Both the position numbers and the translations under genes were made by a program. 64,000 nucleotides of DNA from Tubulanus polymorphus (Eukaryota; Animalia; Nemertea): assembly GCF_964204645.1 (NCBI RefSeq), contig NC_134026.1:28244150-28308149 (forward strand), read 5' to 3'. Below the pieces are notes generated by a model. It was not told the DNA's origin and searched no databases. It saw only the letters and a list, made by a program, of their open reading frames with translations. Below, piece after piece: positions 1-64,000 of the stretch; position 1 is the stretch's first letter; each line of letters begins with the position of its first letter.

Positions 1-15
1 TTTTGCCCTGTTCAT
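1..15 (-). CDS. Possible start of a divergent gene running off the window (ATG AAC AGG GCA AAA = MNRAK...)
   Basis: The minus strand reads tttcag|...gccgccATG, a strong Kozak context after a plausible splice acceptor near 52. It lies head-to-head with MRPS26. Only 5 codons are visible. Confidence 0.3.
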
Positions 16-344
16 GGCGGCCCCGTTACCTCCGTAGACGATCAAGAAAATCTGAAACAAAAAAGCGTCATCTCCCTTATTCAAAAGTTTTCACACGGTA
101 ATCTTGGGAAACTCCTTTCACTAATGCGCCATCTTTGTGAATCGCCAGACACTAAAAACCTTACGCCATGCACGGACCCGCCAGTCTACCATACAAACTA
201 CGTGTAATTTTGCTTGTAACCAAACATTGTGTACTTCAAACCAGTGTCTTCGTAACCGTACTCCACACTGTACTAAATATCGAATTGTTCTCATTTTTGC
301 ATTTTGGTATTTATTTGCTATTTCTATGGTATTCTGAGAACGGG

Positions 345-1789
345 ATGTCAAGTTTAACGGGAAAATTCGTGTGCGAAACGTTAAATCAACGTCTAAAATT
401 TAAAACAGTGTTAAACACGTCCGTACGGTGGCGTAAACCGATGCACTTGCCGAGAGCTAAAACTAAATTTTTCGTCGTTAGAGAAGTTACCCCCGAGGAT
501 CCAGAGGAACGAGCACAGTTGAAAAAGTTGTACGATCATTACAGAACGTATATGAAGTCAATCGGGTGAGTAATCTGTAATCGTACGATGCGAAATGTTA
601 GTAGCAGAGAGCAGGGTGGACGAGGAGTCTTCCATACTGATCTGCCATCTGGGTCCAGTTCCACAGTTGTGAGTTAAGATTTAACCCTGGGTTAAAACAT
701 TGAAAATGAACTAACTTTAACTCTGAGTTAACTCTAACTCACAACTGTGGAACTGGGTCCTGGTCTTTTATATACACTTCATAGACTATGACTATACATT
801 GATTTCAATTCTGATATTCGGTTTCGCTATTATAGTCTAAAAATAGTCAATGAATCGCAAGTTATTCGAACTATAACAAAGGCGGATTAGGGTAGACTGC
901 CCCACCCCCTTAAAAATTGAAATGTGCCCTCCAAATCGTCTGGAAATTTTGTTCTCGCGAAGAAATTTTTTCAAATGATGAGATGATACCAAGTGGACCT
1001 AAATTTCTATGGAAGGTCCCCTGGACCAACACCAATGTTCGGGCTTGCAGCCTTGCATTGCCGAATTTGCCCTTCTCATATTTAGTGCCTATTCTAATTA
1101 TCAGGTCAACCCCTTTCAAATAATCCTAGATCCACCCTTTTAATAAGAGGTGACAATAAGTAACAATTTTTTATTTGAGGTTACACCTATCTGAAGAAAT
1201 TGCAGCACAAGAAAAGGAACAAGAATTTGGTTTAGCTGCTGCTGAAGATGAAGCTGAAGAGGCAAGACTGATGGAACTAAATGATTTATGGAACAATAAG
1301 ATAAAAACAGAAAGGTTAGAATGAGGGTGGAGAATCAAACACATTTAGTATAAAAAGGATACTTAAAAAGTGAGTTGTTTTCTTATTTCAGAGAAGTGCA
1401 ATTTGCGCATGACATTATTGATTTCTATAAAGACCGGCAAAAAAATTCAACGTGGTTCAATGAAAACTTAATCAAAAATGTTCAAGAAAAGGAAGATGAA
1501 GTCGACCTATTAAAGGTAGAGATAGTCAATGGATCATTACTGTTCTTACAGTATTCTTTGAAATATTGAATTTTTGAAATATTTCCTCGATTTTTTTTCG
1601 CAGGAGGATGCTGGTTCTTTCATTACAATGGAGACATTAGACGCTGAAATTGAGAAACTTTTGGACTCAGACCCAGTGTCTTATAATTTTGCCTTGGATA
1701 CTGATGGCTCTGTACTTGTTGATGACGTCAATAAACCATATCATAAACTGTCACCAGAAAATTCTCAAAATCTATCGATCCATAATTGA
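345..1789 (+). CDS. MRPS26: Mitochondrial ribosomal protein S26 (mS26), 4 exons: 345-565, 1180-1314, 1392-1515, 1604-1789
   Basis: GT-AG introns join in frame. The protein has a basic presequence-like N-terminus, then VRWRKPMHLPRAKTKFFVV...EERAQLKKLYDHYR, a coiled coil, and FITMETLDAEIEKLLDSDPVSYNFALD, matching recalled mS26 motifs. Confidence 0.85.
651..760. mobile_element. Short MITE-like element (family A) in MRPS26 intron 1
   Basis: Terminal inverted repeats ccagttccacagttgtgagtta / taactcacaactgtggaactgg. A related copy lies at about 25474-25571. Confidence 0.7.
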
Positions 1790-2309
1790 ATAAATCATCA
1801 AAATTGTCAGAAATGTACATAACAATAAAGAGTTCGTTATAATTAAAAGTTCTTTAGGGTTAATCGTTACAAAGGAGAATTTTCCGTTATTCGTTGAGCT
1901 TTGATGGACCAAGATTGATAGAATATGAGATATCGACGAATTCAAGTTCTGGAATTTCTCATTTGATGGCGCTTGTCAAACGGGAAATTGGAACCTAAAT
2001 CCGCAGTCAGATATTCATGACGCAATTTTTGAAATCGTTTCACTTAATATTAAATAATTCGATGAAACTTTATTAAGCGGTAATATCCAAACGGATTGAG
2101 ATACACAGAGTATACAGATAGAATATAAAAATAAAATAACGATACAATTGCTACTTAAAGGTATATGCAGGTAACAACCTCATTAGACTATAACTTTATA
2201 ATAATAAAAATAATAGCGTCATTCTCATTACAGACTCGTAACACTTTATATAAAACAGAATGAGCAATAAGATTATAATATAAAATGATACAAAGCCAAT
2301 AAAATATTT

Positions 2310-2850
2310 CAATTATAAGTTTCATTAAAAAAGTGAGTTTTTAGCCTCTTAAAAATGAATAGTGACTCGCTATCACAAATGGATTTCGGCAATGAATTCC
2401 ATAAAACAGGACGTGCATAGCTTAAAGATTTAGAGACAATATTCCTCCTAGGATTGACTTATTCAAACCTGAGCGTAGTTGACAGCGTGGAATGTATGGA
2501 GTTACAAATTCAGATAAATATTCAGGGGCCAGTTGCTCAAAAGTTGGTTAAAGATAACCGGCCATTAAATACCATAGTAACAATGAAATTTCAATTGTCA
2601 CCATATCAACTATCCACTGGTTAACTCTAACCAACTTTTCAGCAACCGGCCCCTGGTCATATAATATTCATTAATTGACTGCCATATTTTTCTTACTTTT
2701 ATATGAAAATTTTCATACTTTTATATGAAAATTTCACACTCAACTGTAATTAGTTAACTAGCTGTGTAGCAGCCAATAGACAATGTTGTAGAATACTTCA
2801 GACAATGTATATTCCCATAGTCTAACAGGATTGATAATTGCTTACCTATG
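2310..2850 (-). mobile_element. Degenerate L2-type LINE 3' end
   Basis: The minus strand translates to ...LLDYGNI..., YLSEFVTPYIPRCQLRS and KSLSYARPVLWNSLPKSICDSESLFIFKRLKTHFF, the typical L2 ORF2 C-terminus (PxLWNSLP...FK..LKTHLF). It is broken by stops and by a MITE. Confidence 0.7.
2523..2655. mobile_element. MITE-like element (family B) inserted in the L2 relic
   Basis: TIRs caggggccagttgctcaaaagttggtta / taaccaacttttcagcaaccggcccctg. A second copy in the opposite orientation lies at about 31013-31135. Confidence 0.75.
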
Positions 2851-3794
2851 AAACAAACCGCAAATTTTTACTGCCGCCAAATATTTATTCATGAGCTTAA
2901 ATCAAAAAGCATTATGGGATTATGCATATTTTCAGATAAAAGAAAGAGAAAGAAATGATAATAAAAATGGGCTGAGGGTTTTAAGAAAAAAAGAATAAAA
3001 TAGAAAGAGCAGACATCAATAAGCCGCATACGTCTTAAACACAGCCGAGGCTGGTTTACAGTAATACAAAATATGATAAATCTAAGAGAAGAATACCAAT
3101 CTAAACATGCAGTTATTTGCATTTAAAATCTAGTAATTTCTTTCAGATAACTTTTAAAATGATTTCATGGCAAATGATCGTTTTACTAAAAGTAAGACCT
3201 TGCCTGGGGTAACACCCATAAATAGTATACTACAGACCTAGCACCAATAAACCATTTTAACATCATCAATTTTCGGCAAGGTACATAAACAACAATTTAG
3301 TTATAGCTCATATGTTTATCGGTCTAGATTTAACGTACAAAGGGGAAAGTGGAGTACGATGACTATGGGGGTGAGATGCCTAATTTTCGCTGGAAGACAT
3401 CAATTATTCAGCTCTACTGAGACCTATCATCCATGTAAATCACATCACATTAAAATTATCTACAAAAATACTTGTTTCTACTATTGCAAGTTAATGCATC
3501 GGTTAAGAATGGTGAATCAGAAGACAACTTAAATTGCCATCATTCTAATACTTGACTAAAGCCCTACAGTGAAATAGTCTGAACTATCTGAACTTAGTGT
3601 TTAAGACGTTTGCCGCTGCGACCGGGGCCATGTTCCAGACATGTGGCCGTTTCAGATCCCTACCCCGTATTTTGGATACAATGTAAATATTTTCTGGTCT
3701 CAGCTGATATGTTTTACCTGAGGTTTACTGTATGGTAAAACCATACGGGTAAGCAGGTCTGTTTATGACGACAAGATTTCAATAAAAGTTTTGA

Positions 3795-5074
3795 TCAATC
3801 AGATTTGATTCCAGCTGCCTCCCTTTCTGCTGCATCAATGGCGCCCATATTCAGACTGGCTGCGTACAAGTGAATTAGGCTGATACCAGTTTTAACTATC
3901 GCAACTGGGGCCGACAAAACACACAGCACTTGCCAGAGTCCAATTCCAAACACTATAATTACATGAACAAAGATTTAGATGATTAAAAAAATTGCAAAAA
4001 AGTTCATTATACATAATGTGCTAATATTGATACTTACAGGCTGGCCCAATAGTGAAATGACACAAATATAACATACTGAAAAACATCTCATTACCAGCAC
4101 ACATTGTGAAGAGAAAAGACTGAAATTATGAATCATTAAGTTTTCATCATTATCAAATAATTTCAAGAAGTTTGTTTGAATGAATACAGAGATTACATAC
4201 CCAAGATGTGTAGTACAATCTCAGGACAGGGTTTCTTTCCAGATCAATACATTTGTGATTCGTTGAACCTTTCATAGTAGACCTGAAAAATGAAGAGATT
4301 ACAAGCATTCATTTCATAATTCATTCATTTTATGATACATTACAGATGAACCCTGATGCTTTTTTTAATTGGAAACCTTGACATTAATAGTGTTTGAAAG
4401 TTAATCCTATGGGAGATCTAAGAATAGCTACTTTGTTTCATACAACTTACGCATGTAAATGAAGCCAATGACTGGCAATATCAATAGTCATATTCAGTTG
4501 GAAAAGGAACATCCAACTAGGATAGAAACTTGACAACACTACCAGTAAGCACATATTAGCGCATCTATCTGTCAGCATATCTAACATTTCTCCAAACTTT
4601 GTCTCTGAAATAGAAAAAAAAGAAATATAGGCCTGTCAATTATTCTAAAGCATTATAAAACCAAAAAGGTTCTTTCACTAAGACATCTTTTTTTAGAGTT
4701 TACCTTGATTCATCATCCGAGCCGCGCGACCATCAAATTCATCAAGAAGAGCACTGATTGCGTAACACCAAACAGCTGTCACATAGTCAGTCGCCATAAA
4801 CCAAAATGAAACCAGTGCCAAAAATATTCTGACGTATCCTTAGGGGTGACAGAAAGTCAAAAATCAATAAACGCAACATGTCAATGAAGGATCATTGAAG
4901 TGTAAGCAAACACTTCCTTCATTCAGAATATATCATAAATTAAAGAAAATTAAGAAGGCAATTATTCTGAATAATAAGAGGAAAAACTTAATTAGCAACT
5001 GTAACTTAACACCATCAACAACCGTCCAACTCACCTATTAAATTAGGAACGAAAAGAAATATATTTTCAGACAT
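3795..5074 (-). CDS. CDIPT: CDP-diacylglycerol--inositol 3-phosphatidyltransferase, diverged paralog (copy 1), 6 exons: 5074-5035, 4838-4704, 4604-4451, 4282-4201, 4119-4038, 3952-3795; 216 aa
   Basis: Intact spliced ORF: MSENIFLFVPNLIGYVRI...LLDEFDGRAARMMNQETKFGEMLDMLTDRC...CAGNE. It carries the CDP-alcohol phosphotransferase motif DxxDGxxAR...GxxxDxxxD. Confidence 0.9.
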
Positions 5075-5563
5075 ATTTTGCCAGTGAAATTTTTTTCAGC
5101 GGATTCCGAATTTATGATGAACGTTAAGACAGGAATAAGATATGCAACGAAACACAAATTTCTGACAATAATATAACAAGAAAGGAAAAACCTAATAGGC
5201 CAAGATTACAATTTTTTACTTCCGGGTGACTCGAGTATTATATCTCAGCCAGGGTCAGGGAGTTCATGTACAATAAGATTGCATAGTAACTGTAAAGGGG
5301 CTCAAAACACATCCCTATTTCAAACCCAAGACGAATTGGTTGTTGAACCATAAAAGTAATCTTAGTAGTGTTGTAAGCTAGTTAATTGTACACGATGAAT
5401 AATAGCCTCGACCGGAAAGTGCTGCCACCACATCGGTAAGCTACTGGCTCTGGCAAGCGATCTCACTTCCACAGCACTTAGCCCAAGGTCGTTGACCCAA
5501 AGAAAAATAAAATTATCCTACGAATTTCGATTTGCCTATCCTCGTTGCTCCCGCGAGGCAGAC
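5075..5563. promoter_or_regulatory. Bidirectional promoter between CDIPT copy 1 and TUBD1
   Basis: The start codons are head-to-head, about 490 bp apart. There is an ETS-type acttccgg at about 5218 and an X-box-like gattgcatagtaac at about 5277. Confidence 0.55.
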
Positions 5564-7243
5564 ATGTCACTAGTGACAATTCAAGTTGGTCAGTGTGGGA
5601 ACCAGATTGGTAGTCAGCTTTTTTCTACGATCGCTGACGATATGTTGATGAAAAACCCCGGTATCAGTGCATCAAGCAATGACAATTACATCCAACAAGC
5701 TCAGAGAACTTTCTTCAATACGTCTATCATAAGTGGACCCACGGAAAATCAGGAATCATTGAAAGCTCGAGCTGTTATGGTTGACATGGAACCAAAAGTT
5801 ATCGCGCAAGTTCAAGAGGAAGCTAAAATGTCGAAAGTTTGGTCGTATTCGGAGCGGCAACAGTTTTGTCACAAGCGAGGTTCCGGAAATAATTGGGCAC
5901 ACGGTTTCTGTACGCACGGTCCGCAGGCGAGAGAAATAATTTTGAATTTGGTCCAGTCCGAAGTGGAGAAATGTGACTATTTTGGCGGATTTTTGAACAT
6001 TATGAGTTTAGCTGGTGGAACCGGTTCGGGTGTAGGGACATATTTAACGCGGACGCTTCGCGATGAATTCCCTCATTCGTTTATCCTCAATCAGGTCGTC
6101 GGTCCGTACAACACTGGAGAGGTTATTGTACAGAACTACAACGCTGTATTATCGTTAGCTCATCTCTATAGTTCATCAGACGCTATTCTGTGCCTTGAAA
6201 ACGACGTTCTGCATAAAATCTGCGCTCAGTTACTCAATATTAAGAATATTTCGTTCAGAGATATGAATAAAGTGATCTCGCACGCAGTGGCTAGTATTCT
6301 ACAGCCGGCCAGATCTTACGAGAATAACTACTTCATTCGTAATCCACTTGGTAAGAAATACGGTACTAAAACATGTATTACAATTATTACAGTAGATTAG
6401 AACCCGCTTGATTCAGCTCATTTGGGACTGATGAAATTCATCCAGTTTTTGAAATTCCCGGTTAAACATCACATTTTACATACATTGATGATGTAAATGG
6501 ATAGACCGGAAGTTGATTTACCGGCAACTGATCCGAATTAAGAGCGTTTATGCAACGGGTAATGAGTAGTGATGATAAATCATTCATATTTAATGGATAC
6601 CATTTTTTGTTGCAGCATCAATAATGGAAGATCTTGTGTCGCATCCCGGATATAAACTATTGTCTCTACGCACAATTCCAATGATGTCTGATCATTCAGT
6701 AGAGTTTAGTACATTCCAGTGGTACAGTTTGATTAAACACCTACGACAGATGCTCATTGCTAATGCCCAAATGGAGGAAGGTAAATCGAATAATATGGAA
6801 TTTACGAACAAATATTATCTAGACAAATCATAAGCTGTTGTATTTGATGTCCTTTGATAGGTATTGACTGGCAAGTACAAGTTAATTCCATGTATAATCG
6901 ATGTATTGGGAATCTCCTAGTTCTGAGGGGAAAAGAAATTGAATCTGCAAACATTTCAAGTTTTCGTGATAAAAGACTGTACTCGTCTTGGGTGCCTGAC
7001 TCTTGTGCCCTCACGATATGGAAACAACAAAGACAGCTGAGAAAGTACGAGAAATCTGCCACATTATTAAGTAACTGTCAGGCTTCAGCTAAAGCGTTAG
7101 ATAATATGGTTGGAAAAGCGTGGTCGATGTTCAGTTCAAGAGCTTATATTCATCATTATCTACGACATGGAATCAGTGAAGATGATTTTGTAGATTGTTT
7201 CGCTGGTTTAGAACAAGTTATTAAGAATTATAAAGAAATATGA
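5564..7243 (+). CDS. TUBD1: Delta-tubulin, 3 exons: 5564-6350, 6616-6780, 6861-7243
   Basis: Motifs [36 protein letters not shown] and [10 protein letters not shown], plus the delta-type C-terminus [15 protein letters not shown] with no acidic tail. Confidence 0.92.
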
Positions 7244-8019
7244 GATCGATCAAAAATATATTATATTCAAATAGTCTTTCAGAGAGTGCTAAATAAACCA
7301 GATATGCATTTATTCACATGCAACAACAATATCAACGTTAGTTTTTATGCCTTTCTTGAGATACGATGTAGTTCATTTCCAAATGCAGGTCCTTTCACAT
7401 TCAAAAACAAATGAATACATATAATTCAACAGTATATTTAGGTTTATTGAATGATCGTCTCGATATAAAACAACTTCATGGATCACAAACAACAACCTGG
7501 ATGGAATACGTACTGTAGATATAAATAAAATTCATATGAATTTTTGATATAAATCCTAACTATAATTAAAATATAGAAATTTAATTTCTTTGTCAAATAT
7601 TTCATATCACAGATTCATGTTTAGCCATACAAGGTATACTTTTACACTGTTAAGTAAAAATATTCCGAGCGTACCAAAAAATTACTAAGTATAAAATTAT
7701 ATTTTTCTGAAAAACACGTACTTCTTAACATGAATATACTCGCATGTTTCACGCATGATAAATTGAGTGAACACCTAAATTAACAAAAAGCAGCTCTTCT
7801 ATAACGTATCGGCAGTAATTATTCTAATCGCACTGTACAAAACTATATTAAAACTATATTAAACTATATTATAAACTATAAGCCACAATTCAGATGTGTA
7901 CAATATCAACCAGCTACAGATTCAACTCCTAAATCATCGCTAGTTTTACGGACGGTACATTGAACAGTCGAGGACTGCTGCACTGTATACTTAGCTCTTG
8001 AAACACGCACATGACTTCT

Positions 8020-10762
8020 TCATTCCAAACTAAAAATAGAGGAATAAATGTTGAATGAACTGCTACTGAAAACGACAACATAGCGAAAAGATAAACTCCA
8101 ACTTACGATTTCATTGTAAACTTCTTTTCCGAGAATGCACGAATTCTAAACATTGCAGAATCGTTTGGATTGAAAGTGGACGGAATGAGTACGTAATGAC
8201 CGGGCTCTAGTTCAAATCTAGCACTGACTTCCCTATAGTTGATGTAAACTCCTGATTTTCCTGAATCGTAATTGTAACGGAAATGCTTACCTGGTAACCG
8301 AGAATCGGGTTTTTTTGTCTGTAATCAAAATATGAGATGAGTAGGTTTTTCTTACTGAGATTTGTCTCAAAATAGAAAGCATCAGCTCGAATAAACTCAC
8401 TCTATAAAGAACGAAGCCTATTTGTAAAAGTGACCGAGCTGGAGATTTTCCTCTCTGGAATTTCGGTAACTGCATCAAACATATTACAATGCTACATTTG
8501 CCTTCAGTATCAGGATCATCTTCATCAACATCAAAATCATCTACGTATCAAAACGTAATATAAGAAACATTGAAACTGATTAGAAGAATTTTTCACGATT
8601 TGTTATAGCCGCTCACCTGGTTCTTCCAGACTAATCAGAAATTGAGGATTCGTTGCGAATTTCTGTAAGTCATTACGGGAACCACCAGCGCTTTCTTCAG
8701 ACACCCATTTACCATTTGTCATAAGGACACAACCTATCAAATCCATACCTAGACTTTCACTTACAAGCTACAGATATCATACATACATTTATATACCAGA
8801 TATATGTGTAATACATACCAGCCTTATCTGAGACACCATCTCCATCATAATCCGGTCCTATTGTGCAGATAGTCACTTCAGTGAAATGTTTACAAAAATC
8901 TTTATAGCTCATCCAGAATTCCCCATCGGGTTTTCTATTGAAATTCATTCTATTTTTAGTGTCGTCATCCACCCATTTCCAATTGGAATCTCTGAAAGAA
9001 GAAAACATCAGTTTGCTATCAGTACTTAGATTTGTAATTGAGATGCTAAAATAATAGCATAACACATACTTATCACTCCATGAGCCTTTCCATTCGGTCC
9101 CATCACCCCAAGGATTTCTGATTCGCACCAGTTTAACTTCACCTTTTTGATGTCTAATCTGAAAGTTTGTTACCATCATTAAAAAGAATATACTTTTAGC
9201 ATGTGAGAATATATATTCACTAATAACTGTACTTACCTTTAATACATTTGTGAGGGTGTAAGCATGACCAGAAACTAGACCATTTGCATCAGCCTCATTG
9301 GAATTTCTCCAATCGCCCTGGAAATATTGCATAGATTATGAGTTCTGTAATTAAAAACATGATAATATTTATTACGGTTTATCCCCGATAGTGGTTTTGA
9401 GCCGTTTACTTTTTTGGAACAGGCTATGAAAGCGCCGGATCTATAAGCTTTCTGTATGTGACCAAACATAGTATAATCAGATGAGTTTAATTCGTAACGT
9501 TCCGCGAGACCACCCGTTAAATCAACTAGAGCATCCATAGTCTGACCACCTTCTATCGCTTCATAACAACCATGAAGTCTACAATAGAGAATTTTATGAC
9601 GCTATTTCAAAATTGTTAACAAGACAGCAAGTAGTCAACTCCCGGTTATCCACCAAGTAAAAGCTAAGACCCGAATTAATTACTGGTAATACTTTAAGCT
9701 TTATTCGACTTACTTCGCATACGCTTTCTCGAGAAGAGCGATCCAGAATTCAGCAGGATTTAGACAATGAGCAAATATGAGATGACCGTGTTTCGTTGGA
9801 AGTCTATCATCGATAAAGACATCCATCCATTTACCAAAACGCCAAAATCGAAAATGCACCACGCCATTGTAATCCTTACCACACAGAGGCTGATCATAAG
9901 GTATAATCTATAAATGTATAAAGATTGGAGTTAATATCTGCGTAAATATTAGTAAGAACGAAACATACATCATCATCATTACCTTTTGCATGAATTTCGG
10001 TTTTTGTGAGACAGCCGCACAAGCAGAGAGAAACCAACAATCGCCAACACTCCCTTGCATGATATCATCTCTAGATACTCCTTCACTCAATAACCTCGCA
10101 GTTTGATGCGCACCAGTAATATCCTGTTCAAATTCATCTCATTGACGTTAAATTTTTTGTAGATATGCTTCTAACATATTTACATTTTCCAACATTTTAC
10201 ATATTCATTACATGTGCAATGTAAGCCCCCAGCCCATCGGTGGATATACAATTAACGCTCTAACCCGTTTACCTTTGGTCTCAGCCATTCAATGCCTTGC
10301 TCTTCCCACATACCCTCAATATAAGATAAAGAGGATACATCAGCAGGAAAGTCTGGATCGCAGTATAATTCATCAGGACCGAGTAAACTCAACAACTCAT
10401 TAATCTTATTCTTACTCTGAAATTAATAATATAGCTCTATCAGTATAACACATAGTCCTAGAAAGGGCTTGTACGTTAATGCCAACATAATGAAAATTAA
10501 GTCGAATATCTACATGAATGTGATTAAGAGCTTCGTCCAATTCATCGTAATAATCATCGACATTTCTATCCAGCCAGGATCTTCGCGTAGATGATGAATT
10601 TGAATTGAATGTAGCTGGTAAATCTCCAGCTGTTCCAACATCCCATTTATTCATTTCATTAGACGACATGTTAACATCGTTGTGTTGTATTGAGGTTTTA
10701 GGTTCATCTCGCGTCCATTCCGTCCCAAATGCATTATTCATATTACTAGCACTGCAGCCCAT
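8020..10762 (-). CDS. Atypical calpain (CysPc + C2-like domain III, no penta-EF-hand), about 11 exons, N-terminal MGC acylation motif
   Basis: Catalytic triad in [19 protein letters not shown] and RIRNPWG. Domain III motifs ([42 protein letters not shown]) are followed by ...KKFTMKSLE* (final mini-exon 8029-8020). Confidence 0.88.
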
Positions 10763-11761
10763 ATTTTCCGAGCAGCATCACTACTGGTTTCATCGGTTCT
10801 GTGTGACGTGATTAAGTGGTTGGCGTATTGAAATTCAGCCAGTTGTTTGTCTGGAAAATGCAAATCAAGGCTAATAACACAAATAATGCGAGGAAAATGG
10901 CATGTGAATCTTGGTTATAAGGTTAGGCTTACAACAATTACAAGGCTAACACAAGTTCGAGTTGTATCTTATACCTGTCAGTGTGGCATGGCACTGGCAG
11001 GTCTTTTGCAGGACCCAGCTATAGGACGCTCTCATCTATTTTCAAATGTGAGGTGCAATCGCTCAATTTTTGAATAAATATTTCATGTAGCTAGCCTCCC
11101 TAATTGACCAGCGCACCGACAGGCAGCTTAACTAATACACACGATAAATTACCCGGTACTAAAAAATTCGTTTACCATAACAACTTGACAAGTCTTGTTG
11201 CAGTAAATAGAAAATTTTAAACCGAAACTAATTGTTCATTATTCATCACAAATCTCCATTTTATTCCATTTTGAAGAAGACAAATCAATTTCAAAATTAT
11301 TTTGAATGAAATAGGCCATCTTAAAACGATGAATGTTCCACGTTTATCGAGATGTTTACAGTTTAAATGATTAATGGCTCAAAACGTTTCTTTCGATAAT
11401 TAGTTAATCGTGAATCCATCGCTCACTTTTGACAGGTCATTGTTTACTTCCGGTTTTCATTTCCGGGTTTCTGTCAAAAAATTTTGTCTTCATCTACAAT
11501 CATTGGGTAAGCACCCCCTAACGCTAATTTATAGGTAGTTTTCTAACGAGCACTTCAATTTATTCTATCCACAACCCCTTAAGCAATTTTTGACTGTGTG
11601 TCTATTCATTTTAATCCTTCGACTTCAGCTTAGGCTAATTCAACTTTACTATTTTAGTTTGATCTATCTATCAAGTATCATCACACCACATAATCTGATA
11701 GTTATCTTATTTTTCTCGGATGGAAAAGACTCCACATGCAGAGAACTAGAGACTTTAAGAA

Positions 11762-13409
11762 ATGTCAAAGACCGGAACCGTGAGACCACTTGGCGTTGTC
11801 CGCCTTAAAAAATCTGAACCTCACGATATCGGAAAAATCGTCGGGTGTTCTATGCAGATACCGCCTCAAAAAGAAAAAGATACTTATCGTAAAGAAGATC
11901 GTGTGACTCCTCCATCAAACTACTCCAGCAAGAGAAGCAGCATATCTTCCATATCGAGTAATGGCGACATAGGTGAAAAAACATGTATTAATTGTAAAGG
12001 TGAAAAGGAAAAAGAATCGCAGTTGAAAAATGCACTGGTAAATATCTTGGACTGAAGGCATTTCACAACGCTGTATTATCTTTGTGTATAAAAGATCGAT
12101 GTTTGATTTTTTGCTCTAGGCTAGGGAGAAAAAACTGAAACAGAAGGTAGTTGAATTTGAAAAACTTGCCAGTAAGTCAAAAGAAGAAATATCGAGTCAA
12201 GTGATAACAATAGAGCAGTTAACAAGTGAATTAAACAGCAATCTTGAACAGGTAGACAATAATTGCCAGTTAACTCGATGCGAGTCTGATTCATATTCCA
12301 TGAGAGTTGCTATTCTATTGATTTATTATTCAGTGTTCTTCTTGGAAAGAGAAGTACGAAAGAGAAAAAGCAGCACATGAAGAAACTAAATGTTCATTAA
12401 CGTCCGTTGAAATGGATCTAGACACTTTAAAACAGCAACATGAGAATTTGAAAATATCCCATGCTAAAGAAATACAACAGTTGAAGGATACAGTAAGCTA
12501 TATTTTCTTCAGAGTTGATGTTCGTTTCTATAGATTCAAATGAAAAATGAATGATGATATTTTTAGCTTGAAAAGAAAATTAGAGATTTAGAAGAGAAAT
12601 ATAAGAAAGAGCTTGATGAACGTGACCAAAAACTGGCACGATTGAAACGCCAAATGGCAGATTCATTACAGGGAAATTCTTGGTAAGTGCGATTTTAAGC
12701 TCGCCTTCTTTAAGAATCCATATCTAGGCCTTGAGTTAAGATTTTTACAAAGAGTTAATTGATATAATCATTTTAGGGAGCGTCAACAACAATTAGAGGA
12801 ATTAACAAAAGAACTGTCTCGTATACAGGATGAGGCTGAAACGTTGAGGATGAAACTGAAGCAAAGTAGACGGGCTTCACAGGTTTGTTTCAATACATTC
12901 GTATGAGAACATTTCATTGGTCTGATCAAAGTGAAAAACATAAGCCGCATTAACGCAATCAGTTGGTCCATGCTGATTTGGCCCATAGCTGGAACTGACC
13001 AATTTAGAATGGACCTAGTTGATGTTGTTCATTAACACGTTTTTAAATCTGCTGTTCCTCACTGGTCCAGATAGATGCAGCACTGTGATCGACAGGAAAT
13101 TGGAGTAAAGTTTCTATTCATTCACAGAGAAATGGTCTGTTCTAAGATTTAGAATGGACCTGGATCGATTTTTTTTGGTTTGTCTAAATCGGTCTGTTCT
13201 AAAACAATATGTTCGAACTAAATTTAGAACTTTCTAAATATGTGTGAACGCATATGATATCAAAATGAATACAGGCCACATTTTCCATACTTTTCCAGGA
13301 TTGCCAGATGTGTCAGAGTCTTTCAGCTAAATTAGAAGCAGCAAACAAAACGATAAAGGAAAAAAATAAGCTCATGAATGAGTTGAGAACGAAACTGGAT
13401 AAGTCGTGA
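11762..13409 (+). CDS. Uncharacterised coiled-coil protein, 6 exons: 11762-12037, 12120-12251, 12334-12492, 12567-12682, 12777-12882, 13299-13409
   Basis: Canonical splice sites keep the frame open. The E/K/L-rich heptad sequence is flanked by CINC and CQMC. ETS-type acttccgg/tttccgg sites lie at about 11446-11466, divergent from the calpain. Confidence 0.75.
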
Positions 13410-14394
13410 ATTGAATTGTGATATATATGAACAAAGATTTTAAAAACGGATTTATATGGAATATTTTTTACAAAGAGTATTATTTGATTATGTTTATTAG
13501 AGTTTATTGCAAGCATTGCTAAGGAGCTGTTTCCAAAATAAAAATCTACATTTCTCTGTTGAAATTTATTATATACAGTTATGTAAATTCCGTCCAAGTC
13601 TACCCCCAGTTGTCCATCTGTGTTCCATACAGATATGCTAATTTTATAAGCTTATATTACATTTTTATCAGATATTAATAATTAATTCCATAGAATAGTT
13701 TTAAAAAGGAATCTTCCTCTAGTCACAGTAGTATCGGTATATGTGTTGCTATTCTATGTGTAGTTCTGGTTAGGGAGGATCCTTTTAGAATGTAAATGCC
13801 ATTATAATGTACATTTTTTCTAAGATGAATATTTTTGGAAATAATTTATTAGTAAATTATAGTCTGTCAATTCCACTGTTGGTAATCAGACTTAGATCAT
13901 CATTCCGTAGAATGATATTTATCTCCACCAAAAATATCATTTCACCAGTACCAATAGATCTTTCCCAATAGTTTCAGTGTTGTTTTGTCCCTTTCATGTG
14001 TAAGTTCTTCCATCACATGAGATTAATACTAACATTTGTTGTGTGAAGCAGATCATTTCACAATATCAATTCATAAAAGCAGTGATTAATTGTTAATTTT
14101 TCTCACTTGCCATTTTTAATAAGATTTACCCTCGGTAGTATCAAATAAACTATTTCAACTTTAATTTTACTGTTTTTATTCTTGTTTTATTTGTTTTGAG
14201 GATGTGCAATGCACATGGTTTATAGTAGTAGTAAGACTTGAAGCAGTTTTAGGATCATCCACCATCTACTATCCGGAGAAAAACGTTAACGTCGTTTAGG
14301 ATATATATACAGATCACCTTAAATCGTTACTTGGAAACTTCTTCAATAAGTGTTTTGTGAATCGTCAATTCGCACTGCTGTTATACGAAGTGTT

Positions 14395-14496
14395 ACTCTC
14401 ATCGACAACATTTTCACTACTGGTAATAATCAAGAACAATATTATTCAGGTATCCTTACAACAAGGCTCTCCCATCATTTTATTACTTTTGCTTGC
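14395..14496 (+). mobile_element. Relic of a LINE (CR1/L2-like) apurinic endonuclease domain
   Basis: In-frame TLIDNIFTTGNNQEQYYSGILTTRLSHHFITF resembles the APE motifs TLIDNIF...SGIL...SDH, with SDH decayed to SHH. Confidence 0.6.
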
Positions 14497-15283
14497 AGTA
14501 CATCATTAAAACGAACCCAAAAATAGGTTACAAACTGCAAATGGCAATCATTCACGTGGCAAATCCTTGAAGAAATAATTGGAAAAACCAACATCAAAAG
14601 GGACACAGCTCACTCATTTAAAATAGATACTACCAACCAAACAAAACCAACATTTTAATAACATAGGTAAGAATCTAACCGATAATCGGAAAAAACCTCA
14701 CTCACCACCAGAATATTACGTGTACTGTAAAATCCCCAGATTAAACGCAAACTTTTTCTTGCGAAAATGAGGTAAATTAAGCAGTGCCGAGCCTCAAACA
14801 AACAGGCAAAGACAACAACGCCTAGACCTTACAGAGAAGATCACTCACTAAAAACATTTCGTTCGAGTTCGTTCCCACGAAAAAAAAATTATTTTTCACT
14901 ATGTCACCTCCGGGGGCTTCGCGACCCGTTACATTTTTGTGCAAAGTATTTTAGATTTTTACTGTGCGAACGAGAAAATCATCATACGATATCATACAGT
15001 CGATTTCAAATTACTATAAATTCCAAACCAATTAGTTATTTGACACCGTTAGTACACGGTTAGCGTCATCGAGTACTTTCCTAATTGGTAACCGAATTCA
15101 GCTTTGGCTAATATGGAAATGAAATACGTATATACTTATACTCACTGTTTATCAAATAGATGCACGTGTCAGTAGTCGTACGGAGACCGATGTATAACTA
15201 TTCGTTTCACGAGTGTCTTCGATGTTCCCTCAATCTTCTTATCGGTTTGTATATTTCACTTTCTGACGTTGTCATTACATAGA

Positions 15284-16267
15284 ATGAATGAAACAGATCA
15301 GACGCGTAACGCAGAATTGAAGGAAAATGTTCACTATGCTATAACATATATTGTACTACCAACTATATTCATTATCGGGACAATTGGTAATATTTTATCT
15401 TTGCGAATTCTACTGGTGCCGAGATTCCGCTTTCGCGATACATCAGTCGGTGTATATTTAGTAGCTCTCGCTTTTTCTGATATTAACGTCATCTGTTTTT
15501 ATTTGCCGGTTTTATTTCTACGAATTCATTACGATCAGCAAATTCTATCAACTCCATTCTGTAGATTATATCAAGTACTCGGCGGTGGTTCGTCTTCAAC
15601 CTCCAGTTTGATACTGGCTTTAATGAGTATAGACCGGTTTATAGCAGTCAGATTCCCGTTGAAAGCTAAAGTTCTCTGTACTAAGAGAAAAGCTTATATC
15701 TTCACACTATGTATAGTTTTATTAGGAATACTTAGGGTTATTCCACAAGGGATTTTGGCGGGAGCCCGTGTAGACGTAGAGGGTTTCAATGATTGCGTTT
15801 CACGATTAAATAAAGAAGTTCCCAAGATATTTTCACGGATTTTTATGGCCTTTTCAAATTTAATATTTGTGCTGACATTACCACTTTTTCTGGTAGTAAT
15901 ATCTAATGTTGCTATGTTGATTTCGTTTAGACGACAAATGTCATTTAGACAAACGATCTCAGAAAGTAACGCTTCATCGTCATTATCATCTTCACTAAAC
16001 GGAATTGTGGTGACGATTTCAATTTTTTTAATTGTAACTCATTTTCCATTTCTTATGTATAATTTGCACGTGTGGACGGCACGTTACATATCTCTGTCCG
16101 ATAAAGTGCAATTTTTCTTTCGAGTTCTACTGTATCAAATATCTCGAGCTTCCTTGATAATGAATTCAGCCATTAATTTCTATCTCTATTGCCTGAGTTC
16201 AAGTCGTTTCAGAATATGTGCCAGATGTGTAATTCTAGGAACCAGAGCGGGTAAAACTGCAACGTAA
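15284..16267 (+). CDS. Intronless class A (rhodopsin-like) GPCR, neuropeptide/chemoreceptor-like
   Basis: Seven hydrophobic segments with TM1 GN, TM2 LAFSD, TM3 C...SIDRFIAVRFPL and TM7 NSAINFYLY, plus an N-terminal NET sequon. The first ATG is at 15284. Confidence 0.88.
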   Translation: MNETDQTRNAELKENVHYAITYIVLPTIFIIGTIGNILSLRILLVPRFRFRDTSVGVYLVALAFSDINVICFYLPVLFLRIHYDQQILSTPFCRLYQVLGGGSSSTSSLILALMSIDRFIAVRFPLKAKVLCTKRKAYIFTLCIVLLGILRVIPQGILAGARVDVEGFNDCVSRLNKEVPKIFSRIFMAFSNLIFVLTLPLFLVVISNVAMLISFRRQMSFRQTISESNASSSLSSSLNGIVVTISIFLIVTHFPFLMYNLHVWTARYISLSDKVQFFFRVLLYQISRASLIMNSAINFYLYCLSSSRFRICARCVILGTRAGKTAT

Positions 16268-17057
16268 CCTACGGGTAACGATTAGCAATCATGACTATCA
16301 TTTGAAACATTTAGATATCTTTGAACTCCAGCAGCGAAATACAATTTGTTTTTTTAATCACTTCATGTCTCCAATGTCAATACACACGAAATATGCTTTC
16401 AATACAAGAAAACAGCATTTACTTTACCAGAGACTTAGGCAAAGGCATAGTGATATGGCCAGGTGCCCGAGACGCAAACATTTAGATCAAAACCCATTCA
16501 ATGCCTCGTAAAACCGCAATAGGAAATTTACTTGTTGTCCCCCGTTTGAGGCATTTCTTCAAACCTGACGATGGTCTCTTGCGAGTCCGAAACACGTCTT
16601 GATTTCTATTTTTTGATCAATGAATTTCGTTCTTTATTCTTTGAAATAGAGGTGAAGTGTTGCTCTCTGAATAAATCCTGGATGGCGGTTTATCTGGAAC
16701 GGTATGTCGGGCTTGACTGTAGATTCAATGATAATAAAACATCAACTGGAATATTGGCATCAGAACTCAAATCTTTCCTCAAACCGAACATCCTCGAATA
16801 AAAGGAAAAACCAGCATTTTTTCAAATTAACCACTTTACTTGTTCGAACTTCATAACATTCTTTACGTAGTTTACATAATTATACGACAAAAAACTAAAT
16901 ATTCAACAAGTCTATTGTAATAGTGGAATGACATTTAATCTCAGATAATATCAATAGAATTCTGTAATTGAGATTGCTATTAACATGAATACTTATACGA
17001 AGTAAACGATAGCAATAAGCGCACAGTCTATATATACATACATGTGTACATGCTAAT

Positions 17058-17283
17058 TAGGCTAAACAAAATTGATACCTTGTTTCTACGCTCTGCTGAG
17101 CTTAAATGTTGACCCGGCCGGCCGCCTATCTACCCTATACATTACTTTTTTTTAAAATCGTGATCAATTTTACCATAAGAGACCCGGCCGCTATAGAAAT
17201 GAACTGTTTATAAATTTTATCATATTTTACAAAAATGACCTGGCCGCTGCGGAGAAACAAGGTATCATTTTTGTTTAGCCTTA
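17058..17283. mobile_element. MITE-like element
   Basis: About 30-bp TIRs aggctaaacaaaattgataccttgtttct / agaaacaaggtatcatttttgtttagcct, with three internal gacc(c/t)ggccg motifs. Confidence 0.7.
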
Positions 17284-17577
17284 CCATAAAACAGTGACCA
17301 GCACTCTTTTCCGATTAAACAATATTACCATATAAAATTCATGTCATGTACATACCAGTATACCATGATATTGACCGAATCCCTTCTTCAGATTGAACTT
17401 TTCAGTGGACAGACCCTAACAGTAACTATCCAATCATAGAGACAATTAACTCACAATAACCCAGTTAAAAATCTATTGTAAAACATTTAAGAATAAATAC
17501 GACATAAAACAATACTACGATTGAGAAGATGAACACATTACTGTTTTTTAACGACAACATTTCAACAAAAGTTTTGA

Positions 17578-19350
17578 TCAATCAGATTTGATTCCAGCTG
17601 CCTCCCTTTCTGCTGCATCAATGGCGCCCATATTCAGACTGGCTGCGTACAAGTGAATTAGGCTAATACCAGTTTTAACTATCGCGACTGGGGCCGACAA
17701 AACACAAAGCACTTGCCAGAGTCCAATTCCAAACACTATAATTACATGAACAAAGATTTAGATGATTAAAAAAACTGCAAAAAAGTTCATTATACATAAT
17801 GTGTTAATATTGATACTTACAGGCTGGCCCAATAGTGAAATGACACAAATATAACATACTGAAAAACATCTCATTACCAGCACACATCGAGAAGAGGACA
17901 GGCTGAAATTATAAATCGTTAAGTTTAAAATAGCTTTGATTCATCATTATTAAACAATTACATCAAGTTTGAATGTATACATGTATAGAGATGACATACC
18001 CGAGATGTGTAGTATAATCTCAGAACAGGGTTGCCTTCCAGATCAATACTTTTGTGACTCGTTGAACCTTTCATAGTAGACCTGAAAAATAACAATATTA
18101 TCAGCGTTCATTTCATAATCCATTCATTTTGTGATACATTACGAAAACAAGGTTTTATATACAAAATCTCTTCTCACCCAAAAATGAACCCTAGCCCTAA
18201 CACCTTTCCATAAACTTAATAGACAGTAGAAAGTGAATTTCGTTTTGCCATGGAATATCCTCAATTCGAAAACTAATGATCTGTTTTACTGAATAAAGTT
18301 GAAGATATTGACTTCTTTTTTGAAAACCTTGACAGTTTCCAATTCATATGGATTATGTTGACTCACCAAAATTTTACTTTCAAACTTTCTAATTACTGCA
18401 TGGTCAAAAAGAAATTCACTTTTAAATCCAATTTTGTAACAATTAATTCTGCAGAGACATTCCTTTTAGGCCTATATGTGTTTGTGGTATTATGTATGGT
18501 AATTATTTCATATAAAGTGACTTATAAGTCTAAATTAGGGCTGGGTATCAATCTTTATGTTATATTCATGTTCATATATGATGTACATACATGTCACTAT
18601 AATTTGAATAAATAGAAATGTGTACCTTAACAGGAAAATTTTACAGATTTTAACAGAGCTGGAAAGTTAATTCTTATGGGAGATCTAAGAATAGCTACTT
18701 TGTTTCATACAACTTACGCATGTAAATGAAGCCAATGACTGGCAATATCAATAGTCATATTCAGTTGGAAAAGGAACATCCAACTAGGATAGAAACTTGA
18801 CAACGTAACCAGTAGACACATAGTAGCACATCTATCCGTCAGCATATCTAACATTGCTCCAAACTTTGTCCCTGAAATAGGAAAAAATTAAATATAGGCC
18901 TATCAATTATTGCAATGCCTTTTAAAACCAAAAAGGTTCTTTTACATAGACATTTTTTCTAAATTTTACCTTGATTCAGCGTCCGAGCCGCGTGACCATC
19001 AAATGCATCTAGTAGAGCACTGATTGCGTAACACCAAGTGGCGGTCACGTAGTCAGTCGCCATAAACCAAAATGAAACCAGCGCCAAAAATATTCTCGCA
19101 TATCCTTTCGGGGGAGAAGATAGAAAGTCATAGATTAATAAACGCCAATATGTCACGACATGTCAATGAATGATCTCAGAAGAATTCCTTCGTCTTCGAA
19201 ATGATTCAGTCACTAGTCAGTCAGAAGAGATCGATTCACATTAATTTGAATAGCTGGTATTCAACTTCATAAATTTACCTATAAGTATTAACTCCCCATT
19301 GCCAACTCACCTATTAGATTAGGAACGAAAAGGAATATATTTTCAGACAT
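17578..19350 (-). CDS. CDIPT: Phosphatidylinositol synthase, canonical copy (copy 2), 6 exons: 19350-19311, 19104-18970, 18871-18718, 18081-18000, 17902-17821, 17735-17578; 216 aa
   Basis: MSENIFLFVPNLIGYARI...LLDAFDGHAARTLNQGTKFGAMLDMLTDRC...SHKSIDLEGNPVLRLYYTSRP...CAGNE. Exon sizes are identical to copy 1. Confidence 0.93.
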
Positions 19351-19556
19351 ATTTTGTCAGCTGTTTTCAGGGAGAACTAGCAGCCCAAATTTATTAGGGA
19401 TATGGACGATAATAAATGCATGTACAGCTTTTACTTCCGGGTGACCACGGTGAACTGGAACGAGGAGTCCTTTTCGAATCCGGAACTGACTTCACTGGGA
19501 TTCGAACCCAGAGTATGCTCGTGCTCGGTGACCCGTCCGTTGCGTAGTAAACAAAT
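19351..19556. promoter_or_regulatory. Bidirectional promoter between CDIPT copy 2 and AHI1
   Basis: The ATGs are about 205 bp apart. Motifs include ETS-type acttccgg (about 19433), X-box-like gttgcgtagtaaac (about 19539) and YY1-like atatggcgg over the AHI1 start. Confidence 0.6.
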
Positions 19557-22500
19557 ATGGCGGATCTTGGTATGTAGATTCCAAAAATATTTCGAAATTT
19601 TACGCCTGAAAATCTAGCCGGTAAGTTTTGATTCACCTATTTTTAGAAAGGGCAGTCGATAAAGTGAAAAGACGAAAAAGAACAAAAACTGGCGATAAAG
19701 AAAATCACGAAGAAGAAACGATGCCGCTCTGTAAGTTGATATTGGGAGTTTTTTCGAATCGATTCGAAGAAGTTGAAGTTGAACGGGTAGGATTTTCCTG
19801 GGGAATCGACATTTGATTGATCGCATCTGGATGCGTTTAAATTTTGAATTATTGTCTTTTCATACAGCACCACCAAGATCAAAAGAAAGAACCAAAGGAA
19901 GCATAGAAAATCTATTGAAGCAAGCTACTGAAGGCAACATGTAGGCTATGTAGTGTAGTAGTATAGGCTAATAAGGCTAAGCATCCTCAGTCAATTTATC
20001 TAATGTCTATTTATTAATTGATGAGACCTGTTTTTCTGGGATATTTTGTTTACTTTTTGGGGTACATACCTCATTTATGTCTTAACAGAATGCCAAAAAT
20101 CGCGGACAACAACTGAATATCCCATATATTTCCAGTTCTGTACCAATTAGATGGATTGACAAAAAGACTCCTTAAGTCCAGTTGAATGAGAGAGAAAATC
20201 CTCCATTTTGTCAAATTTCTTGGATTTGAACATTGTTACCATGCCTACGCCACCCTGATTTAGTTGTTGAGACCCCACAAGAAAAATAACTTCATTTCGT
20301 AGGCATGGTGACAATGTAAAAATTCAAGAAATTTCACAAAATGGAGGATTTTCTCTCTCATTCAATTGGCCTTAAGGAGTCTTTTTGCCAATCCATCTAA
20401 TTGGTACAGAACTGGAAATATATCGGATATTCAGTTGTTGTCCGCGATTTTTGGCATTCTGTAAAGACATAAATGAGGTATGTACCCCAAAAAGTAAGCA
20501 AAATATCCAAGAAAAACAGGTCTCATCCATTAATAAATAGACATTAGGCCTAGGGTTGGTTAGGTTTTAAAAAAGTTAACATTGATTTTTCCAGTGAAAC
20601 TACAGAAACCACTAAGAAGAAGAAAAAGAAACCAAAACCTAGTCTACAAGTAAGTTCCTTAAAGATCTAGGGTATATTTTTCTTAAATCTTGTTAGGCCT
20701 ATAGCATTTTTTATCTCATTGAACCTCAGGTGAAAAGTTTATCAAGTTGATCATTATTTACTGATTTTTAGAAGCCTGATGATGATGATGATACTGCCCT
20801 TATAAAAAACAAGACCGAAAAGACTCCTAAGAAACGACTGGAAAAATCTAAATTGGACGGATCAGAAAATCCTGCTTTTGAAGGCGAGAGCAGCAAGCCA
20901 GTGAAATCTGCTAAGAAAAAGAAACCAAAAAAAGAAGAACAGTAAGAATCATTTAAAGACTTCAATTAATCGGATTTTTAAGAATAGAATGAATAGTAAG
21001 TTATATTATGATCGTTTGAAATAGGGAAGAAACTAAAACTGAAGATGAAGATGTGTCAAAAGAAACTGCTAAAGGAAAACGTATTCCTCGCAGGTTGGTT
21101 TAGCACAATATGAATCAAAGTCTTAGGGTTCTTATAGATCAGCGAAATCGAGAAAAATCCTGCAATTCCAGATTTATGTCGCCCTTTCTTAAAAATCAGG
21201 GAAAAGTTAGGAAATTTGTGTCTTACTGTAGCCTACTTGCTGGTGACAAAATGCACAGCGATTTTCTTGATAAGAAACAGCCCCCTGAAGATTTAATCGG
21301 GGAATTTTTACTTTAGTCAAGGAAAATCCGATTTGTAAGAACCCTAAAAATGTCCGATCCTGAATATCATCATTATAGGCCTAATACTATTTTGATATAA
21401 TTTCAATCACAGGAAGAAGTCTCCGCAAAGAAGTTCATCGAAGGAAGTTCTTGAGAAAGAAGACGAAGAAGAAGAGAAACCGGTTGCTAAAGTTCGTAAA
21501 AAGAAAAAGAAACAAGCGACAGGTGGAAGTCAGGACGAAGCTGAAAAAGTAATTTATTATTGTTACTGTTAGTCTATCCGCAACATTCAGTATTCTCCAT
21601 GCATCTCATTTATCCTTTGGTGGATAATATTGTGTCTGCTAAAGTAGGCAAGCTTTTGGTGTCGGGGATAATACAGAAAATTAAGCTTGATTTTGGCATA
21701 ATCTGCTATTTTTCTTATTAACTTATTAGTTTAGCCTATAAAGCATTCATTGTTTTAAAGCATTGATAGAATTGACATCATAATGAGGGCAGCAGATATT
21801 TCTAAAAAGTAGTGACATATTCAGAGGGTTAGATATTGTTTATTGAGTGAAAGTTTTACATAATTTGTATGATATAACAGTTAGATGTAAAAGTGAAAGC
21901 TCTTGTGGAGATAATCACTATTTGTTTCTGTTTGATGATATTGTAGGAAGACGAGGTGCAAGATGAAACCATTGAAGCAGATAAAAAGGGAAAGAAACCT
22001 CGGCGTAAAAAGAAAGGTATTTTTCATTCATCGTCTGTTTGAGCAACTTTACCTCATCGGAATAACAAACGCTAGTGATACATGATGTGCAAATAATTTG
22101 TAGATAAAGCGAAAGAGGATGAAACTGCTGAAACAGTAGAAGATGATGTTCCCGAAGAGGAAAAACCACCTCCGATTCCGGATGAAGGCAAAGTTTTGGG
22201 AGTGAATATACATCGGACGGATAAATTGAAGACAGATTTATCAGTGTCGCATCCTCTAGTCAGAGTCCACGTTGTAAATAGCGAGACTGGAACATATTTA
22301 CCTAAACAAAGCAGGTTAGAGTCATCTCTTGTGAAATCTGTTTGTCTAATCTTGGTAAGCGCTCGTCTTATCATATTTTCTTCTATTTTTATCTAGTGGA
22401 CGACCTGTGACGTCGTATTATGAAACTCAAAATGATCACGTTAACTTCGTGTTACCGATGATGAGCCAACCGTACGATTTCAAAAAACACCAGTCAACTA

Positions 22501-25500
22501 TTCCTGTGTGGGAAGAATTAATATTGTTTAATGAGAATTACAACTACTTTTTGAATGAAGAGTCAAATGTTATACTGTTCTTTGAGGTATATTCCAGTGT
22601 CTATATATTCACATCGTCAGGGTTTCTATATATATTTTTTTCTAATTCATGTATATACCTAATACATCTTCGTAGTTGTTGGATTTCTTAACGATGAACC
22701 AAGCGAAAGAACGTTATGATTATGTCGGACAGGATGGAGGATGGCATCATATTGCTTGGGGTTTCCTGAAGGTAAATAGGAAACCCGCTTCACTAAAAGA
22801 TTCTATATATAAATGATTTTGTATGCAGCGATATAGATTTTTACTAAATCACTTTTAGTTGGTCGGTAAAAATGGTAAATTAAACTGTGATAGAAAAGTA
22901 CGTCTGCAGTTGTATGAAGTACCGAGAAGGTTTCGTCCATCTAAGACACAAGTTGAAGTACGTAAAATCTTTTTGCTAAAATTGCTTTTCATAAATGTTA
23001 AATTTTAAGAGCTATGTTCAAAATGTTGAATGATATTTGCAGGTGTTTCAGTGGTGGTTCTATGGTCCTAAGTTTCATTACCCGTCTACGATGTATGTCA
23101 CCGTGAAAGGTCTCATACCTCCTGACACCGTTCAGCCCGCTATCCGATCAATGTTTGCCACTCAAAAGGTTAGTAATCGTATTAATATGACGTTCATTTA
23201 AATCTGAAGATATGTTAGTAATTTGCGCTGTACTTTTTTCTAATAGGAAGCCGGAACCGTCAGTTACAAAGAATTAAAGAAAACTCTAACTGGACGTAGA
23301 AAAGATGGAAGGTTTGTTGAATAATAGAGTTATGAAAATATCTACATATTACTAACTGTATTGAAAAATCTTAATCTAAATTTGTTGTTTTGTTCTGATC
23401 AGAGATGAAGATAAACAACGTACGATATCAAGTTGGGGTCGCCTACCCGGTCAAATGTGTAAAATACCTAACAGTCTGTCTCTATCCCTCCCAGCTGGCA
23501 GGAAGGGTTGCTTTATAATTCGATTTTCTCACGATGGAAGGTAATTTTGACTACTTTCAATGATTTTACAATTTTGAATGACTATGATCTATAGATGAAT
23601 TTTAATGTTCTTCAACTGAATTAATTGTAGATTTTTGGCATGTGGATGTCATGATAAACAAGACTACCCTATTTTAGTGTATGAAGTGAGTGATATAAGA
23701 TCGAATTTGGCGTAAGGAATGACATTTCCATTGAAATTGAGTTAGAGCAAATTTGTTGGCTTTAAGTGAGCGTGGCATTAAAAAGGATTGCGTTATAGCA
23801 GACATTGACTGTATTCTAATTTTCTCTAGATTCCATCTGGTAAACTGCATGGCCAATTTGAAGGCCATTATGGTATCATCTATGATTTGTGTTGGTCAAG
23901 GAAGGACAAGTTTTTACTTTCTTCATCTGGGGATGGCACTTCAAGGTAACGATTGAAAAAAAGTTGTTTTTTGATTTTAAGATATTCGCCTGAACCATTG
24001 AGTTGTCTATATGTAATTCATATTTCAGAGTGTGGACAATAGGTAATTACAAGGGAAACGCTGACAAAGTTCTTCCACATCCAGCATTCGTATATACAGC
24101 AAAATATCATCCTAGAGTTCGTACAGTTATTGTTACCGGTGGATATGATTGCGTAATCAGAATCTGGGATGTCAAATCAGATGGCAACCATGGCCAGGTA
24201 GGTGTAATAATACAGGTCTGCGCATTTTGCCCTATTGCATTTTGAATTCCGAGAATACCGGCAATTGTGAATTAGATCAGTTCATTTTCAATATTTCAAG
24301 TCTGGCAAACTAGGCTATGAGGTCACATACACAATCTCTATAGGGTCCTAGGGGCTCGATCTTAAGATTGAAAATAAGATTCTGTTATTCTTAATGTTGT
24401 AAATTGCAGCTTGTTCAAGAACTAGACGAACATCTAGGATATATCAGTACGCTGTGTTTCGATGAGGATGGTCAGAAGCTGTATTCAGGTGACAGCACGG
24501 GAAGGATCAGCGTTTGGAATGTGTATGTTACTGAACAACCTACTAGAAAAGGCTTCCTTAAAAACTGGAGTAAATTCAAAGATATCGAAGAAAATGAACT
24601 AAAGGTAATTAAAGGGTTCTAAGATGGAGGATAAACAAAATCTTTGGTATCTTTCTTTAAGCTCCACAAATTTATTATAACACATCTATTTTTCAGGGCT
24701 CTGTAATTAATAATTTACAAGTTTATAACGGAGATCGTAGATTGTTGATTCATACGCGAGATAATGTGATCAGAACAATGGATCTGAGAGTGTAAGATAA
24801 TGTTTAAATGAGACCCACGAGTTCTATAACAACAGAGTTACCTTTTTCAGCTCTTTATCTTGTGGTCTCATTATAGTTATGCGGTCATGCAGCGTTATAT
24901 GGGTGCTTTGAATTTCCGTGAGCAAATAAGAAGTTGTGTGACTCCATGCGGTAGTTTTGTAATCTCCGGTAGTGAGGATGATTGTGCTTATGTATGGAAT
25001 ACTGAAACAGGTACCGTGTCTGTCTAAACCTACAGTAACTATTTGTATCCAATGTTATTCTGCTGCTAGAAACCTCTATCAACTCTGTAAACTCCGGTAG
25101 ACTTTAAGCGCTTTTGGATCAAGCTCTCTGTTCAGTTCATTCCTATAAACTCAGCAAACTACACATTACAATCTTACCTGTCCCTCAAACAATCTCTCTT
25201 CCGCTACCAATCAATGGGTTTAGCAAAGTTCAGGACACATCTAAAGACCCTCCTATTCATAGGATTCCTGCGCTATATAAATCTATTTTTCATATGAATA
25301 AAACATTGGTTTTTACAGGAGATCAAGTGGCAATTTTCTCTGAATTGAAATATAAACACACAGTATCAGACAGCGACTTCCATCCACACGATCACATGGT
25401 GGCATTCTGTTCATTCGGCGATAATCATCCAGTCCTCGTCTATACGTTCGATCCAAAAGGTTTGTCTTTAAACCTGGATCCAAAATTTGTGTTAAGATTT

Positions 25501-28500
25501 GACGCTACAGTTAAAACATCTGAAATGAACCGATGTTTACCTCTACAGTCAAACTGTTGAACTGGATCCTGCACATTTTTGTTCAATGTTTAACGTATCA
25601 TCGAGATGAAGAATGTATGATGACATTCGAATTTTTTTTCAGTTGCTCGAATGGAAGCAGGTTTAGAAGTGACATCATTAGATGGTCGACCTGGTTCACC
25701 TTCGATGAAACCAGTTACTATTCGTGAAGATCCATTGTAAGTATTCATACAACACTGTTTTAATCAAATCTAATACAATTACTCATTAGTGATTACAACA
25801 TTTATTCATGTTTGAAGGGCGAACAATTGGATGAAAACGGATGCACTCAGTGATGATTTCGCAACCACTCAAACAGTACGATTTGGAAAAGCCGTGAAAA
25901 AACTGAATACTGTTCTGGTGAGTTGAATAGTAAATCAAACATGGAAGTCAATTACTATGTTCTAGTAAACAATTTGCCCATCTTCCTAACTTTTACCTTA
26001 TTACGAATTATTTTACATTTGCAGACTGCTCAGGTTTGTAAATATTAGAACAAATACTTCAATTAATCCCTAGTTATAGTCACAGAGCAGTTGTCTCTAA
26101 AGCTTAATGACAGACTTGTTGAATTTCATCGACAAATCGATTTTTGTCGGAATTTTGCATAGTGTTCCTAGGGATGCAATGCACATTTTGTTTTCGATGA
26201 ATCAATTCGAGCTTATCTAACATGTTTGATATGATTTTTAAGTGGTTTACCGATGAAATTTGTCCAGTCCGTCAAAAGCTTTAGAATTGATTCTGTAATG
26301 AATAATATGTTCATTTGAATTGATTCTTCTTTCTTTTCTGGCTTTTCACCCTCAATTTTCAAACTATGTATGATAGATAAAGATTATTTGATACTATTCT
26401 TACGATTATATGAATTTCAGCATTCGCCAGTGTATGAATTGGTGAGATTGTTTGTTTGATATTAACATGTTTATTGGCATTTTCTGTTAGTTCTGATTGG
26501 TTGGGTTTCTAACTGATTATCAGGGTTTTGCATGGCACATTCATGGTGGAATCGGGTAGTCTGAGATTGGTCAAATATGGCACATGTTTAGAGCATGTAG
26601 CTTTTGATTGAATATCAATGAATATTCTATTCACATTCATTCAATTTCATGCATTAATTCATTCCTTCCAAGAGAAGTTGTTTATTTGCAGCATCACTTA
26701 CTAACTCAAATGGTTCTTTGTTTCTAAATACAACTGTCGGTCTATGTTTCCTCTTATGTTTGCGCCGTAATTTTGATGACTAATTTTTGTATTGGTAAAT
26801 GATAACATTCACTTATCAATTCAAGTAAGAAGAGAACCGCATGTATTATTTATCTATCCATCATCATCATGAATTGTGAATGTACGTGTGGTTTTAAAAG
26901 GGTCAAATTGTTTTTGACAGAATGTAGTGTCAGCGTTTCAAGAAGGGGTCACTCCTAGAGCTGTTTCACCTGACCATGGCATGTATCCAACTATCGAGCC
27001 GACTATGATGACTTGGGGATCAACATTCGACTACACTCGAAGCGCGGTAAGTAGACCCGTCATTTCTCTAATTCCAGTATGAACAGCTAGTAGAAATAAA
27101 ACAGTCTGAATTTTTTCACAACTAATAATTTATTCAAAAATATCAAAAATTTTGAAAAAAAATTGCATTAATAAAATTTGTGCATTAAATTGGAGGGTTT
27201 CTAGTTAACGCATTGTTTCATTATGACTGGAAGATTGGTATCTTATATTTTGAAACGCACAAAAATATCACAAATTTGAATCACATTGGGATAAAAATAA
27301 ATACACTTGTACATTCAATTGGACGATTTAGACTTAAAGCATTGCTTTTGAATGTACCTTTGAATTTCATTAAGTAGTTACTTTGAATAGAGATTCAAAA
27401 ATAGATTAAGTATAGTTTTTACAACTATTAACAGTACGTACATGGCTGTATTTTACATGACAACATTCATCTTAGCTAAAAAACAAATATTGACACAAGG
27501 CAAGACTCTATATCAAGACTTTTTGAATAATTCTATTCCCTGAGCTTAACGCTAACATTCTGACTTCTTCCCACAACATTCGATAATTTCCACTAAATCA
27601 TCCAGCCTCTATCACAGTTCCTTAATGTAGTCATCATTCCATAGTTAGAAGACAATCATTTCCTACAAGTCTATCATTCCATAGTTAGAAGACAATCATT
27701 TCCTACAAATCTATCATTCCATAGTTAGAAGACAATCTTAATCATTTCCTACAAGTCTATCATTCCATAGTTAGAAGACAATCATTTCCTACAAATCTAT
27801 CATTCCATAGTTAGAAGACAATCATTTCCTACAAATCTATCATTCCATAGTTAGAAGACAATCATTTCCTACAAGTCTATCATTCCATAGTTAGAAGACA
27901 ATCATTTCCTACAAATCTATCATTCCTGTTTCATTCCTATCATTTCCTGTGCTTGTTATAATTGACCATTTTCGTCAGAAAACAATCATTTCCTACAAAT
28001 CTATCATTCAATAGTTGGAATACAATCATTTTTTACAAGTCTCATTCCTTTAAAGAAGACCTTATTTTCCAAGAACGTAAATTCTAAACTAACCATATGT
28101 ACATTAGTTCTATAACACCACGTAGGTTGTAAGAATATTCATTTAACTGCCTTAATTGACCATACAATCTTTTCCTTGTGGTTCTTTTTTCTTTCTATCC
28201 GAACGGATCCAATATATTATGTATACTGCTGATATCACCAAAAATATAATGAATGCGAGTAATGGAATCAAATTGAGATAATTAACTTCACCTTGTTGAT
28301 CTTTTGGAATACGGTATGAATATGACTTCCCTGAAACTTGTCTTCCATAATCAGGCCCTCTTGGTACATACACATCTGAAAAATACATCCAAATCCATTT
28401 TAAGAAATTTTTGAATTTTACCTCATTTCCCTTCTAGCGCACAAATATTCTACTACCTGTATGATTGAATACTGTTGTTACATCGAGGCATTTTTTCTGA

Positions 28501-31500
28501 TCCATTAGCTCACAACAAAGCGTTATATTTTCTGTTACATTCGACACGACGATTCTAACTTTGTTCATATCTTTGCTACAGCTTACAATTTCAGCTGAGT
28601 AACCGGAGTCTGGGGACACATCGCATCCATATGAGATCTGTTTCTCATCTTCATATTCTGTTCTTGGATGGTATATGATGATCTTGTGCTTGTTATAATT
28701 GACCGATGTTGTTTGACTACATTCTCCGTGTATCTTATTGTTATATTTAATCACACGGAGAGGTGATATCGTCCATGTTAACGCATCTGAAATGAAGCTT
28801 CCTTATTGTATTGAACATGTACAAGATGTATACTACCAGGGTTCTTACTGATCAGGAAATCGGGGAATTCCGGATCTATTTTCCTGCAGAGAAAATCAGG
28901 GAAATCGGACTCATTTCCTGATAATCACGGAAAAATCAAGAAATTTTTGATGTCTTGCTGGTGATGAGTGGCACAAGGAACCCTCTTGATAACAAACGCC
29001 CCCTCCTGGGCATATCTTAATTCAATCAGAGAATTTTTGGTCGAGGGTCAGGGAAATATCAGGGAATTTTTTACTCCCCGATCTTTTAGAACCCTGTTTA
29101 CAATATACGCAGTGCTGACATCGTAAACTACATACCTATACTGAATGTCGTTTCTTCATGTAGTCCTCCATACGAGCAAATATACAAACCGGCATCTTCT
29201 ACAGTGAATCTATTTTTAACGACATCTATTGCGTAAGGGTTCTTACGACAATTTGATCGCCATGATTTGTCAATGGCGTTGCATCCTCGTGCTATGATTT
29301 GTTCTCTTTTTCTCAGCCACACTTCTATATGAGGCTTATGAAGCCTTTTCGGGACTACACACTCTATTCGTACACTGCTCCCATCTTTAACTAGGTTAGG
29401 TTTGCCCATAGGATACATCACCATTCTTGATTCTATACAATGATCGAGCGAAAATGGTCGTATTAGTGAATAGAGTTGGCACATTTGGCAGAGAGCCATA
29501 AAAAATCTAGGACATTGAATGTTTTACATTTGAATTGGTATAAAAGATAATGTATTTATAACTTACATACCTTCATGGTTCCTAGAATAACATTTCACTA
29601 TAATAGCCATAAGTAGAAAACCAAGGATCGAGATGATTCTTTTTTGGTTATACATGTATATCATGTCATCCGGTGCCGGCATGGTTGCTTCCCTGTTGAA
29701 ATCTCTAGCAACGGACTGCGTCACTCCTTAGCAACGACGTTACGCAATACAATGAAATATTGCAGCCGTTACACAGTCTTCAAAAAGACGTTCAAATCTA
29801 AATGATAAAGCGTTTGTTACTATCAGATAATGTACATAATTCAACGTGTATAAGATTTGATGAATATAACACATAGGATCCCAATACTTACAGTATATTG
29901 AAGGAGACCTCGTGTAGGACGTCCTGTTTGTTCGATGTCGCCGGGCCTTTTGACAATGCTGCAGTTGTACACCTACGCACTGGGTTTTTCCCCGTTGGTT
30001 TTTCCAAGGACTTCCCCTGTAGCTATTATAATCCTTCCCAGGGTACAAAAAGTATGTTAATTGTATGGGGGCTTTTTAAAGAAGATTTGTAGTATGAATA
30101 AGCTATTCAAGAAACCAATATGATAAAAAAACATACGTATGATAAGATAAATATGTTCACCACGTTTGAGTGTGGTTATCGTACCAACATACATATGTAG
30201 TAGTTGTACATAAATGATTCTATAATGAAGTGTCAATATTTTTCTACTGTTAGAGTCCACAGCCAGGGATGTTTTCTCCTCATGCGCCGACCAATCTGAA
30301 CACATCGATTCAACAGCAACAATTCTCATCACAGTATGAATACTTCAAACACAGTTCTGGTTGGAGACCAGGAGTCCAACAAGGTAGGATTGCACCACAA
30401 TTGAAGTGATATGATTTGATTAAGCTTTTTTTTTTTTATCAAAATGGAACTAAGAGTAAGATTTGATTATTTCAGCTGGGCGCAGCTCATCACCGTATTT
30501 GGGTCAACAGCCAAGTATTACCCTCGATGCTGTAAGTAGAATTCACCTCCATGTTTCGAAGTTATATCGAATTTAATTACATGTGTATATTTCGTACATG
30601 TGTATATTTTGTATTTTCAACCATGGTTTTTTACTCGTTGCAGTCCCAGGGTCGTCCACAGTTCAGTTTCCAAGGTGTTAAAGAATCAGTGACCGACCTA
30701 AAACAGGTAAGTGATGTGTAAGAAGATGGTCTTTTGTTGCACTACTTGGCACCTAGTCACTGGAAATTCAATGAAATATTTTTTTGTGTTATGATTATGT
30801 TTAAGGTTTGCACTTACTTAATTATATTACAACTTCATAAATATAGTTTAGAACACGTGTGATTTTATTCACCTACTTATAATTCTGGAACTGTTTCCTT
30901 AGTTTTGGGTTAGATTGTGAGTCAGAATAAGTTGATTAAGTGTCATTAGACGCAAGTTTTAACCTACAACTATAGAACTGGACAGTAATGTAAGCTACAA
31001 AATATTTCTGTAGCCAGTTGCTCAAAAAGTAGTTAGAGTTAACCAGTGGATAGTTGACATAGTGACAGTTAAAACATCATTGTTACCATAGTATCTATCT
31101 GAAGGTTAACTCTTGCCTTTTTTTACCAACTGGGCTGTGCTGGAATAAAGTCTTTCAGTTATTGTTTATCACTGATACTAACCACACGATAATTCACTAT
31201 TTACAGTTACGGTTGCATACACCAACTCAAAAGGTAATTTCACCTCATATATGGTTATTCATTAATTATGTACACTGATCACGTAATGCTCACGCAAATG
31301 GGGATTACAATTTGGTATTTTGAGCATACATACTTCATTGACAGTCTTTAACCTGATATGAATGCATTGTCTTATCTTTAATGAAGGTTTGTTATAATTT
31401 TGGTACTGGCTTCATTCTGTAGGTGGTAGCACTGTACGATTATCAAGCGGCGAGATCAGATGAGTTGACACTGATGAGGGGAGATGTTATCAATGTACTC

Positions 31501-32353
31501 TACAAAGACAGTGATAATTGGTGGATGGGTGAATTATCCTCGGGACAACAGGGATTTTTCCCTTCAAATTACGTCGCCGAACAAGGTATGAACGTGTGGA
31601 CTATCAATTGATTCTGAAATTTCCGATTGTAAACATTTTAAGCGTAATTTGAATGGAAAAATTTATTTCTTTGATTTATATTTATCTAAGCTGCTGGTGC
31701 TGTTAGTGATGATGAAAGCAATGATGATACTGTTGATGTAAAGGAGTCTCGTGCGGTCAGAGCAAAGGTAGCTAATCTGTAGGATTCTAGTTGTTTCAGT
31801 TGTAGATAGTTCATGTTTCACACATCTTTGATATGATATCGATTGTCTTTCAGACTACTGCGGTTATATCAGATTCGGGGGAGCTGAAATTTGTATCAGA
31901 AAGTGAGGAAACTCCCAAGAAAAAGAATGTTCGGTAAGTAAATCTAACGTAATGAATTATTACAAGATTATTCGAAAGAAGTTAACTCTTAATTCATAGT
32001 AAAACTGGTCTATAAACCTAGCCCTGTATGTCCATTGATTAAAAACTCAATCCATGTTCGACGTTTCAGCTATATCCTAAATTATCTTCATGTATTCCTT
32101 AAGATGACTATTAAGATATAGATGAAACTAACTGTCTTGAAATAAACGACCAGCTCAAGGAAACTTTGTTGACTGTATTTGTCATTCTTGTATTTTATAT
32201 TAGTGTATTGCATCTACAGTATTCTGTCTTCTTTTATTCAGGAGCAGCAGTAAAAATCGTCGAGGATCTCGAGAAATGTTATTAGAAAGTGCGAGCAGTT
32301 TGTCCGGTCACCAACGGCGATCCTCTCGGAAAACTCAGGAAACAGTAGCGTAA
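19557..32353 (+). CDS. AHI1: Jouberin (AHI1): K/E-rich N-terminus, C2-like domain, WD40 repeats, SH3; more than 30 exons
   Basis: Motifs [37 protein letters not shown]...[13 protein letters not shown]40 repeats ([25 protein letters not shown]) and SH3 [16 protein letters not shown]...GFFPSNYV. The ORF starts MADLERAV and ends ...QETVA*. Confidence 0.9.
20000..20547. mobile_element. Long foldback/MITE-like inverted repeat in an AHI1 intron
   Basis: Two arms of about 250 bp (20000-20249 and 20298-20547) are near-perfect reverse complements around a 48-bp spacer, with TA at both ends. Confidence 0.85.
21124..21346. mobile_element. MITE-like element (family C)
   Basis: TIR agggttctta...taagaaccct and internal aaatc(a/g)ggga motifs. 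A related copy lies at 28837-29096. Confidence 0.65.
25474..25571. mobile_element. Degenerate family A MITE copy
   Basis: Shares ttgtg.gttaagattt...gttaaaacat.tgaaatgaac and the aactgg.tcctg end with 651-760. Confidence 0.55.
26095..26285. mobile_element. MITE-like inverted repeat
   Basis: tctaaagctt...gac.gact...aatttcatcg is mirrored by cgatgaaattt...agtc.gtc..aagctttaga. Confidence 0.55.
27633..27927. repeat. 40-bp minisatellite, about 7 copies
   Basis: Unit atcattccatagttagaagacaatcatttcctacaa(a/g)tct. One copy has a 7-bp insertion, and decayed copies extend to about 28045. Confidence 0.95.
28152..29682 (-). CDS. Nested type I membrane protein with Ig-like domain(s), 4 exons: 29682-29571, 29432-29136, 28786-28457, 28375-28152
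   Basis: Hydrophobic signal ([14 protein letters not shown]), an Ig domain (VRIEC...EVWLR...[10 protein letters not shown]), a second Cys-containing beta domain, a TM segment ([22 protein letters not shown]) and a basic short tail. All introns are phase 1, as is typical of Ig genes. It lies within AHI1 intron 27047-30253. Confidence 0.8.
28837..29096. mobile_element. Family C MITE copy in an intron of the nested gene
   Basis: cagggttctta...ttagaaccctg termini with aaatc(a/g)ggga internal motifs. Confidence 0.65.
31013..31135. mobile_element. Family B MITE copy (reverse orientation)
   Basis: Matches the reverse complement of 2523-2655 (gttagagttaaccagtggatagttga...cattgttac). Confidence 0.7.
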
Positions 32354-33804
32354 AACAGAACCAGTAGTTGAAACAATCATTTTACTGTTATAATACTTCA
32401 ATAGTAGGAAACCACTTCTCTGTTCGCGGTGAATCAAGGAAGTGACAAGCGCGAGGTGTAACAAACGATAGTTGTTTGCGGTGGCATGCAATTGTGACAA
32501 ACACTCGATGTAAACAATTGCATGCCTGTAACAGTAAATTCAATGGTGCCAATGATTATATGTTCGTAGAGATTTTAGTTTCATGTTTTTGTAATATAGA
32601 TGAATATTATTTAGTTATATATTTGAATTTTCTTTTAGACCTGTAGGGTATACAATTGTTTTAAAATGAAATTCTAAAGAAGCATTCTGATTTTATTTAT
32701 TTTCCTAAATAAATTGCCTGATTTAGCCAAAATATGTCAAAACTTTTCAGTGAAAATAATACCTCTGACTCAATTCGGTGAAACATTTCCAGTCCTAACA
32801 CCATCAAACCATGAATCCAGAGTCCATGATCAAGTGAAGTACAACTGCCTATAACTTGCTGTTAGCAATGACAGTTTTTTTTAGATATTCCAACGTTAAA
32901 CACCTTACTTGTAAATAGTTCATCATCATAGAGATGTTATTTATTGATATTTTTCTAAAGATGTTTATCAAACGTTTTAAATCATGACTTACAGTTGTTC
33001 AAATGAATATCTTAAAAATTTTTCCCATGATAAACAAAAAAGATGATCCCCATGAGTTAAAAAGCCCAAAATTCAAAATATCCTCCCATGTTTGTCCGTC
33101 CATTAAATGTGCATTTGTGCAGTTGAATTTATATCGTAATGAAGAAAGTATAAATTTGCTTCATAAACTATTAATTGACAATATATTTGTCTTTCTGCAT
33201 GTGCCTGTACTTAATAATATTGAATTCTTAGAGATATTTCTAGGAAATATGAAGTATTAGAATTTTGCTACTTATAACCATTTGTAAAACGAATACAAAT
33301 TTGCAAGAAAATAAATAGACCTTTTTGAATTATAGATGGAAACTTTTATTTGTTTAATTTGTTGCCGCATTCTAGGCAGTCTTTCATCTTGTCAGGAAAA
33401 CCAGAGGATTCAATGGAGAATATAATTGGTGTGGCTGCCATTCGCTTTCTTAAACAAAACACATCTTATAGAGGCTGACGAGGTCTGACTCCAACAACGT
33501 AACTGTCCTGCGAATGAATGATAAAGATATATCGACTGAAAACCACGGGTTGGTCTCGGGAATCTGGACCCCCTACCTTCACATCGAGGTCCCTTTTCGT
33601 CAAGACAGAGATTGAGACCAAAAACCTATAAACTTGACACTCGACATTACGTTAGGATCGATTTCTACAATACTTGAAGTTCACAAAACGGCAAACATTC
33701 AGATGCGTGTCAGAAAATATATCCAAATCATGAAATTATTTTCCTAATTTGATGAATAGGTAACGGAATTCTGAATATGTTTGTCGCGACCAGCGTTTGC
33801 GTCA

Positions 33805-33893
33805 ATTGGTCGTACGGTGGTGTCAAACACGTTTGCATTGGTCGTACGGTGGTGTCAAACACGTTTGCATTGGTCGTACGGTGGTGTCAAACA
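33805..33893 (+). repeat. 32-bp tandem repeat (about 2.8 copies), each beginning with ATTGG (reverse CCAAT box)
   Basis: attggtcgtacggtggtgtcaaacacgtttgc starts at 33805, 33837 and 33869 (partial). Confidence 0.9.
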
Positions 33894-34004
33894 TGCCCCC
33901 AGCTAAAGTTATCACATGTTTTAATCATTCTAGTTTTTGCCATGTATCGCTGATCGTCAGTTAGATTGTAACACCTTTAGAACTGTCTTGTCAAAATTTC
34001 TGAT

Positions 34005-34039
34005 TATAAAACGCTTGAGCACTGACTGTAGTCATCAGT
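34005..34039 (+). promoter_or_regulatory. TATA box plus Initiator upstream of the hairpin cluster
   Basis: TATAAAA at 34005-34011 and TCAGT (Inr, A at 34037) about 32 bp downstream, close to canonical spacing. Confidence 0.55.
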
Positions 34040-34127
34040 AACATCGCATCATCTTACACGACTAACGGAGGCTCCCGGTGCATTTAACTCTAAAACTAAT
34101 GGAAGGATAAGAAATGTCGTGATCTTA

Positions 34128-34208
34128 GTTTCTAGAATTATTTGGCATTAGTGGGTAGTCATAATTTTAACACGACTACGCATTGAATGTCAAAACTATT
34201 TTGGAAAT
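34128..34208 (+). ncRNA. Candidate pre-miRNA hairpin 1
   Basis: 5' arm tttggcattagtgggtagtc, 13-nt loop, 3' arm gactacgcattgaatgtcaaa, extended lower stem, CAAC at 34213. Confidence 0.7.
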
Positions 34209-34259
34209 ATCGCAACGTCGAGTTATATATGCAAGGATGACAGACGAAGGAGGGAATAT

Positions 34260-34338
34260 GTTTTCTAGAAGTATTTGGCATTAGTGGGTAGTCAAAATTA
34301 TAGACTATTCATTTATTGCCATAATTCTCCTGGAAATA
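34260..34338 (+). ncRNA. Candidate pre-miRNA hairpin 2
   Basis: 5' arm tttggcattagtgggtagtc (identical to hairpin 1), 9-nt loop, 3' arm gactattcatttattgccata, basal UG, CGAC at 34341. Confidence 0.7.
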
Positions 34339-34531
34339 CCCGACATCGAGGATGTTGAATATCAATTGCAATCTACATCGGTATTGAAAGGTTATATATG
34401 ATTTTTCAAGATTTGATCCGGTAGCATAAGTTAGACAGTCTTGTGTAAATGGACTATTACCAGTGTGGAAATGATTATCAATACAAGATACGAGATTGCG
34501 AAAAAGCACCGGGGATTATGATCACGAACTT

Positions 34532-34615
34532 GGTTTTCAGAATGTTTTGGCATGTAAGTGGATAGTCTTAGCTACTATCGACTATTCACCTTGTGTCCGA
34601 ATCATTTTGTAAGCC
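34532..34615 (+). ncRNA. Candidate pre-miRNA hairpin 4
   Basis: 5' arm tttggcatgtaagtggatagtc, 12-nt loop, 3' arm gactattcaccttgtgtccgaa, basal UG. Confidence 0.68.
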
Positions 34616-34675
34616 ATAATCATGCAGTTATAGTACTAGATACTTGAATACTAAGAATCGTTGCGTAGAAATGAC

Positions 34676-34756
34676 AATTTTCCAAATTATTTGGCATTTG
34701 TGGATAGTCCGAACTTCACCGACTACTCACAAAACGTCAGAATTATTTGGAAAATT
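34676..34756 (+). ncRNA. Candidate pre-miRNA hairpin 5
   Basis: 5' arm tttggcatttgtggatagtc, 11-nt loop, 3' arm gactactcacaaaacgtcaga, lower stem aattttccaaat/atttggaaaatt, CAAC at 34762. Confidence 0.7.
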
Positions 34757-34828
34757 CTAATCAACACAGAGAAATTGTCGCGTATATTGTAATTTTCAGG
34801 GGGTCTAGATGCAAACTAATTATTCATC

Positions 34829-34912
34829 ATGTTCTAAAATGATTTGGCAAATAGTGGATAGTCATCCGTGTACTAGACTATTCACCAAGTGTCAAATTCA
34901 TTTTGGGAATAT
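34829..34912 (+). ncRNA. Candidate pre-miRNA hairpin 6
   Basis: 5' arm tttggcaaatagtggatagtc, 12-nt loop containing GUGU, 3' arm gactattcaccaagtgtcaaa, basal UG, CCTC at 34917. Confidence 0.72.
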
Positions 34913-35070
34913 AGAACCTCACATTGAGAAAAAGTTGTATTTTGCATGAAAGAAAAGACCGTTTGATAGATGTTGCTATGAAGTTACCATTGGTATTTTA
35001 AAAGGATGGCGTTATAACCGCTTCGGATGTTTGGATTCAGAATTCATGACAAGGATATCTATGTGATTTA

Positions 35071-35151
35071 GTTTTCAAGGTAATTTGGCATTAATGGGCA
35101 GTCTTTTCATTGTATTTGACTACTCGTTAGTGTCATAGTTACTTCGGAAAT
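35071..35151 (+). ncRNA. Candidate pre-miRNA hairpin 7
   Basis: 5' arm tttggcattaatgggcagtc, 14-nt loop with UGU, 3' arm gactactcgttagtgtcata, CAGC at 35157. Confidence 0.68.
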
Positions 35152-36659
35152 ATTTACAGCACATCTTCTGATAGGTACCTCCTATTTCAGTCTCATAAAA
35201 CAAATCCACAAACATCGATTTGAATATAAAATGTATATTTAATTATAATTGAATTATAATCATATGTATATTATATATATATATATATAATATAATCATA
35301 TATGTTGGTCTATCAGCAGCCATGGAATGCTATTGTATCAAATAAATAAATGCAACATAATGTTGTACTGACAAAATTATCAAATATTTCCTCTGGGAAA
35401 TGATTAAAAGCTCACAGAAATTGTCTTGAATCTTTTCAAAATACTCAATATTTTAAACACCTCCAACCATTCTGCAGAGCTCAGCACATTTATATGTTAA
35501 CGCATGACATGGAACTGGCAAACGTTTTTTAATCATTACCTTATTGGAATGTAAACATTATCATTGTATTGATCTTCTAAAAACCAAATTAAACTAATAG
35601 TTAGTAACGTATATTCCTCAAAAAGATTTTGCATGGCCGACATTGATAATTATTATCTAAAGATTTCGAATGACCAATCTACCCTTCAAAATAACAATAT
35701 ATGCTATCATCATAGGCGACATAAAAAGTGAATTTGCCTCAGGCCTGCCCGAGATAACACTGAATCTGATCAGTGGTTACAGTTCCAATGATGTGAAACT
35801 AGCATCGAGTAGCAACTAACACAGATTTATGGCTTGAGAGATGAAAGTATACTAATGCAATACTCTGAACACTATAACTAGTTTAAGCACTAAGCTAAGG
35901 ATTTTGCAAAAATAAAAACAAAACCGGAAAAAAACGTGTTTAAAATACAATTTCGAGACATGATGACACCTACTTTATAAGTTACAGGTAATTCATATAC
36001 AACGTACGAATACTTTGGAAGCTAATTGAATTCACATCATACAATACGTATATAAATATCTATGTACACGGTAACTTCTTTTGATTCACAAAAAAACTTG
36101 TTATTTTACGCATTAGGCGCAGCACCCCATTAACATGGAAGCGTGCAGGTTCCAATATGTTTTGTATAATTTTGGTTTGAACTAATATTTCAAGCAATTC
36201 ATTGTTAATTTCTGATTAAGAGTATTGATGATTCATTTCGAGTAAAGCACCTGAAGTTGTTGGTGTTTTACGGGCGAGACAGTTTTGCTGCTAAGTTGTA
36301 CACATGTCATGGCAAAAAGTAGCACTTTACACCTGAGATTTATCGTTATACTTTGTGCAATGTATATATAATTTCAAGATACTTGTGATATTTGAGTAAA
36401 AATTGTCATTTGAATTTTCAAGTACCGGTATTAACAACCAGCTACTCTCATCAATAATTCTTACATTCATGTAGCAACATTTTTCGCGGTATTCCCTTTA
36501 AAGTTAACCCAAATACGTAATCAAAATTTAATGAAGAATTGCGAATTATCATCAGGAAGACAAGAAAATATCCTGAAAAATACATGGTCCAAAACCGAAA
36601 TGGTTTTGTATATTGATCAATAATCATGTCGATAATAATTGTATACAACATACAATCTA

Positions 36660-36690
<31 letters not shown>

Positions 36691-37176
36691 ACACGGACAT
36701 TGATAAATATATGCAAAGAATATTCTAGTCCTACATCAACAACATGATTGATTTTACCTTCAGATCATTTCGACACAAGATAAATTCAATACATATGGAT
36801 TTGAACTTAAAAGATAAACATCATACACTGTCGTAGTTTCAAATAATCTGTTGATTTAAATGAAAATAAGCTACGAATACATTTGCATGTATATAGGAAG
36901 CATATTGGTTTCTTAAAAGGAATGTTAGTATATAAATATACAACGCAATATGATCCGAGATAAAGAAGAAATAAGAATCACGATAACTGTGCAAATTGAA
37001 GACTATGGATAACATAAGCGTACAAATGCTGAATCTCTGATAATCAACTATTAATCTTTAGCTGGAATGACATTTAAATCTCATTGTGTATTTTAACTCT
37101 CAAGAGGTGCAACGAGATTCCGCAAAGAAAATTCACGCGAGACAAAGATCGTCCTCTAGATTCAAAGAATTAGGAC

Positions 37177-39313
37177 CTAGTCGTCATAACCCTCCGAGTA
37201 GCCATCGTCGGACAGTCGCTCTCGTTTAACTCCCGCCATTCCTTCCGCAGTCGCGAGAGATTGTCCAGATAGTGCTAAAATAGCCTGATTCACAGCCGCT
37301 ACCTCAACTGCCAGAGATAGTTGTTGATCATCGGTTGGAATGGTGTTGCCTCGTGATTTGGAATTCGGAGCCATCGCGTCTGCGTGGTTCGTTGAATCAG
37401 TATGGTTAATGCTACCGTTGCTGTTATCATTCGATTGGTTACTAATGGTATTAGGATGATGCACGGGATTCAGCCCGACAGCACTCAGTAACCCGACCGA
37501 ATTATGGTTATCAGATCTCGGAGGTCGACCTCGCGACGGTCTCATTGTGGCTAAGAAATTCTCTAAACCCTCTGAAAAATAGAAACACATTGAATACTGT
37601 ATCAATTCAAACAAATTGAGTAAAAGCTGCGCGGATGTTACGAAAATTACCGCAGTTTCCATCTTTAGCGATTTTCTTCAGCTCTTTTCTCTTGTTAGCA
37701 AACCAGTTAGTGACGACATGAACGTTAACGCGTTCCCTTTCCGGAAGTACTTTTCCTGAATGAAAATGTACGAATGTATGAATAGATGAATTTATTTTTC
37801 ATTGTATCAATGATAATACAAATATAAGCGAAATAAACAATATTCTACAAGTTTGTATCACAATGGCGGTACATTTTTTGGCCAAGCCCCCTAGAACAAT
37901 GAGAATGTAAAATGAAAGGGGAAAAAATAATGAAGAAGAGATAACAACATAGATGCGCATACTCAATAAAGGCCCTATGCACATGCACGTATGTATCTAT
38001 ACAGGGATGAATTTGGAAATGGAAATACCAGAGTAATTGATCATGATGGTTAATACACGGTAGTGGGAGATTACTGTAAGATCGCAATATCAGGTCCCAG
38101 GTGACTGACAAAAAGGTTATCAATGTCGAAATAATTTACCATCAACTTCCATAACACAGTTACATTCTCTAGCGATGTCCTCTCTTTGTTCGAATGATGG
38201 GTAGCTGCACTCTTTGAATTTTCGTTCGAGAACCTCCAGATGGGCTTGCCGGAAAACAAAACGCTCTCGTCGAGGGGTGAAAACGATGTCTCCTTCATTG
38301 GTTGTTGTAGCAACGATTGACTGCATTTTAGCGGTGGGATAGTTAACTGTCATGGCTTCGAATGAAAAAAAAATAATCTCGAATCTAGAACATTTCGAAT
38401 ATCAAAGAACTGTGAAACATATTACCACATAGTTTCATAACATACCTAGAGTGTTAGGGTGTTTTAGGGCTGCCAGATACCATTTATAGATAGCACGCTT
38501 ACTTTTATCCGAGATATCTTGATAATCTCCTCTCAGATAACGGCTCACATATGATTGACTTAATCCTATAAATTTACATTAAACGACATTTAACTTTTAA
38601 TCAAAGTGTATTGTAAATGTAGCAACATTGCTGAGAGACCAATAGGCCTGTACTTACCACACATGTAAGCGAGTTGATGCTGTTTGATGCTGTGTTTAAC
38701 AACAAAATCTTTTACAATATCAAAGCAAGATTGTTCTCCCTGACTGAAATTCAAGAAAAAAATCAGATAAATAGCTTTTTGTTAGGGTCGGTCTTGACAT
38801 GCATATGACGCAATTTCAAACTTACAGTGAAAACTCTGTGACCTCATTTTCATCAGCTTGCTCTTCCGGTGGAACATTGCCCGGCAACAGGTATTCTCCG
38901 GCATCAAATACTGATTCATAAGAACGTTTTCTGTTGCTGAGAACCGCATTGTTCTGATGAGAATTGGAATGTCCGTTTAGTATCTGCGCGTTGGCAATAT
39001 TGGGAAGCAAATTAGCGACAGTCATTTGAGACACGCTTGTCAGAGAAGCTTGAGACAGTGGAAGAGCGGCATTGTTTGTACCAGCCGAACGAGGCGTCTG
39101 CGAAGTATTACTCGATATCCGCGGCAAGCCGTTCTGTTGATGAAGAGGAACTGCCGGTTTATTTTGAGTGGTGATCGGCACGTTGTACGTCTGTCCTAGT
39201 TCTCGGTCGAGTCGCGATAATGAGTCGAAAGCTTGGATTATCTGTTCCTTAGTGATTCCGCTGTTGCGCAACCGGCGCAACAATTCAATTTGTTCGATAG
39301 TGAATAAACTCAT
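37177..39313 (-). CDS. HMBOX1: HNF-class homeobox protein (HMBOX1-like), 6 coding exons: about 39313-38826, 38743-38658, 38565-38446, 38355-38139, 37755-37651, 37571-37177
   Basis: N-terminal FTIEQIELLRRLRNSGITKEQI, POU-like HNF-P1 domain (GLSQSYVSRYL...IYKWY) and an extended homeodomain RRERFVFR...YPSFEQREDIARECN...VVTNWFANKRKE. Confidence 0.85.
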
Positions 39314-41484
39314 TGTGACCGAGATCTGTTACATTATCCTGAAAAATATAGGAACAACTTTTTAAAGGTTAAAAGTTAAATAGATTGGCCTACCGGTAGG
39401 CCTATAACTATAATACAGAAAATCTCGCACTCTTTTCAACATTTCGACTAGTGCAAAAATAGCCATCTTCAGAAATACTAAGTTTTTATGCTTTTTATTT
39501 CTGAAGATGACTAATAGGATATAGTCGAAAGTAAATCATTAACTTTCTGAACTCATTTTCCTTTATTTGAGTGTGGGATTTTCGAATTATTATGTCAATA
39601 TTTCTAAAAAATATGAGATCACTGAAGGCTCAAAGCAATCTAATAATAGTTTGGGAAATAATGTTTAAATCATTGAGTTAGAGTGAGAAAAAATCTAGGC
39701 CAATGAATCATTTAATATTAATTAATGTAAATTGCAAATAGGTTTAGAATGGAGTCAATTCATTGACTTCATAAAGAAGTAAAAAGTTAATCGCTCAGTT
39801 CAACTGGTGATTAACTATCATCACTGGTAATAATCAGCATTGTATTGTTGACAGCTAATAACGAATTGAGTTGATAATAATCAAAAAATTGTCGATTGTT
39901 TATTAATTCCTATAATTAATCTTAAAAAATGGTATTTGTGAACTAATATGACTTTCTTACTTCAAATTTTTAGAATTCTTCTAGACTATAGGAATAATTA
40001 ATATTATACAAATATTATCAAATAATTCAAAACAGAATTAAGGCGCGATTTTGATATCTTTTTAATTTAATTCATATTTTTAGAAATAATTTTCTATGTT
40101 TTAGTTTATGTTGATTCTGATAGAGGGCAGCACGATTCAATGGCTTATTCTAATTATCTAAGGATAACAACAACACATTATATCAGCGGCCACATGGCTT
40201 TGTAGCGTCTGCTAAACCAACTGGTCAGTTCTGACTATAGATCAATTGCCCAATTTAATGATAAAAACAAGTCAAAGTTGCCATAGCTGGACAAAGCAAG
40301 TGTATAACCGTATATTGAAAGCTTCCCTCTTGACAGCTGTCAATTCAGAAAACTTTATTACTAAATTAGTGGGTTTAAATCCTTCAAGATCACGGAAATC
40401 GAATCGAAAAAAGAGCTGCAAAACTCAAAGATTATCTCAAGTACATAAGCCGGCTTTTTTGGAAGAGTGTCGAGTTAGTAGGCTACGGTTTTCGATAAAG
40501 AAATGGTTAATAATACATTAGCACATCCGCCATATTGGGTAATTAAGTTATGATACTGGTTTTGGTAGCGTCAGAAAATGATTAAAATAAGCGCTCGAAA
40601 TGTGAACTGAATATGAAATTACATTTCATACGACATCACGTCACATAAACAAAACGTATCAACACATACAACACGACTATAATCGAGAAAATTTGCATTA
40701 AAATTTACAATATATTTAAAAATAAAAATCACCTACCCTACTCGTCTTTGCTAACGAAAATATCTTGCGCGTGGAGGAGAATGCAATAGCCATTAATTGG
40801 TTTTGATTGATAGCAGTCAAATGCAGTTAAATTCTAAAGATTGCAAAGATATCGTCATTTCATGTTAATACTATCACAAAAGTAAATTATATTGTAAGAC
40901 AATATGGAGTTATCAATAAAACATACACATTGTAAATAGATTTAGACTTTTTGAATCGACTGAGGGTGAAGAAAAAAATTGTCGGAGGGAGAAGAATAGA
41001 ATAGCTGCGCGCACCTGCTACGCGGTAACCAGGAAGTAAATGTGTTGTTTTCAACCAGAAAAGGTGAATTTTTGAATAAAATTAAGAGTAATTACCTGAT
41101 TTACAATGAGTCATTAGATCGCATCGACTAATTACCACTAAATGAAGTCGAATGAATGAAGTTATGGTACGGTTTCTGTATATTTGAGCGTTAAAACGAA
41201 CAAATAGATCGATGAAAGTTGGCTATTTTGTAGTCTGTGTGTCAGCTGTTTACCCCTTGCTCTGAAAAGGTTTGCCCCAAATTACAATATTTAGCTGCGT
41301 CCCGTTAATGAATTTCATTGATTTCATTATTACAGCTCCAAGTAAGGGTTACCCGCTATGATGCAATAAATGTCAGAACAGTTTTGAGGGAATGAATTGA
41401 TTGTAAACTAGGCTTACCCGGCCATTGTGTTTGATCGCGTCCAATTTCTGATTTTAGGTGATGTTTATGATTTCTTGAAATATA

Positions 41485-44400
41485 ATGGAAGAAAATGATA
41501 ATATCGGTGGTGAGCAAAAACCTGATATAGATACAGCGGAAGCTCCATCTGACAATATCAAAGGTGATGAGCCACAAATAGGCCTAGAGGATGATAAACA
41601 AAACGCTGAAGAGACCATAAATGATGAGGTTATCACCACCACGACTGATGACAAGAAGAATTCTGGATATGAGGATTCCGAAGAGAAGAAAGTGAATGAG
41701 GAAAAAGATAAAGAAGAAAATATAAAGGAAAATGAAGCACCAGAAAAAGAGAAACCAGGAAAGAGAGTTCAACTCGCGCCTCTAGAAACGAATCAACAAA
41801 AACCAAAAAAATTGAAAAAATCCATCTATATTTCTTATTCCCCCGATGCCGGTTATTTAGAAAGAAAATTTGTCGTTGAAACCGTTCGAGAATTTAAAGA
41901 CAACAACCTAGCCGAAGATATACATTTCGATAAAGATGAAAACAATATCGTACATCCTTGCTGGTTTAGTTTACGTTTAGAAGCCGCCGAAAAGTGTAAA
42001 GCGGCCATTTTGTTTTTGTCGGACAGTTATTTCACGTGTCCGGTGTCGATTTACGAGAGTAAGATTTTCATCGAAAGACTCCGAAAGGATTCGAACGGCG
42101 TGAAATTGTTTCCCGTTTTATGGAGCGCGTTGACGGAGTGCGATCTTCCGGCGGAATTTCGAGACTGCGCGCATTTCGTCGACTTAACACGAGGACAATA
42201 TCTGAAATATAGTTGCGCCGAAAAAACTTCAGTCGTCGTTGGTTCGTTGATGGAGGAAGTGGAGAAATACGCGGTTGTATTCGCGTCTCCTGCCACACCC
42301 GTACCGGTGTATTCCGATAAAGAACCCACTGATAACTATAAGAAGAAAAAAGTTTGTCAGTGGTTAGCGACCGATCTTCAGGATTGGTTATTCGCGCTCG
42401 GAATTAAAGAGTTTTATCGCTTAAGTCTCGCTGAAAGTCTCGTCGACGGATTCTTGTTGATGTCGCTGACCGACCACGAAATGGTGCAACATTTAGGCAT
42501 CGACAGTCGAGTCGTGCGTAAGAAAATGATGCAACAAATTCTCGTAGCTTTGGATAAAGAACATAAACTGCCGGAAAGTTGGCACCTACGAGCGCGGACT
42601 GTGAGGGCGAAGCCGAACTCCGTTTATATTGTTTACGATCCTACCGATGTCAGAATGGCGCAGAGTTTGAAAAGAGACTTGAGCAGGAAAGGCATCTCGG
42701 TAAGTACCGAATAATCACGACTTTTATTCCAGAAAAAGGCTGCGAAGAAACAAGATGGTCCCAACAACTTGATTCCTTAGAAATTCCTTCAAAACAGAAA
42801 ATGCTTTTGAAGGTGCTTGAAACTCGGGCTTTAGTTTGAGCAAAATGCCCAAAAACTCCTTCAATTTTGAAGAATTGGCAGTTAGAAGTTTTTGTCAAGT
42901 TTTTTTTTGTGTAGATCCGTTTGAGCCTGTAATGATAAAAAAATCATTGCGGTACCATAAGAACTTATAGATTGACTGTTAAATGAAAAGAACATTTGTT
43001 AGACCTTTTTCAATTACTTAAAGGACTGATTTAAAAAAGGATAGGAAAATGAAGGGAATGGCGAAAAAAAAAGAAATATGTTTATTGTTCAAGTATTTTC
43101 CACATGAAATATTAAAATGACCGCCGTAGTAAAAAAAAATAAGAAATGAGTGAAAAATGTGTTTTAATTCAAATTATGGGAAAAACAGAGGAGGACTAAA
43201 AATCTTTCTTGAGAAATCATGAAAATACAACAGAACTTTTTCTTCTGATATTTTTGACGGAATTCCGAAAAGGCTTTCAGTTGATCACAGTTATTCACTA
43301 TTTTCTCGGTGTAACAACCAGTAAATATTTGGAATGTGATAGTTGATTCTATTAACACGATGGTTCCCACCAGGTTGTCGATTTTCGCAATAATAGTAAC
43401 GTGGAAAATTCCCTTGAACTTCTCATTTTCTGATGACCTATTGGTACGAAGCGTTTCAACTGGTTTAGTGAATGATTCTTTGAATCTGTGATAGCATTGA
43501 ATCACTAGGACTATAACTGAAAGGGTTCCAATGGGTTTATGTTTATCTAGTTGTAGTGATATGCTTGGGGCTGGTTATCTGGGATAGGACAGGTCATCGG
43601 ACTGGTTATATGGGACAGGCTTTTATTATTTGACAGATTTGGGGCTGGTTATCTCTACTAGCAATCCTGGAGCAGGTTTAACTGTGATGACAGGTTTGGG
43701 GCTGTTCGTCTGGATTGCCTTCTGGGGCAGGTTATGGTTCCATGCTATTCACATTTGTTCAGTCAAATTGAACCTTCACTTTCCCATTAGGTTTTTCATC
43801 ACCAGAATCTCGGCCAAAGTAAAGATGAATTTCTGCTGCAGAATGGTCCGACTGTAGCCACATCAACTCATATTCTAGTATTGATGACTGATGCCGCGGT
43901 AAACTCGCCATTCGTATTTCATGAAATCATGTTTGCCGACTGGCTCGGTAAGAAATTGGTAACGGCAATGTTTAGAAATACTTGGGATGGACTTCGACCA
44001 TCTCTGAAAGCAGTTTTAGGTAAGAGATTGCTTAAAATTCATATGAGATATTTTACATGCTAATGTTATTCGGTTATAAACTCGGTCTTGATTCAACCAT
44101 AGGAATCTAGTTTGTATTCAGCTCTAAATTTAAATCTGTTTTTATGGAGCCGTAATGAAGATAAAGCGCAGTAATACCAACCCTTATAAATGATCCATTG
44201 TGTATTTGTTAGAATTAAATTATCCATGAATTTAGGCAGTGAACTTATACTACTAACGTCACGGGAATTAATTCGTAAAATTGCTACGCCTCGCATTCAA
44301 AGGTCGACACATATATCAATTGATATCAAATTATCATTTATCTTAAAAATGTCTTCTACAAATTTGTTCTATTGAAAATTCCTGCCCTGATCCAGTGTCT

Positions 44401-46929
44401 TGTTGACATTGATTTTATGTGAATAATTAGAATTCCACATCAGTCATTCTGAGTTTAGTGCAATCAGTATGATGGTCGATGCTTGACGCGCCATGTGAAA
44501 TTTAAAATAGCTATAAAATGGCCAGTCTAGTATTACTTGCCGGTTTGAATTTGTTCTACTGCACAAAGATCATTATCGTTGCATTATTATGAAGGTATTA
44601 GTCACAGCGCATGGAAATTTGTGTTCATAATCTAATTTATAAATTTAATCCCCTACAGCGGAATGAATCAGGGGATGCAAGCATTGGTTGTAGCAATCAT
44701 TAAAAGTAATTCTGGTTGATTAGTTTTAACCCTTTTATATCTAAGATTTTTTTATGCAGCTCTAACGCGACGCTGTAATTGCGTTGTAGTTATTTGACGA
44801 TGATATTTGTTTGGTATATCTTATGCATTCAATATTTGATAAAAATAAAGTCTTCACCATCATTTCATTGAGACAATTTCAACTGTAATGAGTAATGATG
44901 AATCATTTCATTTGTTATTCATTAGTTTTTCTCTGATGTTTTTGTATTTCTAGGTGATTGCGTAGCTATTGACTTCGAAACAAAAATGTACAACGAAAGT
45001 ATGGATGTTTTAGAACATTATGTGCGGCCTATGAAAGTGATGCCCGGGGTCGTTCTCGAACAGGCTTATTTGAACAAGATGGCTGATGGTTTACAGCACT
45101 TCGGTACTTTAGCAAATGGTGAGAATCCTACAATAATCATCAAATTTAGCTTCACAAATTCAGTCTATTGAGAGTCTAAAATGTAGAATAAGCCTAGGGC
45201 TGAAAGACAACTTTTCTCTTTCATTTTTATCGACGAAACGAGCTAAGAATGACAATCTATGGATCAGTCTTCATACCCTATAGGCACACACATGAAACCT
45301 CGAGAGCCCTTTATGAATGTGCTTTGTTTTCTGTATGAATCAGAATTATAGCTTTGATTTAGAATCTATTTCAAGATTCGTTCTCAAGGGAAAGATCTTC
45401 TCTCGGTGTTTTATCGAACATATCAATAGTAGCCTGCCTCATAAACGCGACTCAGCATTACTGCGCATAATCCCGAATAACGTTCTCTTCTTTATGAGAA
45501 TTTATGGTTAAATTGGCATTTAGTCAATTTATGTTCGAATAGAAATTTTTGCTCGGTTGAATTCTTCGATATGAAATACTCTTGAGTCGTCTCCCGCATA
45601 AACGCTGCCGCCGCCGCATATTATAATTATTAATATTGTTAGACTGATGAGTTTTCAATCATTCATCGCGTACAGTTTTAATTCTCAGTATTTCGAGGCC
45701 GATGTATGGAGCAACGCTGTACAAAAATTAATGGGAATCACTGTTGACTAATCTTTAATTATTATGCCTTAGCATAATTCTTCCGTGATAGAGCTGGTTA
45801 TCGTCGAGTTATCGATTTTGTTGGCGCTAGGCATCATATTTTCCTTGTCCCGTTCGCTGTCAGTCTGCGCGCACAACGCAGAATATCATCATCTATCTAG
45901 GCGTAGTTAACAACTCTATCAAACGAAGGCCATTTTGAATAAAAATTCGTTCGTGGCATTGTTCGTATGATCGAGCCGTGAATTCACGTCTTTGAAAATC
46001 GACTCATGAATAATGCAAAAAAGATTTTGTCCCCGTGCGTTTTTCTAATACGTGTATTCACTTGATTTTCTGTAGCTCGGTTCCCTGTTATCTATTGAGC
46101 TTCATTTTAACTTGTTTACGGATGATTATACTTAATATCGAAGCATCCTCACACGCTGAGTAATAAAATATATGACTCTATAGTATTTAAAGGTTTATCG
46201 CTTTTATCGATGATTCAAATAAACGATTAACATCAATTCATGCGGTATTTATTTCGAATTCGATGCTACATTATTTATGATTAGATGCTGTAAGGTTTAA
46301 TGTAAATAATGGTTCCATAAAATTAGCTCGAAGAATGGAAAATGTTAGTCATATACGGGGCAGTTTAGAGACGCTGGATTAATTCACTATCGTTATCAAA
46401 TATTTATTTTGCAGAGACAAAGAGATTCGCGTTTCCAGATGAGAATGAACCGAAAGTATTTATCAGTTATCAGTGGGATGTTCAATCTAAAGTTGACGAT
46501 ATTCGTCATATGCTAGAATCGAATGGATTCCCGTGTTGGGCGGATATCAGCACAAAAATGACTCGCAGTCACAGCAGTATCAGTAATCGCAACGGCGCCA
46601 CCTCGGTAGCTGAATCTACGTCGGAAACTTTACAGGGACAAATTCAGAGAATTATGCGAGCGTCTTCGGTTGTTTTGTGTTGTATAACGCCGAAATATAT
46701 GCAAAGCGATAACTCTTCGAAAGATCTGGCGCTCGCCGATTCGCTTCGTAAACCGATCGTTCCCGTGATGTTGCGATACATCGCGTGGCCACCAGATGGC
46801 AACTCGTCGAAAGTGCGGAAGATCTTGTCGCGCTGTGCGCACGTCGATTTAAGCAATGATAAACTCTATAAAATGAACATGCGTAAAGTTTTAGAAGCCG
46901 TTTACAAAGTTATCAATCAGAAGAAATGA
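41485..46929 (+). CDS. TIR-SAM-TIR-TIR domain protein, 4 exons: 41485-42699, 43791-44019, 44954-45118, 46415-46929
   Basis: TIR1 IYISYS...AAILFLSDSYFTCPVSIYE; SAM WLATDLQDWLFALGIKEFY...VDGFLLMSLTDHEM...LGI; TIR2 VYIVYDP...ILVLMTDAAVNSPFVFHE; TIR3 VFISYQWD...VVLCCITPKYMQSDNSSKD. The splice phases are consistent. Confidence 0.82.
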
Positions 46930-48481
46930 AACAGGGTGTGAATGAAGCAAGTCTGAAAAAAGCGCACACTTTTGGAATCAATTTTTGATTTAGAAAAATC
47001 ATCCTGGAAATTTGTCTTTGCATTCAGGAACGAAAAAGCGCTGACCTCTGACTTTCAAAAATACTGAAAAGTTCTGACTTATGCCTCAGTTCGACTGATA
47101 CATACCCTGTGAAATGAAACTATTGGCCTGTATAATAATGCTGTTTATAGCAATTCTGATTAGCTAAAAAAACGAATTCATTCAACAATCAAGTTAAAGC
47201 TAGTCTTTGTAATTTCTCTGAATTCTCTTCTGTAATGTGTTATAATACTCATCTATTGATGTAGAATGCTCTAAATATTATCATGATGAAATCGTTTGCT
47301 GTATATTATACACGTGTATTTAATTGCTATCTTTTAAAGAATTCTCTGTGTATCGAGGATTTTTCGTCTACTGTTGATTATGATAAAAAAAGCCTTTGAA
47401 TTCTATTGTTCTAACACTGTCTTTTTATATGTGGATTTACTGTTATTGTTACAATACTGTTAAGAAATGTAGATATTAAGTCATTGTTTATTGCAACAAC
47501 TGCTGACTTAGAATCAAGTTGATTAGATTCATATAAACAGCTGTGATATGTGCATATTATTCATATAACTTTTTAAAATCTGAATCCAAATACTTTGTAA
47601 ATTTCTGTGATTTTGTTCAAGAAATCTCAATAGATAACGCCTTCAGATTCCATGACAAAATAATGTTAGTTGACTACCAAAAAATTGTATTAGATGTTGA
47701 TTGTGTGGGTCTATCTATATCCTACATGTATTATACGATTTTCTTAGTAGTTTTAATGGGGTATTCAATTTTCGATTCCGTCCGACAGGAAACTTATCTA
47801 GCAACAGTGAGTTGAGTTAACAGTGAATTAACGGGTTATTTCCCTGACCTGATTCTTTTGTTATGAATATTCTTTATTTATTTATAACGTATAAAGATGA
47901 AACGTGCAGTTTAACATTAAAACTAGTTTTTTTATAAAGAATGTATTTGCTTGTTTTTTATTATAACGTGGTATAATATAATGATCAAAGTATTGCACAT
48001 ATATATATATATCTATATATATACCAGTTTGTTGGAAACTTTTTCTTTGTAATAAAGTGTCTATAAAGTTTAATAAAGAAGCTATTTGTTATTGAATGCA
48101 TGTGGAGGGATAAAAGGTCAATTCTTATTTTTTGCAAGTGGAAGGTCATTCAAGATTTCATGATGGTGCCTCATAACTCAATTATCGTTCGTTGCCTCGC
48201 GACTAGAATTCGTAGTTCTTTCCCTGTAATACACTATGATGATATTCTTGGTAAAATTCTCAAATGAAAATTAATAAATATATCTCACAAGAAGAGTATT
48301 CTTCAATCAGTGCTTACAGGTTGATTTATAACCTTGCCAGTAGGCAGAAATGATGAATTCATATTTTTATTAGATCAATGTAAAGATTCTTATCAGCAAT
48401 TGACTTGAGTTTACTGTAGTTTGTTGTCGATAGCCTCGTATAATCATGATCTTTGGGAAGAAACGAACAGTTATTTAAACT

Positions 48482-49468
48482 ATGGCACTTTATAATGTAT
48501 CGGAAGCAGAGCTCCACTCCTCGAATATCACTGAATGGATTAGTTATATGATTATTATGCCAATTATCTGTATTATTGGCATCTTTCTTAACATTCTAAA
48601 CGTCAACATTTTTGTTGGAAAGAAATTCCAGTTGCCGTGTTACACATTGATGTCGTCGTTAGCTGTTGCAGATTGTATTACTTTGATATGTACTCTACCG
48701 ATTGGATTTATTCGATGCTGGAATTCAGGAGTTTCAACAGAATATTCAGACTCAGTTTCTATGAAATTCTATGAAACTTATATTTATTCTTCAGTGACGA
48801 ATGTATCTGAAGCGCTGAGTGTATGGATTACAATTGCATTATCCGTTGAAAGATATTTGAATCTGAAATACTTTAACTTGGCACGCAGTCTTATAACTAC
48901 AAGGAATATGAGAATTACAGTTGGTGTCTTAACTATCGGTTCTATAGCACTGAATATTCCTTATCTCATCATAACTCTGGTCAATCAACAGACTCATGCT
49001 TGGCTACGAGCGACGTTTGTCCAATTTTTTCCGCTCATAGTGCTGATACTTATCAATGGAGTTTTGGTTCATACTGTTTGGATGATCGAAAAACGTCGGA
49101 AATCATTCGTTTTTCAACAATCGCAAGATATCAGACGACAAAAAGCCCAACTGAAACTTTCCATCATGTTACTGGGAGTAGTTGTTCTATTTTTGATAGG
49201 AAATATACCAGTGGCATTCGCTTACAAGCACATTTACATGGCAAGTATTGCTGGAGGGGATATAACAGCAACAAAATCTTCACATTTCAAGATATACAGA
49301 TCAATTTCACATTGCGTGTCTATGTTGTCATTTTCACTGAATTTTGTTTTGTACGTTTCTCTAAATAATCATTTTCGTGCAGCTGTTCAGAACAAGTTCA
49401 AATTCTCAAATACTCGCGTAAATCCTATACGCGATCACATGTACAGTGTAGATATTGTGATGAAATAA
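48482..49468 (+). CDS. Intronless class A GPCR (peptide-receptor-like orphan)
   Basis: Seven TM segments with LAVAD, SVERY and TM7 SLNFVLY, plus N-terminal sequons NVS and NIT. Confidence 0.88.
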   Translation: MALYNVSEAELHSSNITEWISYMIIMPIICIIGIFLNILNVNIFVGKKFQLPCYTLMSSLAVADCITLICTLPIGFIRCWNSGVSTEYSDSVSMKFYETYIYSSVTNVSEALSVWITIALSVERYLNLKYFNLARSLITTRNMRITVGVLTIGSIALNIPYLIITLVNQQTHAWLRATFVQFFPLIVLILINGVLVHTVWMIEKRRKSFVFQQSQDIRRQKAQLKLSIMLLGVVVLFLIGNIPVAFAYKHIYMASIAGGDITATKSSHFKIYRSISHCVSMLSFSLNFVLYVSLNNHFRAAVQNKFKFSNTRVNPIRDHMYSVDIVMK

Positions 49469-49917
49469 TCAGGAGAGGGAAAATGAAGACACTTGTGTCA
49501 ATTCAAAATGATGTTAATCCACAACATTAATGGGATGAATACCAACATAACCAATTCATTTATTGAATAAGAAAATCATTCAAATCATTGTATATGAATT
49601 GATTTATTTCATTGTTGTACTCATTACAAAGTTTTATAAATGAATACTTATGTAAAAAAAGAATAAACTTGTGTAACAAATCAAATATAATCACGATAAA
49701 AAAGAAAATAATTTCTCAACGATAACTCAATCATTTTTTACACTGGACGGATCTGTCTATTGGAATCTCTTTTGAAATAATACAGCAGTTTTTGTTTATC
49801 CGTGTAAATATGTAAAATAAATAGGACGGAATCACAGCATTTATTCATTCATTCAGTCACATTACTCCTTTGACATTGTTTCTCATCAACCATTGTGTGA
49901 ACTTGGGACATGGGTGA

Positions 49918-52900
49918 TTAATCTGTATTGAGAACCAAGCACACACCCTGTAGAACCCAGTGACTCGGATGTTCTGTTGTTGCCAGGTCAGCTTCGAACA
50001 CAAGACCAACACCCATAGCATTTCGACGTTGTGAGGTTACATATACTGGAGTTCGGAAAGTATTCTGTGAAAAGAAATATATATATTTGTATGAAAATCA
50101 ATGACTTCTACTAAATTATCTCTGAAGTTATAACCGGTATTATATTTACCTGTAATTTTAGTCGATGAGCTTCTATAGGAATGATTTTCAGGACGGGCAG
50201 TTCTTGTATCAACTGTTTTGGTTTCTGTTTGATCAAGCAACTGTTCTTCAGGTCCCAAGCGGCTCCTTCCAGGTACAGACCAGTTACAAAACAACCTGAA
50301 TATACACCAAATATATGAAATATAGAAAATTATGGATACATTTTGATAAATGAATAGGAATGAAATCTTACCTTGATGAGCACGTTCTGTGACATCCTCC
50401 ATTGTAGCGAAATGAGTAACAGTTGTATACAGGGTTGATTTATCAAGAGGCCAGCCATTTTTACGACAAGTTGCCTGAACCAAAGCAGTCAGATATGATT
50501 CGGGAATGTGCAATCCTGACAGCCACATCACATTCGGTTCTGCTTCATTTACCTATGAAATGTTTGAAATGCCAAATGACAACTTTTGTTTATCGGTAGA
50601 TGTATAATTGACAAAATGTTGACACATACCCAAGTATTGTATTGATCAAGTCTTCTCTGGAAGTGAGACATCCAGTTACCGAGTGATTTCAATGTGTCGG
50701 GTGCTAATCTTATCCATATCGCTGGAATTTGACCGTTGAACAACGATTTTGAAAGCTCATCCAACTCATTACTCATTCCTACTTCTCCTACTAACGCCTG
50801 AAAAAAAGAATTATACTTTTTCATTAGATCAATTTTATCCCAGGATACTCAATAGATTGAGCTGATAATAGAATACTAACCCTCTTCAGTGTAGACAATG
50901 TTACTCTCATTTTGCTGATAAGTTTATTAATTCTTTCGAGTTCCTGTAGTAACACTACAGTCGTCGGACTGATATCGAGACCGTACTTCTTTCGTATTTT
51001 GTCCAGGTCGTATTCCTCGGGAAGTTTCGTCAGCACATCCGTGGCAATCTTGGTGATGAAATCTTCACGACTTATTCCCGACCCAGAATCACCTGTAGAA
51101 TGAACATCAACATATATAAGCTTGAAGCTAAAACGTCTTTACGATTACCACCTATAGTGAGTTTGACCACTTACCAGTCTGAGGTTGCAATTCAATAAGA
51201 TTAGCCCACATATCTCTGGCTGCTTGCGTGTAATAACCGATCTCAGCATTTGGATGTAGCCCAAAAACTTCAGGAGTGTTAGCTAATGGCAGTGCTTCGA
51301 TATAATCTAAAATTTAAATCATAGTTTGCGAGATATTTTGCCCCTCAAATCATCATTCTCAGGCTGTGAGATTATCTACCTGTATAGTTCTCTCGCGGTC
51401 CATCTTCAGGTATATAATAATCCACTTCTTCATTATTATAGAAGTGGAAAGGTTGGAATGTATCGAAGATGAAATCGCCCATGTATTCATCCATATAAGT
51501 TCGCAGTATTCTTCTATCGAAATCGTCTATAGCTCGACCTCCGTACATGACCTAATAGACAATCACATTATTAAAATCTGTCAGCTTTTTACGATACTGT
51601 CGATGTGAATATTTACTTACTTCACCGATCAGATACTTCAAGCTGCTCCAAGGTATTTTAGCATCTCCTTGTTCGTGCGCTTTCATCAGATATGTTCCTA
51701 GTAGTTGCATGCAAACGCGGAAATCGGATTCGTTGAAATCATACGGAACGTTCCAGCCGATCTTTCCGTATTTCCTTCTCTCTTGAATGACGGCGTGGAA
51801 AAATGCGAGCACATAAACGAGCGATGGGAAAGCTGCGTGAGGACATTCTCCGAGTACCGTGGTCGAAATCTTGAAATACGTGCTGCGAAGATTGAGTTTT
51901 AAACCATTGGGCGGCTCAGTGACAACCTTCAAATAACAAATACACAGTCAAAAACTGAATTCATGAAAACCGAAATGACGTTTTATCGTTGCCTCAGTAA
52001 CATATGAAATATTTCCGGGAAATATCATTTTGAAGTTCCATATTTGCTGGTACTGTCGGAACACGTTTTATACCTTTAGAGAACGTTGTAGAATACCAAT
52101 AGGGAAACTCGGTGTAGGATCAGTAGTCAACCACAGTCGGAAGTCTGGATGAGGTTTAGTTAATTTCTCGAGATGTTTCTCAAGCACTGTCAACCATCGT
52201 ACCAACAAATGACAATTCTGTAACATTAACCATTGTCCACGAGCAATAGCTGTATCTAATAGTTGTAACGCGAGCTAAAAATAGAATCAAATTTCATTTC
52301 GATATCAAAACAACAAATCCAAACATCATCAATCTAATCTGTTTATTGCGATCTTACCTTTTCCTGACCCTGACCCATCGATAAGAATTTCAACTTGTTC
52401 GCTCCAAATCCTGTCCTTTCCGCTAATTTCATCAGATCACTGGCTGGATCGGAACCCGGACTCAAAATGAACACTATCGGCGACATGGGTGTACTCTGTT
52501 CGAATATCGATTCGAAACTGATAATAGGGGGCATGACGTACTTCTCGCCCATCACCTTCGTTACGTAATCGGTGATCGCGCGGTAAATACGATCGACGCG
52601 GAAACAACGGATCAACATCAAACGATGGAAATCATTCAGATTGTTGTATTTCATCGGGAACGCGGCAGATTCGGGAGCATCTAGATCAAACCACTGGAAA
52701 CAAAACAGTAAATTAAGGACAAATCCATTCGCAAAAATAAACATCACTATGAGAGAATATGAAGTAAACATACGTTTTTCCAAATGGATTCATTCTTTTC
52801 GATATCAGTCAACAGATTACCGAATGAATCTGGTGAAACTTCAGCCAATCGAACGCAGTCTTCCCATCCTTCATCGGGGAACCATTTAAATGGTTTACCT

Positions 52901-55900
52901 CGCTTGCTTTTCTCGAGGGCTATGTTACCCTGAAAAGTTTTTAAAAAAATTTTTAGTAAATATTCGTATTTCCACCACAGACAACATTATACTGGATTTC
53001 ATATGCAATACCTTTATGAAGAAATCGAGTTCCTCTTGTTTCACGCGATCTTCATCCATTTCAAGTTTCAGCGTGATTTGGAACGAGAATAGCAGTTTAT
53101 GCTTTTCAAAGATACCTGAAATGTACAAAGCACAATAGGATATACCACGATTCCTAAAAGAACAGAATTCACGCATGAAAACTGAGAGAATGATCTCTGA
53201 TGATTACCTGTACATCCATAGTTGTAGACGTTATGAGTTAAAGTATCCATGATGTTACGAAGACGTTTTTGAAGTATCGAATCTGGCAAACTTTTCCTCA
53301 GTGAAAACTCGAACACGTCCAGATACGAAGCTAGCGAATATTGGTACATAGAACTAACTGTAGCCATCTCCGATAATACAAAGAATAGAATAGCTCCACG
53401 CCGAGCAGCAGGTCGATATCCATCTCTTAATTTATCGATATCAATGGCAGTTTTAGCTCCAAGTTTCAGTTTTTCTCCAACCTATTGTGACAATACCGAA
53501 TTCCAACAATAAAATCTGTCTATTATTGCAACGTGGAGATTCAAATTTACACTACTTACCTCAGTAGCTTTGGTTTTGGTCTCCTCTAGTGTCGAAACCA
53601 GCTCCACATTATCCAACATGTTACCAGTTGATGTAGCTAACTCACGTAACAAAGAATCTTCGAGATCTTTCAATAGTTTCTTGTTAACGCTAAAAAAGAT
53701 CGGAAATAAGACACATGTACAACATGAATCGAAGTCAAAAATTAATATCTTATTCTACAAATCAAAATAATTTACCTTGTCTCCTGAATTAATCTTTCCC
53801 TTTGTTCTTCAAGTTCTTTTCTCTCTAATTTAACAATAACGCTGAGTAACTGATCTTCCAAACCCTAGAAAATAAGACAGAGCATTTAACGCTGGTTTCC
53901 GGCTAATACCAGCATGATAATGTCGTTTGTGATGTGTGAAAACATACCTTCAGGGTCACAGTATAGTTAATAACCATCGACTTTCCGAAAATGTTCGGAC
54001 CGTATTTAGGATTGGATAGTTTAGTGTTGAGATAAAGACGGAAGTTTGGATCGAAGTCAACTTCTTTGTCACCGAGCATCACAAATTCACGGCCAGCAGC
54101 GCCTAAACATCGAACAAAACAATACTGAATTTCAAACAGAACATTATAAACTAAATGTAACTTATGCAAAAAGATCAAGTGAAAATTCAATAGTAAAAGT
54201 GATGAAGCTCAATTTGTGTACATTTGAATACGACACATGCATTTTAACAGGTACATTTGTATACGATAGACATGCATCGAATGAAACAACGTGATTATAT
54301 TGATATGTGAATATATCAGATATCCTCTCACTGCTGTGAGAGATGTGAATTTTCTGACACAAAATCTTACCATCTGGTAATTTTTTAACTACATGAGTAC
54401 AAGAGAATCTCTCAATTAATATCTATAACTGACAGATGACTGATCAATTTTTACGATACACTATTTCAGATTGATTACCTTTGATATTCTTCTCCAACAC
54501 GTTGTCGATCACGGGGTCGATGTATTCATCAACGTCTTGGAACAAAAATGGGAAACCATATTTTATCGCCAACTCGAGTTGTTTCAAGAAGTCAGCATCG
54601 TTGAATGTGCAAACCTATTTACAGAGAAACTTACGTTAAAGCAAGCTTAGACGATAAAGAAAAATGACAAAACAGAGACGATATTCGGTACCTTGAGGTT
54701 ATTTGGTTCCTCTTTCTTTTTAATCCAGTTGAGAGCTTGCTGTTGGGGATCGATACACATCGGGAAACGACTTGCCCTCGTCGTCAAAATACCATTTTGA
54801 ATCGACAGCTCATCCGGGGGCAAACTTTCTGATGTCCACCTGAAAAGATGTTGGAAACCTTTATGCATCATCAGAGAAAATTAGCAAAACCTACAGTTGA
54901 TGATTTAACAATCTATTCTGACAGTTTTGAAGATTTTGACTAAACTTCATCATCAGAGAAATGAAAATGAAATAAGGATGATATACAGTAATTTTGAAAT
55001 ATAGATGGAAACTAAGAAAGGTTAGGAACAAGAACTAAGAGATAACCACTAAGATACAGAAAAGACATGAACAAGGATTATGTAGCAGATATGTTCATAC
55101 CAGAAAATATGTATATAGATGAGATTTTTTCAAAATTATGTCACATCATCAGGAACAGGTCAAAACTTACTTGCTAATTTCGACATCGTTTGTCAATAAT
55201 TCTTCCATCTTAAACGGCTGACTGAGAGGAATTTCTTTCTCTAAAATATCGGCCTGCCATTTATCATAAACCATTTCCGTACGGAACTCCCAGCTGAAAG
55301 CGCCAATGTAACTCAAAAATGCCGATGCCAACAGACAATCACCGAGCAACCAGACGCGTTGTTTTTTCAAACCCTCGAGATCGCCGGTCCAACGGATCTG
55401 TTCCGAGCCGAGACCGGAGATGAGTTTATCAGCGGCTATCAGACGACGTTCCATAATTTCAGCTTCCGCTTGCAGCGCTTGTTGTTCTAACATGGCCGCT
55501 TCATACTTGTCATTCAATTTCTTAAGTTCGCTTTCTAATGAAGCGACCTCTTTATTGATTTTGTCCAAATCACGTTTCGCTTGATGGAAAGTTTTTTCAA
55601 GACGTGCGACCTACATGAATCACAAACGAATCAATTTGTAGATCGGGTGCAATAACATTCAGCTGTAATCAACATATTCCTGAAATCATTATACAAACCT
55701 TTTCACGTTTTGGTTTAATTTCTCTTGCAACGTCGCAGTAACCCATAACGGCCTCAACAAATTTTAACAATCCTGCACCCGCTCTACTTTTTGACTTCAT
55801 TTCATCTACTGTCATATCCATATCCTTCAAGAATCCTTTAAACAAATAAACAATCATATATATTGTATATCCATATTAGAAACCAAAAGACTAACTTATA

Positions 55901-58900
55901 CATTTCATTATAAGTGAATAAAGCTTCAATATGTACCTTTGACTGTGCCTACTTGCTTATGACCAATTGCGTCAACATCCATATTTTGTAGAGTACCCAA
56001 GAAGTTAGCTTCAGCCATCATGGCTTTGGCCGATTTCCAAGATACTTCTTTGATACCACGCAAAACAACAATACATTCACAAACCACCTGTACGGCTTTT
56101 GGAGGTTTTGCAAATGATCTAATTTCCGTGACATCAGATTTGGATAGATCTTCGAGAGCAATTCTAGCAGCTTCAAGAGCGGGAAGAGCTTCTGCTAATG
56201 CTTCTTCAGCAGATTTCTATAAATGAAATACCGATATGTCAATCAATACACCCATACACATTCAATATATATCTAAAAGTACAATCAGTTCAGCAAACCA
56301 ACCTTTTCTCTGCCTATTTCTTTGCTTTGAATGGTTATTTCTTTACCCTTAGCTTCGGCGAGCGTTTTCTTTTCAGTAGCCTGCTCAGTACCATTAGCGA
56401 TCTCCTCCAACAGAACCTCACAAGCAGCCGTTTTCTCAGTTACGGCTACTTTTTGAACCGCTAGTTTCTGGTTCAATTCATCCAACTGTTCTCTGGCTTC
56501 TGCGATCTTTTGCAAACCACCGACCAAACGCTCACACTACAAAAACATAAAGAGTACATCAATAAATTGATAAAATGTAATTGAACTACTAGAATAGTTG
56601 ATACAGTTGATAAGTTGCTTACCTGGCCAAGTATAAATTGATCCTTTTCATCTAATAATTTCGAGTAGGTGTTGATGAAATCGAGATAATTCTTCGGAGT
56701 TACGTAGTTATTACGACGTAGCTTCTGTAAGAACTGTATACTGTAGTCACCAACTGACTGATGAACCATTACAATATGACTGACTACGCCATCTCGATGT
56801 TCTTCAGGTATCAACGGGTTCTGAAAACACAAATGCAACGATTATTGTATACAATATCCAGAAACTAACTCTAATTAAGTGTAAAATTTCATGTTACAAT
56901 GAACCTACATCAGGAGAAATAAAGACACTCGCAACCGCATACAGAGCCTGTTCAGGCCATGGGAAAAACCAATCAATACTAGTATTATTAACCAGACCTA
57001 CATAGATATAACAGATTGATATACAAGTAGTGAACATAAAGCATAAAACAAGAAAATCTGAAATATTCTTGTTGAAACTTACCAGGGAAATTACGGCATC
57101 TAGTTCTCAAGGTGTCACCAACCGGAGACATAGCCAGCACTATATGAAGGTTACTGGCGCATTTATTAACGAAATACTGCCAAATACTTTCACGAGCAGG
57201 GGCTGCGCCGTGTGACGTGGCTTCATTACGAACTGAACCAATAATTTGCTCTTTCTCGTCGTCAGCGAATAGAGCTGGAACCATTCCCGATGTTAACATG
57301 TTATTGATTAATTCGAGGAAACCTAAAATGAAGAAAAATAACATGAGAGTCACTTCCAGCAGCTCAACATTTTATTATCTCGATCCAGGTCAACTTATTT
57401 TTTGCCAAGATAATGTTTTCACCAATTGAAGGTAATTTTGTTTTAGAATCCTTCTAGATGCTCAGAAAATGATCAATTTTTTCTAATTTTCTTGAGGGAG
57501 GACCCCCAAACCTTCTTGAAAGACTTTGCACCTATGGTGCCCACTGTTCATGTACCATGTACATCTAAATACAACCAGACCTAGGAAGTTTTGGGACCTC
57601 TATTCTATTCTAAATTCCTTAATCCATTTCTGGGATTTTCCTTCTGATTACTTACCTTCCTCGACCACATGCTGATCTCCGAACAAGAACACCATCTTTT
57701 TATTCTCCATGCCGAGTTTGTTGTACAAAATCTTCAGATCATCGCGTAAGTTGGTTTCGCTGTAACCTCGACTAAGAGTAATCTCGAATACCTCACATTC
57801 AGCTGTAAACGCCGCTAATCGAGTCAATGATTGTTTTCCGCTTCCACCGACACCGACGAGTAACGCGTGACCTTGATCCATACGGATTACACGCTGAATT
57901 CGGGTTAAATGTTCCAATGCGTCGTCGAACAAAACCAAATTCATCGCGGTGTAACGTTCGTTATATTCCTCTAATATCTAGACAAATTGAATAAAATGAG
58001 TGGTTAACGATCACAATGGACAGATTAAAATTTCCATGGTAAACGGCATAAAAAACCAAAATATTTTAACTTTTTTCTTGAATTTTTCACACATTTTCAT
58101 GATTTTCACATTTTTCAAATTTTTTAAGCAGACATCCATTTTTCACAATCTATAACATTTTTTCATCAATCTTACTGTGGCATTATTGTATCATTAATGC
58201 ATACCTCTTGAAATAGAGCTTTAGCCGCTTCATAATCTTGAATGTCTTCATACAACCTGGGTTCAGATTCGTCGAGGGCCGTCCTATAATCACCGAATAA
58301 ACTCGGCTCTCTGAGAATATAGTCGAGTCCTTTAGTACCACTCTCAGTCAACAGATTCTTCATGTGTTCCTACAACAGACAGTTTGATACATTTTAGTTT
58401 AGGGATTACATCACAAAGTTTATGATACCTATAATAACTTACTGAGCCTAAATTCCGTAAAGAATATGCTCATTGGCTTTGAATGATACTAAATGAACAG
58501 AGAATACTAAAACCATTTCAAGCTCTTTGATCGATTTTTTCATTAAAACCATTGATTGATGGACTAGATTTGATGGGAATAGGTTAGGTAGTACTGGGGC
58601 AGGGTACTAGAAGACTCTATGCCGGGCTGAGTTTAGATTTACAAGGGACGACTAGCAGGGATTGATTGTGAACAGAAGAGGAGCTCAGTGTTTTACTTAC
58701 TGCGACTACCACCTTGTCCTCATTGATAATCAAACGATCAGAAATAACGCGTATACATTCGTTTCTCCACACACGTAAAAACGCATCCGGTTTATCAAAA
58801 CGATCGGCAGTCGTTAAACACAATCCACTGTAGATTCGTGACAAATCACGCAAGTTGAAAATATAGTGAAACTTCGACGGTGTTGGGGGTAAATCCTTTA

Positions 58901-61900
58901 CAATTGACCTACAATCGTAATTACACTTAGTCATAAAATCAGAAGAGTTGTAACCTGGTATCAAATCAATAACTGTGAAAACAGGTAATACAGTGCAGGT
59001 TAACTGATTCTATTAGAATTACTTATTTACTAGTAGCGAGAGTTCATAATTGCAAATAAAATCAGTTAACCTACAAAGGACTACTTGTTTTCACATTTAT
59101 TGACTTTATCATAAATGTACTTTATCAATAACCGACCAGAATTCATTAACCTAAAGAACTTACGAATACAATGACATCGTCATTTTCGTTATTGAAGACA
59201 CCAATTCTTGGATTTCATCGCAAAATGACTGAGTGTGACCGGCGAGTATCGAGTTGTAAATATGGAATAAAGAAGCCTCCGATGGGAACGTCATATTGAA
59301 CACGGAGAACAATGAAATAAATCTTGGATCTACTTCATTACGTCCACCGCCAGCTTTACCCATAGCTGCCAAACACCCGATATCTTTAATGTTCTTCCAG
59401 TTCAGATCTTTACCTCTGTCGTACATGCCTCCTCTTTCCAGGAGCTGTTTCAACATGGCAATGGGCTGTTGTGTTCCATATGTATCCACCTAATAATTAT
59501 GAGAAAAGAAAACAGATTTAATTACAGTAAACAAGCGACAAGAGCAGAAAAATAGGAGCGTTGAGTGGATGAGTTAAATGCAGACCTGAGGCATGTTCAT
59601 ATCATCGATGAATATAAGCAGACGTTTTCCAGGTGGTGGCCCGTACGTATCCTTCGTCCTTTTCTCAACATTTGCCTCCAAGTTACGTTGCACGTCGAGT
59701 GACGTGGTTCTCGACGAGAAATTCACATTTAACACCAACTGAAATCGGATGAAGATGAAACCATTTATCCCTACGGTTCATTGGATGCCATTTCAATAGT
59801 CACAATTACTAGGAGTGATGTGGGCGAGTGGTTAGAGAGTTCGACCCTAAAATGCCAGATCGTAGTTTCAAAACCTGTACATTACTGTGTAGCTTCCCCG
59901 GGCAAGACACTTATCCTCAATTACCCGTAGGACTAGGGAGAGATGATGGTTAGAGCTACAGATATAGACTTGGGGTAATAATACTAATGGAAGCATATCT
60001 GTAACGCGCTCTGAACAGCTTTGCTGGATCTATCATTATTATGAAATACATACTGTGGTATCAGTATCGACTCCTCGTAGGAAATCTTGCGTTGTTGCTG
60101 TTTTTGAAGTACCGGTTTCACCGACGAGCACGACCGGACGCCTGATTCGAACTTGTAGATTCAGGAGCCAAGTCGACCGAACTGTATCGACTGTAGGTAC
60201 GAGGATTTCATTGAATTTACGCTCGGGATCGTGGATATATTTCGGAATCAGGGTATTCCATGGAATCCATTTGTTTTGTTCTCCATCCCAGAAATATTCA
60301 TACAGCGTGTTCTCACTTGGTAATTCACCTATTAAAATGATTGCGAACGTGATTTCAAAGACACAAAATATGAATTATCAAACTCTAACAGAAATTCATG
60401 CATCAACCTTTTGAGACATTTTGAAATATATTTCGGTAAAAGTCTGTCTAATATTTTGAAGTGAGAGTGACTGACTCATTGAGTCAAACATGCGGTGTAG
60501 AATAAAACGCATGCTGGTGACGATTTACTCACGAACAAATTGACCTCGACCCTCAGGATCCAGTCGTACTCGGTCAGCTCTAAATCTATTCACAGATGTA
60601 TAGCTAGAATAGCTTTCAAAACTGCTAGTCGTATTAGAGCTGCCTTTCCGAACGTATTTTGCTTTTTTTACGAGAAGATGAGAAAACCAATGTTACACCT
60701 GCAAATATTCTAGACAATAGAATCTACACGTAGAATCTATATCTTACCGGGTCCAGCGAGTTGTGCCTCGTCTTGATTCATCGATAATGATGCTAAATAT
60801 TTCACGTGGTTATCGAATTTTGTCCGTCCATCTTCTAACAATGTACCGCCGACAGACCAGTATAACGCTTGTAAGAAGTATGCTTCTAATATCGCAGGAT
60901 CTGTGATTTCTTTGACAATCAGTGATTCGAGCATCATAGTGAGTTGTGTTAACTGGAAATATGCCATATACATACACAATCATTTTACATCCACTAAATC
61001 TTACGGAGAAGTAACATATCGTTATTCGAACTTTGATTCTAAACTTACCAAATTCAGATTAGTCACAGGTACGATAGTCTTCATTTTATCGCCTTGTTTT
61101 CCATCGATTATTCCCTCGATGATCATTTCGATGCAGTTAGGTACGTATTTCTGATACAACATCTGTAGATTGTCACGTTCAAACTTCGACTGTCGTAGAC
61201 CGACCCATCTCAGCCAGGCGGGTTCGAAACCGAGATCTTTAGGATCGACGTACACCATACCGCATCGAGATACCGTAGCCGGAGAGGCGTACTGCAGATC
61301 ACCCACCTAGAAATACACACATAATTGTAGATTTGATTCGTAATCCACATTCACACTATTGCCAGTTTATCCATTCTAATTTGGCCTGTACCATTTAGAA
61401 CATACCACATGACTTGGAACGGACTAAATTTAGTATGTTCTAAATAACGTAGTGGTGAATGTGGCTGCAGTGATTTCAATTAATATAACTAATAAAGATC
61501 ATAAACTTACCTCAAACAATAAAGCGCAATGTGCTTGTAAACGAATACGTTCACCATTAGCGAGTGTAAGCAAACGATTATCATCCATAACAGAATTCAT
61601 ATTCTCCACCCATAACGCGTCAACATCACCATCAAACACGATATATTTACGTTCTTTCTTGTCAGTCGGTCTGTTGATGTCGCGGAAAATGTTTGATAAC
61701 AATCCATCGGTCCAATCTCGAGTGTTCGGATCCAGAATACCATACAATTCAACGACACTTCGATCTTTAGGATTCAACGTGTATAATTTTGTCGGTAAAC
61801 TCAGTCTGAAATATGAATCATTTAGTTTGATACTGTTTTAATCAACTTTTATGGCAGAAACCGAGTGGAAGCAAGGGGTGAATGAAATCATACCTGGTTT

Positions 61901-63786
61901 GTGCCTGAGCAAGGGTATTAATTACTACAGATTTACCACCTCCCGTAGGACCGACTATCATTGTAGTATGACGTGTCATCATTGTTTCATACATCTGTAC
62001 AACTTTATCAACCTACAATTTTCAATAGATACAGACACAGATTCAATACAGATATTTTCAAAATGCTGATACGACTTGGACTCAAGTTACTACGAGCTAT
62101 TAATTTACCTGTTGATCTAGAAGGACGTAGTTATTGTCAGTCAGAACTCCTGCCACAGCATCGTTGAAGTTTGGATACGGAACACGAGGACAGTCGAGAC
62201 CGGGAAACAGATCAGAAATCAGACCTCTGAATAACGGTACATCTTCATAAACGAACTTAGGTAAGTTCATATCTCTTAAAGCTCTCATGAGGACAACGTC
62301 TTCGGGATAATCAGGGGAGCCACGTTTCAATTCACCAGCCATAACCAACACGGATTTCAGGGCTCTTAATCCGAAATCATAATGGTATTGTTTAGAAAGC
62401 TGCTCTTTTGCAAGCTTGTACAATACTGTCATTTTCTTGGCTAGAACCTACAATAGAAATTACATATGTGAAATTCAAAATCCTTACTGACTACATTCAT
62501 CTTTGCTATTAGTACAATCAAGAACGAACCTTAGCCATGAGGAAACCTTCAGAAAACAACATAATCTCACAGATCTGTTGAAGATCGGGTACAATGACAA
62601 CGACAGGACGAAACAATGCCTTCACAGATTCAGGCAGTTCAGTACGGCCGGCATAACCCGGATTCATTGTGATGAAAATACCCATACGACAATCCATGTT
62701 GATTTCTTGGCCTTCGAACTACAAGAAATAATATTCCGTTCAAAAATTCATAATTTCAAGCATTTTCGAAAATAAAATATATGGAGGGAAACTAACGTGG
62801 AATCTCTTCAGTTTGAGAATGAGCGCATTTTGTATGGTTTTCAGTTGAGTTGAGATGACAGATAATACAGATACATCAATACGATTAAACTCATCGAAAC
62901 ATCCCCAAGCACCGCACTGAGCCAAACCAGAGAATATTTTACCAACAGCCTGGAAAATGAATACTTGCAAACATAAGATATTTCATCAAATTGTTTAAAT
63001 TTCAAGTTCAGTCTGATTACTGTACCTTATAATCCATGCCTTCACCACAATTTGTCACGACGCACAACAAACCAAGAGCTTTGGCCAAATCCTTAGTGGT
63101 TTCAGTTTTACCAGTACCAGCAGGGCCTGCAGGAGCTCCTCCGAGGTTCATCGATAATGCCTGCAAAATCAATCAGCCATTCTTTGAATAATTACCACCA
63201 CATAAATCAATGCAGAATTTGATATCCGAATCATAAAAATTAACATACCTGAGTGAGGGTCAGATAGATTCGATCAGTCAGTGGTGTTATAACTAATCGA
63301 CCATTCAAACCCATGTATTCATAACCATATCCGAATTCTCCGGTACATTGTCGCACCAGTAACTCATCAGGTTCACGTTCCCAGTAAAAACGTAGCTGAC
63401 TCTCCCATTCGAATTCACGCGCATCCATTATACTGTTAGGAGAAAATCAGTTTTAAGTACTTCGTTCTCAGGCCAAAAGGGGTCAGGAAGAGTAATTGAA
63501 AATCGTAATTTCTCACCTGTCTCTGACAAAACCATCGATAATATCACGAGCGTGTACATCGATGATCAACACGGAATTGAATTTCTTACGATCGTTCACA
63601 GACAACGGAGATCGTACTTGTACGACCAGGGCATCAATCTGCTTGTGAAGTTTCTTCGCGTAATCTTTCAGCGCCATTTTCTGGCCTTTCTTTACCTTTC
63701 GGAAAACATCTTCGACCTCCCACGTCCACCACACCTGATTACCGGCTAGACAAACCATACCTTGATAATCCATCATCCACTCAACT
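49918..63786 (-). CDS. DNAH10: Axonemal inner-arm dynein heavy chain 10 (I1/f alpha), 3' part; the 5' end lies beyond the window
   Basis: P-loops [24 protein letters not shown] and GVGGSGKQS, the WGCFDEFNR motif, the stalk region, and a C-terminus [14 protein letters not shown] like recalled DNAH10. Many short GT-AG introns. Confidence 0.9.
58974..59094. mobile_element. MITE-like inverted repeat in a DNAH10 intron
   Basis: tgtgaaaacaggta...ggttaactgatt is mirrored by aatcagttaacc...tacttgttttcaca. Confidence 0.6.
59810..60045 (+). mobile_element. Degenerate tRNA-derived CORE-type SINE
   Basis: A-box-like tgggcgagtgg and B-box-like gtttcaaaacc, then CORE-like ctgtgt...gggcaagacacttatcctc and tggggtaataata, and an L2-like tail. 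Confidence 0.6.
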
Positions 63787-64000
63787 CTGTGTATAATAGA
63801 GAAAATATCATGAAAGTTGGGAGGGTAAACATTTATATCAAGATTTGTATAAGAATCAAAGGCAAACCCAGGACCACCTTTAGAGGTGTTACGTGACACA
63901 ATGGCTATTTTATCATCGAAAAGGCACATTGGAGGTGCATTAGCAATTAATGCGTCGCCTTTGAAAATTTTTGGATGGGTGAGATGCATCCTTCTAAGAT

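Follow-up and report, generated by a model that had tools for sequence, protein, structure and literature searches.

Six paralogous stem-loops at positions 34128–35151 of the analysed stretch of Tubulanus polymorphus DNA (64,000 nucleotides, hereafter the window), confirmed directly from its sequence, are probably tandem duplicates of Mir-96-P1b (miR-96b), which would be cut from one plus-strand primary transcript into six 5p guides sharing the seed UUUGGCA. The copies are paralogous, fold on the plus strand with compensatory changes, are conserved mainly in the 5p arm, keep the spacing of CNNC, and resemble P1b microRNAs that have read support. An initial annotation had proposed that paralogous pre-miRNA hairpins form one polycistronic cluster here and yield the mature product from the 5p arm, a prediction which folding, covariation, conservation, and the CNNC motif support; it had also proposed a new family, a label that does not stand, as miR-96b/Mir-96-P1b matches the whole mature arm at 15–19 of 22 positions. 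The cluster is likely to represent extra tandem copies of an ancient microRNA of the MIR-96 family, and thus an ordinary kind of gene expansion, albeit one exceeding the one or two copies found in the molluscs and annelids checked.

The intact copies are numbered 1, 2, 4, 5, 6, and 7, with the decayed copy, third in order and seventh in number, lying between hairpins 2 and 4. Bit scores refer to R1, a structure model trained on five outside P1b-type hairpins. The features of the region are as follows.

19643..32353, plus strand: AHI1/jouberin-like gene (WD40 and SH3), upstream neighbour, from tblastn exon mapping of P0121 and Pfam
32708, 33102, and 33310: candidate poly(A) signals between AHI1 and the cluster
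34128..34208, plus strand: hairpin 1, Mir-96-P1b-like pri-miRNA stem-loop; predicted 5p guide 34140–34161, predicted 3p end 34197; z −6.3; 29.4 bits; CNNC at +16
34262..34336, plus strand: hairpin 2; predicted 5p guide 34273–34294; z −3.8; 29.7 bits; basal UG at −14, CNNC at +18
34405..34475, plus strand: likely decayed copy; seed lost, no hairpin (z +0.75), faint resemblance of the 3' half to hairpins 4 and 6
34531..34616, plus strand: hairpin 4; predicted 5p guide beginning at 34545 and carrying an insertion of 2 nt; z −6.8; 20.1 bits; basal UG at −14, without CNNC
34676..34756, plus strand: hairpin 5; predicted 5p guide 34689–34710; CNNC at +18
34832..34908, plus strand: hairpin 6; predicted 5p guide 34842–34863; z −5.7; CNNC at +18
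35071..35151, plus strand: hairpin 7; predicted 5p guide 35083–35104; z −6.8; 23.6 bits; CNNC at +17
35341..35346, plus strand: AATAAA, putative polyadenylation signal of the primary transcript
37180..39328 (approximate ORF limits), minus strand: HNF1/HMBOX1-type homeobox gene, convergent downstream neighbour (Pfam HNF-1_N and Homeodomain)

Folding on the plus strand yielded energies of −26.7 to −34.5 kcal/mol for the six intact copies, with z-scores of −3.8 to −6.8 and 0–1 of 300 shuffles as stable, in agreement with the six clear hairpins annotated initially. Each hairpin contains 3–8 G-U pairs, and the folding is strand-biased in five of the six, so that the proposed plus-strand-only pairing fails for hairpin 5, whose minus-strand fold is just as stable (−28.6 kcal/mol, against −27.2 kcal/mol on the plus strand). 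All six carry the proposed arm signatures: TTTGGCA is found in every 5' arm (the window has 15 occurrences of this 7-mer, 6 of them within this 1-kb stretch), the 5' arms end with AGTC, and the 3' arms begin with GACTA. The loops (13, 9, 12, 11, 12, and 14 nt) and the start-to-start spacing (133, 144, 153, and 241 nt, and 272 nt across the remnant) likewise accord with the annotated 9–14 nt and roughly 130–240 nt. The predicted precursors of 54–60 nt, with 28–35 pairs and loops of 9–14 nt, have the form of canonical animal microRNA hairpins as defined by MirGeneDB, i.e., a stable unbranched hairpin with arms of 20–27 nt, a loop of at least 8 nt, and a precursor of about 60 nt (ranges as given in section 9 of PMC11701709).

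Comparison among the six copies revealed that pairing is retained in 91% of cells (169/186) and that 9 of 31 pairs are altered on both sides, compared with 3.4 in shuffles, indicating compensatory change. Conservation reaches 84% in the 5p arms, 65% in the 3p arms, and 67% in the lower stem, whereas the linkers are at chance level (1 of 21 pairwise comparisons with p < 0.05), which bears out the earlier observations of better-conserved 5' arms and unrelated linkers. The resulting order of mature arm, star, and then loop and flanks, with pairing kept, is that of a canonical microRNA. Hairpins 1 and 2 share an identical predicted guide and 78% identity over a 94-nt unit. In a tree of 11 hairpins, support among the Tubulanus copies (19–64%) did not resolve the order of duplication, and a single long branch divided them from the outside hairpins, suggesting an independent local expansion in Tubulanus. 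A loose 60% alignment of 34121–34506 with 34526–34934 hints at duplication of a three-unit block, and is explained equally by the ~140-nt period.

The stretch at 34405–34475 is likely a faint remnant of a seventh copy, as the initial annotation had suggested, given its GACTATT at 34452, which keeps to the ~140-nt period, and the likeness of its 3' half to hairpin 4 (p 0.003) and hairpin 6 (p 0.010; two of six comparisons, uncorrected); fold and profile lend the suggestion nothing, as a profile made from the six copies did not pick up the stretch at E < 5.

For family assignment, the 5p arms were compared with Mir-96-P1b/miR-96b of molluscs and Platynereis, which they match at 15–19 of 22 nt (counts for two references that have the same sequence as published P1b matures) in the same arm and register and over the whole mature arm, more weakly in hairpins 4 and 7. 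The guides of hairpins 1 and 6 agree at 18/22 and 19/22, respectively, with the reference identical to Pdu-P1bx, while hairpin 5, the copy nearest molluscan miR-96b, agrees at 19/22 with the outside locus L003, the 22-mer there being identical to nucleotides 1–22 of bgl-miR-96b-5p, a mature sequence listed in a table of PMC7328434. Hairpin 7 has the most diverged guide (15–17/22 against P1b-type references). Alignment scores were 7–15 against P1b-type references and 2–6 against Pdu-P2/P3, and scores of 13 (four copies against L001up) and 15 (hairpin 5 against L003) each turned up a single time among 7.68 million null positions, a null rate of ~1e-7 per position for four copies. The initial annotation had noticed a miR-96/182-like seed and named no family member that fits the rest of the mature sequence; the lophotrochozoan paralogue miR-96b/Mir-96-P1b provides one. 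P2/P3 hairpins were absent from the window: near 12050, 15400, 30774, and 32531 there are P2/P3-like matches, none of which forms a pre-miRNA fold that places the match on an arm.

The outside P1b-type loci L001, L002, and L003 came from metagenome matches; a fourth match, L004, is bacterial, arose by chance, and forms no hairpin, so it was excluded from model building. Model R1 placed all six copies above any other locus in the window, and three of its five training hairpins had been found with a pattern partly taken from these Tubulanus hairpins, so R1 and R2 lean in favour of the match. In a sequence-only model the top nine rows all fell within the cluster; on the plus strand hairpin 4 (E 0.99) and hairpin 7 (E 1.4) were not significant, and the top match was the minus strand of hairpin 6, a copy that R1 also scored at 17.6 bits on the plus and 20.1 bits on the minus strand.

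The alternative favoured by the initial annotation, a new lineage-specific family whose MIR-96 likeness arose by chance or convergence, appears very unlikely. Rfam gave no match in the region at the gathering threshold, and at E ≤ 10 only 12 weak matches, none to MIR-96 relatives (best mir-186 and mir-929), which would suit a new family; however, only one of the five outside P1b-type hairpins matched a MIR-96 relative in the same search (mir-1271, E 0.005), and with four of five controls missed the sensitivity of Rfam is low here. All six copies also share differences from every P1b reference compared, lacking C at position 9 and being one base shorter mid-arm, and hairpin 7 fits the Rfam mir-929 consensus arm (15/22, ungapped) about as well as P1b. 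Against this stand the full-arm match at such a null rate, on the correct arm and at the correct distance from base and loop, and the fact that MirGeneDB families are grouped by descent rather than by seed (PMC11701709). Two other identities were considered and rejected. Hairpin 7 as mir-929 would entail a different seed and is less parsimonious, and mir-929 is not known outside insects. A miR-279-like 3p product, suggested by the GACUA at the start of the 3' arms, was discarded as the match to bgl-miR-279-3p stops, by eye, after the first 5–6 bases, and conservation is lower in the 3p arms than in the 5p arms.

Equally improbable is a non-microRNA repeat, either tandem MITEs or palindromic DNA elements, or decayed, unprocessed pseudogene copies. 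The window does contain a MITE-like palindrome family (2516–2655 and 31000–31113) that has a 10-mer in common with hairpins 4 and 6, hairpin 5 folds on both strands, and one copy has already decayed. Yet no further copy of the hairpin unit occurs elsewhere in the 64-kb window, the 5p arm, with its invariant seed block, far exceeds the 3p arm, loops, and linkers in conservation, G-U pairs favour one strand in five of six copies, and the CNNC spacing is retained; such asymmetries of conservation, strand, and motif are unexpected of a DNA palindrome and argue against the repeat reading.

Microprocessor substrates may carry a basal UG, an apical UGUG, and a CNNC at canonical offsets, motifs that are supportive rather than required. 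As annotated, CNNC follows hairpins 1, 2, 5, 6, and 7, at 16–18 nt past the predicted 3p end (5/6; background 8.4% per 3-nt window), and it recurs at +16–18 in both L001 hairpins. The basal UG claimed for hairpins 2, 4, and 6 lies at −14 in the former two only, hairpin 6 having it at −12, and the UGU claimed for the loops of hairpins 6 and 7 is present but mid-loop, none of the six hairpins showing UGU or GUG at the 5' edge of the loop. If the guide begins one base ahead of TTTGGCA, positions 2–8 are invariant in all six copies and positions 1 and 9 vary, and four of the six predicted stars begin with C, in line with the star start-C bias described in section 9 of PMC11701709. Homology and motif spacing favour a predicted 5' start one base before that of the initial annotation (seeds UUGGCAU/UUGGCAA), giving UUUGGCA, the known P1b seed, in all six. 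The lower stem extends 11–14 nt below the cut, a length that does not tell the two registers apart.

Cutting of MIR-96-derived copies one base later, yielding U-start guides whose seeds would become UUGGCAU (five copies) or UUGGCAA (one copy) and a retargeted family, is possible but rather unlikely. Such a cut would be consistent with the read-supported Platynereis Mir-96-P1, which begins at U, has the same AUAGUC motif at its end (PMC12257675 supplements), and which the arms match at 15–19/23, with the general bias for U at position 1, and with a substitution at that seed-edge position common to all six. However, the read-backed P1b homologues begin at A, a base kept in 5/6 copies, and UG at −14 (two copies) and CNNC at 16–18 (5/6) suit the A start, the U start leaving a suitable CNNC in only 3/6. 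The later cut is a sub-case of MIR-96 homology and compatible with it. A further scenario, still more doubtful, is that in this palaeonemertean a six-fold amplified sensory-cell MIR-96 gene, cut one base further along where all copies carry a mutation, formed a new-seed subfamily (UUGGCAU and UUGGCAA) with different targets, possibly co-transcribed with the ciliary AHI1.

Under the preferred origin from Mir-96-P1b with the A-side start, a single polycistronic transcript may arise from its own promoter upstream of 34100 or by AHI1 read-through, and end near the AATAAA at 35341, the first one past the cluster, 190 nt after hairpin 7. The AHI1 stop at 32351–32353 lies 1.78 kb upstream on the same strand, so the cluster is indeed downstream of AHI1; AHI1 similarity is absent from the flanks of L001–L003, which are short (≤3 kb), and the AHI1 3' region holds no exact P1b seed site. 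Drosha cropping would be followed by Dicer cutting of the 54–60-nt precursors, and Argonaute would take the 5p arm, its first base being the one ahead of TTTGGCA. Overall, the dose of one known seed would rise, while differences at positions 9–22 may tune 3' pairing. By analogy with MIR-96 in other animals only, ciliated sensory cells are the likely site.

Mir-96-P1b/miR-96b (bgl-miR-96b-5p and lgi-miR-96b; PMC7328434 and PMC12257675 supplement 4) resembles the Tubulanus copies in its 5p mature arm, its seed UUUGGCA, and the size and geometry of the predicted precursors, and its first eight bases are found in 5/6 copies. It differs in having C at position 9, where Tubulanus has U or A, and one more base mid-arm, and the Tubulanus lower stems and loops have diverged from it. 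PMC12257675 supplement 4 lists a single P1b in oyster and limpet, compared with six intact copies in Tubulanus, and two in Platynereis, P1bx and P1by, lying within 1800 nt on one strand in tandem as in Tubulanus; both have read counts and the seed UUUGGCA (supplements 3 and 4), and the 7-mer occurs six times in the Platynereis annotated-miRNA table, a number explained by its three Mir-96-P1 rows. Loci L001 and L002 each hold two P1b-type hairpins, 174 and 168 nt apart, near the 133–241 nt of Tubulanus; unlike Tubulanus, these two clusters and that of Platynereis have two copies, both with C9. The Mir-96-P2/-P3 genes (miR-182/183/263 types) and the ancestral MIR-96 cluster share with the Tubulanus copies the family core beside the seed, but P2/P3 align with scores of 2–6 only. 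The tandem mir-252b copies of insects (PMC4238352) also combine local duplication and a kept seed with divergence outside it, but, belonging to another family and phylum, are a precedent for evolutionary mode only; the 'mir-96' text matches in that source are mir-968/969. Our literature searches found no paper on this cluster, and a gastrotrich supplement gave no match.

The MIR-96 family extends across Bilateria and is associated with sense organs, and the Tubulanus cluster represents neither a new mechanism nor a new family. Whether the seed-shifted P1b had one lophotrochozoan origin or arose separately in molluscs and Platynereis is left open in PMC12257675 supplement 4; a nemertean P1b-type cluster, together with the two-copy L001 and L002 clusters, would favour a single old origin. 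Moreover, the six-copy cluster provides a natural case of the effect of dose amplification and seed-adjacent drift on a conserved microRNA.

The stretch 34128-35151 holds six related units, as established by sequence inspection and a repeat search of the window. All six were confirmed as the paralogous hairpins that the initial annotation had described, folding on the + strand with z of -3.8 to -6.8 (0-1 of 300 dinucleotide shuffles were as stable):

Folding of the six hairpins
Hairpin 1, + strand, -30.3 kcal/mol
Hairpin 2, + strand, -26.7 kcal/mol
Hairpin 4, + strand, -34.5 kcal/mol
Hairpin 5, + strand, -27.2 kcal/mol; minus strand, -28.6 kcal/mol, i.e. equal
Hairpin 6, + strand, -31.5 kcal/mol
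Hairpin 7, + strand, -31.0 kcal/mol

Minus-strand folds were clearly weaker for five of the six (-10.7 to -24.0 kcal/mol), so that the proposed strand preference held for these and failed for hairpin 5. Each hairpin contains 3-8 G-U pairs and a loop of 9-14 nt between AGTC and GACTA. The six-copy alignment yielded 31 consensus pairs, with 90.9% paired across 186 cells. Nine of these pairs carry changes on both sides; shuffles gave 3.4, with 1 of 500 reaching nine, a figure that is supportive and not a probability because the consensus structure came from the same six sequences. As first noted, the 5p (predicted guide) arm is better conserved than the 3p (predicted star) arm (mean pairwise identity 84% vs 65%; each lower-stem strand, 67%), and the linkers are unrelated (20 of 21 pairs at chance level). 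The cluster is a real, well-formed, predicted microRNA cluster. The decayed seventh copy suggested at 34405-34475 showed no hairpin fold (z +0.75) and was missed by a profile built from the six copies; as it keeps GACTATT in register and its 3' half faintly resembles hairpins 4 and 6, it is a probable remnant.

Mir-96-P1b (miR-96b) is described in the Platynereis genome paper as a seed-shifted P1 paralogue of MIR-96 with the seed UUUGGCA, represented by two genes within 1800 nt (102,221 and 38,021 mature reads) (PMC12257675), and bgl-miR-96b-5p is listed in a Biomphalaria mature-miRNA table with no mismatches to its Lottia counterpart (PMC7328434). The first 16 bases of miR-96b differ from hairpin 5 by one mismatch and from hairpins 1 and 2 by three, and four of the five window matches in this 16-base search fall in the cluster (0.79 expected window-wide). 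Scanning metagenomes with a pattern that accommodates the miR-96b as well as the cluster version returned four loci, of which L004 was rejected as a bacterial chance match. L003 has one hairpin, whose first 22 nt are identical to bgl-miR-96b; the other two loci were as follows:

L001, 2813-3074, + strand, two P1b-type hairpins 174 nt apart, apparently animal contig
L002, 2971-3225, minus strand, two P1b-type hairpins 168 nt apart, apparently animal contig

In both loci the upstream hairpin, not itself a target of the pattern, has exactly the mature sequence of P1bx, one of the two Platynereis P1b genes; no third P1b copy was found in L001-L003. The cluster arms resemble these references throughout:

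5p arm matches of 22 to L001 upstream and to L003
Hairpin 1, 18 and 17
Hairpin 2, 18 and 17
Hairpin 4, 18 and 17
Hairpin 5, 18 and 19
Hairpin 6, 19 and 18
Hairpin 7, 16 and 15

Arm alignment scores were 7-15 for P1b-type references, 6-12 for Platynereis P1 and 2-6 for Platynereis P2/P3. Under a Markov null of 7.68 million positions, the score of four copies against L001 upstream was seen once, as was that of hairpin 5 against L003, and of 3000 shuffled queries, 1 and 0, respectively, equalled the best score observed. When the five outside hairpins (L001-L003) were used to train a covariance model, it recovered every copy of the cluster on the + strand, at 17.6-29.7 bits (next locus, 16.7). With a sequence-only model the top nine rows all lay within the cluster, the best being the minus strand of hairpin 6, as expected from its near-palindromic stem, and hairpins 4 and 7 were not significant on the + strand. 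Both models lean in favour of P1b because three of the five training hairpins were fetched with a pattern partly built on the cluster; two references are identical to published matures, their mature sequence being free of this bias. An Rfam search of the cluster gave nothing at gathering level and 12 weak matches without any MIR-96 relative, which says little because the same search found such a relative for only one of the five outside hairpins (mir-1271, E 0.005, far below gathering). The antisense of hairpin 6 (34830-34910, minus strand) also folds (z -3.3), and with the MIR-96 models its score slightly exceeds that of the sense strand, making it a possible candidate antisense microRNA.

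From these comparisons, the cluster is likely an additional member of the known paralogue P1b. The new family proposed initially gives way to an in-register resemblance over the full arm (15-19 of 22 against published-identical references), which such a family would have to owe to chance, and this is very improbable. A MITE or dead repeat is comparably improbable: hairpins 4 and 6 do have a 10-mer in common with a separate palindromic family in the window, but the asymmetry of arm conservation, the strand bias of folding and the failure to find further copies of the unit elsewhere in the 64-kb window argue against it. The MITE-like palindromic elements of this separate family lie at 2516-2655 and 31000-31113 (aligning at 70-84%), and a further one was seen at 655-756 (long, near-perfect, -49.7 kcal/mol; arms similar to the former by eye). 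Compared with every P1b examined, all six Tubulanus copies lack C9 and are one base shorter mid-arm, which makes descent from a single derived copy probable; the Platynereis pair, L001 and L002 each comprise two copies, whereas this P1b-type cluster comprises six.

One + strand primary transcript would present six Drosha substrates. If the 5' cut falls where it does in read-supported P1b homologues, predicted precursors would measure 54-60 nt; all six copies then have the same bases at positions 2-8 (UUUGGCA), five have U at position 9, and in four the predicted star begins with C. CNNC, also reported initially, occurs at +16 to +18 in five of the six hairpins (background 8.4%; copies not independent), and of the basal UGs attributed to hairpins 2, 4 and 6, the first two sit at -14; the canonical offsets are about 17-18 nt downstream for CNNC and about 14 nt before the 5p end for UG. 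Propensities given in MirGeneDB 3.0 agree with the predicted precursor size, invariant seed, U at position 9 and star-start C (PMC11701709). A cut one base later, moving the changed base to seed position 8 (seeds UUGGCAU and UUGGCAA, those of the initial annotation), is rather unlikely but deserves some weight, since a third Platynereis P1 gene starts one base later (932,676 reads; PMC12257675) and lower-stem length does not decide the register. With the P1b-type cut, six guides would share one known seed, raising its dose, and positions 9-22 could diverge freely.

The best match of a delta-tubulin exon in the window is a T. polymorphus protein, at 100% identity (64% for the next, from Lineus); for an AHI1 exon, the match to T. 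polymorphus jouberin-like protein P0121 is 98%. These matches make this palaeonemertean the very likely source of the window. The cluster is flanked by:

19643-32350, + strand, AHI1 (P0121 mapping), stop codon 32351-32353
32708, 33102 and 33310, candidate poly(A) signals between AHI1 and the cluster
35341, AATAAA 3' of the cluster
~37180-39328, minus strand, convergent HNF1-type homeobox gene

Given the AHI1 stop and candidate poly(A) signals upstream and the convergent gene downstream, the cluster is most simply intergenic, and its adjacency to AHI1 may be coincidence. Other features were observed nearby:

3762-5084 and 17545-19360, minus strand, duplicated gene (copies 81-90% identical), presumably phosphatidylinositol synthase, judged from translation
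20000-20547, long inverted repeat (90% over 557 nt) inside an AHI1 intron, and 58960-59109, another (74% over 156 nt), both probably transposon relics
27629-28042, 40-nt minisatellite, ~10 copies, AHI1 intron
28155-30075, minus strand, ORFs with Ig-like domain and hydrophobic segment, lying within an intron of AHI1
32465-32547, + strand, hairpin just past the AHI1 stop
33805-33893, 32-nt unit x2.8 (100% matches), ~230 nt upstream of hairpin 1, putative promoter region
39444-39527, minus strand, hairpin just upstream of the homeobox ORFs
41479-46926, + strand, gene with TIR and SAM domains, past the homeobox gene

Searches of the published literature returned neither a description of this cluster nor one of MIR-96 in any nemertean; Lineus longissimus is included in MirGeneDB 3.0 (PMC11701709), and an expansion of this kind in nemerteans may already be on record. 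The MIR-96 family has been tied to sense organs (PMC2885982, PMC5963458, PMC3259013), so that ciliated sensory cells would be the likely site of the cluster guides by analogy with other animals. For oyster miR-96b, expression is reported to differ with shell colour, and tyrosinase targets were predicted (PMC7678851). The MIR-96 family, the P1b paralogue, two-copy P1b clusters and tandem expansion of a single paralogue, a described mode (PMC12257675; PMC4238352), are already known; what is notable here is the copy number of six and the likely placement of P1b in a further phylum.
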